NCBI GenBank assembly: GCA_943846785.1
Contig: OX044367.1
Span: 4,276-68,275 of the forward strand
Reading direction: 5' to 3'
Origin: an uncultured SAR86 cluster bacterium
GTDB lineage: Bacteria > Pseudomonadota > Gammaproteobacteria > Magnimaribacterales > D2472
DNA: 64,000 nucleotides
The notes under the pieces were generated by a model, which was not told the origin of the DNA, ran no database searches, and was given only the letters and a program-made list of their open reading frames with translations. This document shows, piece by piece, positions 1 through 64,000 of the stretch (positions are counted from its first letter, which is position 1; each line of letters begins with the position of its first letter). The position numbers were made by a program, and so were the translations under genes.

Positions 1-92
1 GTCCGAACCTGAAAAACAAGAATTTAGGCATCTAGACAAGCCCAAAGTAAAAAATGTATTCTTTTTTCATAAATCAGCATCCATCAAAATAA

Positions 93-1583
93 TTAATCTG
101 CCACATATGAATCCAAAAAATGGTTTTTAATTTCATCAATCAACTCGTCGATCGAGGTCGTTATGGTTTTGCCTTGCATGTCGTAGCCGTTTTTCATAAC
201 ATTTTTGGTATATTCATCCATAGATATAATAATCACTTTTTTATCAGCATCTGACGCGTCATAAAGAGCTGTACTCGTCATACCTATAACTAATTTGCTT
301 TGCATTATAGAGTCAATACATTTTTCATTACTATCAAGGGATACTTTGGAATAAGTTAAGTCATACCTGTGGTTATCTCTTGGGTGAGCTCTAACTTTAC
401 ATCTAAGACTTGGATAGTGATTTGCTATTTTTATGATAGATTTTTGAATCACATCTTGTGCATAAGGTTGGGTAATTATGAGAATATCAATATTAGTAGA
501 GATTGCAGCCTCAAATGTTTTAAGAGGACCTTTAAAATATATCTCCTCACTCTTGTAAATTTTGGAGAGATTTGAATTTTCAGTCGAAGACATAGTAATG
601 AATTTATGATGAACTGGAAATATTGGTACCGCTAGTTGAGACAATAATCCAGCTTGGACACCAATAGAAAGCACAGAAAAGTTATCACATACCTCCCGGT
701 CAAGCCAAGCAAACCTTGAGATCATTTCGCAGCTATAAAGCTGTTCTATTTTGCTGTTCTTGATTCTCTGATTCAGAAGAAAGGAATAGTATTTATGTTC
801 AAGCAAGCAAATATTTTCAATTACTGTTGGCAAAGCTTTAAAACAAAAGTTAGTTCCATTAAATCTATATGAAATGTAACGACTTTTACCTAAACAAACA
901 GTACAGATCTTTTTTAACGCTAAAAAAATTAAGACAATAGTACTAAAAAATCTTTTTATCCTTTTCTTTCCTCTGTTGAATTTATTATTTTTTGGTACCT
1001 TAAAGTTCTCAAAAGGTAAATCTAAAAGAATCTCTCTTTGCATGTCACTTCGGTATATTGCTATTTTTCGGCCGCAACTAGATTCTAGAAACCTTGCTTG
1101 ATTCTTACCTACTATTATTGCTCCAATACTCATAGCTAAGAGCACTATACATCTCAAAGAGAATTCAAAGAGAATACGGATTTTTAAAAAGCGCTGCCAA
1201 ATTAAAATAATATCATTTACAACACACCATTGTTTTACAGCTTCGTTTATCACATAACTTTTACACGTCAATAGGGCATAACTTGATTCAATATTGTCAC
1301 CAAATACAGTCGACAATGCGACCAAGCCTCCCCCGCCAAAACAATGAACTTCAGATGGATTGAGTTCTTCTAACAATTCGAGTACTTCTAAAACACCATT
1401 TAAAACATATTTATAGCTGCTGTTAGTTATAAGTCCTAATCCTGCAAGCTTCAAGCTGAGCTTGAAATCAGCGTCTGTTAAATAATCAGAATGGTCTTTT
1501 ACCTGACCTTTAACAATAATTACTCTGTCTGCTTTTTGAGGGCGAAATCTTCGATTTCCTTTGGACAAATAATGATATCGCAA
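93..1583 (-). CDS. Uncharacterised 496-aa protein at the distal end of the polysaccharide/nonulosonic-acid operon; possible glycosyl- or nonulosonate-transferase/polymerase (function not established)
   Basis: Uninterrupted 496-codon ORF, co-directional with the neuB-type gene and 178 nt downstream of it. I cannot assign a diagnostic motif. The C-terminal third (DILIITQPYAQDV...VRAHPRDN...LVIGMTSTALYDA) resembles a Rossmann-like GT half. An out-of-frame ORF piece just upstream (approx. 1585-1660) suggests the true N-terminus may be longer. Confidence 0.4.
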   Translation of the reverse strand: MRYHYLSKGNRRFRPQKADRVIIVKGQVKDHSDYLTDADFKLSLKLAGLGLITNSSYKYVLNGVLEVLELLEELNPSEVHCFGGGGLVALSTVFGDNIESSYALLTCKSYVINEAVKQWCVVNDIILIWQRFLKIRILFEFSLRCIVLLAMSIGAIIVGKNQARFLESSCGRKIAIYRSDMQREILLDLPFENFKVPKNNKFNRGKKRIKRFFSTIVLIFLALKKICTVCLGKSRYISYRFNGTNFCFKALPTVIENICLLEHKYYSFLLNQRIKNSKIEQLYSCEMISRFAWLDREVCDNFSVLSIGVQAGLLSQLAVPIFPVHHKFITMSSTENSNLSKIYKSEEIYFKGPLKTFEAAISTNIDILIITQPYAQDVIQKSIIKIANHYPSLRCKVRAHPRDNHRYDLTYSKVSLDSNEKCIDSIMQSKLVIGMTSTALYDASDADKKVIIISMDEYTKNVMKNGYDMQGKTITTSIDELIDEIKNHFLDSYVAD

Positions 1584-1760
1584 GAATTCTTAACTCTCTG
1601 AATAGCTCCAACTGAGAAACATAAGGCAACGGAAAGACCAGCCCTCAAAACAAGACTTCCTTTTTTAACTTAATAATACTTTTCAATTGAAGGTGGAAAT
1701 TATTTGCTTAATTTATATTTGTAGAACTAATAAAACTAGTACATTCTGTTAAGAAATTAC

Positions 1761-2789
1761 TTAGCTCAGATCAAAATCATCATTCTGAAGCTGCTCATTT
1801 ATTTTAATATCCGCTAATGCTTCTTTTCCTAAAATAACCTCAAAATCTGCTGCAGGAATACCTGTGCCTGGACGCTTGACCCCTATGTTTTCTCTTGTAA
1901 AAACATCTCCCTTCTTGATCGAATCGATAGTTACAACTGAATGATAGGCCCAGTCCCTAACAACAGTTTCTTCTTTCAGAATTGTTTTTACTCCATCACC
2001 ATTAGCTTGTTCAATAGCACGTATCCCTTCAATCATCATTTTCATTTCATGCGGCTCTAAAGAGACTTCATAGTCTGGGCCCCTCATAGCCTTATTAAGA
2101 GTAAAGTGTTTTTCTATAACTTTCGCACCCTTAGCTACCGCCCCCAAAGCAGTCCATATAGTAGCCGTATGGTCTGAATGCCCAACATAAATGTCGAATT
2201 TTTTTCTTAAAGAACGTATATATTCAAGGTTAATTGCATCATATGGTGATGGGTAAATAGAAGTACAATGCGTCATCATAAAATCAACATTAAGAGCTTT
2301 TAAGAGCTCTACTGTCTTCCTAATATCCTCTTCAGTTGACATGCCTGTAGACACGATGACAGGCTTATGAGTCGCTGCTATTCGTCTAAATAGCTCTTCA
2401 TTTCTTAGCTCTCCAGAGCCTGTCTTGAAGAATTCAGCACCTAGCTCATTCAATAAATCTACTGCATCTGGGCAAAATGGAGTGCATAAATATTGGATAC
2501 CAATCTCTTTACAGTATCGAATTAACTCAATGTGATCTGCAACTGATAGGTTATTCTCTTCAAGAATGCTATCGAGCGATCCTCCCCAGAAATTTATTCT
2601 TCCCTCTAGCATTTCGCTTTCAGGAATATGGAGTTGATATTTAATTACATTTACACCACATGACATAGCTTCATCTGCCATTCGCTTTGCTACATTTAGA
2701 CTTCCTAAGTGCTCTACTGCTGCTTCAGCAATTACAATTACCGGTGAGGTTTCGCTTACCTCTAGACTACCAAGCTTTAGATTTTTCAT
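1761..2789 (-). CDS. neuB: Nonulosonic acid synthase (NeuB/LegI/PseI family; N-acetylneuraminate synthase-like)
   Basis: Intact 342 aa. NeuB-type barrel sequence (PVIVIAEAAVEHLGSL...KYQLH...HSDHT) plus a C-terminal SAF-like domain (VTIDSIKKGDVFTRENIGVKRPGTGIP). Clustered with neuC- and neuA-type genes. Confidence 0.9.
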   Translation of the reverse strand: MKNLKLGSLEVSETSPVIVIAEAAVEHLGSLNVAKRMADEAMSCGVNVIKYQLHIPESEMLEGRINFWGGSLDSILEENNLSVADHIELIRYCKEIGIQYLCTPFCPDAVDLLNELGAEFFKTGSGELRNEELFRRIAATHKPVIVSTGMSTEEDIRKTVELLKALNVDFMMTHCTSIYPSPYDAINLEYIRSLRKKFDIYVGHSDHTATIWTALGAVAKGAKVIEKHFTLNKAMRGPDYEVSLEPHEMKMMIEGIRAIEQANGDGVKTILKEETVVRDWAYHSVVTIDSIKKGDVFTRENIGVKRPGTGIPAADFEVILGKEALADIKINEQLQNDDFDLS

Positions 2790-3583
2790 AATATTTACCT
2801 CTAAGTTTTATAAATTTTTGAATAGAAGGATATATAATATCATCGGAAACATCGCCTTCTCTTTCAATTAAGTTAAAATCATGAATGCCGTGATTCTTTA
2901 AAATATCCAACAACATGTTTCTGACCACAACTGGCTTTCCTTTACCTATATTGTATAAAAATTCAGTGTGCTTAACTTCACAAAATACTCTAACACATTC
3001 TACAAACTCTTCAGTAGAAAGATAGTCACGTTGAGCAGACAAAGGACCAAATTTAAGATTAATCTCTCCATCTCTAATATATTTTAATAATTTACCAGTG
3101 ACTAATGTTTCTGGAGCAGTGATACCATGAATATTAAACAATCTCAGATATACAATATTTAACAAAAAATTATGTGTGTAGTATTTGGAAAGTAAATATT
3201 GAGTATACTTTGTAATTCCATATACACTTTTTGGGTTACAAGTCATATCCTCATCAATTGGATTATTGCTTGTTATACCATATTCGGCTGAAGAGCCAAA
3301 TAAAAATTACTTTTACATTTAATTGATGCCCTGAAACTACTCTTAAAATGTTTTGTGTAACCTGGACATTTGCCAGATAATCAACATCATAATCGTTTGA
3401 GTAACTGCCACAACAATTAATAATCACACTTATATTGTTATCTTCTATATTTCTGGCTATTGCTTCGGATGAATAGGTTTCAGCTCTAGATTTTTTTTTA
3501 TCTAAAATAAAAATATTAAAAGGAAGATTTTGCTTTAACTGAGATCCAAGAAATCCATTAACTCCTAAAATTAAAACATTCAT
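2767..3583 (-). pseudogene. NAD-dependent epimerase/dehydratase family protein, one apparent frameshift
   Basis: Pieces 3263-3583 (MNVLILGVNGFLGSQL, Rossmann GxxGxxG) and 2767-3246 (YGITKY = YxxxK). Removing one base from the A5 run at 3302-3306 gives a continuous ...NVKVILFGSSAEYGITSNNPIDEDMTCNPKSVYGITKY. Confidence 0.75.
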
Positions 3584-4734
3584 GTATTGAGATCAAAGAA
3601 TTCTTTGGATCCATGCTCCTTATAAAATGTAGAAAGTTCATTAAAAATAAGTTTCGCTGTATCCTCTTTTTCATACGGATTTATAACAGCTTGAACCTTT
3701 GACTGAAACTCATCTGACAGGGCGTACTTTAAAGCATTACTAATACTTTCTATGCTATTTTTTGAATTAATAACGTTGTCAGGACATATTCGGCCCCTTC
3801 TCTCTATCTCCAATATTTACTGTAGCAACTGGGACTGATGCAGTCTCAATAATTCCACTTGATGAATTTCCAACAACTGCACCAATATAATTTAGTGCAG
3901 ATACATACTTAACCTGACCTAATGATATTGAAGCCATACATCTATCACTATTGTGTGCGACATACTCATCAATCATTGTATTTATAACTCTTCCATCTGT
4001 ATCAGCTAAGGTTTTTGTAAAGATCGCCCTTAATGAATCATCAGCATCAATTGCATCCAGAACTTGCTTAAAATAAATAGCTGAGCTAGTTTTATCCAAA
4101 GTTGAAGGATGAAATGTTACTAAAATTGTCCTTTTATCTATTTTAAAATTAAGTTTTTTTTCCAAGAGATCTTTATTCATAATTTCAGTTTTCTTTAAAG
4201 ATTCCACATTAATAGCTCCAACATTAAAAACAGATGATGGCTGTTCTCCAAGTTGGATTACTCTATTCCTGTACTCTTCTGTGGCTGTAAAATGAAGGCT
4301 GCTTAATTTTGTAATGCAATGTCTAAAACCATCATCTATTGCTCCTGCTGTTATCTCTCCACCCTGAATATGAGCTATTGGAATTCTTAATGTCCAAGCA
4401 GCAGAACTTACTGCAAAATTTTCAAAGCGATCACCGAGAGTTACTAAAGTATCTGGTTGAAGCCTAGCCAGAGCCTCCGAAAAACTAATTAATCCTAAAC
4501 CCATAGATTTACAGATTGATACAGGTGTATCACTGCTTAATATCATTTCCACTTTCTCATCTATGTAAAATCCGTCTTCCTCAATTATTTTATAAGTACT
4601 TCCAAATTCTGGACACAGATGCATCCCTGATACTAGGATCTGCAAAGTATCTCCTTATCCGAAGCAAGTAATTTCAGAAGAGGTTTTAACAACCCATATT
4701 CAGCTCTTCCACCAGTAAATACGCAGATTTTCAT
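3580..4734 (-). pseudogene. neuC: UDP-N-acetylglucosamine 2-epimerase, hydrolysing type (NeuC/LegG-like), two apparent frameshifts
   Basis: Three pieces: 4640-4734 (MKICVFTGGRAEYGLLKPLL), 3779-4645 (...HIQGGEITAGAIDDGFRHCITKLS...) and 3580-3813. The breaks map to the A3 run at 4644-4646 and the C4 run at 3794-3797; the corrected reading is ...VNIGDREKGRICPDNVI. Confidence 0.85.
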
Positions 4735-5389
4735 ATATTTTCCTTCAATTTTATTTCCATTAAGCTAAGATCAGAATATTCATTAATATCCAAGCCCTCA
4801 TCAGCACTTATTACGATTGGATATGCCTCTGAGTCATAAATAGTATGCCTCTTTTTAAAAGCATCAATCAAAATTCCATATAGCACACTAGCTTCTTTAT
4901 ATTTAGGAACCCTACATTGCGCCGCCGAGCCTCACCTTTTATTAAAGGCAAAAACCTATCCGATTCAATATAACCAAAGATTGAATTGTCTTCCACAACC
5001 GTCATGGTTGATTGATTTTCAAACAAGCAACTAATTGTTTTTTCAATAGTTTCAATCGTTCTAAAAGGTGACGTTGGTTCAGCAAATAAGAAATGTGTGT
5101 ATTTCTGGTTTACCTGTTCTAAAACATGAAGAAGAACATCATCAGAACTTGCAGTATCAGTTGCCAATACTTCAGGCCTATGAATTACCTGAATAAGTGG
5201 GCTATATTTTTTAACAACAGATGCAATCTCATCGCAATCAGTAGAAACAATAATTGTATCTATATCATCTACCTTTAATAAAGTTTCCAATGTGTAATTA
5301 ATTAAGGGTATGCCGCATACCTTATGGATATTCTTGTGAGGAATGCCCTTTGATCCGCCCCTTGCCGGAACAACGGCACATATTTTCAT
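4731..5389 (-). pseudogene. neuA: CMP-nonulosonic acid synthetase (acylneuraminate cytidylyltransferase, NeuA/LegF-like), one apparent frameshift
   Basis: MKICAVVPARGGSKGIPHKNI cytidylyltransferase N-terminus. The frame breaks in a cggcggcg repeat near 4920-4935. The alternative frame continues ...RRQCRVPKYKEASVLYG... to a TGA that overlaps the neuC ATG (ATGA at 4731-4734). Confidence 0.85.
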
Positions 5390-5390
5390 A

Positions 5391-6400
5391 TTAGTCGACA
5401 TACACATTTTCAGCTTTTTTGAGCTCGTGCGGATGACCAATATCGATCCAAAAATCTTTTAGATGATACATCCCAATTTTTTCACCTTGGTTGATTAATT
5501 TATTTATCACGTCAGGCATGTCAAAAGGAGGAGTATTTAGTATTATTTTTTCTAGAATAGTTTTATTGATGATATAAATGCCACTATTTATTAAAAATTG
5601 ATTTCTAGGTTTTTCAACTATTGAGGTCACGCTATCACTACCGTAAACGACTCCAAATGGTACTTGCTGCTCATAATTTCTAACACAAATTGTAACATCT
5701 TTGCTACTATCGACATGGTGATCAACTAATTGAGAATAGTTCAAATTCGTTAAAATATCTCCATTTGCTACGATTAAGTTCTCGCATCCGTTCTTTATTA
5801 ATGTGAGGCACCCTCCTGTACCTAAAGGTGATGATTCATGAAGATACTGAATTTTTATTCCCAAATCAGACCCATCCCCAAAATACTCAGTAATAGATTC
5901 AGGAAGATAATGGGTTGAGATATAAAACTTTTTAATCCCATGTTTTATAAGACCCTCAATTATTCTCTCTAATATTGGTTTTTTATTCACATGGATCATA
6001 GGCTTGGGTATGTCTTGAGTAAGAGGCATCAAACGAGTTCCGAAACCACCAGCCATGATTAAAGCAGAAAAATTTTCCATCCCACTAGTCAAAGCTTTAA
6101 AAAAATAACCTTTTAAGTTTTTCCCTTTCTAATACCGGATATACCTCTCTACTGAGCAATGTTATGTCTGGCCGAAATAAAGTTGGAGCTTTGTTAGTTA
6201 TTTGTAATACAGGATCATCAATAGAATATCCCGCAAGCAATGCTCTTCTTATATCTCCCTCAGTAACAAGGACCGATCAATGTGATGCCGTCAACTATTA
6301 ATGCTGTTCGTTCCTCAGGAAAGGTATTTATTATATTAATAGCATCCCGAATAGAAGATTTAATAGTGACTGAAATTTTACTGAAATTATCGTATATCAT
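5391..6400 (-). pseudogene. CBS-domain + sugar-phosphate nucleotidyltransferase fusion (PtmE-like), two apparent frameshifts in the CBS part
   Basis: The 5391-6092 ORF carries MAGGFGTRLMPLTQDIPKPM (NTP-transferase G-loop). Upstream fragments up to the ATG at 6400 read ...LVTEGDIRRALLAGYSIDDPV... (CBS-like). One break lies at the A7 run 6099-6105, where the corrected reading joins KLKGYFFKALTSGMENFSALIMAGG. Confidence 0.7.
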
Positions 6401-6432
6401 ATTTACCAGATTTAAAGATTAAAGGATACATT

Positions 6433-7705
6433 TTAGTCAGACCAAATACCTCTTGTGTCAATTACTATTGTAGCTTTTGGCTGCCGTTTTTTAAACTCAT
6501 CATGATCAACTAATAAAACATGAATGTCGGCATCAATATCACATTCTCCATAATCTACTAGTAAATTTTCATCATATTTTTTTGGTAGTTTTGATATATT
6601 AGGTTCAATCAAGAGGATTTGGACTGGTAGACTACATATTTTATCAGCTATTTGCAGCGCTGGACTCTCTCGAAGGTCATCTATATTTGCTTTGAATGCC
6701 AAACCATAACAAGCAATTTTGACGTCAGCTGCAGATTTACTAGGGTTAGCTAATAGATAGTTAGCCACTGCCTGCTTAACTTTCCCAAAGACCCAATTAG
6801 GCTTTGCATCATTAACTCTCCTTCCCACCGTAATTAATTGCGATTCCTCAGGTGCAGCTGAAGCAATAAACCAAGGATCAACTGCTATGCAATGCCCACC
6901 AACACCAGGACCCAGGCTTTAATATATTTACTCTTGGGTGCCTGTTAGATAACTCAATGAGTTCCCACACATCAATGCCTAACTTATCACAAATAATTGA
7001 TAGCTCATTGGCGAAAGCAATACTTACATCTCGTGAGGCGTTTTCAGTTAACTTCGCCATTTCAGCTGTTCGAGCATTGGTCACCACACAATCACCTTTA
7101 ACAAAAATCTTATAAAGTTCAATTGCAGCCTTTGAGCAATTTTCGCTCATACCACCGATAATGCGATCATTCATTACAAGCTCCCTAATCACATGCCCTG
7201 GAAGTACTCGCTCAGGGCAATAAGCAACTCTAACATCAGAATCATCATTATGAGTTTGGGGGAAAGTAAGGTCAGGCCTTGCTTGCGATAACCAATCTGC
7301 CATTTGTTCTGTTGCACCAACTGGAGATGTAGATTCAAGAATTACTAGATCTCCTTTTTTTAGTACTTTAGAAATTGATTCAGCAGCAGCTTTAATAAAA
7401 GAAAGATCTGGCTCTGGTAATGAATTCTTAGTCTTGACGGGTAAAAATGGTGTTGGTACTGAAATTAGGAAGGCTTCTGCTGGTTCTGGGGTGATTGTAG
7501 CTCTTAAAAAATCTCCATAGACTGCTTCCTTGACCATTTCGCTAAGCCCAGGTTCAACAATGTGAATTTGACCTGCATTAATTGTATTTACAGCATGCTT
7601 ATTTATATCTACACCAATTACTTTCTTTTCTTTGGAGGCAAACATTGCTGCAGTTGGTAAGCCAATGTAACCAAGACCAATCACAGAAATTGTATTAAAT
7701 AACAT
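6433..7705 (-). pseudogene. wecC: UDP-N-acetyl-D-mannosamine dehydrogenase (UDP-glucose/GDP-mannose dehydrogenase family), one apparent frameshift
   Basis: MLFNTISVIGLGYIGLPTA NAD-binding N-terminus. There is a single break at the C3 run 6911-6913. The corrected reading ...[24 protein letters not shown]... restores the catalytic-Cys motif. Confidence 0.85.
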
Positions 7706-7714
7706 ATTATTCCC

Positions 7715-8832
7715 TTAAGCTAAAAACTCTAAAATGCGCCCAGAGGCCAATCCATCACCATAAGGATTGTGAGCTTTGCTCATTTTTTGATATTCGTCAG
7801 AATCTGTTAGTAAAAGACTTACCTGACTGACTATTGTCTCAACATCTGTTCCAACTAACCTTACAGTCCCAGCATCAATAGCTTCAGGACGCTCAGTTGT
7901 ATCTCGCATGACAAGAACCGGCTTACCTAGGGAAGGCGCTTCTTCTTGAATGCCACCTGAATCGGTTAATATAATTGCTGCTCTATCCATTAAATAACAA
8001 AATGGGAGATACTGCTGTGGTTCAATTAAAAATACATTATCCAAATCATTGAGCAATCGATTTACTGGTTCATGTACCTTTGGATTAAGGTGAACAGGAT
8101 ATAAAACTTGAGCCTTCAGGATGCTTTACTGCAATTTGCCGCAGAGCTTCACAAATTCTTTCAAACCCACCACCAAAGTTTTCACGACGATGGCCTGTAA
8201 CTAATATTAATTTTTTATTTGGGTCAAGAAAATTGAATGAAGAAACTATGGTTTCATAAAGAGATTTTTCTTGCTTTAACTTTTCTCTTACCCAAAATAA
8301 AGCATCAATCACCGTATTTCCAGTTACGATAATATCATCTTCTGACACACCCTCATGTAGCAAATTATTTTTGGAACCAATCGTAGGGGCTAAATGATAA
8401 TTTGTAATCACACTAGTAAGCCTTCTATTAGCTTCTTCGGGCCATGGCGAATATATATTGCCTGTTCTTAGCCCTGCCTCAACATGGCCAACTTTAATTT
8501 TCTGATAATAGGCTGCCAATGATGCAGATAATGAAGTTGCAGTGTCCCCATGCACTAACACTATATCAGGCTTAAACTCCTCCAAAACTGGCTTTAAACC
8601 ACCAAGAATAGAAATTGTTACATCATTTAGTGTTTGATCTGATGTCATGATATTAAGATCGAAGTCAGGCTTTATTTCAAATAATTCTAAAACCTGATCA
8701 AGCATCTCGCGATGTTGAGCTGTTACACAGACCTTTGCATTAAAACGACCGTCAGCTTCAAGCGAATGAACTAATGGTGCCATCTTTATTGCTTCGGGAC
8801 GAGTTCCAAATACGCTTAGTATTTTTTTTCAT
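7715..8832 (-). pseudogene. wecB: UDP-N-acetylglucosamine 2-epimerase, non-hydrolysing, apparent frameshifts
   Basis: Fragments 8085-8783 (MAPLVHSL...[11 protein letters not shown]...) and 7715-8056 (...[27 protein letters not shown]). The ATG at 8832 is followed by a T8 run (8822-8829); with 7 bases it reads [24 protein letters not shown]. Confidence 0.9.
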
Positions 8833-8901
8833 ATCAATTATTTAAAGTTTGTATTTTTATTTTAAATTAATTTTTGTTAGTTGACATCAAAGATGAGTAG
8901 C

Positions 8902-9845
8902 TTAGGCAGTCTTTTTCTTAAAAACATAGTATTTTATAAGAACTAAAGAAATACTAAACATCCCACCCAATAGTGAGCTTAAGATTAAAATTAAGAGTCT
9001 TTTAGGCTCTGACTTTTGCTCCATCATTGCTGGAGGGTCAATGTAATCAAAAACGTAAAATTGATTGGCTTCAATTAGGGTTAACTTTTTAGTTTCTTCT
9101 TGCAGAGTTGAGCTAAGACTTGTTTAATTTCAGATAAACCTAGTCATTGAAATTTGTTGATTAAGATAGCTAACAGCCTTTTCTGATTCTGATTTATCTT
9201 TTTGTCTATAAAAACTATTAACTTCATTAACAACTAACTCAGCCCATTGCTTCGCAATAAATGGTGATTGGTGTTTGATTGATAGAGTGATGAAGCCAGA
9301 TTTTTTATCTTCACTTAAGCTTAAGTGTTTTGTTTAAATACTTCAAAGCTTTCTTGAGCACTTGGTATTTGTTGTTGGGTAAGAATAATCTCTAACCCAA
9401 GTATTGCTGTTCATTTCATAAATACTCTCATCATAAATCAGTGTATTTGTTTTAGAGTTCCAAGATTTAACAGCCATAAGATCTGGCAAGTAAATATTTG
9501 TCAGTATGTTGTTTTCAAAGAAACTCAGAGAGCTAATCTTTTGTATTGCTTTTGCAGAATTACCCTCATCACCACCAGAAGGAAGATTTATCCCAGCAAG
9601 CCCTGCAAGGCCGCTATAACTTCCAAGAGCTCCAGAAATGCCGCTAGATGAATTAACAGGAACTAGTAAAGCTTTAGATTCATATATATTAGGCAAGAGA
9701 GGCTATAAATAACTCCAATAATCGATACAAAAGCTGTTAGAGAAACAATAATCCATTTTCCCTCCAATAGAACATAAAAAAGTTCTCGAAGATCTATTTC
9801 ATCATCAAAATCGTTGGGATGTTTATTGCTATGTTCTTCTTGCAT
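8902..9845 (-). pseudogene. wzz: Polysaccharide chain-length determinant (Wzz family), several apparent frameshifts
   Basis: N-terminal piece with TM1 (DLRELFYVLLEGKWIIVSLTAFVSIIGVIYS), a periplasmic piece at 9343-9696, and C-terminal pieces read by eye (...SEDKKSGFITLSIKHQSPFIAKQWAELVVNEVNSFY...KRLLILILSSLLGGMFSISLVLIKYY) with TM2. Confidence 0.7.
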
Positions 9846-9859
9846 AAAAAATTATGTAT

Positions 9860-10158
9860 TATATATGAGTTAAGTTTATCGTATTCTTGTTTCTTTTTGA
9901 TAATAAATTGCTTTGTTATAGCTGTTTTTTCTTGGATACCCTTCGGGTTAAAATATATGCATAATTTAATTTTTTGTTTGAATTATTAAAGTTATTTATT
10001 TTAATAAACCCAATATCTATCAATGCCTTAAGACAATAATTGACCTTTCCTATACTGAAGCCAGTTTTGAGATATTAGTCTTTGAGATGCTTTGCCATCT
10101 TTTTCAATAATATGCATAAGATCTAATTGGTCTTCTGTAATACTTTGGTGTTTTTCAT
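9860..10158 (-). pseudogene. Small MarR/wHTH regulator of the EPS-associated type, three apparent frameshifts; 3' end uncertain
   Basis: By-eye reconstruction from the ATG at 10158: [96 protein letters not shown]. The breaks fall at short A or C runs. It sits at the head of the polysaccharide operon. Confidence 0.5.
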
Positions 10159-10209
10159 GAGATTATAATTTATAGAGTGATTAATGTATAAAAAAATAAT
10201 TGATTAATA

Positions 10210-10220
10210 GCTACCGCACG
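10210..10220 (-). promoter_or_regulatory. ops/JUMPStart-like element (minus strand CGTGCGGTAGC)
   Basis: The minus strand reads ..TATAATC CGTGCGGTAGC TATT.. . The core TGCGGTAG matches 7 of 8 positions of the ops core GGCGGTAG. It is a GC-rich island in AT-rich spacer, downstream of the rfaH-like gene and about 50 nt upstream of the first operon gene. Confidence 0.3.
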
Positions 10221-10303
10221 GATTATAATTAAAATAATTTTTTAATTAGCACCGTTCAACATTTGAACAATTATATTATTATGTGTTTTTATAGTCAATA
10301 TTT

Positions 10304-10775
10304 TTAAAAGATAAGATCTTTTTCTGGGATAGTAACTCTTCTCATAGAGCCAAGAAAAGAAAGAAGGACGCCAACTCTTTCTTTAGAAGGAAGTGAGCAA
10401 ACTTTTACTATGCTTCCTTTAAAGAACCCTTTGCAATAATGCATCTTGACCTATTTGTATTTGTGAGACTATTGGATCTATTTTTGATGTTTCTTCTACC
10501 ATTTGCATAGCTTTAATATCTTCATTAGAAATGCAGGGATATTATCTCCAAATTTTATAATATTTTTTATACCCATTGTATATTTAAGAGCTGAGTAATT
10601 TTCAAGACTAGTATTAATAAAAATATAGCCAGGAAAGAGTACTTCCTCTTTGGATTAGAATTAATCTTTTTTATTGTTATTTTCGGTAAATAATAGTCAA
10701 ATTTTGATTTAATAGATTGCTTTCTAATCTTTTAACTTCGTTAGTTTTATATGGCATAAGCCATTTTTTTTTCAT
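10304..10775 (-). pseudogene. rfaH: NusG-family specialised antiterminator (RfaH-like), apparent frameshifts
   Basis: By-eye translation from the ATG at 10775: MKKKWLMPYKTNEVKRLESNLLNQNLTIIYPKITIKKINSNPKEEVLFPGYIFINTSLENYSALKYTMGIKNIIKFGDNIP (NGN domain pattern). A KOW-like tail ends ...VGVLLSFLGSMRRVTIPEKDLIF, with the stop at 10304-10306. Confidence 0.6.
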
Positions 10776-10782
10776 ATATATG

Positions 10783-10869
10783 TGGTACCCGAGGCCGGAC
10801 TTGAACCGGCACGATATTTCTATCGAGGGATTTTAAGTCCCTTGTGTCTACCAATTCCACCACTCGGGC
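10783..10869 (-). tRNA. tRNA-Leu (anticodon UAA), 87 nt including encoded CCA
   Basis: The reverse complement is GCCCGAGTGGTGGAATTGGTAGACACAAGGGACTTAAAATCCCTCGATAGAAATATCGTGCCGGTTCAAGTCCGGCCTCGGGTACCA. It has a 7-bp acceptor stem, anticodon loop CTTAAAA, a long variable arm and a GGTTCAAGTCC T-arm. Confidence 0.95.
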
Positions 10870-10931
10870 AAGTTAATTGGTACCAATTTATAATCATTAT
10901 ACTTTTATATATATAAATGTCTTTAAAATAT

Positions 10932-11005
10932 TGGAGGCTGAAGCCGGAATCGAACCGGCGTAAACGGCTTTGCAGGCCGCTGCATAACCACTCTGCCATC
11001 CAGCC
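10932..11005 (-). tRNA. tRNA-Cys (anticodon GCA), 74 nt including encoded CCA
   Basis: The reverse complement is GGCTGGATGGCAGAGTGGTTATGCAGCGGCCTGCAAAGCCGTTTACGCCGGTTCGATTCCGGCTTCAGCCTCCA. It has anticodon loop CTGCAAA, a GGTTCGATTCC T-arm and discriminator U, as expected for tRNA-Cys. Confidence 0.95.
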
Positions 11006-11056
11006 AATTAAGCATGATGTATTGTATACATCTATAAGGGAAAGTAAAAAGATAAA

Positions 11057-11812
11057 TTAATCTTTATCCAGTCTCTCAATATCACTTTCTATACAATCTT
11101 CACCATATTGAATTTCAATAATATGCTGTTTTCATTAGAAGGATTGCTTATTTGATGCCAATGTCCAACTGGAACAAGATAATGATCAAATTTATTAAGT
11201 TGTAACTCTTTTTATTCTTATTATAGGATCATTTGAATATGAGACATACACTGACCCTTCACTGACAAGCCAAATCTCATTTCTTTTAAAATGTCTTTGA
11301 AAACTCATCGCTTTACCGGGTCGACTATTAACTCTTTAACTTTAATTTCTTTGTTTCAAATAAATTAAAAAAAGACCCCCACTGCCTTTCTTCAAAATAA
11401 TATTGCCATTTTTTAAGAATCCATGATGATGAATTCTTTTTATCATCACCCCAACACTAAAAATAAAATTTATATCAGCAACAGACATTTCTGGTATATT
11501 TTTTTTATCTCTATCCCACCATTAGCAAAATAAATATCATCATTAGGATAAGTTTTTTAATTTCTTCTAATGCATTTATGCAAGACCCTTTCATCATCTT
11601 AAAACCAATAACTTCATCTACAAATTTTATTGATTCAACTATAGCTTTTCTTTCATCAAATGGCATAAAAAATTTACCTTTCTTTTTTTAAGCCAAGCAT
11701 CACTATTTAAAGCAACTATTAATTTATCTCCATGACTCTTTGCAGATTTAAAATAAGCAATATGGCCAGAATGAATTGGATCAAAACCCCCACTAACAAC
11801 TACTATTTTCAT
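11057..11812 (-). pseudogene. Cytidylyl/adenylyltransferase (HldE domain II / TagD-like) followed, apparently without a stop, by a mannose-6-phosphate-isomerase-type cupin; multiple apparent frameshifts
   Basis: From the ATG at 11812: MKIVVVSGGFDPIHSGHIAYFKSAKSHGDKLIVALNSDAWL (HxGH nucleotidyltransferase motif). Downstream fragments read ...ERQWGSFFNLFE...PGKAMSFQRHFKRNEIWLVSEGSVYV...GHWHQISNPSNEN (cupin motifs). The stop is at 11057-11059. Confidence 0.6.
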
Positions 11813-11816
11813 TATT

Positions 11817-12365
11817 TTAGGGAGTCAGTATCTTTAAAAGAATTAATTGTATATACAATAGCCTGTATACAAAGTGATAAAAAGAGAGAGCAAAAAGAAG
11901 AATATCTGCAACAACAATAAGAAGCATATTATTTAAAGTTAGTGCAATAAGGTAAATACTGATTGTAAAAAGTTGAATTGTGGTTTTAATTTTTGCTAAA
12001 AAAGTAACTTTAGTTGCATCACTTTTATTATTTCTAGCATTTAAGTCTCTTAATGCTCCAACCCAAATTTCTCTTGTAATAATTAGAGCTGCAAAAAATC
12101 CAATTAAATAACTTGAAAGATTTACTGCTAAACCAAAAAAAACAAATACTATAAGAATTTTATCAGCTATTGGATCAAGTATTTCTCCAAGTTGAGAAAC
12201 TGCATTATATTTTCTTGCTAAGTAACCATCTAACCAATCTGTGAAACCAGCAATATAAAACAAGATAAGTGCTAGCAAGTAACCATCTGAAGACATCAAT
12301 AAAAGAAAAATAATTGCTGCTAATACAATTCTTGAAAATGTTAGAAGATTTATAAAAGTAATCAT
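11817..12365 (-). CDS. pgsA: CDP-diacylglycerol--glycerol-3-phosphate 3-phosphatidyltransferase
   Basis: Intact 182 aa with the CDP-alcohol phosphotransferase motif DWLDGYLARKYNAVSQLGEILDPIADK. The start overlaps the uvrC stop (TAATG). Confidence 0.9.
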   Translation of the reverse strand: MITFINLLTFSRIVLAAIIFLLLMSSDGYLLALILFYIAGFTDWLDGYLARKYNAVSQLGEILDPIADKILIVFVFFGLAVNLSSYLIGFFAALIITREIWVGALRDLNARNNKSDATKVTFLAKIKTTIQLFTISIYLIALTLNNMLLIVVADILLFALSFYHFVYRLLYIQLILLKILTP

Positions 12366-14154
12366 TATTTGATATTTTGTTTTATTAGATTAGCTATTTT
12401 GTCATTAATGCCTCTTACAGTCATTAAATCTTCTATATTTGCAGATTTTATATTTTTTAAACTTTTAAATTTTAGAAGTATCTTATTTTTTAATGCAGGG
12501 CCAATGCCTGGGATTAAGTCTAGTTGTGATTTTTTTATAGAGCCCCTTTTCTTCTTTCTTTGAGCAGTTATTGCAAATCTATGTGACTCATCTCTCATTT
12601 CCTGAAGAACAAGATATGCTTTTGAGTACTTATCTAATTCTACAATCACCATTATCAGCAAGAATGGTTTCAGTAGCTCTTACCCTGTTCGATCCTTTAA
12701 CAATTGAAATAACCTCAATATCGTTATAGATCGATTTATCAATTACTGATTTGCTATATTTCAACTGAGTTTTGCCGCCATCTATTAAAATGATATCTGG
12801 CTTAATATTAGGATCATCATAATACTTTATTCTTCTTTCAAGCACGTGTTCCAAGGAGCCCACATCATTACCAGACAACTCTTTCGGAATATTAAAAGTT
12901 CTATATTCTTTTTTTTGGGGCCTTGATTGGAAAATACCACACATGATGAAACAGCATGATCTCCAGAAATATGACTAATATCGTATGCCTCAATTTTTTT
13001 AATGTTATCTTTTAAACTCATAGCATTTTTAAGCTCATTAAATGCAAAGGTATATTTATCCTCTTTACTAATATGATTTTGTATAACTTGTTTAGCATTT
13101 ATTTTACAAAGATTAAAAATCGGTCTAATGGATTTATCAGGAGTATGGGTTAGATTTACTTTAACGTTATATTTTTTTTGAATTACTTTGGATAATAGGT
13201 CTTTCGATCTTAGTGCATCAGTAGACATAATTTTCTTTGGGATATCTGGCTGATTATCATAAAAGTTAATACTGCGCTTTGATAAACTTCCTCTAATGAA
13301 TCATAGTGAGCCTGTTTTATAAGATGAGTTTTTGTCCCTCTTATTTTTCCTCTTCTTACAACAATAATGCATATGCCTAGATAGTTATCTTCTGCATGGA
13401 CAGAAAAGATATCAACATCCCTAGCCAGAGTTACAACAGACTGCTCCTCTCTTAACAGTTGAAGTCTTCTTAGCTCTATCTCGAATCTCTGCTGCTTTTT
13501 CAAATTCAAGCTTTTTTGATGCTTTTTCAATATCTGAGGTTAGTTTATTGATAGTTTGATTATCAGAGGAGGAAAGGTAAGATTTTGCACTAGCAATATC
13601 CTCGAAGTAATCTGTTTTTGATATTTTTTTCACACATGGAGCTGAGCATCTTTTCATTTGAAATTCTATACATGGACGAGTCCTATTGGTAAAAGTTGTA
13701 TCACTACAATTTCTTACTTGAAAAATTTTTTGTATTTCTTTGATGGATTTCTTAACTGCTTCTGAGCTAACAAATGGTCCAAAGAATTTTGAATCAACAG
13801 CTTTCTTGGTTCTCTTTGAGTAAATACCTGGATACTCATGATCTAAAGAAAAGAAAATATAAGGATATGTTTTGTCATCTCGTAAAAGAATATTAAATTT
13901 TGGTTTATTTTCTTTGATCAGCATCTGCTCTAAAAAAGAGCCTCAACTTCATTCTTTGTTGTAAAAGTTTCTATATTGTCCGTTAGTAGCTTTATCTGTC
14001 TGGTTTTTCTATCTTTAAATGAGTTACCAAAATAGCTTGAAACTCTTTTTTTTAAATTTTTTGCTTTACCAATATAGATAATTTCGTGGTTGCTAAAAAA
14101 TTTATAAACTCCAGGTGTGCTCGGAACCTTTGTAAGCTCAACCGCCATGCTCAT
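12365..14154 (-). pseudogene. uvrC: Excinuclease ABC subunit C, at least five apparent frame breaks
   Basis: Six consecutive ORF pieces carry the GIY-YIG N-terminus (PGVYKFFSNHEIIYIGKAKNLKKRVSSYF), the UVR segment (EKASKKLEFEKAAEIRD), the endonuclease region, and the C-terminal RDESHRFAI plus HhH (IPGIGPALKNKILLKF). Confidence 0.9.
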
Positions 14155-15544
14155 CAAGATATTTGTTGGTAAAAATTTTCCCTGCACTAACCCCATATTG
14201 ATCAAATGGATTTATTTCTAGCATTTGGGAGGTTATAAAAGTTCTATGCTCCCATGAGGCGATTAAGTATCCAAGATTAAATGGATTCAATGTTTTTAGT
14301 GTAAATAAATTTGTAGGTACGTTTGAATTTACTTTTTCATGATCCTTTAGGTCAGCATTATCCCCATTAGCTAATAAATTTGCCTGAGCCTGAGACTGAG
14401 CAAAAAGTAATTTATTTTTATTCTTGTAATCTTCAATAGTAAATATATCTGCACATACAGAGGATGTTCCTTGGTGTAGTAACTGAAAATAGGAGTGCTG
14501 TGCTGTTGAGCCAAATCCACCAAAAACTATTTGACCCGTTTTTTGAAATATTGAATTTTTGTTTGGTTGCTTACCTATTGATTCCATTTCTAAGCTGCTG
14601 AGCATAATCATTAAAGTACCTCATTTTCCAACTATATGTTAGTAAGACTCTTGTCTCTCTATGCATAAAATTGCTATACCAAAGATCACTGAATGAAAGA
14701 GTCTTAATAAAATCTTTATACTCGTTATCATATAAAAGCTGGTTATCTGCCTCTCCGCCACCTTTTAAAAAATCTATAAAATCTTTACCAAGCTCCAAAA
14801 TTGCAGGAAGTGAAATAGGTGACCACATTGAATATCTTCCTCCAATCTCATTGGGAAAAGTAATCATATTATTAAAACCAAGTTCTTTTGCTTTATTTGG
14901 TTGAGAGGTTATTGCAATAAAATGATCATTAAATTTACAATTTTGTAATATCCAGTTTTTTGCAAGCTCAAGGCTTTGAAGGGTTTCATCTGTGACTAAA
15001 TGACTTAGATGAAACAATAAAAAAGGTTTCTTCTTGGACTAACGGCTCAACAGTTTCATTGAACTCAATATGATCTGGCCCTGTTAAAAAAATATGATTG
15101 AAATGTCTTGTACTTGAATTAGTTAAAGTTTCTATAAGAAGCTTAGGGCCCTCAAAAGAACCACCAATACCAATAGTTACAATATTTTTTATACCTTTTC
15201 TAAGAGCTTAGTCCTGAGCTCAATGCAATCCTGGATTGAATTTCTGCAATTTTGTAATAGCTCTTCTGACTGAAAATTATTAGGATTTTCTGAAAAAATA
15301 TCCGATATACATGATGAAGAGCCGACTGTTTTTCTGTTACGTTTATTTCTTCTCCATGAAATAAATCTTTAATACCCTGATCAATATCTAAATCTTTATA
15401 GGTTAAATCAAATAAATCAAATATTTCTTTGTTAAAGCCTTTTAAGAGAGATTTGTAATTTAATGCTTTACTATTAAAAGAGAAGTTAAATATTTCGCCA
15501 TTAGTATTTTGAGATTTTTCTAGAAGCTCTTCTTTGATATTCAT
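14138..15544 (-). pseudogene. pgi: Glucose-6-phosphate isomerase, at least three apparent frame breaks
   Basis: Pieces at 15200-15544, an unlisted piece at about 15000-15200 (GIGGSFEGPKLL read by eye), 14571-15017 (IGGRYSMWSPISLP) and 14138-14611 (...GYLIASWEHRTF...DQYGVSAGK). Confidence 0.9.
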
Positions 15545-15545
15545 A

Positions 15546-16212
15546 TTAATTTATAGAGTTGAATATATTTTTAAGGGCATTTTGGGGATCTGCAGCTTCT
15601 GTGATGGCCTTCCTATTACTAAATAATTAGCCCCAAGCTCAATAGCCTTTTGTGGTGTCATTACTCTGCTTTGATCATCATCAATCAGACAAGCGTATTC
15701 CTGGAGTAATAGAGAGGAGTGACTCTTTTTGTTTAACTAAATTTAATTCATGAGGAGAGCAAACCACCCCATCAATCCAGCTTGTATAGCAATTTCAAGC
15801 ATTGCATTTACCTGAGATGCTGCATCTCTCTGTATATTATATTTGTATCATCATCAGTCAGGCTTGTAAGAGCGGTAACACCAAATACTTTTATATCTGT
15901 TCCATTAACAGCTTCCATTGCAGCTTTCATCATCTGAAACCCACCTGAGGTATGAATTGTAAGCATATTAATTGGGAGAGCTTTTAGGCCTTCAATTGAT
16001 TTTTTTACTGTATTTGGGATGTCATGCAGCTTTAAGTCTAAAAAAATATCAAAGCCTTTGTTAGATGCATGCAAGATAGCCTCATGCCCAAGAGCATTAA
16101 AACTAACACTTCCAACTTTTACCATGCAAAGATCTGGATCAAGAGAATCTACAATATTTTTAAAAGCATCTAGATGATACTCATCAACAGCTACGATAAT
16201 ATTTTTAGACAT
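15546..16212 (-). pseudogene. pyrF: Orotidine 5'-phosphate decarboxylase, apparent frame breaks in the C-terminal third
   Basis: The 15808-16212 piece reads MSKNIIVAVD...VKVGSVSF...FLDLKLHDIPNTV (DxKxxD motif). C-terminal fragments end ...EAADPQNALKNIFNSIN, with the stop at 15546-15548, one base before the pgi ATG. Confidence 0.85.
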
Positions 16213-16236
16213 AATTGTTGAATTTTAAACTATTAG

Positions 16237-16532
16237 CTACTTATCTACTAATGATTTAGAAGGCTTGAAATGCATTGTAGCTGTCTCTCCAAGATAGGAG
16301 ACTTCTTTTGTTTTAGGGTTGATAAACTTTCCTAGGTCTGATATATTTTTTTGAAAAAGTACCAAACCCTCTAATTTCAACTTTATCATCGAATGCAACA
16401 GCATCAACAATAGACTCTAATATAGAATCTATTGCTAATGAAATTTGTGATTTAGTGAGGTGTGGAAATTGCTTTAGTTAAAGCTGATTCAATATCTGAA
16501 CGGTTATAAGTTTGTTGCTTATTACTACTCAC
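16237..16532 (-). pseudogene. ihfB: Integration host factor beta subunit-like (HU/IHF family), apparent frame breaks
   Basis: A GTG start at 16532 overlaps the rpsA stop. The by-eye reading is MSSNKQQTYNRSDIESALTK...LTKSQISLAIDSILESIVDAVAFDDKVEIRGFGTFS...MHFKPSKSLVDK. The position after rpsA matches the conserved rpsA-ihfB order. Confidence 0.7.
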
Positions 16533-17835
16533 TCAACTTTAATGAAATTCTTTCTCTTTCTGCATCAACTGCAAAAACTATACACTCTAATTTATCGCCT
16601 TTTTTGATATTCTTCTAATGCATCTTTTGGATCATCATCATCAGAAATATCAGAAAGGTGAATTAATCCATCGATATCACCCTCTAAGCCAACAAAGATT
16701 CCAAAATCTGTTATTGATTTAATATGCCCATCAACTTTATCGCCGATACCATATTTATTAGAGAATTCAGTCCATGGATTAGCTTTAGTTTGCTTAAGAC
16801 CTAGAGAAATTCTTCTTTTATCATGATCTATTTCAAGAATCATAACTTTAATCTTTTGCTCCATCTCTACAACTTTTGAAGGATGAATATTTTTGCTAGT
16901 CCAATCAAGCTCTGATAGATGAATAAGGCCTTCTATTCCTTCTTCTAATTGAGCAAAACAGCCGTAGTCAGTAATATTTGAAACTGAAGCCTCATAAACA
17001 CCACCAACAGCATAATTACTTTCAACATTTTCCCAAGGATCATTTTGAATTTGTTTTAGACCTAAAGAAACTCTAAGTTTTTCTTTATCAAAACTTAAAA
17101 TCTTAACATCAATCTCATCACCAAGACTAAGAATTCTGCTGGGTTAGTAACTCTTGACCAAGATATATCTGTATATGTGAAGTAAGCCATCAAGTCCACC
17201 TAGATCTACGAAAGCGCCGTAATCAGTGATGTTTTTAACAACACCTCTAACAATTTGACCTTCTTCTAAGATTTTTGAGAAGCTCAACTTTAACAGCTGA
17301 ATTATTTTTTTCAAGAACAGCTTTTCTTGAAAGAACAACATTATTTCTTTTGTAATCAAGTTTGATTACTTTGAATTCTTGTACTGTATTTTCAATGTCT
17401 GGTGCCTCTTTTACAGGTCTAACATCAACTAAGGATCCAGGTAAGAATGCTTTAACAACTTCTACCTCTACTGCGAAGCCACCTTTAACTCTGTTATGAA
17501 TTTTACCAGTAACAAACTCTCCAGTTTCTAGTGCTTCTTCAAGCATTTTCCAGGTTGATATTTTTCTTGCCTTTTCTCTTGAAATTCTTGTTTCTCCATA
17601 ACCGTCTTCAACGGCCTCTAGAGCAACTTCTACCTCATCTCCAACGACGATACTTACCTCGCCTTCATTATTTCTAAATTCATCAAGAGATACTACTCCT
17701 TCTGATTTTAATCCTACATGGACTGTTACCCAGTCATTATCTACGTCTAATACAACTCCAGATACTATTGATCCGGGTTGCATATCTAAGTGTGCTTAAA
17801 CTTTCATCTAGTAAAGCTGCAAATGATTCTGTCAT
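16525..17835 (-). pseudogene. rpsA: 30S ribosomal protein S1 (five S1 domains recognisable), multiple apparent frame breaks
   Basis: The ATG at 17835 (MTESFAALLDESL) overlaps the cmk stop (ATGA). Domains read by eye: MQPGSIVSGVV..., GEFVTGKIHNRVKGGFAVEV..., [35 protein letters not shown]..., VYEASVSNITDYGCFAQLEEGIEGLIHLSELDW..., and DKVDGHIKSITDFGIFVGLEGDIDGLIHLSDIS.... One break lies at the T5 run 17272-17276. Confidence 0.9.
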
Positions 17836-18482
17836 TTATTAAATTCCTTTTTTGTGAGCTTTTTAGTAAAACTCAGTACTTCGTCAAGAGACATTTATGA
17901 AGAATCAATTACTATCTGAATCTTCTGCAGGAATCAATGGGGATATGTTCTTGTTCTGTCCTTAAATCTCTCTCTTCAATGTCTGCAATCAGATCGGGCA
18001 TATTAACTTCTTGTCCACGATTCTGCAACTCTAAATATCTTCTTTTTGCTCTTACTTCTGCAGATGCTTCAAGAAATATTTTTAATCTTGCATCTGGAAA
18101 GACTACTGTTCCCATATCTCTTCCATCAGCAACCAAACCTCTTCCGAATAAAAGACTCTTTGAATATCTAGCAAATTTTTTCTAGTATTCTAGTGCCTTA
18201 TTTGAGCAAGCTGATTTTTGCTGTTTTTTCTGTTCTAGTTATGGTAATTTCTTCTGTATCTTTCAAAACATTTATACCATCTGATCAGAAATAAATGATA
18301 TTTGCTCGCTTATATTTTTTCCTATTTCTTCGTGATTACCACTTATGCTAAATAAATAAGCATAAACTCTGTAAAGCAAGACCGCTATCAAGAATATTAA
18401 AATCTAAATTCTTAGCTAATGTTCTTGATAAAGAGCCTTTCCCAGATGCAGAAGGACCATCGATCGTAATAATATTATCCAT
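17832..18482 (-). pseudogene. cmk: Cytidylate kinase, several frame breaks plus an in-frame TAA
   Basis: The ATG at 18482 gives MDNIITIDGPSASGKGSLSRTLAKNL (P-loop). The 17912-18136 piece reads [33 protein letters not shown]. The C-terminus reads IVIDSS-TAA-MSLDEVLSFTKKL. Confidence 0.85.
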
Positions 18483-18490
18483 TTCCATAT

Positions 18491-20648
18491 TTAACCTAAT
18501 TTATTCATGTTCTCAAAAAACTTGGGAATGAGGTAAATATATTTTTACAATTCTTAACAATAATATCCTTTTCAGACTCTAAGGCTTGCAATCAAAAAAC
18601 TCATTGCAATTCTATGATCATCCAAACGAATCATTTCAGGCTGTCACTGGAATATTTCTCTTACCCTTGAATTTTAATTCCATCTTCTACAATATCATGT
18701 TGACATTAAGTATTTGGAAACCAGCATGCAATTGCTGCTAGTCGATCTGACTCTTTTACTCGTAAGCTCTTCTGCATCCTTAATAGTAGTTTTCCCTCAG
18801 CAAATGAGGCAGCAATACTTAAAATTGGTATTTCATCGATAATATTAGGAATGATGTCGCCACCTATATCAATACCTTGTAAGTTTAGAAGATTTAACAG
18901 ATAAGTCTCCAACATCTTCATTACACTCAGTTGATTGATTCAATATTTCTATTTTGCTCCCATTGATTGAACACTTTAATTAATCCAGACCTTGTTGGAT
19001 TTAAGCCAACATTTTTATTAAGATTTCGATTCTTTTGCAATAAGGCCTGCAACTATTAAAAATGCAGCTGATGAAAAGTCTCCAACAACTTCATAGTGAT
19101 CTTTTGAGATAAGTTTTGTTGTGAAGAGTAATTCTTTACCCTCACCTTCTTTTGTATGACTCAATATTCCACCAAAATAATTAATCATTCTTTCTGTATG
19201 ATTTCTTGTTGGATGTTTTTCAATAACAGTAACTTTTTTATTTGCAGCTAAAGCAGCTAGAATTATTGAAGATTTAACTTGAGCACTTGCACTGGCATAT
19301 CATATAAAAATTATCCTTAATATCTTCCTTTTCTGGATTTTTAGGAGGAGTTCCTTCTGAGCATGTCAACTATTAGCTCCCATTTCATTTAGTGGATTAG
19401 CTACTCTTAGCATAGGTCTTTTAGATAAAGACTCATCGCCAACAAGGGTAGCTTCGAATATCTAAACTGGAAATTAAACCCATTAATAATCTTATTCCTG
19501 TTCCAGAGTTGCCTAAATCAATACTCGATTTAGGAGATAATGAATGGCTACATCCCTTTTAGAAATTATGCATTAGTTCCATTAATATTTATTGATGAGC
19601 CTATTTGATTTAAAGCCATTGCAGTAGATATTGGGATCTTCTCCATTAAGAAAGCCTTTAATGGAAATATCTTCATTAATAGAGAGCCTATAATCACAAT
19701 TCTCTGAGAGATTGATTTATCACCAGGACATAAACTTCACCTGATAGGTGCTGAGTTACTTTTTGCTAAAAGATTCAAAAGGCTATCTTCTTTATATTTT
19801 TTAATATCTTCTAACTCTTTCTTTAATAGATCTGAATGAGAAAATACCTCAGGAAGTTCTTTTGTCTTTGTCATTAACTCTAGAGGTTATTAATTGAAGC
19901 TGGAAACTTGCTAATGATTTAATAATATTTTTATCATTTAACTTCAAAAATATCTCTCCACATTTCTGGGTTAGAGCCACTAATCCTAATAAATTCTTTT
20001 AAGCCGCCCCCAACATTATCTTTAACATCTTTTGAGACAATCTAATAGAATCAATTAAGGCATATGAAATTAAATGAGGAAGATGGCTTGTCATGGCAAA
20101 CATCAAATCATGATCTTTTACAGACATCTCAGAAACTCTCATCTGTCAAACAAATTTCCAAAAATCTTCAAGCCTTTGGGTATGTTTTCTTTCAGCATTG
20201 AAAGGGTTGCATATTACTGTTTTCTTGCCAGTGAAAAAGTTTTCATCGCCCACTTGATATTCCTGATTTATCAGAACCAGCAATGGGATGAGATAAGAAC
20301 TATATTGGTAAATCTTTATACAATAGATGGTTCTTAACACTAGAGGTATCTGTAATAGTTGTCTGTGTATTCCAAAGCTGTTGAATGTATTAATTATATT
20401 CTTTGTAGCTTCTGGTGATACTGCTATAACTATAAGATCTATATAAGAGGTTAATTCTTTATTATTTATTGTCTTCTAATAGAATCAAAACTCTCATCAA
20501 TAATTTTATTATTCTATGCATATTGAAGACTTTTATCATCTATATCAAAACCATGAACTTTTATATCCTTTTTCTTTAGAAGCTTTTGCAATAGATGATC
20601 CAATTAAGCCTAGTCCAATGACTAGTATTTCTTTACATTAGTATTCAT
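18491..20648 (-). pseudogene. aroA: Prephenate dehydrogenase (TyrA) followed by 3-phosphoshikimate 1-carboxyvinyltransferase (AroA), possibly fused as in Pseudomonas; very many apparent frame breaks
   Basis: The ATG at 20648 gives MNTNVKK/ILVIGLGLIGSSIAKASKEKG (Rossmann), with a break at the T3 run 20628-20630. Further on come ...MTSHLPHLISYAL (TyrA), then VPGDKSISQRIVIIGSL, ...LGNSGTG..., and DDHRIAMSFLIASL (AroA). It ends ...TSFPSFFENMNKLG at 18491. Confidence 0.8.
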
Positions 20649-21741
20649 AAAACTGACCAAGTTTTAACAAGAAATAATCATTCTCATCTTTGGTGCCAAC
20701 TGTAACTCTTATAAATTCAGGCATATCATATAAGAGCAATTGGTCGAACAATAACACCTTCTTTCATAAGTTCTGTAAATAATTCTATCAGCTTAAAATT
20801 GCCTTTAAATGCAATGAAAGTTTCCATGAGAAGGAATGCATTCCAATCCCATTCATTAACTAGTCATTAAGATAGCTCTCTTTGCTTGAGATTTAATTCA
20901 ATGCTTTTATTGAATATGTTCATGTCAAGAATTGCTAGACATGCTGCATTCTTGAGCAATGAGCATTAGAATTAAAAGGTTGTCTTATTTTATTTAATAC
21001 TCTATTCATAATTTTTATTAGCCAAGCCATATCCAATTCTAAGACTTGCTAAACCTTGAATCTTTGAAAAAGTTTTTGTAACTAATAAATTTGATACTTA
21101 TCTAAGAAGTTCAGTTTATCTACATGTAATCTTTCTCGTAACATACTCAAAATATGCTAAATCTAAGAATGACAAGAACAGATGATGGAATGCTCTTCAT
21201 CATAGACATAAATCATTATGCGTATTGTATGTTCCTGTGGGATTATTTGGGTTGGCAATAAACAAACTCTTGTATGATCTTCATATAATCTTGGAAATTC
21301 ATTAAGAGCATGTGTCCAATTCTTGTTGGAACTTCAATAATCTTTGAGCCACTAGACTTGAGTCACTATCTTATATACAGCAAATGCATGCTTTGACATT
21401 AGGGCGCTTGTATCTTTATTTAAAAAAGCCCTTGCAGCTAACTCAAGAACTTCATTAGAGCCATTGCCTATAATTATATTTTCAGGATCAAGTACTCATG
21501 ATTTGCAATCAATGCTTTTAATTTCTTTGAATCTCCATCAGGATATAAGATGCAAATCATCATTATGAGTTTTTAATGCTTTTACAGCTTCTGGTGATGG
21601 ACCAAGTGGATTTTCATTGCTAGCAAGCTTAACAACTTTTTCTGGTTTATATTCTGCAACTACTTCATCAATTGACCTTCCGGGTTCATATGGGTGGAGG
21701 TCTGTAATACCTTTATTTAAATGTTCAAAGAGATTGCTCAT
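20638..21741 (-). pseudogene. hisC: Histidinol-phosphate aminotransferase, many apparent frame breaks
   Basis: The N-terminal piece 21538-21741 reads ...YEPGRSIDEVVAEYKPEKVVKLASNENPLGPSPEA. The C-terminal reading is ...VRVTVGTKDENDYFLLKLGQFYEY, with the stop at 20638-20640. The position between pheA and tyrA matches Pseudomonas synteny. Confidence 0.8.
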
Positions 21742-22825
21742 ATATGTTGAGGATACGAACCAAGAACTCTAACTAAAGATCCTGTTGACCTTACCTCTTT
21801 AATAGCTAACTTTAACTTATTATCAAACTGATGACCTTCGCAATCAACAAAGAAATCATGCGAATCAATATTTCCTCTTGATGGTCTGGTCTCAATTTTA
21901 CTTAGATTAATTTTTCTTTTTTCAAAAGGTCGTAATATGTTTATTAATGCTCCAGGATTGTTAACAGTTTGAATTAGGAAAGATGTCTTGTCTTTACCAG
22001 TGGACAATATTTCTTTTGACCAATAACTAAGAATCTTGTTTTATTTTCAGAATAATCTTGAATATTACTTTTTTGGAGTTTAAGTTTATATTTCTCTATA
22101 GCCAAAGAATTAACTATGCAGAGAATATTTTTATTTTCTTTTGCATACTTAGCTGCTACTGCTGAGCTTGGCATTTCTAACCTTTTAATAGATCCAATAT
22201 TTTTTTCAATCCATTTACTACATTGACCCAGAGCCTGAGGGTGAGAAGCAATTGCAAAAGCATCCTTAAGATCAAACTTATTTCCTGAGGCGAGTTGATG
22301 GTCAATATTTAAATATATTTCGCCAATAATAGAAATATTTTCATTATCAGCTAGGCAGTTTAATGTAGTATTAATTACTCCCTCAGATGAATTCTCAACT
22401 GGAACAACACCTATATCGGTATCTCCATTAATTACTTGATAGAAGACATCATCTATTGTTGGTGATGGAATTCGGGAAACTAATGAACCAAAATGATTAT
22501 CAACAGCAGCCTCAGAATGAGTTCCCTCTGGTCCTAAATATGATATTTTAAGTGCTTCTTCTAAGGATAAACAGCCTGAAATTAATTCTTTATAAATACT
22601 CCTTACTTTAGTATTTGATAAAGCGCCATTTTCATTTGCTTTTAATATATTTCTTAAGATATTGGCTTCTCGATCAGGCTTATAGAAAGATGTATTTGGA
22701 CTAATTTTTGATTTAATTTTTCCTATATCTACAGCCAATGAAGCTCTGCGTTGAATTAATTTTAATAAATCAGAATCTATCTTATCTATCTTAGATCTTA
22801 AATTTTTTAACTTATCTTTACTCAT
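21738..22825 (-). pseudogene. pheA: Bifunctional chorismate mutase / prephenate dehydratase (P-protein), single apparent frameshift
   Basis: 21974-22825 covers the CM and PDT domains; 21738-22007 covers the ACT domain (SFLIQTVNNPGALINILRPF). Adding one base to the T4 run 22014-22017 joins ...FLVIGQKEILSTGKDKTSFLIQ.... Confidence 0.9.
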
Positions 22826-22827
22826 TT

Positions 22828-23904
22828 TTAGCCATATTTTGCTTCAAAGACTTTCATAAAGTCTATAAGCTGATTTACACCCTCTACAGGCATAGCATTA
22901 TATATACTAGCCCTCATTCCGCCAACTGACCTATGGCCTTTCAAATTTAAGAGTCCTTCCTGCTCGGCTTCTTCTAAAAATTTGGTATCCAGATTGCTGT
23001 CAGCAAGAATAAATGGAATATTCATAATTGATCTATTTTCAACTGAGACTGGATTAGTATAAAAACTTGAATTATCGATATAGGCATATAAAGATGAAGC
23101 CTTTCTATGATTTTGTTCACGAAAAAAATCTAAGCCTCCTGATTTTTTAATCCACTTAAAAACCTTACCAGCCATATACCATGAAAACGTTGGAGGTGTA
23201 TTTAGCATTGAATCTGATTCTGAATGTTTTGAGTACCTTAGAATATTGGGCAGGCTTTCATTTTCCATACTCATTAATTCTTTTTCAATTACTACCATGG
23301 TTAATCCAGCTGGACCTATATTTTTTTGAGCTCCTGCATAAATTAAAGAAAATTTAGATACATCAATAGGCTCACTAAGAATTACAGATGACATATCTGC
23401 AATAAGAGGCTTGTTTAATGTTGGTGGTGCATGTATAGCAACACCTTGAATTGTTTCATTGGGGCAATAGTGCACATATGCAGCGTCTTTAGTTATTGCC
23501 CAACTATCAGGACTAGGTGCACTAGTAAAGCCTGAGTCTTCAGAAGAAGCTATGGTATTTATACTGGTAACTTTTGATGCTTCAGATACAGCTTTTTTTG
23601 ACCATGAACCTGACACAATATAATCAGCAGAAGCCTCTTTGCTTCCAAAATTTAATGGGACCATGGCAAATTGATGAGTAGCACCACCTTGAAGAAATAA
23701 AACATCATGGGATTCAGGTATATTTAATATATCTTTAAAATCCTGTTTGGCTTCAGTAGCAACACCATCATAAATTTTTGATCGATGACTCATTTCCATG
23801 ATAGACATGCCAGAATCACCCCACTCCAAGAGCTCTTCTTTTACTTCAGCAAGTACTTCTTCAGATATTACTGCGGGGCCAGCGCAGAAGTTCCACTTAC
23901 GCAC
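22828..23904 (-). CDS. serC: Phosphoserine aminotransferase
   Basis: Intact 358 aa: MRKWNFCAGPAVISEEVL...LFLQGGATHQF...YAGAQKNIGPAGLT (PLP-Lys motif). Confidence 0.95.
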   Translation of the reverse strand: MRKWNFCAGPAVISEEVLAEVKEELLEWGDSGMSIMEMSHRSKIYDGVATEAKQDFKDILNIPESHDVLFLQGGATHQFAMVPLNFGSKEASADYIVSGSWSKKAVSEASKVTSINTIASSEDSGFTSAPSPDSWAITKDAAYVHYCPNETIQGVAIHAPPTLNKPLIADMSSVILSEPIDVSKFSLIYAGAQKNIGPAGLTMVVIEKELMSMENESLPNILRYSKHSESDSMLNTPPTFSWYMAGKVFKWIKKSGGLDFFREQNHRKASSLYAYIDNSSFYTNPVSVENRSIMNIPFILADSNLDTKFLEEAEQEGLLNLKGHRSVGGMRASIYNAMPVEGVNQLIDFMKVFEAKYG

Positions 23905-26450
23905 TATTCCTCATCATCATCCTCTTCATTTGGGATGGTTACACATTCTATTAACTTCTCGCCTTCTTTAGGAGAAATAATTTTTACACCTTGAGTATTT
24001 CTACTTAATGTCGGGACTTGAGTAACTGAAGTTCTTATCATAGTTCCCTTATCACTTATTAACATAATGCCATCCTCGTCCTCAACGAGAGCAGCTGCAA
24101 CCATTGAGCCATTTCTATCGCTTGTTTTCATGGAAATAACGCCTTGACCTCCCCTATTATGCGAGGGAAAGTCATCAAGTTTTGTTTTCTTCCCATAACC
24201 ATTTTCAGAAACACATAAAATAGTTTTAAGAGGATCTCCAACCATCAATGAAATTAATTTTTCATCTTTCTTGAGCCTAATTCCTCTGACGCCTCTAGCT
24301 GTTCGTCCCATAGCACGAACATGAGATTCATTAAATCTTATTAATTTTCCTGAAGAGGCAGCAAGAAGTATTTCATCATCTCCAGAGGTTATTGCAGTTC
24401 CAATTAACTTATCATCATCATCGAGGTTTATTGCCTTGATACCAGATTTATATTTCTTAGCAAAAAGACTTAGACTAGTTTTTTTAGTAGTCCCCTTTTT
24501 TGTTGCCATAAATATAAATTGATTATCTGAAAATTCAGCCACTGGCAAAATATCACTGACCGATTCATCGTCATCTAGATTTAGCATATTAACTAATGGT
24601 CTACCTTTTGATGTTCTTGAAGCTACAGGGATTTCATAAACTTTTAACCAAAATACTTTGCCTTTAGTTGTAAAGCATAAAATCTGCATATGACTGCTTA
24701 AAACATATAAGTTTTGAATTAAATCTTCTTCTTTTACAGCAGCTGCAGCCTTGCCCTGACCGCCTCTTCTTTGTTCTCTGTACTCATCAAGCGGTTGAGT
24801 TTTTGCATACCCACTTCTGGAAACTGTTAGAACTCTCATTTCTTCAGGTATAAGATCTTCATTTGTTATACCACGACGTGTATCGTTAATTAATGTTCTT
24901 CTTTCATCTCCAAAATTATTTTTAACTTCCTCAAGCTCGGAGATCATCAGATTTTTTAGAACTTCTTTATCATCAAGTATTTTTTGAAGATCAATAATTT
25001 TTGCAACAATATCAGCAAACTCATTACTGAGATTATCTTGCTCAAGGCCTGTAAGCCTAGCAAGCCTTAGCTCAAGAATTGCTTTAGCCTGATCAGAAGA
25101 AAGTTTATATTTTTTACCCTTAATTCCTAATTCTTTACTTAGACCTTTTGGTTTACATGCATCACTTCCAACTTTCTTTAGAATTGCCTCAACAGGACCA
25201 GCTTTCCAATCTTTTTTACATAGAGCTTCTGCTGCAAGTTTTGGATCTTTAGATTTCTTGATAATAGTAATGACTTCATCAATATTAGCTATTGCCACCA
25301 TTAGGCCTTCAACTATATGCCCTCTCTCTTTTGCTCTTCTAAGATCATATTTAGTTCTTTTAGTAATAATATCTTTTCTATGCTTAATGAAAGCTTCAAG
25401 CATCTCTTTAAGATTTACTTCCTTGGGTTGACCATCTACAAGAACAGTAAAGTTTATGCCAAATGATTGTTCAAGCTGTGTTTGTGCAAATAGATTATTT
25501 TCAAGAACTTCAACGGAATCACCTTTTCTAACTTCTATAACAACTCTAAGACCATCTTTATCTGACTCATCTCTTATTTCAGTAATGCCTTCAATTTTTT
25601 TATCCTTTACAAGCTCAGCAATTTTTTCAAGCATCCTAGCTTTGTTAACCATATATGGAATTTCATTAACGATAAGTGATTGTTTGCCAGACTTCTCATC
25701 CTCTTCAATAGAAGTATTCGATCTTGTATGAATAATGCCTCTTCCGGTCTTATATGCCTCATAAATCCCAGCTCTGCCATCAATAGTTCCACCAGTTGGA
25801 AAGTCAGGACCAGATATATCTTTGATCAATTCATCTATTGAAAGTTTAGGATCATTAATAAGATTAATACTTGCATTTAGAACTTCCGTTAGATTATGAG
25901 GAGGTATGTTAGTGGCCATACCAACAGCAATACCTGATGAGCCATTTACAAGAAGCGTTGGAATTTTAGTAGGTAAGACATCTGGAATAAATTCGCTACC
26001 ATCATAATTTGGTGAATATGAAACAGTTTCCTTTTCAAGGTCCCCATACATTTGATCAGTAATTTTAGCCATTCTGACTTCTGTATATCTCATCGCTGCT
26101 GGCGGATCACCATCGATTGATCCAAAGTTTCCTTGACCTTCGACTATTGGATATCTCATAGAAAAATCTTGAGCCATTCTTACCATTGCATCATAGACTG
26201 CACTATCACCATGAGGGTGATATTTACCAATAACATCACCTACAACTCTTGCTGATTTTTTATAAGGTTTATTATAAGAATTTTTAAGATCATACATTGC
26301 ATATAGAATCCTTCTATGGACTGGTTTTAAGCCATCTCTTATGTCAGGAAGAGCTCTGCCATGTATAACACTTAATGCATAACTTAGATAAGATTGCTTA
26401 AGCTCATCTTCAATATTTACGGATATTACTTCTTTTGCGAAATCACTCAT
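23904..26450 (-). CDS. gyrA: DNA gyrase subunit A
   Basis: Intact 848 aa: ...[21 protein letters not shown]...[17 protein letters not shown]..., active-site AAMRYTE, C-terminal beta-pinwheel repeats and an acidic tail. Confidence 0.98.
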
Positions 26451-26520
26451 TTTGATAGTCTTTTTTGTTAAAAAATAGGTCCTTTAATTAAGGTTTATTT
26501 TAACATAAATAACTAGTGAT

Positions 26521-27903
26521 TTATTCTTTAAATTCTGAAACTAATCCACCAATAGACTCTTTAGCATCTCCAAAAAGCATTCTTGTATTTTGTTTAAAGA
26601 ATAGGGGATTTTGAACGCCAGCAAAACCAGAAGACATTGATCTTTTTAGAACAAAAACTGTCTTTGCATTATGGACTTCAATGATAGGCATCCCATAAAT
26701 AGGACTTCCTGGCTCTTCAGTTGCAGAAGGATTCACAACATCATTTGCGCCAATTACTACAGCAACATCTACGGCATCCATTGTTGGATTAACATCATCA
26801 GGTTCTGCAAGAACATCATATGGAACATTTGCTTCTGCCAGAAGCACGTTCATATGGCCTGGCATTCTTCCTGCAACTGGATGTATTCCATATTTTACTT
26901 CTGTACCATTTTCTTCTAATAACTCTCCAAGCTCTCTGACAACGTGCTGAGCTTGTGCTACAGCCATGCCATATCCAGGAATAATTAATACGGAGCTTGC
27001 GCTTTCTAAAATTAAATATGCATCTGAAACACTTATTGGACTTACTTCTCCCTGCTCTTCTGCAGATGAGCCACTTGAGCTAGAACTTGCATAGCCAACA
27101 AACAAAATATTATTTATAGATCTGTTCATTGCCTTGGCCATTATGACTGTCAAAATAAGGCCGCTGGCGCCAACCAATGAACCTGCAACAATCAAAACAT
27201 TATTCAATAACAATAAGCCAGCAAATGCAGCAGCAATTCCTGAGAATGAATTCAACAAAGATATGACAACAGGCATATCACCACCACCAATTGGAAGCAC
27301 GAAACCAATACCACCCATAAGTGTTAGGACTAGTAAGACAGTGAAGAATTCAAAATTTGTAACCAATAAAGGCGTGACAAAAACAGAATAAATTAAAAAC
27401 ACTAATGAAGCATAAAAAATAGTTGTAAATATTTTTGTAATAAAAGATGTTTTTGCTATCTTGATTTTCTCAGCTAACTTACCGTAAGCAATAAGACTCC
27501 CAGTAAATGTAACTCCACCAATATATAAAGTAGTCATTACCAATACATGTTGGAACAAATTATCTGGGATTGAATTATACTCAGACCAAGCAATCAGAAA
27601 AGTTGCTAAACCACCAAAACCATTAAACAGGGCTACCATTTCAGGTATCGAAGTCATCTTTACTTTTAAAGCAATGATAGAACCTATTAGGGCTCCTAAA
27701 GCGATACCTCCTAAAAGGACTAAAGGATTGACTATATCAATAACAGTTATTCCTACAGCAATAAACATTGCTAAGGCAGAAAAGAAGTTACCTTTTACGG
27801 CTGTATCTTCTTTTCCTAACATCTTGATTCCAGTTATAAATAATATTGATGAAAAAATGTATACAATATTTTGTATTGCTGATATTTCTGAAAGGAAGGT
27901 CAT
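26521..27903 (-). CDS. pntB: NAD(P) transhydrogenase subunit beta
   Basis: Intact 460 aa with a polytopic N-terminal half and a C-terminal NADP(H) domain (PGYGMAVAQAQH...HPVAGRMPGHMNVLLAEA). Confidence 0.95.
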   Translation of the reverse strand: MTFLSEISAIQNIVYIFSSILFITGIKMLGKEDTAVKGNFFSALAMFIAVGITVIDIVNPLVLLGGIALGALIGSIIALKVKMTSIPEMVALFNGFGGLATFLIAWSEYNSIPDNLFQHVLVMTTLYIGGVTFTGSLIAYGKLAEKIKIAKTSFITKIFTTIFYASLVFLIYSVFVTPLLVTNFEFFTVLLVLTLMGGIGFVLPIGGGDMPVVISLLNSFSGIAAAFAGLLLLNNVLIVAGSLVGASGLILTVIMAKAMNRSINNILFVGYASSSSSGSSAEEQGEVSPISVSDAYLILESASSVLIIPGYGMAVAQAQHVVRELGELLEENGTEVKYGIHPVAGRMPGHMNVLLAEANVPYDVLAEPDDVNPTMDAVDVAVVIGANDVVNPSATEEPGSPIYGMPIIEVHNAKTVFVLKRSMSSGFAGVQNPLFFKQNTRMLFGDAKESIGGLVSEFKE

Positions 27904-27905
27904 AA

Positions 27906-28178
27906 TTATTTCTTCTTAAACATTTTTAACATTCTGTTAGTAACTAAATAACCACCGAATACATTTATAGATGCAAAAGTAACAGCAAAAAAAGCTATCA
28001 TATTTTGCAAATCTGATTCCCTTGAAAGCACAAGAGCTCCTACAAGTGCAATACCTGAAATTGCATTGGCGCCTGACATTAAAGGAGTATGTAAGGTGCT
28101 TGGAACTTTTGCGATTAACTCGAGACCTAAGTAGATAGATAAAATCAAAACAAAGCCAAGTAAAATATATGTTTCCAT
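27906..28178 (-). CDS. pntAB: NAD(P) transhydrogenase alpha subunit, membrane part (alpha-2)
   Basis: 90-aa three-helix membrane protein (...LHTPLMSGANAISGIALVGAL...) between pntAA and pntB, giving a split-alpha architecture. Confidence 0.85.
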   Translation of the reverse strand: METYILLGFVLILSIYLGLELIAKVPSTLHTPLMSGANAISGIALVGALVLSRESDLQNMIAFFAVTFASINVFGGYLVTNRMLKMFKKK

Positions 28179-29296
28179 TATTTAAACCTCTCATTAGTTA
28201 CATTCCCATCATAAACAAGAACACTACTTTTAATTATTTCATCTTCGAAATCAAAAATAATGTTATTTGCCTCTTTGTCATGAAAATCACATATCCAATG
28301 ATTGAAATTATTAGAAAGTGCTAGTGAAGCATGGCCTGCCACTTTTGAAGCTAAATTAGAAAAACCAACTATCTTGACACCATTTTTTATAACGACCTCA
28401 TCAAGCTTAGATCCTTCAACATTTCCACCAGACTCAACAGCCATATCAAAAACAACACTACCTGGTCTCATCTTTTCTAGTGTTTTATTATCAATTAATT
28501 GAGGTGCAGGTCTGCCAAATAGTTGAGCTGTAGTAATTACAATATCAGATCTTGCACAAACTTCAGACTGAAGATCTTTTTGTTTTTGAATTTGTTCCGG
28601 ACTTAATTCTTTGGCATACCCTTGATCTGTTTGACCAGTTTCACCTAAATCAATTTTCACAAATTTTGCACCCAAAGAGTTGACCTGCTCTTCTACAACA
28701 TCTCTTGTATCAAATGCTTCAACTCTAGCGCCAAGTCTTTTTGCTGTTGCAATTGCCTGAAGGCCAGCAACCCCAACACCAATAACAAAAACCCTGGCCG
28801 GCTTAAGAGTTCCTGCAGCAGTCATCATCATTGGGAGAGCCGTTGATAATAAGTTAGCTGACTCTAAAACTGATACATATCCAGCTAGATTGGCCTGAGA
28901 GCTTAGAACATCCATTTTTTGTGCTCTTGTTATCCTAGGAATAAATTCCATGCTAACTAAATTAATTTTAGAGGTTACACAAGCATCTATTAAGGCTTGA
29001 TTTGAAAAAGGGTTAACCATTCCCAACAAAGTTGATCCAGATTTCATTGAAGAGATTTCATCTACAGTTACTGGTTGGTTTGTAATTAGTAAGTCAGAAT
29101 TTTTCAAACATTCTTCTCTGCTAGATATGTTGAGACCTAATTCCTGAAAATCTTTATCTGATGTAAATATTCCCTCTCCTATACCTTCTTCAAAGTATAT
29201 ATCAGCATCGAGTTTAGTTAATGCTGAAACTGTATCAGGATGTATCGGAGATCTATTGTCTAATTTGTCAGAAGATTTTAATGCTGAAATTATCAC
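28178..29296 (-). CDS. pntAA: NAD(P) transhydrogenase alpha subunit, soluble NAD(H) part (alpha-1); GTG start
   Basis: 372 aa, alanine-dehydrogenase-like: ...RITRAQKMDVLSSQANLAGY...VFVIGVGVAGLQAIATAKRLGARV. Confidence 0.9.
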   Translation of the reverse strand: MIISALKSSDKLDNRSPIHPDTVSALTKLDADIYFEEGIGEGIFTSDKDFQELGLNISSREECLKNSDLLITNQPVTVDEISSMKSGSTLLGMVNPFSNQALIDACVTSKINLVSMEFIPRITRAQKMDVLSSQANLAGYVSVLESANLLSTALPMMMTAAGTLKPARVFVIGVGVAGLQAIATAKRLGARVEAFDTRDVVEEQVNSLGAKFVKIDLGETGQTDQGYAKELSPEQIQKQKDLQSEVCARSDIVITTAQLFGRPAPQLIDNKTLEKMRPGSVVFDMAVESGGNVEGSKLDEVVIKNGVKIVGFSNLASKVAGHASLALSNNFNHWICDFHDKEANNIIFDFEDEIIKSSVLVYDGNVTNERFK

Positions 29297-29474
29297 AATA
29301 ATTTAATAAAATTAGTTATGTAGTGAAGTAAATCTTATTAAAATTAAAATGTCAATTCAAATTATAAACCCCATCAAAATAAGATAAAAATAAAAAAATC
29401 CTTGTAGTTTTACTACATTGTTTAAATAAATTTAGTTGTGTATTAATGAATTCAATATGTTGTAAAATACTGCA

Positions 29475-30167
29475 ATGAATATAGACCAACAAGAAGTAAA
29501 CAAATTTGCTGAACTTGCTCAAAAGTGGTGGGACAAAGGCGGCGACTTTAAACCACTTCATATTATCAACCCCTTAAGAGCTAAATATATTGAAAATAAA
29601 ATTTCATGCAAAGGAAAAGAAATTTTAGATGTTGGTTGTGGGGGTGGACTCCTGTCTGAAGCGCTTCATGATTTTGGTGGACATGTAACTGGTATTGATG
29701 CAGCAGGTCCTGGTATAGAAATAGCAAAATTACATGCAGATAAAGATAAAAAATTGATTACGTATATAGAGTCTACAGCTGAGGATCTTTTAGAATCATC
29801 TGAAAAAAAATTTGATATTGTTACCTGTCTTGAGGTTCTAGAGCATGTTCCAGATCCAAAATTGCTTGTAAAAACATGTTGTGAGCTTTTGAAGCCTGGA
29901 GGTCATTTATTTTTATCTACAATCAATAAAAATCCTAGATCGTGGATAACGGCTATAGTTGGTGCTGAATATATTTTTAATATACTTCCTAAAGGAACGC
30001 ATGAGTTTGATAAATTTATCAAGCCCTCTTCCCTAGCAGCATATATTAGAGATGCAAATGTTGAACTATTAGAGTCTAAGGGCATGTTTTACAATCCGAT
30101 TACGCACAAAGCAAATCTTAATAATGATCTTGGTGTGAACTACTTGATGTATGCAAGAAAATTATAA
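29475..30167 (+). CDS. ubiG: Ubiquinone biosynthesis O-methyltransferase
   Basis: Intact 230 aa: EVNKFAELAQKWWDKGGDFKPLHIINPLR...ILDVGCGGGLLSE... . The Pseudomonas-like neighbourhood (ubiG, HAD, SDR) supports the call. Confidence 0.9.
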   Translation: MNIDQQEVNKFAELAQKWWDKGGDFKPLHIINPLRAKYIENKISCKGKEILDVGCGGGLLSEALHDFGGHVTGIDAAGPGIEIAKLHADKDKKLITYIESTAEDLLESSEKKFDIVTCLEVLEHVPDPKLLVKTCCELLKPGGHLFLSTINKNPRSWITAIVGAEYIFNILPKGTHEFDKFIKPSSLAAYIRDANVELLESKGMFYNPITHKANLNNDLGVNYLMYARKL

Positions 30168-30810
30168 AACTAAGCTTGTTTTATTTGATCTAGATGGGAC
30201 GCTGGTCGACACTGCACCTGATTTCATACTTTCTTTAAACAACATTCTTCATAGGAATAATAAAGAACCATTAGATAGTAGTATTATTAGAAATCATGTT
30301 TCTGATGGTTCTGCAAAACTAACTGAAATAGGTTTTAAGCTCACAAGCGAGCACCCTTTCTTCAATAAATATAGACAAGAGTTATTAGACGAATATGAAA
30401 AAAATATAACCACATCATCAACCCTCTTTGAGGGCATAGATTTTGTATTAGAATTCTTAAATAGCAAAAAAATACTTTTTGGAATAGTCACAAATAAGCC
30501 ATTTAAGTATGCAAAGCCAGTAGTTGAGCATTTTAGAGAATTAGATAATTCTAAAATATTAGTATGTCCAGATGACATAATAAATATAAAACCTGATCCA
30601 GAGGGAGTTCTTTTTGCTTGTGCAGAACTCGATATAGATCCATCTGAAACAATATATATTGGCGATCATCCAAAAGATTTACAAGCGGGTCTAAGTGCTG
30701 GTTCTAAGGTCATTGGCTGTAAGTATGGTTATTCAATCAATGAAGATACCGATACATATGGAGCTAACTTAATAGATAAACCACAAGAAATCATTTCACT
30801 TATTAAATAA
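30151..30810 (+). CDS. HAD-superfamily phosphatase (phosphoglycolate phosphatase / MupP-like)
   Basis: LVLFDLDGTLVDTAPD (motif I), VTNKP (motif II), YIGDHPKDLQAG (motif III/IV). Its position after ubiG matches the Pseudomonas mupP locus. Confidence 0.8.
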   Translation: MQENYKTKLVLFDLDGTLVDTAPDFILSLNNILHRNNKEPLDSSIIRNHVSDGSAKLTEIGFKLTSEHPFFNKYRQELLDEYEKNITTSSTLFEGIDFVLEFLNSKKILFGIVTNKPFKYAKPVVEHFRELDNSKILVCPDDIINIKPDPEGVLFACAELDIDPSETIYIGDHPKDLQAGLSAGSKVIGCKYGYSINEDTDTYGANLIDKPQEIISLIK

Positions 30811-30812
30811 AT

Positions 30813-31556
30813 ATGAAAGATAAAAGTAATTTTGATAAAAAATTTTTATCAGGCAAAAACATACTAATTACAGGCTCTACAAACGGTATAGGAAAACAAA
30901 TTGCGCTTGGATTAAGTTCATATGGAGCAAATATAATATTACATGGTAGGAATGAGGATGCTCTAGACGCTATATATGATGAGGTTAGTAATAAATATAA
31001 AACTAACCCTAAAATAATTAAATGCGATTTAAATGAATTAAATGAAAACAAGGCTCAAGAATTTGCAAATGCAATTATTGAATCATATGAGTGTCTTGAT
31101 GGAATAATTCATAATGCAGCAATAATCGGAAAAATGTCTTCTATATCTGATTATGATTATGAGACATGGCAACAAGTTCTAAATATCAATATAACTAGTT
31201 CATACTTGTTAACGAAGTACCTATTTCCATTAATGGAAAGGTCATCTAATCCAAGAATAATCTTCACTTCATCAGGTGTTGCTGAAAAAGGAAGAGCGTT
31301 CTGGGGAGCTTACGCAGTATCGAAAGCCGCAGTAAAATCTTTAGCCGAAATACTGCAAGAAGAACTTGAACCAATATCAAAAATTAAAGTCTTTAATTTT
31401 GATCCTGGTAAAACAAAAACTTCTATGAGAGCTTTCGCATATCCTGCAGAAGACCCAGGCAGTCTTAAAGATGCAGCCATGCTACTAAATGATTATTTAT
31501 GGATGCTCTCTGAAGAAAGCAATAATTCAAATATAAGATATATTAAGTTTGATTAA
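30813..31556 (+). CDS. Short-chain dehydrogenase/reductase, YciK-like
   Basis: ILITGSTNGIGKQIA (TGxxxGxG) and YAVSKAAV (YxxxK); 247 aa. Confidence 0.8.
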   Translation: MKDKSNFDKKFLSGKNILITGSTNGIGKQIALGLSSYGANIILHGRNEDALDAIYDEVSNKYKTNPKIIKCDLNELNENKAQEFANAIIESYECLDGIIHNAAIIGKMSSISDYDYETWQQVLNINITSSYLLTKYLFPLMERSSNPRIIFTSSGVAEKGRAFWGAYAVSKAAVKSLAEILQEELEPISKIKVFNFDPGKTKTSMRAFAYPAEDPGSLKDAAMLLNDYLWMLSEESNNSNIRYIKFD

Positions 31557-32130
31557 GGCTTGCCCATAAATAAAGACAAAGATAAGTTCTATAAGGAGCA
31601 TATTCTTTTACTGATGATGTGGCGTCAGCAAAAAAGCTTTTACACGCCTTATTAATTGCTAAATCTCCTGAAATAAATACATCCGCACTGCAAAGGTAGA
31701 ACATTTTCAATGAACACAAGGTCCATGGACCAACTCCTCTTATTTTTAAAAAGAAATTATCAATTTCAGATTCTTTCATTTCTAAAATCCTGTTAGCAGA
31801 TAGTGATTGTAATTCCTTGTTTTGTAAAATATCGAAAATATAAGATGCTTTCGGGCGAGAAAGTCCCTGTTCTCGTAATTGATCTTCAGAAAATGAATTT
31901 GTACTTTTTATATATTTGTAGGTTTTCAACCAAATTGATTTAGCAGCTTTAGTAGAGACCTGCTGGCTTATGATAGTTTTAATTAAAAATAAATCTATTG
32001 ATAAATTATGTGTTCTAGAAGTCAGAGATATGACTCTAGAGTTTACTAAGAACTTATGAAATTTTTTATGATTTTTCTGTTTTGAGATCTTTAAAAGAAA
32101 CTTATAAGCTAATTTTGCGTCATCCGCCAT
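31543..32130 (-). CDS. DNA-3-methyladenine glycosylase II-like HhH-GPD protein
   Basis: 195 aa with an HhH-GPD signature region: FLKIRGVGPWTLCSLKMFYL...VFISGDLAINKA. Confidence 0.7.
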   Translation of the reverse strand: MADDAKLAYKFLLKISKQKNHKKFHKFLVNSRVISLTSRTHNLSIDLFLIKTIISQQVSTKAAKSIWLKTYKYIKSTNSFSEDQLREQGLSRPKASYIFDILQNKELQSLSANRILEMKESEIDNFFLKIRGVGPWTLCSLKMFYLCSADVFISGDLAINKACKSFFADATSSVKEYAPYRTYLCLYLWASLNQT

Positions 32131-32845
32131 AATTCTTTAAGAGCATAATTTCATTTTCATTTAGTTCTTTAGTTTTTCCTTTTTGTAGTGTCGATGGAAG
32201 AAAGATTGGACCAAACCTTGTTCTTTTTAATCTGCTAACTTCTAGATCTAGTGCTTGAAATATCTTTCTTACTTCTCTATTTTTTCCACTTACTAAACAT
32301 ACTGAAAACCATTGATTGGTTCCATTTTTTTCGCCCTCTACAACATCTGTAAATTTATGAACCTCATCATCAATCAATATTCCTTTAAGCATTGTTTCTT
32401 TTTTTTCTGGCGTAAAATCACCGCGAGCTCTTACGAGATATTCTCTATCCAGAGTATTTGAGGGATGCATACAGTAATTTGCGAAGGAACCATCATTAGT
32501 AAATAACATTAATCCAGAGGTATTTATGTCTAATCGACCAATTGAGATCCAATTTCTTTGATTATAAGCATTTGGTAGATAGTCATAAACAATTGGAATT
32601 TTTTTCTCTCTTGCATTTGATGATAAGACTCCTTCAGGCTTATTTAAGATAATTACCTTTAAATCAGTCTCTTTTACTTGGATAACTTTACCTTCAAACT
32701 CAACAATATCCTGATTACTTACTGTTGCTCCAATCTTTGCAAGATTTCCATTAAGAGAAACCTTCCCTTCTTTAATTAATACCTCGCAAGCTCGTCTCGA
32801 GCCGATGCCAGCTCTAGCAAGATATTTTTGCAATCTTTCTGACAT
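32120..32845 (-). CDS. rluB: 23S rRNA pseudouridine synthase RluB-type (S4 domain + RsuA/RluB catalytic domain)
   Basis: MSERLQKYLARAGIGSRRACEVLIKEGKVSLNG (S4) and GRLDINTSGLMLFTNDG (catalytic Asp motif). The position after scpAB is as in many gammaproteobacteria. Confidence 0.85.
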   Translation of the reverse strand: MSERLQKYLARAGIGSRRACEVLIKEGKVSLNGNLAKIGATVSNQDIVEFEGKVIQVKETDLKVIILNKPEGVLSSNAREKKIPIVYDYLPNAYNQRNWISIGRLDINTSGLMLFTNDGSFANYCMHPSNTLDREYLVRARGDFTPEKKETMLKGILIDDEVHKFTDVVEGEKNGTNQWFSVCLVSGKNREVRKIFQALDLEVSRLKRTRFGPIFLPSTLQKGKTKELNENEIMLLKNYGG

Positions 32846-32856
32846 ACTCGGTTTAT

Positions 32857-33414
32857 TTAAACAACTTCAGATAAGACTTGAGTATCTGAATCTTCGTCTA
32901 TTTCAGGAAGCTCTGGAAGGCTTGAAATATTCTTAAGGTTTAAATCATCTAAAAATTCCTTTGTGGTTGAGTATAAAGCAGGTCTTCCAGGAGCATCTTT
33001 AAAACCAGTAACCTTTATCCAGTTTCTTTCAAGTAATGATCTAACACTTTGAGTACTAACACTGACACCTCTAATATCTTCAATATCACCTCTAGTAACA
33101 GGTTGTTTATATGCAATGATAGAAATTGTTTCCATCAAAGCTTTTGAGATTCTTGGAGTTCTTTCATTCCATAAATGAGTAATTGGGGCACTATAAGATT
33201 GTTTAATTTGCAACCTAAAACCTGATGCTACTTCAATGATTTCTAAAGATGATGCCTCATATCTATGCTCAAGCTCATTAATGCATTTTTTAATATCAGA
33301 TAGTTCTGCAATTACTCCGTCTGACTCCAATAGTCCTCTTATTTCAGAAAGTCTAAGTGGTCTTCCAGCACCAAATAATAATGCTTCAACTGTATTCACT
33401 GTTTGTATATTCAA
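32857..33414 (-). CDS. scpB: Segregation and condensation protein B
   Basis: 185 aa: VEALLFGAGRPLRLSEI...IIAYKQPVTRGDIEDIRGVSV... (tandem wHTH ScpB pattern). Confidence 0.9.
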   Translation of the reverse strand: MNIQTVNTVEALLFGAGRPLRLSEIRGLLESDGVIAELSDIKKCINELEHRYEASSLEIIEVASGFRLQIKQSYSAPITHLWNERTPRISKALMETISIIAYKQPVTRGDIEDIRGVSVSTQSVRSLLERNWIKVTGFKDAPGRPALYSTTKEFLDDLNLKNISSLPELPEIDEDSDTQVLSEVV

Positions 33415-33416
33415 TT

Positions 33417-34217
33417 TTAAGCTCCTCTAAGAGATTTTAGAAAAATTTCATCTGTTTTATTTTGAATCAATTCAACATGCCCATCTTTAGCTAACTCTAA
33501 AGAAGCTAAAAAAGTAACAACCACCCCATGCCTGCCTTCGGCTTTTCTTAATGTTTTTGAAAAACTTACTACATTTCTTTTTGCTAGGATTTCCATGATT
33601 ATTTGAATACGTTCTTGTGTAGACAATTCTTCAAAATCTATTTGATGACTTAATTTTAAATCAGGCCTTGATTTTATTTCGTAAAAAATAGAGGCTAGTT
33701 CTTCTTTTGTGATGAATATTTCTTTTTTTTCAATCTTTATCTCAGGCAGAGCTGCTGATGCTGTATAAAAATCTCTATCTACTCTTGGAAGTAAAGCTAG
33801 TTTTTCTGATGCAAGCTTATATCTTTGATACTCTTGCAATCTTTTAATTAATGCTGATTTTGGATCTTCCTCCTCATCATCATGTATTTCTCTTGGGAGC
33901 ATCATCCGAGATTTAATTTCTGCCAACGTTGCAGCCATTACTAAATATTCTGCAGCTAACTCAAATTGTAAAGCATCCATTAAATCAATATATTCGATGT
34001 ACTGATCGGTAATATTAGAAACATCTAACTCAAGAATATTAATATTTTCTTTTTTAATGAGATAAAGAAGAAGATCCATTGGACCTGAGAATGTTTCTAA
34101 GCAGAGCTCTAAGGCATTAGGCGGTATAAATAAATCCTCAGGGAGTGTTTCATAGGGCTGGCCCATGACCATCGGAAACTCTAATTGTGTTTGAGTAGTA
34201 TTTTGCATGATAAACAC
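33417..34217 (-). CDS. scpA: Segregation and condensation protein A (kleisin)
   Basis: 266 aa: ...FSGPMDLLLYLIKKENINILELDVSNITDQYIEYI.... Lies directly upstream of scpB. Confidence 0.9.
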   Translation of the reverse strand: MFIMQNTTQTQLEFPMVMGQPYETLPEDLFIPPNALELCLETFSGPMDLLLYLIKKENINILELDVSNITDQYIEYIDLMDALQFELAAEYLVMAATLAEIKSRMMLPREIHDDEEEDPKSALIKRLQEYQRYKLASEKLALLPRVDRDFYTASAALPEIKIEKKEIFITKEELASIFYEIKSRPDLKLSHQIDFEELSTQERIQIIMEILAKRNVVSFSKTLRKAEGRHGVVVTFLASLELAKDGHVELIQNKTDEIFLKSLRGA

Positions 34218-34392
34218 TACATAGTGTAAGTTTTAAAGCTTATTAATACAACATATAGTGTATGTATAACAACAAAATAATTTTTAAAAAGAAGAGTAAA
34301 GATTATTTTAAGTATCTTTTTTTAATAATACCTACTATTTTAATTTCATTCATTTAATATTGATGACGTGAATATTTAAAACTAATTGATAA

Positions 34393-35442
34393 ATGAACTA
34401 CTCAACAGATAATACAAGAATAATTGATAGAAAAAAGGTCCCTGCACCCTACGAGCTTGTTAATAAACTTCCAATTGACGATGCAATTTCAAAATTAGTT
34501 TATGGGACTAGACAAGAAATAAGTCAGATACTTCATAACAAAGATGATAGATTGCTTGTGGTTGTTGGGCCCTGCTCAATTCATGATCCAGATAGCGCCA
34601 TTGAATATGCTAAAAAATTAATTGAGCAGAATATAAAATATAAAGAAGAGCTCCTTATCGTTATGAGGGTTTATTTTGAAAAACCCAGAACAACAGTTGG
34701 CTGGAAAGGCTTGATAAATGATCCTGATTTAAATGAGACATATAATATTGGCAAGGGTGTCGAAATGGCAAGAAAGCTTCTTATAGACTTGGCAAGATTA
34801 AACCTTCCTGCAGGCACTGAATTCCTAGATCCAATTTCTCCTCAGTATATTACAGACATAATATCTTGGGGTGCGATAGGTGCCAGAACTGCAGAAAGCC
34901 AGATTCACAGAGAGTTAGCTTCAGGTTTGTCATGCCCAATAGGTATAAAAAATGGTACTGATGGAAGCCTAAAAGCTGCGATTGATGGAATTCAGGCAGC
35001 AAATCATTCACATGTATTTTTAGGCGCTACAAAAGAAGCCGATATTGCTATGCTTAAGACTGCAGGAAATAATGACAGTCATATAATATTAAGAGGTGGT
35101 AAAGAACCAAATTTTGATGCTGAATCGGTTGCATCAACGCTCTCTGCACTCAAGGAAGCTGAGGTTAATGAATCAATCATGATTGATGCAAGTCATGGTA
35201 ATAGTCAAAAACAATTTAAAAAACAAATATCTGTTGTAGATACAATATCTCAACAAATTGAGGCAGGTAATAAAAATATAACTGGTGTAATGATAGAAAG
35301 TCATCTCGTTGAAGGTAACCAAAAAATTACAGACAGCCTCAATTATGGACAAAGCATAACCGATGCATGTATTGGATGGGATGATACGATTACTTGCCTT
35401 GATAGCCTTAGTAGTGCTGTTAAAAAAAGGAGAGGTTTGTAG
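34393..35442 (+). CDS. 3-deoxy-7-phosphoheptulonate (DAHP) synthase, class I
   Basis: Intact 349 aa: ...LLVVVGPCSIHD...YFEKPRTTVGWKGLINDP...IGARTAESQIHRELASGLS...IDASHGNS. Confidence 0.95.
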   Translation: MNYSTDNTRIIDRKKVPAPYELVNKLPIDDAISKLVYGTRQEISQILHNKDDRLLVVVGPCSIHDPDSAIEYAKKLIEQNIKYKEELLIVMRVYFEKPRTTVGWKGLINDPDLNETYNIGKGVEMARKLLIDLARLNLPAGTEFLDPISPQYITDIISWGAIGARTAESQIHRELASGLSCPIGIKNGTDGSLKAAIDGIQAANHSHVFLGATKEADIAMLKTAGNNDSHIILRGGKEPNFDAESVASTLSALKEAEVNESIMIDASHGNSQKQFKKQISVVDTISQQIEAGNKNITGVMIESHLVEGNQKITDSLNYGQSITDACIGWDDTITCLDSLSSAVKKRRGL

Positions 35443-35446
35443 AGCA

Positions 35447-36235
35447 TTGAAAGGTTCTGAAAAAATTTTTTTCTCTAAAGACGTTGCTGAAACACTTGGA
35501 ATTGAGTCGGCAATAATATTAGAGTTATATCAAACTCAAAAAATATCTCATTCAAATGATTTAGAAGCTATAAAGAAATCTTTAGTAGAAGTTGCTCCTT
35601 TTTTAGATCAAAAGAATTTAGAAGAGAATATTAATAAATTAGTAAAATATAAATTTATAAACGCCATTAAAAAAATAGGTGGCTTTAATGTCCAAGAAGC
35701 GCCTACTAATAATTCGCAAAAAAATAAAATCACATCAGAATGGAACCCATCTAAAGAAGCAATTGAGATTCTTCAAATGAGCCAAATTGAAGAAGATTTT
35801 TATTATAAAAAACTTCAAGAATTTAAATTATATTGGATAGAGAGAGGACAAGAAAGGAATAACTGGAACACCTCATATATTGATTATATTAGGAGGGAAT
35901 GGGCTAAAGAAAAAAGCTCTAATAAAGGCCTACCATACGTATTAGATACAAACTGGACACCAAGTGATGATGTGTTTGATATCCTTGAATTATCTGAAAT
36001 ATCAAAAGAATCAGCTTCAAGATACTTAAGAGAGTTTATACTGTACTGGAAAGAAAATGGCTCAGCCTTTACAACATGGAATTCAAAATTTATAGAACAT
36101 GTTAAAAGAAGGCATCTAGGCAATCAAAATCAAAACAATGAAGAAAGTAAAAAACATACTGAACCAGGAAAGTACACAAAGGACTTTACATCAAGAAAAA
36201 GTGACTCATCCTGGGCATCAGAAATTGAACTCTAA
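35447..36235 (+). CDS. wHTH + two tandem DnaT-like C-terminal domains (replication/primosome-associated protein candidate); start uncertain
   Basis: The track ORF begins at 35363 inside the DAHP synthase gene. The first plausible start after its stop is TTG 35447, preceded by AGGAGAGG. The N-terminal FSKDVAETLGIESAIILELYQ is wHTH-like. Two repeats (nt 35741-35902 and 35954-36112) read WNPSKEAIEILQMSQIEEDFYYKKLQEFKLYWIERGQERNNWNTSYIDYIRREW and WTPSDDVFDILELSEISKESASRYLREFILYWKENGSAFTTWNSKFIEHVKRR. Confidence 0.55.
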   Translation: MKGSEKIFFSKDVAETLGIESAIILELYQTQKISHSNDLEAIKKSLVEVAPFLDQKNLEENINKLVKYKFINAIKKIGGFNVQEAPTNNSQKNKITSEWNPSKEAIEILQMSQIEEDFYYKKLQEFKLYWIERGQERNNWNTSYIDYIRREWAKEKSSNKGLPYVLDTNWTPSDDVFDILELSEISKESASRYLREFILYWKENGSAFTTWNSKFIEHVKRRHLGNQNQNNEESKKHTEPGKYTKDFTSRKSDSSWASEIEL

Positions 36236-36782
36236 TAAAAAAGAATTTATAGATTCAATAGATAATCTATTTTTGAAGCTGGAGCTTGCGTATCACTATC
36301 AATTTTATAAAGTATTTGGAACAGATGAGCGATTAAGTGAAGGTAAAAAACTATGGGCTGTAAGTTTAAAAAGCTTTTCATTAGAAACTATTGCACAAGC
36401 TATTGAAAACGTAATCGGATCACAATCCTATCTTCCTACTCTTACAGATATTGTTAAGGCTTGCTCAGAAATAAATAGTTATGATGGCTTTCCATCAGTT
36501 GAGGAGGCCTACATTGAAGCACGAAAATCCTTTTCTCCAAGACAGCAATATCCATGGAGCCATCCTATTGTTTACTTTACTGGTAAGAAGATAGGTTGGA
36601 ATTTATTAGATGAGAGAGATAGTAAAGAGCTATTTCATTCCTTTAAGAAAATTTTTAATAGATACAAAAAAAATGCTGTGGATGGTGTAGAGTTTAAAAT
36701 TGAGCCCATAAAAGAAATACCTCAATCTAAGCCTTTAAATAAAAAACTATTTGAAAGTTTAAGAAAGAAACATAAGGTTTAA
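36138..36782 (+). CDS. Phage lambda replication protein P-like protein (helicase-loader family candidate); start uncertain
   Basis: 214-aa ORF. YLPTLTDIVKACSE...GFPSVEEAYIEARKSF...QQYPWSHPIVYFTGKKIGWNLL parallels, from memory, lambda P ...FLPSPGQFVAWCREE...GLPNVSELVDMVYEYC...ESYPWKSNAHYWLVTNLYQNM. The ATG at 36138 overlaps the upstream ORF by 98 nt; an in-frame TTG near 36224 is an alternative start. Confidence 0.55.
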   Translation: MKKVKNILNQESTQRTLHQEKVTHPGHQKLNSNKKEFIDSIDNLFLKLELAYHYQFYKVFGTDERLSEGKKLWAVSLKSFSLETIAQAIENVIGSQSYLPTLTDIVKACSEINSYDGFPSVEEAYIEARKSFSPRQQYPWSHPIVYFTGKKIGWNLLDERDSKELFHSFKKIFNRYKKNAVDGVEFKIEPIKEIPQSKPLNKKLFESLRKKHKV

Positions 36783-36863
36783 CTAATTAAATATTTACCC
36801 TTCATTCATAGAGTAGTATCATATGATGTATGCAGTGTAAACATTATGACTAATTATTAAGAT

Positions 36864-37733
36864 ATGACTAAAAATATAAGAGTATCGCTATACATTTTCA
36901 TCCCTGTTCTGCTATGGATGCTATCAGGCTTCCTAGTAAATGAGGTCGAAGATGCTGACACTTTAGAAACCAATCTTTTTAAAGTAGGCAGTAAATTAAG
37001 TAATGCTATTTCATATCAACCATCAATCAAATTAAAAGCAACCTCTCGATCAGAAGCAAGAGTTAATGTAAGGGCAAAAACATCAGGAGAAGTTGTTAAA
37101 ATTGGTGCTACTCAGGGACAATTTATTAATAAAGGATCAATTTTATGCAGTCTAGGTGTAGTTGAATTAAATAGAACTGAAGTTAAGGCTCCTTTTTCAG
37201 GCTATATTGAACAAATTGTGAAGCCAGGTAATTTTTTAGAAAGAGGTCAAAACTGCGCAACAATTATTCAACTAAATCCAATTATATTTGTTGCCGAGGT
37301 TCCTGAATTTAGCATTAATAAGATTGAAACTGGTCAAGAGGTTTCTATGAAACTTGTTACAGGGGAATTATTAAAAGGAAATTTAACTTTTGTTTCTAAA
37401 AGTGCATCGCCCTCAACAAGAACTTTTAAGGTTGAATCACAAATACCAAATAAAGATGGCGAGGTAAGAGATGGCATTACTGCTGAAATGACTATTAAGA
37501 CAAAAATAGTTAAAGCTCATAAAATTTCACCTTCAATATTGCTATTGAATGATGCAGGTATAGTTGGTGTGAGATCAATTAAAGATAATATTGTGAAATT
37601 TAATGAAGTGATAATACTTGAAGACTCAGAGTCAGGATTATGGATTACCGGATTACCAGAAACCCTTGAATTAATTGTTCAAGGTCAAGGCTTTGTAGAA
37701 GATGGTCAAAAGGTAATATCTGACAGGTTATGA
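36864..37733 (+). CDS. RND efflux periplasmic adaptor (membrane fusion protein)
   Basis: 289 aa with an N-terminal TM/signal anchor, lipoyl-like and beta-barrel segments (VRAKTSGEVVKIGATQGQFINKGSILCSL...VKAPFSGYIEQIV). The stop overlaps the RND pump start (ATGA). Confidence 0.85.
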   Translation: MTKNIRVSLYIFIPVLLWMLSGFLVNEVEDADTLETNLFKVGSKLSNAISYQPSIKLKATSRSEARVNVRAKTSGEVVKIGATQGQFINKGSILCSLGVVELNRTEVKAPFSGYIEQIVKPGNFLERGQNCATIIQLNPIIFVAEVPEFSINKIETGQEVSMKLVTGELLKGNLTFVSKSASPSTRTFKVESQIPNKDGEVRDGITAEMTIKTKIVKAHKISPSILLLNDAGIVGVRSIKDNIVKFNEVIILEDSESGLWITGLPETLELIVQGQGFVEDGQKVISDRL

Positions 37734-40700
37734 CTAAAATTGTAGATTTTGCTTTATCTAAAGCAAAAACAACTCTGATGATCGCATTTATGATCATCAT
37801 TGCAGGCTCTTATGCGAGACAAGAAATATCTATTGCAGCCTCTCCTAATGTTCAGCTTCCATTTATAAGTGTATCTGTATATTTAGATGGTGCTTCTCCA
37901 AATGATACTTCAAGGCTTATAGCAAAACCTTTAGAAAATAGACTTATGACAATCACTGGTGTTAAAAACATCAGCTCTAGAAGTGTTCTAAGTTTTGCTA
38001 GAATTTTTTTAGAATTTGAAGTTGGATATGATATGGATAAGGCTTTGGTTGATATCAAGCAAGCCGTTGAAGAAACCAAGTATGAGCTTCCTAGGGAAGC
38101 TGAAGATCCACAAATATCAGAATATTCTGAGGCAAGCTTTCCTGTAATGAATATTAGTATTGTTGGAAAAAGTTCTATTAGACAAAAGGTTTTTTATGCA
38201 AAAGATTTAAAAGATAAAATAGAGGGAATTGAAGAAATTCTTGAAGCTAATCTTTCAGGAGCACCTGAGGAAGTTCTTGAAGGTGTTATTAATAAATCTC
38301 GTATGGAGTCATACGGAGTAACGCTTAGCGATATTTACTACTCTGTTGCTAATAACAATCTTATTATTCCTGGTGGCACTCAAGATACAGGCAAAGGTAG
38401 TTTTAATATAGAGGTGCCAAGTGTTATAGAGTCTGCTCAAGACGTCTATTCTATTCCAATCAAGGTTACAGAAGATGCAATAGTTACTTTAGGTGATATA
38501 GCAGACATTAAGAGGACATTTAAAGATTTTACTTCCTATGCAAGAGTAAATGGCTTAGATGCTGTAACCCTCGAAGTACGTTTAAGAGAGGGAGCAAATG
38601 CAATTGATGCATCTAATGACATTCGTAATATTTTAGAAGAGTATAAAAAGACTCTGCCTGAGAACTTAAAGATTTTAATATCAGATGATGATACTGTTTA
38701 TGCTATTGAAATGGTGAAAGAACTGAATGGCAATATTATTACTGCTGTTGTTCTTATCATGGTGCTTGTTATTGCAAGCATGGGCTTCAGGGTATCTATG
38801 TTAGTTGGTCTTTCAATACCATTCTGTTTTTTATTTACTTATTTAACATTTTATTCTTTTGGTATGGAAATTAATTTTCTAGTCATGATGGGTTTATTGC
38901 TAGGGATGGGAATGTTAATTGATGGAGCAATTGTTATAACTGAATATGCTGATAAAAAAATTAGTGAGGGTCTTTCAAGATCTGAAGGCTACAAAATGTC
39001 ATCAAAAAGAATGTTTTATCCAATTCTTGCCTCAACAGGTACAACTATGGCAGCATTTATTCCTGTTATGCTTTGGCCTGGTTTCACTGGACAGTTCATG
39101 CGATATCTTCCTATTACCGTTTTTACTGTCTTGATAGGTTCATTATTATATTCGTTAGTTTTAATACCAGTTTTGGGTACCTATCTAGGGCAAACAGAAT
39201 CTACTCTTAATAAAAAAGAAAAGAGAGAGTCAATATTTAAAAAATTGACAGAACTTTATGGAAAACGTATTTCAAAATTTGTTAAAAATCCAGTTGAGAC
39301 ATGTTTAGCAGTATTTTCTCTTCTACTACTAATTATTATGAGCTATTCATATTTTGGTAAAGGTACTATCTATTTTGCTCTTGTTGATCCTGTTCAGGCT
39401 GAGGTAACAATTAAAGCTAGAGGAAATTATTCTGCTCTTGAGACTAAAGAAATTGTTGAGAAAGTTGAAGAGAGATTTCTAGCTGTAGAAGGCTTAAGTA
39501 GTGTCTACTTAAGGGCTGGTACCGAGTGGTGGAACTCTGGTGCAGACAAGATAGGTGGAGGTTTTATCGAAGTAGCTCCAGCTGCTAACAGAACAAGATC
39601 AGGCCTTGAAATAATGGAATCATTGAATGAATCAGTAAACAATCTTCCTGGAATATTTGTTGAGATTAAGGCTGATATTGGAGGGCCTTCTTTTGACACT
39701 CCAATAGAATTGGACATATTGGGCAACTCAGAATTTGCAGTAAATCGTGCGGTTGATGAGGTTGAAAGCTATCTCAGGAATGAAGTAACTGGATTGATTA
39801 ATATAACATCGACTAAGCCCTACCCCTCAGTAGAATGGAGTGTAGAAGTGGACAAACAAAAGGCAGCACAACTTGGAGTGAGTGTTGTAGATGTGGGAGC
39901 TCTAGTTCAAATGCTAACAAATGGTTATAAAGTAGGAGAATACAGACCTGATGATTCAAGAGATGAAGTAGAAATTAGAGCAAGGTTTCCTGAATCCGAT
40001 AGAACCATCACAGGTATACAAAATCTTAATGTAACGACTCTTAAAGGATTAGTTCCAGTAAGCTCTTTTATATCTGTAATCCCTAAAGAAAATAGACAGA
40101 CTATTAATAGAAGAAATGGTAAATTTTCACATGAAATTGGGGCTGCTACACTTGATGAATCTGAAGTTTCTGCAAAGGTTCAAGAAATTGATCAGTGGCT
40201 TCAAAAAAAGGATCTAGGACAAGGTGTTACATATAAATTTTCTGGCATGGCAGAAGAAACAGAAGAAGTTAATAACTTTATGATTGCAGCTGGAATAATG
40301 GCGGTTTTTATTATGCTTGTAATGCTGCTTACACAATTTAATAGTTTCTATCAATCATTCATAATACTAACATCTGTAACTATTTCATTTGTTGGGGTTC
40401 TTTTAGGTCTTTTAATTACAGGCAAGCCTTTTAGTACTACCATGACTGGACTTTCAATAGTGACTTTAGCTGGAATTGTGGTTAATAATAATATTGTATT
40501 AATTGATACTTTCAATAAATTAAGATCAGAATCTCCACATATAGAACAGTCTGAACATATCATTAATGCATGCAAACAGAGACTTAGACCTATCTTATTA
40601 ACCTCTTTAACTACTATATTTGGTCTCTTACCTTTGGCAATGGGATTAAGTGTAGATATTATTGCTAGAGATATAATTGTAGGGAGTAGAATTGTTGACT

Positions 40701-40840
40701 GGTGGTCAAATTTGGCAGTTTCAATTGTATTTGGTCTTGGTTTTAGTACCTTTATAACTCTAATACTAACTCCAGCGGTATTAGCACTTCCATACGCTTT
40801 AAAAAATGATTTTAAAAAAATTTTTAAAGCAGTCAATTAA
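37730..40840 (+). CDS. RND family efflux transporter permease (AcrB/AcrD/AcrF family)
   Basis: Intact 1036 aa with a 12-TM, two-large-loop architecture. Typical sequences include ...GMLIDGAIVITEY... and ...GIVVNNNIVLIDTFN.... Confidence 0.95.
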   Translation: MTKIVDFALSKAKTTLMIAFMIIIAGSYARQEISIAASPNVQLPFISVSVYLDGASPNDTSRLIAKPLENRLMTITGVKNISSRSVLSFARIFLEFEVGYDMDKALVDIKQAVEETKYELPREAEDPQISEYSEASFPVMNISIVGKSSIRQKVFYAKDLKDKIEGIEEILEANLSGAPEEVLEGVINKSRMESYGVTLSDIYYSVANNNLIIPGGTQDTGKGSFNIEVPSVIESAQDVYSIPIKVTEDAIVTLGDIADIKRTFKDFTSYARVNGLDAVTLEVRLREGANAIDASNDIRNILEEYKKTLPENLKILISDDDTVYAIEMVKELNGNIITAVVLIMVLVIASMGFRVSMLVGLSIPFCFLFTYLTFYSFGMEINFLVMMGLLLGMGMLIDGAIVITEYADKKISEGLSRSEGYKMSSKRMFYPILASTGTTMAAFIPVMLWPGFTGQFMRYLPITVFTVLIGSLLYSLVLIPVLGTYLGQTESTLNKKEKRESIFKKLTELYGKRISKFVKNPVETCLAVFSLLLLIIMSYSYFGKGTIYFALVDPVQAEVTIKARGNYSALETKEIVEKVEERFLAVEGLSSVYLRAGTEWWNSGADKIGGGFIEVAPAANRTRSGLEIMESLNESVNNLPGIFVEIKADIGGPSFDTPIELDILGNSEFAVNRAVDEVESYLRNEVTGLINITSTKPYPSVEWSVEVDKQKAAQLGVSVVDVGALVQMLTNGYKVGEYRPDDSRDEVEIRARFPESDRTITGIQNLNVTTLKGLVPVSSFISVIPKENRQTINRRNGKFSHEIGAATLDESEVSAKVQEIDQWLQKKDLGQGVTYKFSGMAEETEEVNNFMIAAGIMAVFIMLVMLLTQFNSFYQSFIILTSVTISFVGVLLGLLITGKPFSTTMTGLSIVTLAGIVVNNNIVLIDTFNKLRSESPHIEQSEHIINACKQRLRPILLTSLTTIFGLLPLAMGLSVDIIARDIIVGSRIVDWWSNLAVSIVFGLGFSTFITLILTPAVLALPYALKNDFKKIFKAVN

Positions 40841-40856
40841 TAAATTACAATAAAGC

Positions 40857-41081
40857 ATGTCTAATTCAAATAAAAAAATTGATTTTGAGTCTTCTTTAAA
40901 GGAGCTTGAATCTATTGTCACAAAACTAGAGGATGAAAATATTAATTTAGAAGATTCAGTCAAGTCATTTGAAGCAGGAATAAACCTTGTAAAGCAATGT
41001 CAAAAACAACTTGAAGAGGCTGAGCTAAAGGTTAAAGAGCTTCTGGATGATGGTACTGCCGCAGAGCTAGATAATTCATAG
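40857..41081 (+). CDS. xseB: Exodeoxyribonuclease VII small subunit
   Basis: 74 aa: FESSLKELESIVTKLEDENINLEDSVKSFEAGINLVKQCQKQLEEAE. Part of the conserved xseB-ispA-dxs operon. Confidence 0.9.
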   Translation: MSNSNKKIDFESSLKELESIVTKLEDENINLEDSVKSFEAGINLVKQCQKQLEEAELKVKELLDDGTAAELDNS

Positions 41082-41088
41082 TTTATAA

Positions 41089-41968
41089 ATGGTCTCTCAA
41101 CACCTATCGGAAGTAAAAGAGCTTGTAAAAATTAAGGTTACCGATAGTATTGGAAATTCAAATCTAATAGAAGAATCTATGCTTTATTCAGCGATTGCTG
41201 AAAGTAAAATGGTTCGAGCTGGTTTAATATTTGCTTCTGCTAAAACGAATCCTTATCTTGAAATGGAAAGCGTAGTTACATTAGCTTCATCAATTGAGTT
41301 AATGCATACTTATTCGTTAGTTCATGATGATCTTCCATGTATGGATGATGATGATATAAGAAGAAATCAGCCATCAAACCACATTAAGTATGGAGAAGCT
41401 AATGCTGTACTTACCGGAGATGCTCTTCAGGCTCTTGCATATGAGATTATATGCAATGATATTAATTTAACTAATAAAAATAAAGTTAGTGCAATTAAAT
41501 TGCTAACTGAAGCTTGTGGAAAAAATGGAATGGTTCATGGTCAACACTTGGATATTCAAAATGAAAATAATATAAATGAAGTTAATCAAGAAATTCTAGA
41601 TCATACGCATCAACTAAAAACAGGCAAATTAATAGAATGTTCTGTTCTATTTGGTCAGCTAAATAATGAGTTAAGCGATGATCAGTTAAAGAATTTTAAA
41701 AATTTTAGCAGTAAGCTTGGGTTAGCATTTCAAATTATTGATGATGTTCTTGATGTTACAGAGTCATCAGAAGTTTTAGGAAAAACTAATAACTCAGATA
41801 TTAAAAATAACAAACAAACATATGTAGATCTCATTGGCATTAAGCCTGCGCAAGATAGAGCTAGAAATTTGATAGAATCAGCAATTACAAGATCTCAATA
41901 TGAACAATCTTGATGGAACAAATAGTCTGATTGATATTGCTTACTACCTTATAGAAAGGAGGAATTAA
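41089..41968 (+). pseudogene. ispA: (2E,6E)-farnesyl diphosphate synthase, single apparent frameshift about 25 codons from the 3' end
   Basis: Both Asp-rich motifs are present (LVHDDLPCMDDDDIRR; FQIIDDVLD). The listed ORF stops at 41913. The +1 frame from about 41900 reads NNLDGTNSLIDIAYYLIERRN and ends in TAATG, overlapping the dxs start (41966-41970), which is the expected native C-terminus. Confidence 0.9.
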
Positions 41969-43839
41969 TGAAAGTATTTAAAGAAATACCTGATGTTATA
42001 CCCTCTACTCCAATTCTTGATACTGTAGATGTTCCTGCAGATATACGCTCTTTTTCTATTTTAGAACTTGAGAGTCTTGCAAATGAATTAAGAGAATTTT
42101 TATTATATTCTGTTGGCCAGAGTGGTGGTCATTTAGGCGGAGGACTTGGGGTCGTTGAATTAACTGTAGCTCTTCATTATTTGTATAATACTCCAGATGA
42201 TAATTTAATATGGGATGTAGGGCATCAGGCATATCCTCATAAAATTATTACTGGCAGAAAAGATGAAATAAAAAGTATTCGTAAAAAAGATGGATTAGCG
42301 CCATTCCCATCAATCAATGAAAGTGAATATGATGCTTTTGGAGTTGGTCACTCGAGTACATCGATAAGTGCGTTATTAGGTATGGCAATTGCCTCTCAAA
42401 ATGAAAACTTAGATAGAAAACATGTAGCTGTAATTGGTGATGGAGCTATGACTGCTGGTATGGCATTTGAGGCGCTGAGTCATGCGGGGCATTTAAAACC
42501 AAATATGTTAGTAATTTTAAATGACAATGATATGTCTATTTCTGAAAATATTGGTGGTTTGTCAAACTACTTCTCTAGAATATGGGCATCAAAAACTTAT
42601 AAGGGAATCAAGAAAGGTGGAGCAAGCGTCTTGAAACCCTTACCACAGGCCTATCATCTTGCTAGAAAAGTAGAAACACAAATGAAAGCTATGGTTGCTC
42701 CAGGAAATATCTTTGAAGAACTTGGGCTGAATTATATTGGTCCAATAGATGGTCATAATATTCAGGAAATGATAGATGTTATTGGTAATCTTAAAGATTT
42801 TGATGGTCCTCAGTTTCTTCATGTTATTACAAAAAAAGGTGCTGGATTAGATCCAGCAGAGGCAGACAGAATAGAGTTTCATGCTATTGGTAAGATTAGT
42901 GGAGTTAAATCTGCAAATAGCGCAAAGAAAAAAAAATATCAGGACATCTTTGGTGACTGGATTGTTGATATGGCAAATGAAAACAATGATCTAGTTGCAA
43001 TTACACCAGCAATGAGAGAAGGATCTAGTTTAGTAGAATTTAGTAGAAAATATCCTGAAAAATATTTTGATGTTGCTATTGCTGAACAACATGCAGTTAC
43101 ATTTGCTGCAGGGTTGTCTAGAGAAAATAAAAAACCAGTGGTAGCAATTTACTCAACTTTTCTTCAAAGAGCTTATGATCAGTTTATTCATGATGTAGCA
43201 GTGCAAAATTTAGATGTAACATTTGCTATAGATAGAGCAGGGTTAGTAGGAGAAGATGGCCCTACTCATTCTGGTAATTATGATATTGCATATCTTCGAT
43301 GTATTCCAAATATCATAATTATGACGCCATCTAATGAACAAGAAACAAGGTTAATGCTTTCAACAGGTTTTGATTATAAAGGTCCGGCTGCTATTAGATA
43401 TCCAAGAGGAACTGGGCCAGGCACTGAAGTAAGCAAATCTTTAGAGACTGCTGAAATAGGCAAAGGTAAGATTATTTTAAAGGGGTCTGAAAAAATAATA
43501 TTTCTTAATTTTGGCTCTCTTCTTCACGAGGCATATGAGGTTTGTACTAATCTTAATCTAACTCTTCTTGATATGAGGTTTGTTAAGCCACTAGATAAAG
43601 AGATGCTTAGAGACTATTTTAAAAACGCAGATATATTCATTTCTTTAGAAGATGGCTCTATTGCTGGTGGTGCAGGCAGTGCTGTTCAAGAATTCTGTTC
43701 AGATGAGGATATTGAAATTAGATCAAAATTATTTGGTATACCTGATAAATTTATAGAGCATGCTTCAAGAGAAGAGATGATTGCTGAATGTGGTCTAGAT
43801 AGTATATCTTTAGAGGAAAGTATAAAGAACTATTGTTAA
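41968..43839 (+). CDS. dxs: 1-deoxy-D-xylulose-5-phosphate synthase
   Basis: Intact 623 aa: ...GGHLGGGLGVVELTVALHY...WDVGHQAYPHKIITGR...GDGAMTAGMAFEALSHAG.... Confidence 0.97.
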   Translation: MKVFKEIPDVIPSTPILDTVDVPADIRSFSILELESLANELREFLLYSVGQSGGHLGGGLGVVELTVALHYLYNTPDDNLIWDVGHQAYPHKIITGRKDEIKSIRKKDGLAPFPSINESEYDAFGVGHSSTSISALLGMAIASQNENLDRKHVAVIGDGAMTAGMAFEALSHAGHLKPNMLVILNDNDMSISENIGGLSNYFSRIWASKTYKGIKKGGASVLKPLPQAYHLARKVETQMKAMVAPGNIFEELGLNYIGPIDGHNIQEMIDVIGNLKDFDGPQFLHVITKKGAGLDPAEADRIEFHAIGKISGVKSANSAKKKKYQDIFGDWIVDMANENNDLVAITPAMREGSSLVEFSRKYPEKYFDVAIAEQHAVTFAAGLSRENKKPVVAIYSTFLQRAYDQFIHDVAVQNLDVTFAIDRAGLVGEDGPTHSGNYDIAYLRCIPNIIIMTPSNEQETRLMLSTGFDYKGPAAIRYPRGTGPGTEVSKSLETAEIGKGKIILKGSEKIIFLNFGSLLHEAYEVCTNLNLTLLDMRFVKPLDKEMLRDYFKNADIFISLEDGSIAGGAGSAVQEFCSDEDIEIRSKLFGIPDKFIEHASREEMIAECGLDSISLEESIKNYC

Positions 43840-44271
43840 AAGTCCTGCTAATAGACCAGCAATTAGATCATCAAGAACAACCCCAAATCCATTTTTCATA
43901 TTGTTATCTACATAAGAAATAGGAAATGGTTTGAAAATATCAAACATTCTAAATAATAAAAAGGTAAGTCCAGCTGCAGAAATGTCTGGAATCATAAATA
44001 ATGCTAACCACATACCTGCAAATTCATCTATAACAATAGATTTATGATCTTTTTCTTCAATATCTTTTGTAGCAATATAACAAACAACTATAGAAAAAAT
44101 AATTACTATTAAAAGAAACAAAATATTTTTTTGAATAGCTTCATCGCAGAAATACCAAATAATAAGAGTAGCAAGAGAGCCCCATGTGCCTGGACCATAA
44201 GGAAGTTTACCAACACCAAAAAGTGTTGCAAGCAAATGAGATGGTTTCTTTAAATTGGGAAATTTATGCAT
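43810..44271 (-). CDS. pgpA: Phosphatidylglycerophosphatase A
   Basis: ...LATLFGVGKLPYGPGTWGSL...IVIDEFAGMW...FRMFDIFKPFPI.... The likely start is the Met at 44271 (MHKFPNLKK), since thiL ends at 44264. The 3' end overlaps the dxs 3' end by 30 nt. Confidence 0.9.
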   Translation of the reverse strand: MHKFPNLKKPSHLLATLFGVGKLPYGPGTWGSLATLIIWYFCDEAIQKNILFLLIVIIFSIVVCYIATKDIEEKDHKSIVIDEFAGMWLALFMIPDISAAGLTFLLFRMFDIFKPFPISYVDNNMKNGFGVVLDDLIAGLLAGLLTIVLYTFL

Positions 44272-45151
44272 TTTTAAAATGGTCGAATCCTTTAATTGAA
44301 ACATCATAACCTTTATTTGAACTAAATTTAATTCCTAAATCTTCGGTAACTTCTCCAATTTTATAAAATGAGTCTTCCATCATTGTGGATGGAATTGTGA
44401 AGCATAGATCATAATCATCTCCAGCATTTACATCATTAATATTAGAAGTAATTGGAATATCATCTAAAAAAATATTTGCGCCAACCTTGGACGATCTAAG
44501 AATATGATTTAGATCTGCAAGTAGCCCATCAGATATATCAATGCATGAAGTTGCGAAGTCAGAAATCTTTTTGCCTAATTCAATTTGGGGTTTTGGTCTC
44601 AGATAATCATTTAAGAAAATAGATTCTAAGTTATTTTTTGTAAAATCTTCAAGACCCTTTTTTGCTCTTCCTATTGGTTTTGAAATACATATAAAATCAC
44701 CCTTCCTAGCACCACTTCTTTTAAGGAAATTAGAATTATATGGAGTTCCATAAACTACTACATTGATATTTAATGGGCCACTTGTAATATCTCCTCCAAT
44801 TAAGGAAATTTGAAATTCATTTGAAATATCATTAAATCCTTCAGCAAGTTCTTGATACCAGATCACATCTTTATTAGAGCAGGTTATAGAAACACTAAAG
44901 CCTCTTGGCTGACATCCCATTGCAGCAATATCACTAAGTGCCACAGCGACAGATCGGTATCCTATATCTTTAGCTGGTGCATTATGTGGAAAATGGATAT
45001 CGCAAACAGAAGAGTCTATTGATGTGACTATAGGAAGAGGTAAATCAATAACGGCACAGTCATCTCCAGGAGAGAGAACTATACCGTTTTGTTCGTTGTA
45101 CTTAGAACCAATATGATTGAATAAACCAATCAGCTCAAATTCTGAAATCAA
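44264..45151 (-). CDS. thiL: Thiamine-monophosphate kinase
   Basis: 295 aa: ...GDDCAVIDL...AVALSDIAAMG...GGDITSGP...DISDGLLADLNHIL. Confidence 0.9.
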   Translation of the reverse strand: MISEFELIGLFNHIGSKYNEQNGIVLSPGDDCAVIDLPLPIVTSIDSSVCDIHFPHNAPAKDIGYRSVAVALSDIAAMGCQPRGFSVSITCSNKDVIWYQELAEGFNDISNEFQISLIGGDITSGPLNINVVVYGTPYNSNFLKRSGARKGDFICISKPIGRAKKGLEDFTKNNLESIFLNDYLRPKPQIELGKKISDFATSCIDISDGLLADLNHILRSSKVGANIFLDDIPITSNINDVNAGDDYDLCFTIPSTMMEDSFYKIGEVTEDLGIKFSSNKGYDVSIKGFDHFKNA

Positions 45152-45154
45152 GAA

Positions 45155-46342
45155 TTAACTTGGGTATCTTTCAAATAAACCTGAAGCTCCCATACCACCG
45201 CCTACGCACATGGTTACAACTCCAAACTGTTTATCGCTTCTAACCAATTCTCGGGTTAAATGCCCAACACATCTTGAGCCTGTCATACCAAATGGATGAC
45301 CAATTGATATTGAACCCCCGTTAACATTTAATTTATCCATAGAAATACCTAATGTATCTCTACAATGAGCAACCTGAACTGCAAAAGCTTCATTTAATTC
45401 CCAAAGATCAATATCCTCAACGGACATGTTGTAGTTTTTTAACAATTTTGGAACTGAATATACTGGTCCAATACCCATTTCATCAGGCTCACATCCCATT
45501 GTTGTGAATCCTCTAAAATAAGCCACTGGCTTTAAACCAAGTTCTAATGCTTTATCTTCTGACATTATTAGGTTTACAGAAGCTCCATCAGATAACTGAG
45601 ATGAATTACCAGCAGTAACTGAGCCAGCTTCTGGATCAAACACAGGCTTTAAACCAGCCAAAGCTTCCATAGTTGTTCCTGGTCTATTGCACTCATCTTT
45701 GTCTACAGTGACGTCAACTTCTTTTGATTCACCAGTCTCTTTATTAGTTAAAAGCATTTTTGTTTGCATTGGGACAATCTCATCAGCAAAGAGCCCAGCT
45801 TCTTGAGCAGCTGCTGTTCTTTTTTGACTCTCAAATGCAATCTCATCTTGTGTCTCCCTAGATACATTGTATCTTTTTGCAACTACCTCAGCTGTCATTC
45901 CCATTGGGTAATAAATTCCAGGTGATTGTTCTGCTAACTTTTCATTAACAAAATTATCCATATTCATTTTCATCATTGAAATTGTTTCAGCACCACCAGC
46001 AATTACAGTATCGTAACAACCAGCCATGATTTGACCAGCAGCCATTGAGATTGATTGCATACCTGATGAGCAATACCTATTTATAGTAGTGCCACCAGTG
46101 CTTAATGGCAGATTAGATAAAACTGCAGCGTTTCTTCCTATATTATGTCCTTGCGCTCCCTCAGGATTACCGCAACCCATAATAATATCCTCAACTGCCT
46201 CAGGAGGAAGGTTAGGATTTCTTTCAAGCATCGCGTTAATAATATGAGCAAGCATATCGTCAGGCCTTGTCATATTAAAGCCACCGCGGTGAGACTTAGC
46301 TAGTCCAGTTCTAACACTATCGACTATAACTACATTTTTCAT
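45155..46342 (-). CDS. Acetyl-CoA C-acyltransferase (thiolase)
   Basis: Intact 395 aa: ...TINRYCSSGMQSI (active-site Cys)...NEAFAVQV...NGGSISIGHPFGMTG...CVGGGMG. Confidence 0.93.
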   Translation of the reverse strand: MKNVVIVDSVRTGLAKSHRGGFNMTRPDDMLAHIINAMLERNPNLPPEAVEDIIMGCGNPEGAQGHNIGRNAAVLSNLPLSTGGTTINRYCSSGMQSISMAAGQIMAGCYDTVIAGGAETISMMKMNMDNFVNEKLAEQSPGIYYPMGMTAEVVAKRYNVSRETQDEIAFESQKRTAAAQEAGLFADEIVPMQTKMLLTNKETGESKEVDVTVDKDECNRPGTTMEALAGLKPVFDPEAGSVTAGNSSQLSDGASVNLIMSEDKALELGLKPVAYFRGFTTMGCEPDEMGIGPVYSVPKLLKNYNMSVEDIDLWELNEAFAVQVAHCRDTLGISMDKLNVNGGSISIGHPFGMTGSRCVGHLTRELVRSDKQFGVVTMCVGGGMGASGLFERYPS

Positions 46343-46400
46343 AATTTCTCCAAATAAGTAAAAAATTTACAAGGCTATTCTAATCTATCCTATGATCTAC

Positions 46401-46688
46401 TTAAAGCTTCTTATACCAATTAGGTATTAAATCTATGCCAAACTCTTGTGCTTTTTTTACTACATATGGAATTGTTATTGGGCTAAATGGCAAAATAGTT
46501 AAAACGCCAAGACCTAGGTTTTTAAAAATTTGTTTTAATTGATTGTCGGCATATTTAATCTCATCCTCAGAAGCAAACCCTTCTATGGATTTAACATAAA
46601 TATCTAACATTTTTCTATTTTCCTCAGACTCCTCTAAGAAACTTTCTTTAAGTTTAAGTATGTATTTATGTAATTTATCAGGATTCAT
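46401..46688 (-). CDS. Small conserved-looking hypothetical protein with a LETM1-like segment (tentative)
   Basis: 95-aa ORF. ...NQLKQIFKNLGLGVLTILPFSPITIPYVVKKAQEFGIDLIPNWY resembles, from memory, the LETM1 core (...[33 protein letters not shown]). No other assignable motif. Confidence 0.35.
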   Translation of the reverse strand: MNPDKLHKYILKLKESFLEESEENRKMLDIYVKSIEGFASEDEIKYADNQLKQIFKNLGLGVLTILPFSPITIPYVVKKAQEFGIDLIPNWYKKL

Positions 46689-46721
46689 ATTTTGTTATTA
46701 TATTATGCTACATTTGACAAT

Positions 46722-47375
46722 ATGAAGAAATCTGAAAGAGCGTTATTGGTTTTAAAGATATTAAATAAGCACTATCCAGAAACGCCTATTCCATTAGATC
46801 ACTATGATAATTTTAGTCTGCTTGTAGCTGTTTTGCTTTCAGCACAGTGTACTGATGAAAGAGTTAACAAGGTAACTCCAGATTTATTCAATCTTGCATC
46901 AACTCCATTGGAAATGAGTCAGTTATCTAGTGACAGTATTTATAAAATCATAAAACCATGTGGTCTGGGTCCAAAGAAATCAAAAGCAATAAAAGACTTA
47001 TCAAAAATACTTGTAGAAAAATATAATAGTGTTGTTCCAAATTCTTTTGATGATTTAGAAAGACTACCAGGTGTTGGACATAAAACTGCATCTGTTGTTA
47101 TGAGTCAAGGCTTTGGAATACCAGCCTTTGCAGTTGATACCCATATCCACAGATTGGCTCAAAGATGGGGACTCACAAATGGAGATAATGTAAAAAAAAC
47201 TGAATTAGATTTAAAACAATTATTTCCTATACAGACATGGAATAAACTTCATCTACAAATTATCTTTTGGGGAAGAGAATTCTGCCAAGCAAAAGCATGT
47301 TACGGACTTGAATGTCATATTTGTAAGTCATGTTATCCCAAAAGAATTAAGCGTTTTGTACACAAGAAGCCTTAG
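46722..47375 (+). CDS. nth: Endonuclease III
   Basis: HhH-GPD: ...[16 protein letters not shown]...[13 protein letters not shown]...AVDTHIHRL..., with a C-terminal Cys cluster ([17 protein letters not shown]). The track ORF starts at 46692; the ATG at 46722 (MKKSERALL) is more plausible. Confidence 0.88.
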
Positions 47376-47428
47376 ATGATTTAAAATCACCATTCCAATT
47401 TTCAATTTTTAACACGGTAAAGTTAAAT

Positions 47429-48733
47429 ATGAACAATGATTCAAAAAATTCAACATTAATTTCAAAAAGTGATGCTATCTTTAATAACTCTCAAGCAATA
47501 GAACACTATGATCCTGACTTGTGGTCCTCTGTAAAAAATGAATCTATCAGACAAGAAGAGCATATAGAGTTAATAGCTTCTGAAAATTATGCAAGCACCA
47601 GAGTATTAGAGGCTCAAGGCTCTGTTCTAACTAATAAATATGCAGAGGGATACCCTTCTAAAAGATATTATGGCGGATGTGAATATGTTGATATTGCAGA
47701 GGAGCTAGCAATATCAAGAGCGAAAGAACTTTTTAAAGCTGATTATGCCAATGTTCAACCCCACTCAGGCTCATCGGCAAATGCTGCAGCATTTTTAGCA
47801 TTATTAGAACCTAATGATACTATTTTAGGAATGAGTCTAGATCATGGTGGTCATTTAACACATGGTGCAAAAGTTAACTTTTCTGGAAGAAATTATAATG
47901 GTATTCAATATGGACTTCATCCTGAAACAAAAGAAATCGATTATGATCAAGTAAGAGAATTAGCTCATAAACATAAGCCAAAATTAATCATTGCTGGTTT
48001 TTCAGCATATTCAGGAATTATAGATTGGAAAATATTTAGAGAAATATCAGATGAGGTTGGAGCATACTTTCTTGTAGATATGGCTCATATTTCAGGATTA
48101 GTTGCAGCAGGAATGTATCCATCTCCAATTCCATTTGCTGATGTTGTAACTTCTACAACTCATAAAACACTTAGAGGCCCTCGTTCTGGAATAATCTTAT
48201 CAAGAAAAAATGAAGTCATTGAAAAAAAATTAAACTCAGCAGTTTTTCCTGGCTCTCAGGGTGGCCCCCTTATGCATGTTATTGCAGCTAAAGCTGTATG
48301 CTTTAAAGAAGCCTTGGAACCTGAGTTTAAAAGCTATATTACTCAAGTCATGGATAATGCCAAAATTATGTGTAATACGATCCAATCAAGGGGAGTGAAT
48401 GTAGTTACAAGTAAAACTGAAAATCATATTATTCTTGTAGACTTAAGAAGCAAGGAAATCACTGGTAAAGAATTAGAGAAAGCATTAGGTGATGTAAATA
48501 TCACCGTAAATAAAAATGCAGTTCCAGATGATCCAAGATCTCCTTTTGTTACATCTGGAATAAGATTAGGAACTCCTGCGGTTACTACAAGAGGATTTAA
48601 AGAAGAAGAAATAAAAAGAGTTAGTAATTGGATATGTGATGTTATAGAAAATCATGAAGATCAATCAATGATGAATAAAATAAAAACTGATGTAGTTGAG
48701 CTAACAAGTAAATATCCAGTCTATAATTTATAG
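47429..48733 (+). CDS. glyA: Serine hydroxymethyltransferase
   Basis: Intact 434 aa: ...[10 protein letters not shown]...[16 protein letters not shown]...[15 protein letters not shown]. Confidence 0.97.
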
Positions 48734-49213
48734 ATGTACTGCCCTTTCTGCCAAGCTGAAGATACTAAAGTCATTGACTCAAGACTCGTTGCTGATGGAT
48801 CGCAAACTAGAAGAAGAAGATCATGTGAAGTATGTCATTCTAGGTTTACTACATTTGAAACAGCAGATCTAGCTCTTCCGAGAGTCATTAAGAGTAATGG
48901 TGAAAGACAGCCTTTCAATGGATCTAAATTAAAGAGAGGAATGTTACGAGCTCTCGAAAAAAGACCCCTATCATCAGAAGAAATTGATTCAGCATTTGGA
49001 AAAATTCTTAAAGAAATTCGAACAAGTGGTGTACGAGAAATCCAATCTATAAAAATTGGTGAAATAATGATGAATACTCTTAAAGAAGTCGATACAGTTG
49101 CATATGTCCGTTTTGCTTCTGTTTATAGGGACTTTCAAGATATCAAAGATTTTTCAGCTGAGATTACTTCACTTAGCAAAGAAAAGCCTTCTAGAAAAAA
49201 AACAAAAAAATGA
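48734..49213 (+). CDS. nrdR: Transcriptional repressor NrdR
   Basis: [17 protein letters not shown]...[17 protein letters not shown] (Zn ribbon) plus an ATP-cone. Confidence 0.95.
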
Positions 49214-50220
49214 ATTATGTTGAATATATGCAGAGAGCTATCTCTTCTGCAGATGCTTTCAAATATACTGCAAAGCCAAATCCAGTTGTAGGTGCTATTT
49301 TAGTTAAAGGTAATCAAATAATTTCAGAAGGTGCTCATGAAAAATTTGGTTCATCTCATGCTGAGATCAATGCAATAGAAAAAGCAAAAGAAAAAATAGG
49401 AGTTACATTTACTTCATTTGAAGAACTAACACTAATCTGCACACTAGAGCCTTGTAGTCATCACGGAAAAACTGGACCATGTGCTGATGCAATTATTAAA
49501 GAAGGCATAAAAAAAGTAATAATTGGATCAGAAGATCCAAATCCATTGGTCTCAGGTAAAGGTATTAAAAAATTAATTGATAACGACGTTATTGTTGAAT
49601 TTGGTGTGTGTGCTAATGAGGTTAAAGAACAAAATAAGCATTTCTTTTATAAATATGAAAATGGTAAGCCGTATATAACAGTAAAAATTGCCTCTTCAGC
49701 AGATGGAAAATCTCATAAAAAAAATAATGAAAGAACTCTTATAACATCTGTTCAATCTAGGGAAGATGTTCAAATTGTTAGAGCAGACTATGATGCGATT
49801 TTAACTGGTGGTAATACATTGATTGATGATAACCCTCAAATGAATGCTAGAGTTAGCTTTCCAGTTAATCAAGCTAAAAAAATCCTTTTATCAAATAAAG
49901 AAAATATTCCAAATAACTATAAATTCTTTCATAACGCTGATGTAGAAATATTAAAAGAAAGAAATATTCACAAAATAATATCTCATCTTCATAATTCATC
50001 TATAAATTCTATTCTTGTAGAAGCTGGTCCCAGATTGGTTAATGCTTTTTTAATGTCTGGCCTAGTCGATGAAATAATTATTTATACATCCCCGAATGAA
50101 ATTGGAAATGATGGAGTGAATTGGTTTGAAAAAGAAATTACTGTTGAAAACTTTGGTTTTACTCTAGAATCCACATATAAAATTGAATCAGACACAAAAC
50201 TAATCTATAAAAAATGTTAA
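49210..50220 (+). CDS. ribD: Bifunctional riboflavin biosynthesis deaminase/reductase
   Basis: 336 aa with the deaminase motifs HAEINAI and [14 protein letters not shown]. The reductase half reads ...[12 protein letters not shown].... Confidence 0.92.
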
Positions 50221-51293
50221 AACACAACATCTTAGAAATCATTGAAGACATAAAGAACGGCAAGATGGTAATTATTCTTGATGATGAATCTAGAGAAAAT
50301 GAAGGCGACCTTATATGCGCTGCAGATTTAGTTACACCAGAAATAATTAATTTTATGGCATCTAAGGGAAAAGGATTGATATGCCTTCCAATGAATGAAG
50401 ATCTTTGTAAAAAGTATGATCTACAGATGATGACCAATAATAATAAAGCGGCCAATAGAACAGCTTTTACAGTATCTATTGAAGCTGCAAGTGGAATAAC
50501 TACTGGTATCTCTGCTGCTGATAGAGCTCATACAATAAGAACTGCAGTAGATATGAACTCTATTGCATCCGATATAGTTCAACCTGGACACATTTTTCCT
50601 CTCAAGGCCATGGAGGGAGGTGTTTTAAGTAGGGCTGGGCATACAGAAGCAGCGTGTGATTTAGCAAAACTTGCTGGTCTTCAGTCAGCTGGAGTCATAT
50701 GTGAAATCATGAATGATGATGGAACAATGGCTCGAAGGGATGATCTTATAAAGTTTGGTAATGATAATGACATTAAAGTTGGAACAATTGCAGATTTAAT
50801 TGACTATAGACTTTCTTCAGATTCAACTATTGAATCAATACATGAAAAAGATGTTTCAAATGAATTTGGTAATTTTAAACTTATTGTATGGAGAGATACC
50901 ATCAATGATGAATACCATTTTTCTCTTACAAAAGGCGATTTGCAATCTGTAGAATCTCCTCTTGTTAGAGTTCAAACACATAGCATATTACAAGATACGC
51001 TTGGAATTGAAGATTTAGGAAAAAACTGGTCTATTAGAAAATCGATCGAAAGAATTTCTAAAGAAGAAGCTGGCCTTTTTGTCTTAATAAATCATAGAGA
51101 TGCAAAAAGTTATTGGTTGAACAAACTTGAAGATAAAGAAATAGAACCTAAGGCAAATAGGAGAGTGATTGGTGTAGGATCACAAATATTAAGAGCATTA
51201 GATCTAAAAAAAATATCAGTACTTGGAACTCCAACAAAATATAATGCTGTATCAGGCTTTAATATTGAAATAACTGGATTTGTAAATGAATAA
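50214..51293 (+). CDS. ribB: 3,4-dihydroxy-2-butanone-4-phosphate synthase with a degenerate GTP-cyclohydrolase-II-like C-terminal domain (RibBX type)
   Basis: The N-terminal half is canonical ([15 protein letters not shown]...FTVSIEA...GHIFPL...RAGHTEAA). The C-terminal half aligns to GCHII, but the Zn-binding Cys region is replaced ([22 protein letters not shown], no Cys). Confidence 0.85.
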
Positions 51294-51696
51294 AGTATTA
51301 ATAGTTCATACTTCTTGGTATGAGGATTACATAAAACAAATGATAAATACTTCTTCTGAAGTGCTGGCAGGTAAATTCAATCTTTCTTTTGCATGTGCAC
51401 CGGGTGCGATTGAGCTTGCTGCACTTGCAAAGCATAAAATCATGGACTGTGATGAGCAATTTGAAGGGGTTATGTTTCTTGGAATAGTTATCAGGGGCGG
51501 CACAACACATTATGAGCTTGTCACAAATGAAACATTCAGATCTATTGGTGATCTAGCTCTAGATTTTCCAAAAATAGCAATTATTAACAATGTTGTATGT
51601 GTTGAAAATAAAGAGCAATTATTAGAAAGACTGACTGTAAATACCAAAAATAATGCTGAAGCTTTAAAAAAATTAATAAATGAAAAATCTAGCTAA
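51286..51696 (+). CDS. ribH: 6,7-dimethyl-8-ribityllumazine synthase (short, divergent)
   Basis: 136 aa: ...APGAIELAALAK...FLGIVIRGGTTHYELV... matches the VPGAxE / GxVIRGxTxH pattern. The operon position between ribB and nusB supports the call. Confidence 0.8.
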   Translation: MNKVLIVHTSWYEDYIKQMINTSSEVLAGKFNLSFACAPGAIELAALAKHKIMDCDEQFEGVMFLGIVIRGGTTHYELVTNETFRSIGDLALDFPKIAIINNVVCVENKEQLLERLTVNTKNNAEALKKLINEKSS

Positions 51697-52090
51697 TCAT
51701 AAAATTGCAATAAGAAGTAGAGAATATCTAGTTCAAGCAATTTATCAATTATTTTTTAATGAGCAAGATATTGAAGATATCATTGATCAATTTAAGGATG
51801 AACATAAAACAAAAAAAGTAGATTTTCAGCTTTTCTCTTCATCACTTAAATCTATTCAGGCTAATAGAGCTCAACTAAAAGATATTTTAGATAATTTAGG
51901 AGTTAATGACCCTGATATGGACTTAATAGATAAGGCAATATTTTATTTTGCTCTAAATGAAATGACTTTTGGAGTTTTAGATAAGCCCATAGTAATTGAT
52001 GAGTCCATTAGGCTTGCAAAAAAGTTTTCAAGTCCAGATTCTTATAAGTTTATAAATGCCAACCTTGATAAGGTTATAAATACTAAATGA
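51680..52090 (+). CDS. nusB: Transcription antitermination factor NusB
   Basis: 136 aa: REYLVQAIYQLFFN...DLIDKAIFYFALNEM...INESIRLAKKFSS...FINANLDK. Confidence 0.9.
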   Translation: MKNLANHKIAIRSREYLVQAIYQLFFNEQDIEDIIDQFKDEHKTKKVDFQLFSSSLKSIQANRAQLKDILDNLGVNDPDMDLIDKAIFYFALNEMTFGVLDKPIVIDESIRLAKKFSSPDSYKFINANLDKVINTK

Positions 52091-53317
<1,227 letters not shown>

Positions 53318-53322
53318 CTATT

Positions 53323-54192
53323 TTAATTAGATAGTTCTTTTTGGTTTAGGTATTTCAAGAATTCAGAATTAGCATCTATTAGCATAACATCGCCTTTATT
53401 TTCAAAAGTTTCAACATAAGCTTTTATGCTTCTAGTAAATTCATAAAATTCTGGATTTTGTGAAAACCCTTCAGCATATATTCTTGCTGCTTCAGCATCA
53501 CCTTCACCTCTTAATAACTCGGATTTTTTGTATGCTTCTGCAAGAATAACAACCTTATCTTTATCAGCAACAGCTCTTATTTCTCTAGAGATTTCTTTAC
53601 CTTCAGATCTTAGCTCTTCAGCAAGTCTGTTTCTTTCTGTTCTCATTCTTTCATAAACAGAGTTACTTAGATTAGATGGAAGATCAATTCTTTTAACCCT
53701 AAAGTCAATTATCTCAACCCCAAGATCTGCAACAGAATCATTTAAAGAATTCAGCATAATATTCATTAGCTCATCTCTTTCACCTGATACAACTTCTTTT
53801 ACAGTTCTTTTACCAAAATTATTTTTTAAAACAAATTCGGATCTTTGGCCAAGCAAACTATTCAAGCTATTAAAACTTCCATTATTTGCCTTATAGAAAG
53901 TTAAAACATCAGCAATTTTATATTTAATAAATGAATCTACTAAAAGATATTTACTCTCAACAGTAAGGATTCTATCTGGTTCCTCATCAAGTGTTTGTAT
54001 TCTGCTGTCATATTTTTTTACTTCCTGAATAACAGGAACTTTAAAATGAAAACCTACATCAATATCTGTTCTAACTGCTTCACCGAATTGAAAAACAATA
54101 GCTTCCTCTTTCTCATTAACAATAAAAAAGCTGTTCAATAAAAAGCCAACAATAAGTGCCGCAAAAACTGTTATAAAAGTACTTTTATTCAT
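53323..54192 (-). CDS. hflC: Protease modulator HflC
   Basis: SPFH/band-7 protein with an N-terminal TM. The likely start is the Met at 54192 (MNKSTFITVFAAL), overlapping the hflK end by 8 nt. Confidence 0.9.
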   Translation of the reverse strand: MNKSTFITVFAALIVGFLLNSFFIVNEKEEAIVFQFGEAVRTDIDVGFHFKVPVIQEVKKYDSRIQTLDEEPDRILTVESKYLLVDSFIKYKIADVLTFYKANNGSFNSLNSLLGQRSEFVLKNNFGKRTVKEVVSGERDELMNIMLNSLNDSVADLGVEIIDFRVKRIDLPSNLSNSVYERMRTERNRLAEELRSEGKEISREIRAVADKDKVVILAEAYKKSELLRGEGDAEAARIYAEGFSQNPEFYEFTRSIKAYVETFENKGDVMLIDANSEFLKYLNQKELSN

Positions 54193-55255
54193 TGTTATCT
54201 CCCTTTCTGTTAAGAATGTCATTTAAAGATGATGAACTTGAAGAATTTTGCATCATCTTATCTAGAGGCAACAACATGAGGTTGTTTCCGTTATCTACAT
54301 CAATCATAACTTTAGTTGTATTAGACAATACAGACTGCATTGCATCAATATACATTCTATCTCTAGTTACTTTTGGTGCTTTTTCATACTCCTCAAGTAA
54401 TTGGGTAAACCTTCCGACCTCACCTTCAGCATTAGCTATTACTTCGAGTAAATAACCTTCAGCATTTCGAATTCTAGCCTGCGCCTGACCTCGAGCCTCT
54501 GGAACTATCGTTAAAGCATATCTTTCTGCTTCATTTTGAAGTCTTTCTTTATCTTCCCTGGCTGCAACAACATCATCAAAAGCATCTTTAACCGCTGCTG
54601 GAGGATCTGTTTTTTCAATATTTACCTGTTGAACGATTAGACCTGTAGCATAGATATCAAGAATCTGCTGAAGTCTGCCTTGCACTTCCTGAGCAATGTT
54701 TTCTCTTCCAACTGTTAAAGTTTCTTCAAGAGTATTGTCACCAACAACGTGTCTTAATGCGCTTTCGATTCCTTGTCTTAAACTACCCTCAGGATCCTTA
54801 ACATTCAATACAAAGTCTTTAAGGTTTGCAATTCTGTACTGTGCTGAGACTGTTACATCAACAATGTTTTCATCTTTGGTTAACATACTGTTAGTTTGTG
54901 TATATCTTCTTGTAAGTGAAACGTTTTCAATGTAGCGCTCGTCTATCCCTGCTAATCTAAAATTTAGTCCTTCTTGTTGCTCTTCATAGAACTTACCAAA
55001 CCTCAGAATAACTGCTCTTTCAGAAGCATCTAACTGATAGATAGATTGAGATGCATAAATTATTAAGAAAGCAAAAAAACCATATAGAAATATTCTGGTT
55101 GTTGGAATTTTCATTCCTCCACCACTTCCAGAGCCTTTATTAGATGATGAGTCCTTTCCACCCAAAAATGTAGAAAACTTTTTAATTAGATCATCAAAGT
55201 CAGGAGCGTCATTTTTACCACCCCATGGATCTTTATCTTGGTTATCCCAGTTCAC
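54185..55255 (-). CDS. hflK: Protease modulator HflK
   Basis: 356 aa: MNWDNQDKDPWGG..., a Gly/Ser-rich linker, a TM segment and an SPFH domain (...RFGKFYEEQQEGLNF...). Confidence 0.92.
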   Translation of the reverse strand: MNWDNQDKDPWGGKNDAPDFDDLIKKFSTFLGGKDSSSNKGSGSGGGMKIPTTRIFLYGFFAFLIIYASQSIYQLDASERAVILRFGKFYEEQQEGLNFRLAGIDERYIENVSLTRRYTQTNSMLTKDENIVDVTVSAQYRIANLKDFVLNVKDPEGSLRQGIESALRHVVGDNTLEETLTVGRENIAQEVQGRLQQILDIYATGLIVQQVNIEKTDPPAAVKDAFDDVVAAREDKERLQNEAERYALTIVPEARGQAQARIRNAEGYLLEVIANAEGEVGRFTQLLEEYEKAPKVTRDRMYIDAMQSVLSNTTKVMIDVDNGNNLMLLPLDKMMQNSSSSSSLNDILNRKGDNNE

Positions 55256-55315
55256 AATAAATTACCTCATAGTTTTTCTGTATTATAAACCTAATCTATG
55301 GCCTTTAATTGATAT

Positions 55316-56248
55316 TTAAAGAGAAGATACTAAAGTTTCTACCTCTTCTTTAATTTTTTCTTTTGTATTGATATTAAATTTTTTAAGATTTTGCCATGAC
55401 CTTAACCAAGTCATTTGTCTTTTTGCTAACTGCCTTGTTGCAAATAGTGCTCTATTAAAGAACTCCTCATCATCATATTCATTATTAATCCTCGCAATAG
55501 CCTGTTTGTAGTTAACAGATTTTCTTATAGGGTGTTGCTCTGGAATATGATATTCCTTTAATAAATAATCTACTTCATCAAGTAGGCCTGCTGTAATAAT
55601 TTTTTGAAGTCTGCTTTCAATTCTGCTATGAAGTAATGATCGATCTTCTTCAAATATTCCGTATTGATAAATATTAAAGCGGTTGCTTAAGTTTATCTTA
55701 TTATTTAATCCTATTTGAGCACTCAGAGGTTTCCCAGAAATTTCTATCACCTCAAGAGCCCTAATTATTCTTTGCTCATCAAGCTCATTAATTTGTTTTG
55801 CATAAACTTCATCTTTTTCAAAGAGCATAGAATGCAATTCTTTTATGCCTTTTTTTACTTTTATGTTTTCATATTTTTGTCTAATTAAATCATCTCTTGC
55901 TGGTAAATTGTCCAATCCATCTAGCAAGGATTTGAAATACATCATTGTACCTCCGACAAATACAGGAGTTTTATTTCTATTATGAATTGAGTCTATTAGA
56001 CTTATAGAGTTTTTATAAAAATCTGAAACCGTGAATATTGAATTAGGCTCGATATGATCTACAAGATGATGAGGGTATTTTTCCAGTATATCTTTGCTTG
56101 GTTTTGCAGACCCAATGTCGCATCCAGAATAGACCATAACAGAATCAACACTAATTATTTCTATTGATGATGAATCAAATATATCTAAAGCTAAATCAGT
56201 TTTACCTGAAGCTGTTGGTCCAAGAATGAAAATAATTGATTTTTTGAT
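55316..56248 (-). CDS. miaA: tRNA dimethylallyltransferase; start codon unresolved (no in-frame ATG/GTG/TTG upstream of the P-loop)
   Basis: The track ORF (from 56137) begins after the P-loop. The same frame continues upstream as SSIKKSIIFILGPTASGKTDLALDIFDSSSIEIISVDSVMVYSGCDIGSAKP. Only ATA, ATC and ATT codons are available as starts between 56263 and 56234. Confidence 0.85.
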   Translation of the reverse strand: MKKSIIFILGPTASGKTDLALDIFDSSSIEIISVDSVMVYSGCDIGSAKPSKDILEKYPHHLVDHIEPNSIFTVSDFYKNSISLIDSIHNRNKTPVFVGGTMMYFKSLLDGLDNLPARDDLIRQKYENIKVKKGIKELHSMLFEKDEVYAKQINELDEQRIIRALEVIEISGKPLSAQIGLNNKINLSNRFNIYQYGIFEEDRSLLHSRIESRLQKIITAGLLDEVDYLLKEYHIPEQHPIRKSVNYKQAIARINNEYDDEEFFNRALFATRQLAKRQMTWLRSWQNLKKFNINTKEKIKEEVETLVSSL

Positions 56249-56259
56249 ACTACTAAATC

Positions 56260-57845
<1,586 letters not shown>

Positions 57846-57891
57846 TTCTTAATCATGCATATTTATAATGTAATAATACAGTTTAAAACAC

Positions 57892-58764
57892 ATGAATAGA
57901 ATTTTATTAAAGCTTCTTATAAGTTTCTGGAAGGTAGTACTGCTTTTTCCTAGAGCTGTTCATAAAAAACTTGGCCTAATCCTTGGTTACCTTTTTTATA
58001 AATCTAATTTAAAAAGGAATAAGTTTAGTAAAAAAAATATTGATTTATGCCTTAAGAGGCTAGATAAGGAGAAAAAAGAAAAAGTCTATAAATCAAATAT
58101 TTTATTATCAGGAACCATACCATTTGATACTGGCGTGGCTTGGTTTTGGTCTGATAAAAGAATTAATAAGCGAATAAGTTATAAGATAAGTGGCTTGGAA
58201 AAGTTAATAGAGGAACAAAATAATAACAATGGAGTTCTTCTTTTCTTTAAGCATTCTCTCCATCTAGAGCTAGATGCAAGACTTTTAGGTATGAATGCTG
58301 ATGTGTATGGGGTAGAGAGAGTACATAATTCAAATTCATTTGATTCTATTCAAAATTCAGGAAGATTGAAAAGCCTAAAGGGCGCATGCGATAGAAATAA
58401 TCCATTAAAATTTATACGCTGGCTAAAAAAAGGAAAAACAGTTTTATATGCTACAGATCAAGACTATGGCATGGGTCAATCCGATATCATTGACTTTTTT
58501 GGAAATCCTGCTGCAACAATTTCTGCACCTTTGAAAATTATAAAAAGTACGTTATGCAAAACATATTTTTTAAACAGCTTTATTGAAAATGATAAATATA
58601 TATTGGAAATTGAAGAAATAAATTGTGATAGTTCATCTGAAATAAATTTCTCAACGGATTTAAATAACTATATGGCTGATAAAATTCAAGCTCATCCACA
58701 TGAATACTTGTGGCAGCATAGACGATTTAAATCCACACTTGGTAAAGATAAATTTTATGGATGA
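57892..58764 (+). CDS. lpxL: Lipid A biosynthesis (Kdo)2-lipid IVA acyltransferase (LpxL/HtrB family)
   Basis: 290 aa of the LpxL/LpxM/LpxP family: ...GVLLFFKHSLHLELDA (HX4D/E-type region)...YATDQDYG...HPHEYLWQHRRFK. Confidence 0.85.
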   Translation: MNRILLKLLISFWKVVLLFPRAVHKKLGLILGYLFYKSNLKRNKFSKKNIDLCLKRLDKEKKEKVYKSNILLSGTIPFDTGVAWFWSDKRINKRISYKISGLEKLIEEQNNNNGVLLFFKHSLHLELDARLLGMNADVYGVERVHNSNSFDSIQNSGRLKSLKGACDRNNPLKFIRWLKKGKTVLYATDQDYGMGQSDIIDFFGNPAATISAPLKIIKSTLCKTYFLNSFIENDKYILEIEEINCDSSSEINFSTDLNNYMADKIQAHPHEYLWQHRRFKSTLGKDKFYG

Positions 58765-59371
58765 TTTATTAAAGAAATTTGATTCTATCAAAGGATTTCT
58801 TGCTCATGAGGAAGGAGTGTTTTTATATCAATTAACTAAAGAATTTTGTCTTAAGAATTGTGCGGTTGAGATAGGTTCTTATTGTGGTAAATCTGCGTGT
58901 TATATAGGCCTAGCATGTAAAGAAAATCAAACAATACTGCATACTATTGATCATCATAGAGGTTCAGAAGAGCAGCAACTTGGTGAGGAATATTTTGACC
59001 CCGAAGAGTACGATTATATAAAAAAAAGAGTTGATACCTTGCCTACTTTGAAAAGAAATATAGAGATTAATGGCTTAAGTAAATCTATTTATGCTGTTGT
59101 CGGTCATTCAAAACAAATAGCAAATGACATGCAAAATAATATAGATTTAGTATTCATCGATGGGAGTCATACTTTTGAATCGGCAAGAACTGATTATTCA
59201 TCTTGGAAAGATAAGATAAGAATTGGTGGTATATTAGCCATTCATGATGTCTATGACAGTGAATTAGAAGGCGGTCAAGCACCAAGAGAAATATATGAAA
59301 AAGCCCTTTCTGAAAATTTTATTTTAATTAAAAGGGTTAATAGCTTGGTCGCCCTGCAAAAGATTGTTTAA
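58757..59371 (+). CDS. Class I SAM-dependent methyltransferase (Methyltransf_24 / TylF-like type)
   Basis: The ATG at 58757 overlaps the lpxL stop (ATGGATGA). ...AVEIGSYCGKSACYIG...DLVFIDGSHTFESARTDYSSW...GGILAIHDV. Confidence 0.75.
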   Translation: MDDLLKKFDSIKGFLAHEEGVFLYQLTKEFCLKNCAVEIGSYCGKSACYIGLACKENQTILHTIDHHRGSEEQQLGEEYFDPEEYDYIKKRVDTLPTLKRNIEINGLSKSIYAVVGHSKQIANDMQNNIDLVFIDGSHTFESARTDYSSWKDKIRIGGILAIHDVYDSELEGGQAPREIYEKALSENFILIKRVNSLVALQKIV

Positions 59372-60325
59372 ATAAAAAAACACATTGCCTTTACTGGTTT
59401 CTTTTTTATTAAATGTAAATAAAGCATGTGCAGCAATGATTACGGCAGCATTGGTCCATGTTGAATTCTCTTCTGGCCAAAAAATATCCATTTTATATTG
59501 ATAGCCTGTTGGAAAAATCCCGTTATCATTTTTGAACTGAAGTATATTGTTAAAAATTTTTTTTGCGGTCTCTATATCGCCCAAGACTAGTAAGGCAATA
59601 ATGCACTCGCAGCTTTCTGCAATAGTAACCCAAGGCTCTTCTTTAACACATTTAACCCCAAGTCCTTCCACATAAAAATCTTTAAGAGAATTATGAAATA
59701 CATTTTTATTATTCTTCACGCCACACATATATGGATAATAAAAATCCATGGAAAATCTTGAGCGATCAATTCCATCTCTATTAAACTTAGAGCTCCAAAG
59801 CTTTTGATCAAATTTTATTTTTGAAGAATTGTTAAGAGCTTTTAAAGAAAGAAAAATTGACATTGACGCTGTAATTAATGAATTATCACATAAGCCATTT
59901 TTGTCCCTAGCCCAGTTATAGTAACCATCTGTATCCCTAAATCTATCAAGTTGATCAAAAATAATCTTTATTTTTGATTTTATATCAGATGTTATAAGGT
60001 CACCTCTCCCCATTAATACAGCTTGCATCAAGGGAAGAATGATATATGGAGCATGATGACTTTCGAAATGATTGTGAGTAATTTTATTATTTTGAAATTC
60101 AGGATAAATAAGACCATCTTGACTTAAAGTATTAAAAAACCAATCTACTCCTTTAATAAAGGGATCCCATTCCTCAAATAATGCAAGAGCAATTAAGCAT
60201 TCACAATGATCCCATGGATCACATTTACCTTTTTCATCCCATGTAATTCTGCCATCATCTTTTTGATTATAAATAATCCAATCTTTTGATTCTTTAAAAG
60301 CTTTTCTTGACTCATTCCACTTCAT
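59324..60325 (-). CDS. Alpha/alpha-toroid protein with prenyltransferase/squalene-cyclase-type (QW-like) repeats; function unknown
   Basis: Intact 333 aa with four QW-like repeats: KDWIIYNQKDDGRITW, VDWFFNTLSQDGLIYPEF, IFDQLDRFRDTDGYYNW and IFNNILQFKNDNGIFPTGY. There are paired helices with CEC motifs (WDHCECLIALAL; AESCECIIALLVL). The 3' end overlaps the convergent methyltransferase by 48 nt. Confidence 0.5.
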   Translation of the reverse strand: MKWNESRKAFKESKDWIIYNQKDDGRITWDEKGKCDPWDHCECLIALALFEEWDPFIKGVDWFFNTLSQDGLIYPEFQNNKITHNHFESHHAPYIILPLMQAVLMGRGDLITSDIKSKIKIIFDQLDRFRDTDGYYNWARDKNGLCDNSLITASMSIFLSLKALNNSSKIKFDQKLWSSKFNRDGIDRSRFSMDFYYPYMCGVKNNKNVFHNSLKDFYVEGLGVKCVKEEPWVTIAESCECIIALLVLGDIETAKKIFNNILQFKNDNGIFPTGYQYKMDIFWPEENSTWTNAAVIIAAHALFTFNKKETSKGNVFFYLNNLLQGDQAINPFN

Positions 60326-61026
60326 TTTTTTACAAAATAAAAAGCAATACTTTTACCCAGGATTGGATTTAAGACTTTATCGATAAGATCTAAGAAAAAA
60401 GGTTTTTTTAAAATATGTCTTTCCAAAATTTTCTTGTAGATTTTTATTATGAGATTTGTGTCTTGAGTTTTCCAAAATAAACATCTTAACCACCAATATG
60501 CACTATGAATTGAATGAAACCTTTGAGAAGATTCATAATCAAAACCACAATCTGTAATATCTTTTATTAAATTATTTTTATTAAAAATTCTTAAATGTCC
60601 GCCAGGCTGATTCTGATATTCTTGAGATAAATACCAGCATATTTTTTCAGGTAACTCTGCAGGGACACTTGCTAAAAATTGCCCTCCTGGTTTAAGAACT
60701 CTATGTATTTCAATCACTGCATCTTTATATTCATGTAAATGCTCAAGAACCTCAGAACAAACAACCATATCAAAAGAGTTGTCATTGAATGGAAGAGAAT
60801 ATGCTGAACCACTTAAAAAATTTGTTTTGGTGTTGGAGATTGATTCAAGAAATTCAAGCCCCTCTGATGCTTTATCTAGAGATTCAAGATGAGGATCTAG
60901 GCCAATGCACTTTAAGTCTGGAAATTGTTCCATTGCACCAAAAATATGCCTTCCTTCTCCACACCCCAAATCAAGCATAATGCCTTTAGGATTAATATTA
61001 ATTTTATTAAAATTAAAAGTTAGCAT
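60322..61026 (-). CDS. Class I SAM-dependent methyltransferase (Methyltransf_11/25 type)
   Basis: 234 aa: IMLDLGCGEGRH (motif I)...FDMVVCSEVLEHL...LKPGGQFLASVP. Overlaps the downstream toroid gene by 4 nt. Confidence 0.8.
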   Translation of the reverse strand: MLTFNFNKININPKGIMLDLGCGEGRHIFGAMEQFPDLKCIGLDPHLESLDKASEGLEFLESISNTKTNFLSGSAYSLPFNDNSFDMVVCSEVLEHLHEYKDAVIEIHRVLKPGGQFLASVPAELPEKICWYLSQEYQNQPGGHLRIFNKNNLIKDITDCGFDYESSQRFHSIHSAYWWLRCLFWKTQDTNLIIKIYKKILERHILKKPFFLDLIDKVLNPILGKSIAFYFVKK

Positions 61027-61039
61027 TTGTTATGTTCAT

Positions 61040-62276
61040 CTATTGCTTTATAAATACTTCTTCATATTCATCAGTTATCTTAAGCCAATTAAAATTTTTA
61101 ATTATATGATCTCTGCCCTTGTTTGAAATGCTTTTGTATTTATCATAATTGTTAATTATTAATTTTATTGAATTAGCTAAAGAAGTCGAATCTTTTGGTG
61201 GAATAAGGGTTGCATAATTCGCCAACAAGCTCTGGGATAGATGAGGTATTAGCTGCAATTAAAGGTGTACTGCACACTCATTGCTTCAATAACAGGATAT
61301 CCAAAGCCTTCATATAAAGAGCTTACGATTGCAACTGAACTCTTTGCATACTCCTCAGCAATTTCTTTTTTTGTAAGATTAGTTTTAAAACTATAGACGT
61401 CACCGAGATTCCTAGCTTTTCAATAAGTCTAGAAGTATGCCCATCTTCTCTTTAATTTTCCAATAACTGTGAGGTTCATATCCTTTGAAATTCATTTTTT
61501 AGAATAGACAAGGCCGTCTAATGTATAGTCAAGCCCTTTTAGGGGAACGTCTGCACTTGCAGTTGTAATTAACTCTAAGTGGATCTCTTGTAATATCTTC
61601 ATATGGAACAAAAATATTAACATCTAGACCATTATGTATCACAGTGATATTGCTTTCATCGCATCTAAAGTCTTTAGCTATATCCTGTGAAGAGTTAGAG
61701 GATGGAGTTATAATATTTTTTATCTTTGGTGCAACTCTTTTTTGCATCTTCAAAAATGAGTACCATCTATGTCTTGACAGTCTATATAGAATTTTTTTAT
61801 TTGCCTGCGAGATCATGCTTATAATCTTTTGTTATCGGGTGGTGGATAATCTCAATGAAAGGAAATATTTTTTGGATCTCAAGCATTCCATAACTTAATG
61901 GATTGATTGTCTATAACAGCATCATATTTCGAGTATTTTGAATTAGATAGTCTGTGGCTCCTATGCCCAAAGGTTTTCATCTCTGGAAATCCCCCCAGTA
62001 AAACTGAACTAGAACTCATAGATATCTAGAGATATTTTTATTCTTTTTATTTCCTAAAAATTTTTACTCTTTCTTTAAATGAAAAAGTCTGAAAAAGATC
62101 TAAGACCTGGAAGTTTTATTAAATTTACACTTCATTGGAGACGTTTGGATATGGAGGTCCTGAAATAATATCTACCTTCATGACCCCTGATTCAGTTAAT
62201 GCTTTTGATATGTCATGGACATATACGCCCTGACCACCTCCAAACGGAGCGCTTCTGTAACTTAGTATTGCAATAT
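61040..62276 (-). pseudogene. Glycosyltransferase family 4 (GT-B, group 1), multiple apparent frame breaks; start codon unclear
   Basis: N-terminus read by eye: (I)KLNIAILSYRSAPFGGGQGVYVHDISKALTESG. Middle: ...ITVIHNGLDVNIF.P.... C-terminal: SLYEGFGYPVIEAMS..TPLIAANTSSIPELVG / NYATLIPPKDSTSLANSIKLII. Confidence 0.75.
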
Positions 62277-62304
62277 TGAGTTTAATTTCGAAAGCAAGTT
62301 ATTT

Positions 62305-63246
62305 CTAGGATGAGTCTAGGCTTAACCAGCGACTCATAATTTGTATTCTTTCCAAATATTATATCGTTATATGTTTTTTGTAGCTTCTCAGTTATTGGAC
62401 CTCTTGATCCCGTTCCGATTGATAGTCTTGCTATCAATTTTGGAAATAGGAGTTATCTCTACTGCAGTTCCCGTAAAGAATGCTTCATCAGCTCTGAAGT
62501 AAGCTCATCCAGTAGTTATATCTTTCTCAACTAACTTCATATCCCAGATCTTTCGATATTTCAATTACAGATTTTCGTGTAATCCCATTCAAGACAGTGA
62601 GTTATTGTCAAGGGCGTAGATATTTTATTCCATCTTTAATTAATAAAGATATTCTCTCCACTTCCCTCAGATATATAGCCATCCTTATCTAAGAAAGATA
62701 GCTTCATCAGCTCCCTTTTGAATTGCCTCATGCAGTGCCATTGTTGAATTTATATAGGTGCCTATTATCTTATATCCGGAGTGCAATGGGTTGCTGTACT
62801 GATCATATGAGGATTTAATTACTGATATGCCTGATTCTTTTGCCTCTGGACTCATATAAGATGGCCACTCCCACGCGGCAACAGCAACATTTACTGATAA
62901 TTCTGTTGCTCTTATTCCAAGCGATTCACTACCCAAGAAAACGATTGGTCTAAGATATCCCTCATCAAGATTATTTTTTATAAAAATATCCTTTCTGAAC
63001 TTGATTAAGTTCATCAGGTGAATACGGTATTTTAATTCCTAATTTACTTGCGGCTTCAAAAAGTCTATCTGTATGATCTTGAAGCCTAAATATTGCTGGT
63101 CCATGTTCAGTTTTATATGCTCTAACACCCTCGAAAACTCCAGTACCATAGTGCATGGTATGAGATAATAAGTGAACGGAAGCCTCCTCCCATTTTTCAT
63201 AAGTACCATTTTTCCAAATAACTTTTTCTTCGGTGTTTGCAAACAT
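62305..63246 (-). pseudogene. ilvE: Branched-chain amino acid aminotransferase, multiple apparent frame breaks
   Basis: 62971-63246 reads MFANTEEKVIWKNGTYEKWEEASVHLLSHTMHYGTGVFEGVRAY. 62685-63014 reads ...YLRPIVFLGSESLGI.... C-terminal fragments read ...IGTGSRGPITEKLQKTYNDIIFGKN.... Confidence 0.88.
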
Positions 63247-63311
63247 TTTATTAAGGATATAATTAGCGCTTTATTATGACAAACAAGAGCTAATAACAAA
63301 AGAGAAATAAT

Positions 63312-64000
63312 ATGAATATAGCATCATCAATTTTTAGAGAAAATGATATACGTGGCACTTATCCAGAACAAATAAATGAATCAACAATTAAATTAATTGC
63401 ATCATGCCATTGCAAGAAAATGTAAAAAACATGGAGTCAACTCTATAGCTGTTGGAAGGGATGGACGTCTTTCAGGGCCAGTGCTGCTTGAATCATTTTG
63501 TGAAGGTCTTCTTGAAGCTGGTATAGATGTAAATAATATTGGTTTAGTAACAAGTCCACTTGCTATATTTTGCAGCAAAAAAAGAATCATCAAAAAGTGG
63601 AATTATGATAACAGGAAGTCACAATCCTAAAAATCATAATGGTATCAAAATGGTGGTTGATGACAAACCAGTATCAGGAACAGAAATATTTGAATTACTA
63701 GGTGACTTAGAAGAAATAAATGAAAAAGGTACTATTGAATATACTGACATTAAAAAACTATATCTTGATGAAGTGTCAGAAAATATCTCTGTTGAAAATC
63801 CAGAAAAGTTAAAAGTAATTCTTGATTGTGGCAATGGAGCAGCTGGATGTATTGCACCCGATCTTTTCAAAAAAATTGGATTCTCAGTTATAGAACTTTA
63901 CAGTGAGGTAGATGGAAATTTTCCAAATCATCATCCGGATCCTGGCAAGCTAGAGAATCTTGAAGACCTTATAACTGAAGTGAATAAACAAAATGCTGAT
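63312..64000 (+). pseudogene. Phosphomannomutase/phosphoglucomutase (AlgC/ManB-like), 5' part with two apparent frame breaks; continues past the window end
   Basis: MNIASSIFRENDIRGTYPEQINESTIKLIA / ...AIARKCKKHGVNSIAVGRDGRLSGPVLLESFCEGLLEAGIDVNNIGLVTSP / GIMITGSHNPKNHNGIKMV (active-site Ser loop TGSHNP)...LDCGNGAAG.... Confidence 0.85.

Follow-up and report, generated by a model that had tools for sequence, protein, structure and literature searches.

Known and proposed helicase loaders and the SAR86 pair

In 2017, Brezellec et al. (Genome Biol Evol, PMC5509034) proposed DopC and DopE as a phage-derived helicase loader of Cellvibrionales and some Oceanospirillales, bacteria without the usual loaders. 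The published description of DopC combines an HTH with a DnaT C-terminal motif, the N-terminal domain being labelled HTH_36 or lambda-O-like; where lambda O has its own C-terminal domain, DopC has DnaT-type sequence (PMC5509034). DopCE has been proposed as the third bacterial helicase-loader system, and our literature searches found no experiment on DopC or DopE. Among the related systems, the C-terminal lasso of lambda P binds the DH-LH elements of DnaB (PMC12661323), and the C-terminal domains of DnaT form a filament on single-stranded DNA (ssDNA), with a dinucleotide per domain-domain interface, in a 2026 preprimosome structure (PMC13377028).

We analyzed a 64-kb stretch of DNA (hereafter, the window) from a SAR86 cluster bacterium, in which two overlapping ORFs resemble this pair. 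SAR86 ranks among the most abundant bacterial clades in surface ocean waters. We take the ORF A/ORF B pair to be the SAR86-cluster ortholog of dopC-dopE, that is, a chromosomally fixed, phage-derived two-gene module that would act as a helicase loader, and we put the probability of this reading at about 0.7.

Locus and gene starts

Both ORFs are present at the positions given in the preliminary description of this DNA. The dopC-like gene (ORF A; 35447..36235, plus strand) comprises 262 codons from a TTG start, and the dopE-like gene (ORF B; 36138..36782, plus strand) encodes a predicted lambda-P-like helicase loader of 214 aa; the two overlap out of frame by 98 nt (36138..36235, plus strand). 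The TTG at 35447 was chosen as the dopC start because homologs begin with MKD or MKK at the same position. It is preceded by GGAGAGG at 35429-35435, and the longest ORF, from an ATG at 35363, would overlap the upstream gene by 80 nt.

That gene, directly 5′ of dopC, encodes an aroG-type DAHP synthase (34393..35442, plus strand). Since dopC starts 4 nt after the aroG stop, co-transcription of aroG and dopC is probable, and dopC and dopE are probably co-expressed with aroG. Promoter and terminator scans returned sites no more numerous than in shuffled sequences.

Residency in SAR86 genomes

dopC and dopE are resident genes under purifying selection. The housekeeping flanks and clean borders reported earlier were both recovered: scpB, scpA and DAHP synthase lie upstream, an RND efflux pair (membrane-fusion protein and pump; 36864..40840, plus strand) lies downstream, and the borders hold no tRNA, integrase or repeat. 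Window content is housekeeping throughout, with no prophage genes, and the pair has the same GC content as its flanks. Nor is the pair sporadic in SAR86, as the order aroG-dopC-dopE recurs in every SAR86-type locus examined. Eight further SAR86-type loci, with DopC identity as low as 33%, have identical synteny, and one of them lies on a 1.14 Mb contig. Six SAR86 loci extend far enough 3′ of dopE, and all of these carry the RND pair there, followed by xseB-ispA-dxs. The dN/dS values are 0.13 for dopC and 0.09 for dopE, with neighbours at 0.03–0.10. Fixation at one position under purifying selection in a compact genome (the homolog on the 1.14 Mb contig) gives independent comparative support for a need for the pair, as opposed to a phage leftover.

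A decaying prophage or mobile-element remnant without a cellular role would fit the existence of phage relatives of both proteins, including Pseudomonas phage P-like loaders at 26% identity, and of viral contigs on which HTH_36 + DnaT + P-like pairs and proteins with tandem DnaT domains occur. We nevertheless rejected this explanation, to which we assign almost no probability, on the fixed synteny between aroG and the RND pump at such low identity, the low dN/dS (0.09–0.13) and the absence of phage genes; tRNA, att-like repeats and a GC shift are likewise absent, and ORF A has no close phage match. A lambdoid prophage O/P module was also rejected, given the lack of a prophage location and of iterons in ORF A.

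Signals of a replication origin were sought as well. Iterons were found neither at the locus nor inside ORF A, DnaA boxes occur at chance level in the window and are absent from the locus, and GC skew over the window tracks gene orientation only, with no origin signal. Neither dciA nor dnaC/dnaI occurs within the 64-kb window.

Domain architecture of DopC

ORF A contains two matches to the DnaT DNA-binding domain (Pfam PF17948; E 3.7e-36, 123 bits with a cut-off of 25), and its AlphaFold model (pLDDT 76; ∼82 in the N-terminal domain) has as top PDB matches the DnaT C-terminal domain with ssDNA (4OU6/6AEQ, probability 1.0, TM 0.63 on target). Profile and fold thus both uphold the DnaT-type tandem repeats that had been recognized by eye. 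Translation of the repeats (nt 35741-35902 and 35954-36112) agrees with what was first given, with 19 of 53 residues shared when counted on the translations, and the E. coli DnaT sequence cited in the preliminary description was found in a PDB alignment (4OU7).

DnaT-like domain 1 (35726..35923, plus strand), a helical bundle in the model, covers the best PF17948 stretch and is also supported by a repeat HMM and by Foldseek (4OU6/6AEQ); it resembles canonical repeats R2 and R3. DnaT-like domain 2 (35951..36130, plus strand), identified by PF17948 and the repeat HMM, corresponds to canonical R3, which is the best-scoring repeat in 48 of 48 SAR86 sequences. The conserved C-terminal tail that follows (36131..36232, plus strand; EPGKY..DF..RK.D.SWA) contains a W that is invariant across SAR86 and canonical proteins and is a candidate partner-binding peptide.

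The N-terminal domain (35450..35674, end approximate, plus strand; ∼75 aa, four helices) aligns with canonical DopC N-termini (hhalign 97.3%, E 1.8e-11). Its earlier assignment as a winged HTH was not confirmed: Pfam returned no match at E<10, HTH_36 (PF13730) included, and Foldseek gave weak matches to PerR (probability 0.15–0.25). PerR is a winged-helix regulator. Alignment of the DopC N-terminus by hhalign to phage HTH_36 proteins and lambda O N-termini produced nothing significant. For ORF A as a whole, PHROGs gave no significant hit and tblastn found no match in 50,697 phage genomes; neither ORF A nor ORF B matched NCBIfam.

DopE as a predicted lambda-P-like loader

ORF B matches PF06992 (Phage_lambda_P; E 5.4e-7, 30 bits with a cut-off of 26) and PHROG 109, "P-like helicase loader" (E 6e-15), and its model aligns with the lambda P chains of the DnaB-lambda P complex 9OA1 over 189–201 columns (Foldseek, E 1e-4). 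The likeness to lambda P that had been claimed by eye is therefore real. As modelled, DopE has the lambda-P fold; at the level of sequence the lambda-P signal is weak: lambda P was not among the matches at E≤1 when PDB sequences were searched with the DopE-family profile, and only the fold search found it. In the predicted layout the N-terminal 32 aa are disordered and a helical core follows, while a C-terminal helix at residues 202–211 is a candidate equivalent of the lasso with which the C-terminus of lambda P binds DnaB.

Orthology with canonical DopC and DopE

We compared the pair with 80 loci sampled from Cellvibrionales- and Oceanospirillales-type genomes. The ORF adjoining dopC was matched by an HMM of SAR86 DopE in 79 of these (E 1e-21 to 1e-41). 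ORF B aligns with canonical DopE collinearly over its full length, with 19 invariant residues and with M1 and G26 among the conserved positions; it is 34% identical to the C. japonicus "replication protein P" P0420 and is orthologous to the proteins already named DopE (CJA_3124 of C. japonicus and its relatives). dopC adjoins dopE directly upstream, and the groupings of the two proteins are congruent in neighbor-joining (NJ) trees. The preliminary guess that the pair might be dopC/dopE is thus borne out, by the collinear and orthologous ORF B and by an ORF A that shares the N-terminal domain, the DnaT domains and the SW motif. The accompanying idea of a variant whose partner protein carries newly duplicated DnaT-type domains did not survive, as DopC was already known as an HTH plus DnaT motif (PMC5509034) and the canonical protein has three DnaT domains in tandem in 80 of 80 genomes sampled; the two-domain SAR86 form therefore has fewer, not more.

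The NJ trees are crude, and rooting DopE against phage P failed because distances were saturated, but the DopC and DopE topologies are congruent and SAR86 is monophyletic in both (197/200 and 200/200). SAR86 groups with the Litoribacillus group in the two trees (84% and 71%, respectively). In the attempted NJ rooting, the P protein of phage Ab31 attached inside the canonical DopE group.

The overlap of the two genes is conserved. dopC and dopE overlap in every sampled locus with both ORFs, and the dopE ATG lies 89–101 nt inside dopC in 20 of 21 SAR86 and canonical loci examined, the exception (L080) having as its sole start a TTG at −38. Within the overlap, which spans 32 codons only, the DopC frame gives a dN/dS of 0.20 and the DopE frame one of 0.59.

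These patterns also bear on a possible role in phage interference, in which a resident P-like protein would hold DnaB from incoming phages while a separate loader does the housekeeping. Brezellec et al. (2017) speculated that a domesticated loader could hamper phage replication, and lambda P competes with DnaC for DnaB (PMC5509034). However, a defense-family search (PADLOC) gave no match, and the fixed position, the one conserved lineage and the congruence of the DopC and DopE trees do not resemble defense islands. We rejected a defense system on the PADLOC result, the fixed position and the trees; interference is a very improbable primary function and would be at most a side benefit of the loader role.

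Proposed mechanism

We infer that DopE most likely acts on DnaB like lambda P, by opening it, with DopC providing DnaT-like ssDNA binding. The C-terminal helix of DopE would bind the DnaB hexamer at its DH-LH elements in the manner of lambda P, and the ring would open. The tandem DnaT-like domains of DopC would bind ssDNA; the filament formed by DnaT C-terminal domains in the 2026 structure suggests that they do so likewise, as a short covalent version of that filament, and gives a concrete, testable model for DopC. DopC may use its N-terminal domain or its C-terminal tail to bring DopE-DnaB to ssDNA at unwound oriC, at abandoned forks, or at both. DopCE would in this way stand in for DciA/DnaC, and possibly for DnaT too.

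A narrower role, chiefly in replication restart, would make DopC a DnaT analogue downstream of PriA and have DopE load DnaB at abandoned forks, with oriC served by DnaA and DopE alone or by another loader. This option was raised by Brezellec et al. (2017; PMC5509034). DnaT, the sole characterized relative of the DopC repeats, functions in restart, where the filament of its C-terminal domains takes over lagging-strand ssDNA from PriB, and the order of a dnaT-like gene followed by a loader gene recalls E. coli dnaT and dnaC, which form one operon. We consider it unlikely, as DopC matches DnaT in the C-terminal domain only, with the DnaT N-terminal domain and PriB-docking linker undetected, and as strict co-occurrence and the conserved overlap suggest that DopC and DopE form one unit wherever DopE acts. 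A restart role in any case overlaps with general helicase loading by DopCE and does not exclude it.

A more far-reaching version of the loader reading, which we advance tentatively as possible but short of probable, is that SAR86, without DciA, DnaC or DnaI, depends on a minimal DopCE. Here DopC would clamp ssDNA with two covalently joined DnaT-type domains and hand over DnaB, once opened by DopE, at oriC as well as at stalled forks; the conserved out-of-frame overlap of ∼90–100 nt would tie together the synthesis of the two proteins, and the module would mark SAR86 as a descendant of the ancestor in which the Cellvibrionales/Oceanospirillales lineage domesticated it. If true, one phage-derived module would serve both initiation and restart.

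Three features that the text of the 2017 paper does not mention emerge as family-wide: DnaT domains in tandem (2–4 copies), an invariant SW motif in the DopC C-terminal tail, and the conserved 89–101 nt overlap of dopC and dopE. The SAR86 proteins are the shortest form seen here (DopC 262 aa, DopE 214 aa) and are therefore convenient for biochemistry and structure work.

Comparison with known systems

Like the lambda O/P pair, the SAR86 locus consists of an initiator-like gene followed by a loader gene, and ORF B has the modelled lambda-P fold (9OA1) with PF06992 above threshold. It differs in that ORF B is ∼13% identical to lambda P, that ori iterons were not found inside ORF A, that the N-terminal region of lambda O has no detectable similarity to ORF A, that the genes overlap by 98 nt (4 nt in lambda O/P), and that the pair is resident and outside any prophage. 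Derivation of ORF A from the C-terminal part of lambda O was rejected, as DnaT-type domains stand there instead.

Each ORF A repeat corresponds, by Pfam and by fold, to the ssDNA-binding C-terminal domain of E. coli and Salmonella DnaT (primosomal protein i). Similarity of ORF A to DnaT outside that domain was not found, neither the DnaT N-terminal domain nor the PriB-docking linker being detected, and ORF A was accordingly rejected as an ortholog of E. coli DnaT. Moreover, DnaT forms its filament from separate protomers, whereas the ORF A domains are in tandem in one chain, and the partner of ORF A is lambda-P-like, not DnaC.

Viral contigs share the domain vocabulary and gene order: three of them (L090, L093 and L095) encode HTH_36 plus one DnaT domain followed by a P-like gene, and some such pairs overlap by ∼100–140 nt. 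They differ from the SAR86 pair in their viral, sporadic occurrence and in P-like partners whose similarity is only weak (E about 1e-6). A further contig (L082) has two DnaT domains within a NinB/NinG module, but no adjoining P-like gene, with a helicase gene two genes upstream. The central DopE motif LW..L..F..E.I.....YLPTL resembles the N-terminal domain of SPP1 G39P (1NO1) at a marginal level of sequence likeness (profile E 0.014) and in fold (TM 0.81 over 69 columns), this one domain being all that the two have in common.

The closest match remains canonical DopC/DopE, with which SAR86 shares the gene pair and its order, a dopE start ∼90–100 nt inside dopC, the DopC N-terminal domain, DnaT domains and C-terminal SW motif, a collinear lambda-P-like DopE, and a non-prophage chromosomal context without iterons. 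The SAR86 form differs in its host, which PMC5509034 does not cover, in a DopC of ∼262 aa with two DnaT domains (350–410 aa with three in canonical proteins) and no equivalent of repeat R1, in identities of 25–34% for DopE and ∼29–40% for the repeats-plus-tail region of DopC, and in its context between aroG and the RND pump; the downstream xseB-ispA-dxs genes are common to SAR86 and the Litoribacillus group and to no other canonical group. The architecture is not new, and the SAR86 pair widens the range of a known system to include a very abundant ocean clade.

Assignment to DopC/DopE

The gene pair lies between a DAHP synthase gene (34393-35442) upstream and an RND efflux pair (36864-40840) downstream. 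ORF A (35447-36235) and ORF B (ATG at 36138, ending at 36782) share a strand, and ORF B starts 98 nt inside ORF A in a different frame; GC content is ∼31%, the same as in the flanks. Read at its longest, ORF A begins within the DAHP synthase gene, at ATG 35363. The start chosen in the preliminary description, TTG 35447, is 4 nt past the DAHP synthase stop, with GGAGAGG upstream, at the position of the MKD/MKK starts of many homologs; the gene was taken as 35447-36235.

Brezellec et al. (2017, PMC5509034) designated a lambda-P-like gene dopE and the gene directly upstream dopC. As the preliminary description had proposed, the window pair is DopC/DopE. Searched against 1.84 billion representative proteins, ORF A had 460 relatives; a repeat HMM applied to the best 150 counted three DnaT repeats in 89, two in 44, and four in 7. 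Scanning one genome per species gave at least 560 loci, of which 80 were retained, from Cellvibrio, Simiduia, Gilvimarinus, Marinimicrobium, Maricurvus, Porticoccus, Halieaceae, Spongiibacteraceae, Pseudohongiella, Litoribacillus, and Litoribrevibacter. A DopC-like ORF with three repeats is present at all 80, and the HMM of SAR86 ORF B homologs matches the ORF that follows it at 79 (E 1e-21 to 1e-41). The alignment of ORF B with canonical (Cellvibrionales/Oceanospirillales-type) DopE covers the full length and has 19 invariant residues; identity to the protein of C. japonicus (P0420) is 34%. The ORF A N-terminal region is homologous to canonical DopC N-termini (hhalign 97.3%, E 1.8e-11). In Cellvibrio fibrivorans, Pfam assigns three DnaT domains to DopC and PF06992 to DopE.

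The architecture first thought to be undescribed is therefore the one published in 2017 as DopC. Tandem DnaT domains (2-4), a DopC tail motif, and the dopC/dopE overlap are family-wide features; the 2017 paper mentions none of the three in its text, and some of these details appear to be undescribed so far. The genomic correlate that defines the system is a host lacking dciA/dnaC. The literature searched yielded no experiments on DopCE and nothing connecting SAR86 with DopE, DciA, or DnaC.

Three-repeat Cellvibrionales-type DopC and DopE were also seen on contigs L011, L045, L074, and L080 under unexpected labels ('MAG: Klebsiella pneumoniae', 'uncultured Klebsiella sp.', 'Glaciecola sp.', and 'Alteromonadaceae bacterium Bs31'). 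These are probably mislabelled or misbinned, or else the range of DopCE is wider than reported.

Domain architecture and gene overlap

Two PF17948 (DnaT DNA-binding) domains (E 3.7e-36) fall where the preliminary description had placed two repeats of ∼55 aa in ORF A. The AlphaFold model, with 48 homologs as input, has a pLDDT of 76 overall and 84-91 within the repeats, and its top PDB matches (probability 1.0) are 4OU6, the ssDNA-bound DnaT C-terminal domain, and 6AEQ, the Salmonella DnaT ssDNA-binding domain; the DnaT sequence given in the preliminary description agrees with the PDB alignment. For the N-terminal segment read as a wHTH, the homology to canonical DopC held, but similarity to phage HTH_36 proteins and lambda O was not significant, so the HTH assignment is taken from the 2017 paper.

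SAR86 DopC is a short form of DopC. Its second repeat corresponds to the third canonical repeat (R3) in 48/48 sequences, and its first resembles R2 or R3, never R1. Either the R1 equivalent was lost in SAR86 or R1 was gained elsewhere; loss would fit genome streamlining. Across the family, the DopC tail ends in a conserved D-x-S-W-A motif with an invariant W.

The lambda-P-like reading of ORF B is borne out by Pfam Phage_lambda_P (30 bits, gathering score 26) and by PHROG 109, 'P-like helicase loader' (6e-15); SPP1 G39P also aligns, over one domain. DopE has a disordered N-terminus and a conserved C-terminal helix (residues 202-211), with P199, L200, L208, and R209 nearly invariant.

We compared the overlap in 21 SAR86, Cellvibrionales-type, and Litoribacillus-type loci, drawn from the window, L001-L081, and L098-L100. 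In 20 of them, dopE begins with an out-of-frame ATG placed 89-101 nt before the dopC stop; the exception, L080, has only a TTG at -38. Within the overlap, dN/dS is 0.20 in the DopC frame and 0.59 in the DopE frame, and the DopC frame looks more constrained over these only 32 codons. The TGG codon of the invariant tail W forces a conserved Gly in the DopE leader.

At the SAR86-type locus L100, where DopC is 36% identical, the gene call stored after dopC (8776-9120) encodes only 114 aa and matches no Pfam family. The stop-to-stop ORF has a normal DopE N-terminus, and dopE in that contig may carry a frameshift or premature stop.

Genomic setting

A MAG named 'SAR86 cluster bacterium' includes an annotated ORF A fragment with 100% identity, SAR86 being Gammaproteobacteria incertae sedis in the NCBI taxonomy. 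At the 90% cluster level, relatives number 1177 for ORF B and 251 for ORF A, nearly all metagenomic, some named 'replication protein P' or 'DnaT-like ssDNA-binding domain-containing protein' at NCBI. Synteny across relatives, a point raised in the preliminary description, extends to eight further loci with dopC directly after DAHP synthase, one of them on a contig of 1.14 Mb. Their DopC proteins are between 80% and 33% identical to that of the window, and gene order is unchanged as far as each contig extends (scpB-scpA-aroG-[A]-[B]-RND-RND-xseB-ispA-dxs). Comparison with the 80%-identical relative gave dN/dS values of 0.13 (ORF A) and 0.09 (ORF B), with 0.03-0.10 for the neighbouring genes. 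Elsewhere the window carries the housekeeping genes gyrA, pntAB, pheA, serC, glyA, nrdR, rib genes, purA, hflKC, miaA, and waaA. No tRNA was found at the locus borders, and the locus has no iteron array, DnaA box, or defence-family match. The fixed synteny, low dN/dS, housekeeping surroundings, and these absences together exclude a prophage remnant.

Between window positions 32857 and 40837, synonymous divergence from L103, another SAR86 locus, is 1.2-1.4 for scpB, scpA, and aroG, 0.88 for dopC, and only 0.26-0.43 from dopE through the membrane-fusion protein to the RND pump, which suggests a recombination breakpoint near dopC/dopE between the two lineages.

Many minus-strand housekeeping genes at 2700-22000 are in pieces, including UDP-glucose dehydrogenase (6878-7705, 6433-6828), UDP-GlcNAc 2-epimerase (two partial ORFs, 3779-4645 and 8085-8783), UvrC (12827-13228, 13421-13924), and Pgi (14571-15017, 14138-14611), together with a partial PyrF and a ribosomal protein S1 fragment; 17.8-22.0 kb holds no ORF >90 aa. 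GC there is normal and 22-64 kb is intact; the broken genes look like assembly indel errors or pseudogenes. Two minus-strand ORFs, 93-1583 (496 aa) and 59324-60325 (333 aa), match no Pfam family at E ≤ 1e-4.

Evolutionary relationships

SAR86 is monophyletic in NJ trees (DopE 197/200, DopC 200/200) and groups with Litoribacillus/Litoribrevibacter (DopE 84%, DopC 71%). This grouping could be long-branch attraction; the two groups also have xseB-ispA-dxs downstream of dopCE in common, at 41089-43839 in the window, after dopCE and the RND pair, and ∼3 kb downstream of dopCE in L002 (7800-10495), L003, and L004. Other canonical loci share no SAR86 flank gene, except for one weak SDR match in L045. 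Common descent of the SAR86 pair with the canonical module fits these data. Phage P sequences lie too far from the DopE tree to root it. ORF B shares 26% identity with P-like loaders of Pseudomonas phages.

Proposed mechanism and comparison with phage systems

Lambda P, whose fold DopE shares, opens the DnaB ring and places a C-terminal 'lasso' helix on the DnaB DH-LH elements (PMC12661323). The C-terminal domains of DnaT assemble into a filament along lagging-strand ssDNA, each domain-domain interface holding a dinucleotide (PMC13377028). Because of these precedents, we propose that DopC would mark ssDNA, its tandem DnaT domains providing domain-domain ssDNA interfaces in cis within one chain, and would recruit DopE-DnaB there, at oriC, abandoned forks, or both. 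The invariant DopC tail and the N-terminal domain are candidates for DopC-DopE contacts.

Viral contigs carry related arrangements. One DnaT domain precedes a weakly P-like gene in L090 (1080-2445, with HTH_36), L095 (1561-2917), and L093 (7608-9306), the last two having no HTH match. Two DnaT domains follow a replication-initiator-like N-terminus in L082 (2862-3659), where the module also encodes methyltransferases, a helicase, NinB, and NinG and has no P-like gene. The genes of the pair overlap by ∼100-140 nt in L090 and L095; the overlap is 4 nt for lambda O and P and 98 nt for the window pair.

Follow-up and report, generated by a model that had tools for sequence, protein, structure and literature searches.

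What does the cassette of two methyltransferase genes, a glycosyltransferase gene and a gene for a 333-aa protein encode in an uncultured SAR86 bacterium, and does its position beside waaA and lpxL tie it to lipopolysaccharide (LPS)? In an earlier note on the window (the whole stretch of 64,000 nucleotides analysed here), the cassette was thought to build or decorate a methylated glycolipid or LPS-core substituent by an undescribed route. It is read here, with a probability of about 0.7, as the SAR86 version of the four-gene cluster for 3-O-methylmannose polysaccharide (MMP) characterised in nontuberculous mycobacteria (meT1, mmpH, pmeT3 and manT; Mycobacterium hassiacum and M. smegmatis; PMC9883506), and the route would thus be a described one, the mycobacterial MMP pathway.

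Gene layout and closest homologues

The Kdo transferase gene waaA (56595–57845, minus strand; Pfam Glycos_transf_N, E = 8.5e-54; NF004388, E = 4.1e-100) is divergent from lpxL (57892–58764, plus strand; late lipid A acyltransferase; Pfam Lip_A_acyltrans, E = 3.4e-43; TIGR02207, E = 1.5e-60) and from the meT1-like gene that follows it (58757–59371, plus strand; 204 aa; Methyltransf_24, PF13578, E = 4.7e-23). The first 8 nt of the latter (from the ATG at 58757) are also the last 8 nt of lpxL, its stop included, in ...ATGGATGA..., and the two genes are translationally coupled. On the minus strand, the mmpH-like gene (59324–60325; 333 aa; (alpha/alpha)6-barrel glycoside hydrolase, matched to PDB 7qsj) shares 48 nt with the meT1-like gene at their convergent 3' ends and 4 nt with the pmeT3-like gene (60322–61026; 234 aa; class I SAM methyltransferase, Methyltransf_11, PF08241, E = 1.2e-22), and a 13-nt gap (61027–61039) separates the latter from the last fragment of the manT-like GT4 gene, with its stop at 61040. 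The GT4 gene (61040–62289, minus strand) was delimited by frameshift-aware alignment to the orthologue in a related locus, L001. The positions of the cassette genes, the 13-nt gap and the 4-nt overlap were as the earlier note gave them. Directly upstream of the manT-like gene lies ilvE (62308–63246, minus strand; branched-chain aminotransferase), broken by 10 insertions and 87% identical to the L001 ilvE in frameshift-aware alignment, the L001 gene itself matching NF005146 (E = 2.1e-115). A phosphoglucomutase/phosphomannomutase-family gene (63312–64000, plus strand) carries frameshifts and runs off the end of the window; it was found in three frames by tblastn with the L001 pgm as query, and the L001 pgm scored 429 bits against PgmG-type PGM/PMM, below the cut-off of 600.

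The Methyltransf_24 protein had a sole PDB match at E ≤ 0.01, namely 6g7d/6g80/6h40 (E = 8.5e-42, residues 3–187), deposited as 'Methyltransferase domain protein', which we take to be M. hassiacum MeT1. Ripoll-Rozada et al. are said to have studied the mycobacterial MMP cluster in PNAS in 2019. The gene, convergent to the mmpH-like gene as in Mycobacterium loci, is a predicted homologue of the MMP 1-O-methyltransferase MeT1. The Methyltransf_11 protein shares 36% identity (E = 8e-59) throughout its length with the product of the M. parascrofulaceum gene between manT and mmpH, and generic PDB methyltransferases matched only its N-terminal Rossmann part (E ≥ 3e-14), which marks the gene as a homologue, by sequence, of the putative MMP 3-O-methyltransferase pMeT3. 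In mycobacteria, too, pMeT3 is termed putative.

The 333-aa protein matched 7qsj in a phmmer search (E = 4.6e-36), and its AF2 model (pLDDT 91.9) retrieved 7qsj first in Foldseek (E = 2.4e-21, TM 0.82; next matches at 5e-7), with a lead of at least 14 orders of magnitude in both sequence and structure searches. Residues D36/W38/D39, E237/E240 and W290 align with D47/W49/D50, E262/E265 and W315, the catalytic and subsite residues of MmpH; the protein keeps the catalytic D/D/E and the stacking Trp as well as the M/Y subsite residues (numbering of PMC9883506). The subsite pair Asn101/Phe102 is replaced by His90/His91, which may mean small differences in substrate. Sequence and model together identify a predicted homologue of MmpH, the endo-alpha-(1→4)-mannosidase of the MMP pathway.

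The intact L001 orthologue of the GT4 protein (417 aa) matched PDB 7qsg over its full length (E = 2e-72; next GT4 at 2.6e-17). The deposited name of 7qsg is 'D-inositol 3-phosphate glycosyltransferase', and agreement of its residues with the numbering in PMC9883506 led us to take it for M. hassiacum ManT. Equivalents of the ManT G-loop, His142, Lys240, Glu313 and Glu321 (same numbering) are kept in the orthologue, and the window encodes the GGGQG loop as well as the HHPIT, ASADVPLKG and EGFGYPVIE motifs, which identifies the GT4 gene as a putative ManT homologue. ManT Asp293, a guanine contact, aligns with Lys in the SAR86 orthologue, so that GDP-mannose is a tentative donor.

Distribution of the cluster and its relation to lipopolysaccharide

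The architecture was surveyed in 80 fetched species-representative loci from SAR86, Halieaceae, Cellvibrionales, Desulfobacterota, Dehalococcoidia and Actinomycetota. The complete four-gene set was found in 47 of 65 loci and an adjacent convergent MT24 gene in 45 of 73, and the order GT4→MT11→MmpH was present in 64 of the 71 loci with an observable upstream side; the glycosyltransferase, methyltransferase and 333-aa trio, whose co-occurrence the earlier note had proposed to examine, thus recurs outside its source genome and across phyla, in keeping with that note's idea of a coherent cassette for a methylated glycan. The order and orientation in the window, manT→meT3→mmpH←meT1, are those of Mycobacterium clusters and were found in most of the 80 loci, among them a genuine Mycobacterium cluster (L044; MmpH against 7qsj, E = 1.6e-190). 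The window's clade was the most divergent, with 28–38% identity to the mycobacterial proteins, against about 47% for Halieaceae. The MMP pathway itself is known, and its spread to SAR86 and other Gram-negatives is apparently unreported: in the literature, neither a report of the pathway in Gram-negative ocean bacteria nor chemical evidence for MMP in any Gram-negative bacterium was found.

Among the fetched loci, a waaA/hldE/rml neighbourhood was confined to SAR86 and Halieaceae-type loci. In SAR86 loci meT1 is coupled to lpxL next to waaA, and hldE follows meT1 in L013, L014 and L018; Halieaceae-type loci have rmlBDAC-type genes on one side of the cluster and hldE, waaA or tolC on the other. 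These positions, together with the 3-O-methylmannose homopolymers known as O-chain in Oligotropha carboxidovorans (cited in PMC9883506), favour the main idea of the earlier note, that in Gammaproteobacteria the cluster makes a methylated mannan joined to LPS, as core or O-chain. However, non-envelope genes (glnA, OmpW, pyk, Dus and MoeA) flank the cluster in Microbulbifer, Pseudomaricurvus and a further Pseudomonadales genome. Actinomycetota and one Dehalococcoidia MAG, which to our knowledge make no LPS, also have the four genes in identical order and orientation. Furthermore, a MeT1-type enzyme caps the free reducing end, with which attachment through that end is incompatible, LPS assembly offers no place for a cytoplasmic endo-hydrolase, and the annotated neighbours inspected included no flippase, ABC exporter, ligase or polyprenyl-phosphate transferase. 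The proposed link to Kdo2-lipid A or the LPS core is thus not general, an LPS-joined product is unlikely, and the waaA/lpxL adjacency is a lineage-specific synteny. The MMP reading does not, however, account for the recurrence of the cluster next to waaA, hldE and rml genes in SAR86 and Halieaceae.

The broken GT4 frame and further readings

The broken frame of the GT4 gene was overlooked in the earlier note: in the window the fragments of the gene are spread over all three minus-strand frames. Frameshift-aware alignment with the L001 orthologue extended over its full 417 residues (identity 73%), free of in-frame stops, and required about 16–18 frame corrections, nearly all of them +1/+2 insertions outside homopolymers; the start codon is uncertain, residue 1 aligning at about 62289, not 62276. 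Such damage could mean that manT is a pseudogene in this strain and the cassette a decaying, non-functional remnant, as could the similar fragmentation across pgm-ilvE-GT4-MT11-mmpH in the only near-identical contig (L005, 99.5% identical). Nevertheless, the two contigs differ by up to 18%, with many indels, solely in the patch that holds the GT4 gene, a pattern unlike relaxed selection between strains so similar. That patch is one of three error-rich patches in the window, which break essential genes too, and the same type of damage affects ilvE, pgm, aroA, hisC, pheA and cmk, all needed by a free-living cell. All four cassette genes are intact, in the same synteny, in L001–L004, and every gene is intact in relatives at 74–83% identity. 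Since the lesions are of insertion type, stops are absent, the identity resembles that of intact neighbours to their orthologues (74–77%) and essential genes carry the same damage, the broken frame is most likely a sequence-quality artefact, and decay of the cassette is very improbable.

A catabolic role, in which the MmpH-like enzyme and its partners would salvage or modify methylated mannans from seawater, is suggested by the hydrolase itself and by the many glycosidases encoded in SAR86 genomes (PMC11582366), but the glycosyltransferase and both methyltransferases, three genes out of four, are anabolic, the mycobacterial cluster with the same gene set is biosynthetic, the SAR86 cluster holds no transporter or TonB receptor, and no obvious N-terminal signal peptide was seen by eye in the three intact proteins; it can scarcely be upheld.

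The alpha/alpha toroid that the earlier note saw in the 333-aa protein was recovered in the AF2 model, with 7qsj ranked first. Of the four QW-like repeats claimed, four loose DG-x-aromatic hairpin motifs were found (residues 24, 70, 133 and 268; shuffle P ~0.04), and the strict QW core (Q-x2-5-G-x-W) was absent. The alternative of the earlier note, a prenyltransferase or terpene-cyclase-like toroid with QW repeats and with polyprenyl or hopanoid lipids as substrates, to which the fold, the loose motifs and squalene-hopene cyclases at low Foldseek ranks (42 and 47, E ~1e-5) lend some colour, is contradicted by the match to MmpH with catalytic acid and base kept, by the missing QW core, by the absence of a DxDD motif (sequence read by eye) and by the lack of any match at E ≤ 0.1 in Pfam or NCBIfam, prenyltransferase and cyclase families included (neither collection has a model for MmpH-type enzymes), and was rejected. 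Foldseek on an AlphaFold model was among the checks proposed in the earlier note, with assignment to a well-characterised family such as a glycoside hydrolase named as an outcome against its reading, and the search placed the protein in the characterised glycoside hydrolase family of MmpH.

Proposed product and comparison with known systems

By homology to characterised enzymes, from which the sugar, linkage, methylation positions, donor and physiological role were deduced, the ManT-like GT4 enzyme would add mannose from a nucleotide-sugar donor, probably GDP-mannose, to short alpha-(1→4)-oligomannosides, and the pMeT3-like Methyltransf_11 enzyme would O-methylate the newly added mannoses. The MmpH-like hydrolase would cut mature chains internally, yielding oligomers that prime new chains, and the MeT1-like Methyltransf_24 enzyme would cap the free reducing end with 1-O-methyl. 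As judged from the genes, the product is most likely cytoplasmic, a small and soluble oligomannoside that is polymethylated and blocked at its reducing end, and not an LPS-linked glycan, the cytoplasmic location being expected because no obvious signal peptide was seen. Its likely role would be the binding of long acyl chains (fatty acids or acyl-CoA), since MMP has been proposed to sequester acyl-CoA (PMC9883506) and SAR86 metabolism is centred on beta-oxidation (PMC11582366).

The window shares with the mycobacterial MMP cluster all four protein families, the manT→pmeT3→mmpH←meT1 order and orientation, the MmpH catalytic and ManT signature residues, and proteins that appear cytoplasmic. In contrast, the SAR86 host is Gram-negative and marine, a gammaproteobacterium with a streamlined low-GC genome, the proteins are just 28–38% identical to the mycobacterial ones, the MmpH subsite Asn101/Phe102 has become His/His, meT1 forms an operon-like pair with lpxL, and the 3' ends of the convergent genes share 48 nt. 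The polymannan O-antigens of E. coli O8/O9a, controlled by terminal methylation through WbdD, likewise combine GT4-type mannosyltransferases with SAM-dependent mannose methylation. There, however, the methyl cap sits on the non-reducing end, and the chain is undecaprenyl-linked and leaves through an ABC transporter; the SAR86 cluster has no such carrier or exporter genes, and the E. coli systems are not known to have a hydrolase or a reducing-end methyltransferase. With clan GH-L (GH15 glucodextranase and GH125 exo-alpha-1,6-mannosidase), the MmpH-type enzyme shares the (alpha/alpha)6 barrel and the inverting-type acid/base arrangement (PMC9883506), but it has no detectable sequence similarity to that clan and is endo-acting on alpha-(1→4)-methylmannosides. 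Finally, the window cluster has no acyltransferase, and a hexapeptide acyltransferase accompanies the cluster in 18 other fetched loci (Desulfobacterota and some Gammaproteobacteria); the acetylated MMP known from Streptomyces griseus (PMC9883506) is an example of the pathway outside mycobacteria, with extra decorations possible.

Four genes beside waaA and lpxL

The gene layout was read from the listed ORFs together with the underlying nucleotide sequence. The gene waaA (56595-57845, minus strand) is followed by lpxL (57892-58764, plus strand), whose stop shares the stretch ATGGATGA with the start of a Methyltransf_24-type methyltransferase gene (204 aa, 58757-59371, plus strand). The minus strand carries the gene of a 333-aa protein (59324-60325), a Methyltransf_11-type methyltransferase gene (234 aa, 60322-61026) and the fragments of a GT4 glycosyltransferase gene (61040 to approximately 62289), the latter in three frames. 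Both methyltransferases, waaA and lpxL can be placed in their families with confidence, and the spacing described in the earlier note, with the lpxL/methyltransferase overlap and, on the minus strand, a 4-nt overlap followed by a 13-nt gap, was correct. The two convergent genes overlap at their 3' ends by 48 nt (59,324-59,371), both in the window and in four close SAR86 relatives (L001-L004) and one near-identical contig (L005), which leaves no space for an intergenic terminator. A promoter and terminator scan of 57.5-63.4 kb returned promoter-like sites more rarely than in shuffled sequences, and no useful terminator.

The 333-aa protein, previously read as a QW-repeat toroid of the prenyltransferase or terpene-cyclase type, had no match in Pfam (E ≤ 0.1) or NCBIfam, so that its identification came from the PDB sequence search only, where a single strong match was found (7qsj, E = 4.6e-36, residues 18-303). 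This entry is MmpH, the hydrolase of methylmannose polysaccharide (MMP) from Mycobacterium hassiacum. An AlphaFold2 model built with 26 homologues (pLDDT 91.9, pTM 0.93) again placed 7qsj first in a Foldseek search against the PDB (E = 2.4e-21, TM 0.82), followed by other (alpha/alpha)6 enzymes at 5e-7. Asp47/Asp50 and Glu262 of MmpH, the candidate catalytic acid and the catalytic base, respectively (PMC9883506), align with the conserved D36/D39 and E237 of the window protein, and the subsite residues Trp49, Glu265, Trp315, Thr163, Met215 and Tyr219 (PMC9883506) correspond to the likewise conserved W38, E240, W290, T152, M193 and Y197. Fold and catalytic residues are those of an MmpH-family (alpha/alpha)6 endo-mannosidase. 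Asn101/Phe102 of MmpH are replaced by His90/His91, invariant in the alignment of the window clade (A2) and the majority state in a wider alignment (A1), which hints that substrate contact may differ somewhat from that of the mycobacterial enzyme.

The toroid reading was right in the fold class and wrong in the family, which by sequence and by structure is that of a glycoside hydrolase of the MmpH type; placement in a characterised family had itself been named by the earlier note as a reason to give its reading up. What had been read as QW-like repeats are four loose DG-x-aromatic hairpins that lack the strict QW core (Q-x2-5-G-x-W), and squalene-hopene cyclases appeared in the Foldseek results at ranks 42 and 47 (E approximately 1e-5, TM 0.33-0.53). 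A QW prenyltransferase or terpene cyclase was rejected on the missing core, the empty Pfam scan and MmpH as the closest structure.

The other three proteins also resemble enzymes of the MMP cluster. The Methyltransf_24 protein matched in the PDB only 6g7d, 6g80 and 6h40 (E = 8.5e-42 over 185 residues), which we take to be the MMP 1-O-methyltransferase MeT1, and this match to 6g7d places it in the MeT1 family of 1-O-methyltransferases. The Methyltransf_11 protein, encoded between the manT-like and mmpH-like genes, matched over its full length the Mycobacterium parascrofulaceum gene product from the same position between manT and mmpH (36% identity, E = 8e-59) and belongs to the pMeT3 family; unrelated class I methyltransferases in the PDB matched its Rossmann half only. 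The intact GT4 orthologue of L001 matched 7qsg over its full length (E = 2e-72, the next GT4 being at 2.6e-17), an entry deposited under another name and taken here as M. hassiacum ManT. The Gly-rich loop (Gly15), His142, Lys240, Glu313 and Glu321 of ManT align with identical residues in this orthologue, and the window gene, once its frame is corrected, encodes the equivalent motifs, as in a ManT-family GT4 alpha-(1->4)-mannosyltransferase. Since Asp293 of ManT, the proposed guanine contact, aligns with a lysine, GDP-mannose is only a putative donor.

The interrupted manT-like frame

The earlier note listed the GT4 gene and overlooked that its coding sequence is scattered across three frames in the window, with approximately 16-18 frame-breaking changes within 61040-62289, nearly all of them +1 or +2 insertions outside homopolymers. 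In a frameshift-aware protein-to-DNA alignment with the intact 417-aa orthologue of L001 as reference, 417 of 417 residues were aligned at 73% identity, compared with 74-77% for the intact neighbouring genes, and the corrected frame contained no stop codon. The same kind of damage was found elsewhere: ilvE is broken by ten more such insertions, the adjacent pgm is split, and in three patches, at approximately 9,700-11,800, 16,200-22,000 and 61,000-64,000, ORF coverage collapses to the point that ORFs of at least 100 aa are nearly absent. Frameshifted fragments of cmk, aroA, hisC and pheA lie at 17.9-22 kb, and manT, ilvE and pgm at 61-64 kb; the lesions of the patches are scattered insertions of 1-2 nt, not in homopolymers. 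An hldE-like fragment was also noted at 11,678-11,809. The sole Rfam matches in the window were two tRNA genes on the minus strand (10,786-10,869 and 10,935-11,005), so the ORF-poor stretches are damaged coding sequence and not rRNA.

These features suggest that in the three patches the assembly is unpolished or mixes strains. The only near-identical public contig (L005, ENA ERZ10646689 scaffold_8257), compared with window positions 51,300-64,000, showed 99.5% identity up to approximately 61 kb and, beyond this point, mismatches of up to 18% and many indels; it is fragmented over the same genes, and its damage extends into meT3 and mmpH (274 aa). Most likely, then, the GT4 gene is broken by an artefact, in sequence that varies between strains and was poorly polished, and not by decay. 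A decaying pseudogene, to which a frame so heavily interrupted might point, is a minor alternative, and as the main explanation it was ruled out by the insertion-only pattern and by the same damage in essential genes, since cmk, aroA, hisC and pheA could not be lost together by a free-living cell.

Distribution and the lipopolysaccharide neighbourhood

Relatives of MmpH were found in at least 597 genomes when GTDB species were scanned with one genome each, and a HMMER search of the whole sequence library gave 558 clusters at 50% identity with such a relative. The best 80 of these at least 597 genomes were analysed as loci by tblastn with the four cluster proteins. Carriers among these 80 include SAR86, SAR86-like Gammaproteobacteria, Halieaceae, Cellvibrionales, Spongiibacteraceae, Microbulbifer, Pseudomaricurvus and Zhongshania, Desulfobacterota such as Smithella and Syntrophaceae, one Dehalococcoidia MAG, and Actinomycetota including Mycobacterium, Dietzia, Embleya, Nocardiopsis and Blastococcus. 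Many of these names (Zhongshania aliphaticivorans, Pseudomaricurvus hydrocarbonicus, Smithella/Syntrophaceae, Dietzia, Mycobacterium, SAR86) gave the impression of a tie to hydrocarbon or lipid degradation. The trio of GT4, methyltransferase and toroid, whose co-occurrence elsewhere had been put forward as a check, is widespread outside this genome: the order GT4, Methyltransf_11, MmpH was found in 64 of the 71 observable loci, an adjacent convergent Methyltransf_24 gene in 45 of 73, and all four genes in 47 of 65. Order and orientation (manT->pmeT3->mmpH<-meT1) are common to the window, its SAR86 relatives and seven Mycobacterium loci, in which MmpH is the true 7qsj orthologue (E = 1.6e-190). 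Identity to the mycobacterial proteins is approximately 47% for all four proteins in Halieaceae-type clusters and 28-38% in the window clade, the most divergent. None of the four genes is broken in the close relatives L001-L004 (74% identity), where they lie in the same synteny (pgm, ilvE, manT, meT3, mmpH, meT1, lpxL, waaA, glnB, miaA, hflKC, purA).

Among the SAR86-type loci L001, L006, L007, L010, L027 and L028, a mosaic pattern was observed. ManT and MeT3 of the window clade are 65-68% identical to those of L027 and L028, with only 31-32% for MmpH and 46-47% for MeT1, and the pattern is reversed against L007 (34% for ManT and MeT3, 45% for MmpH and 64% for MeT1). This suggests that an mmpH and meT1 module may have been exchanged between SAR86 lineages.

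The earlier note had proposed an undescribed LPS-related route, and a cluster product serving as an LPS substituent draws on a real neighbourhood. In SAR86-type loci, and only there among the 80, meT1 adjoins lpxL; waaA lies within 6 kb in these and also in nine loci from Halieaceae, Spongiibacteraceae or other Gammaproteobacteria; hldE follows meT1 in three SAR86 loci (L013, L014, L018); and in Halieaceae the cluster is flanked by dTDP-rhamnose (rml) genes on one side and by hldE, waaA or a TolC-like outer-membrane protein gene on the other. The gene rmlA was seen upstream in 13 Halieaceae-type loci (L017, L045, L073 and ten others), with rmlD, rmlB and rmlC confirmed in L017. Against this reading, envelope neighbours were observed in SAR86 and Halieaceae-type loci only, the flanks in Microbulbifer, Pseudomaricurvus and another Pseudomonadales genome are unrelated (glnA, OmpW, pyruvate kinase, a regulator, Dus, MoeA), and the same cluster is present in Actinomycetota and Dehalococcoidia, carriers that would be expected to have no LPS at all. 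The association with waaA and lpxL is therefore lineage-specific synteny; in the lineages concerned the cluster may be regulated together with the synthesis of envelope lipids, but the synteny does not show that its product is an LPS substituent. An LPS product is further disfavoured because a chain whose reducing end is methylated by a conserved enzyme could not be attached through this end, because LPS assembly has no use for an endo-hydrolase in the cytoplasm, and because the cluster is not accompanied by genes for a carrier or for export. The finding is largely explained by a known pathway, that of MMP; the LPS interpretation should be dropped, and the prenyl-type toroid is not upheld. Recent horizontal acquisition was rejected because the GC content at 58-62 kb (0.31-0.32) equals that of the remaining window and gives no sign of a compositional island.

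Predicted pathway and its known counterpart

By homology with the mycobacterial enzymes (PMC9883506), the ManT-like enzyme would lengthen alpha-(1->4)-oligomannosides, the pMeT3-like enzyme would O-methylate them, the MmpH-like enzyme would cleave mature chains into primers and the MeT1-like enzyme would cap the new reducing ends, so that a small polymethylated mannan would be replicated in the cytoplasm in a self-priming and partly conservative manner. From the mycobacterial literature and the beta-oxidation-centred metabolism reported for SAR86 (PMC11582366), we infer a probable role of this polymer in binding acyl chains. The adjacent PGM/PMM-family gene, which scored below the curated cut-off, could feed mannose-1-phosphate into the pathway, but may be housekeeping.

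The broadest reading, to which we assign a probability of roughly 0.3, is that MMP-like cytoplasmic acyl-chain carriers are not an actinobacterial peculiarity and are made by SAR86, Halieaceae, Cellvibrionales, Spongiibacteraceae, alkane- and fatty-acid-degrading Desulfobacterota (Smithella/Syntrophaceae) and some Dehalococcoidia, being genetically tied in SAR86 and Halieaceae to lipid A/core assembly (lpxL-meT1 operon; waaA and hldE neighbours). If true, the polymer would buffer acyl chains for beta-oxidation and late lipid A acylation in SAR86 and Halieaceae, and carriers could supply O-methylated hexoses to marine dissolved organic matter. Should the cluster work as in mycobacteria, an unrecognised cytoplasmic polysaccharide that binds lipids would be present in one of the surface ocean's most abundant bacterial groups and in many other Gram-negative bacteria that degrade lipids or hydrocarbons. 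The assignment also supplies names for four genes beyond the pipeline annotation, MmpH having no Pfam or NCBIfam model, and the corrected reading is a concrete prediction, directly testable in cultured Gram-negative strains. Three such strains with the complete cluster are Microbulbifer agarilyticus S89 (L083), Pseudomaricurvus hydrocarbonicus JCM 30134 (L038) and Seongchinamella sediminis U0301 (L063).

So far MMP has been regarded as particular to mycobacteria and a small number of further actinobacteria, and most work on it has concerned the lipid metabolism of mycobacteria and cold adaptation. The pathway itself is already known, and the new part is apparently its unreported and ecologically interesting distribution. 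No literature linking MMP or polymethylated polysaccharides with SAR86 or Gammaproteobacteria was found in searches that left many subscription papers outside, nor any mention in the searchable literature of the cluster or of MMP outside Actinobacteria, an absence that is not proof; the MMP paper nowhere mentions Proteobacteria (PMC9883506).

A hexapeptide-repeat acyltransferase gene (approximately 240 aa) directly follows mmpH or meT1 in 18 loci (L012, L021, L033, L035, L036, L038, L040, L050, L053, L058, L065, L067, L074-L076, L080, L083 and L085), including every Desulfobacterota locus where MmpH alone was detected, without ManT or MeT3, and a B12-binding radical SAM enzyme follows in eight Desulfobacterota loci. 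By analogy with the acetylated MMP of Streptomyces griseus, the acyltransferase-bearing loci may represent a variant cluster for an acylated polymer. For a cluster of the mycobacterial MMP type, the predicted product is an alpha-(1->4)-linked oligomer of 3-O-methylmannose with a 1-O-methyl aglycon, which would bind fatty acyl chains.
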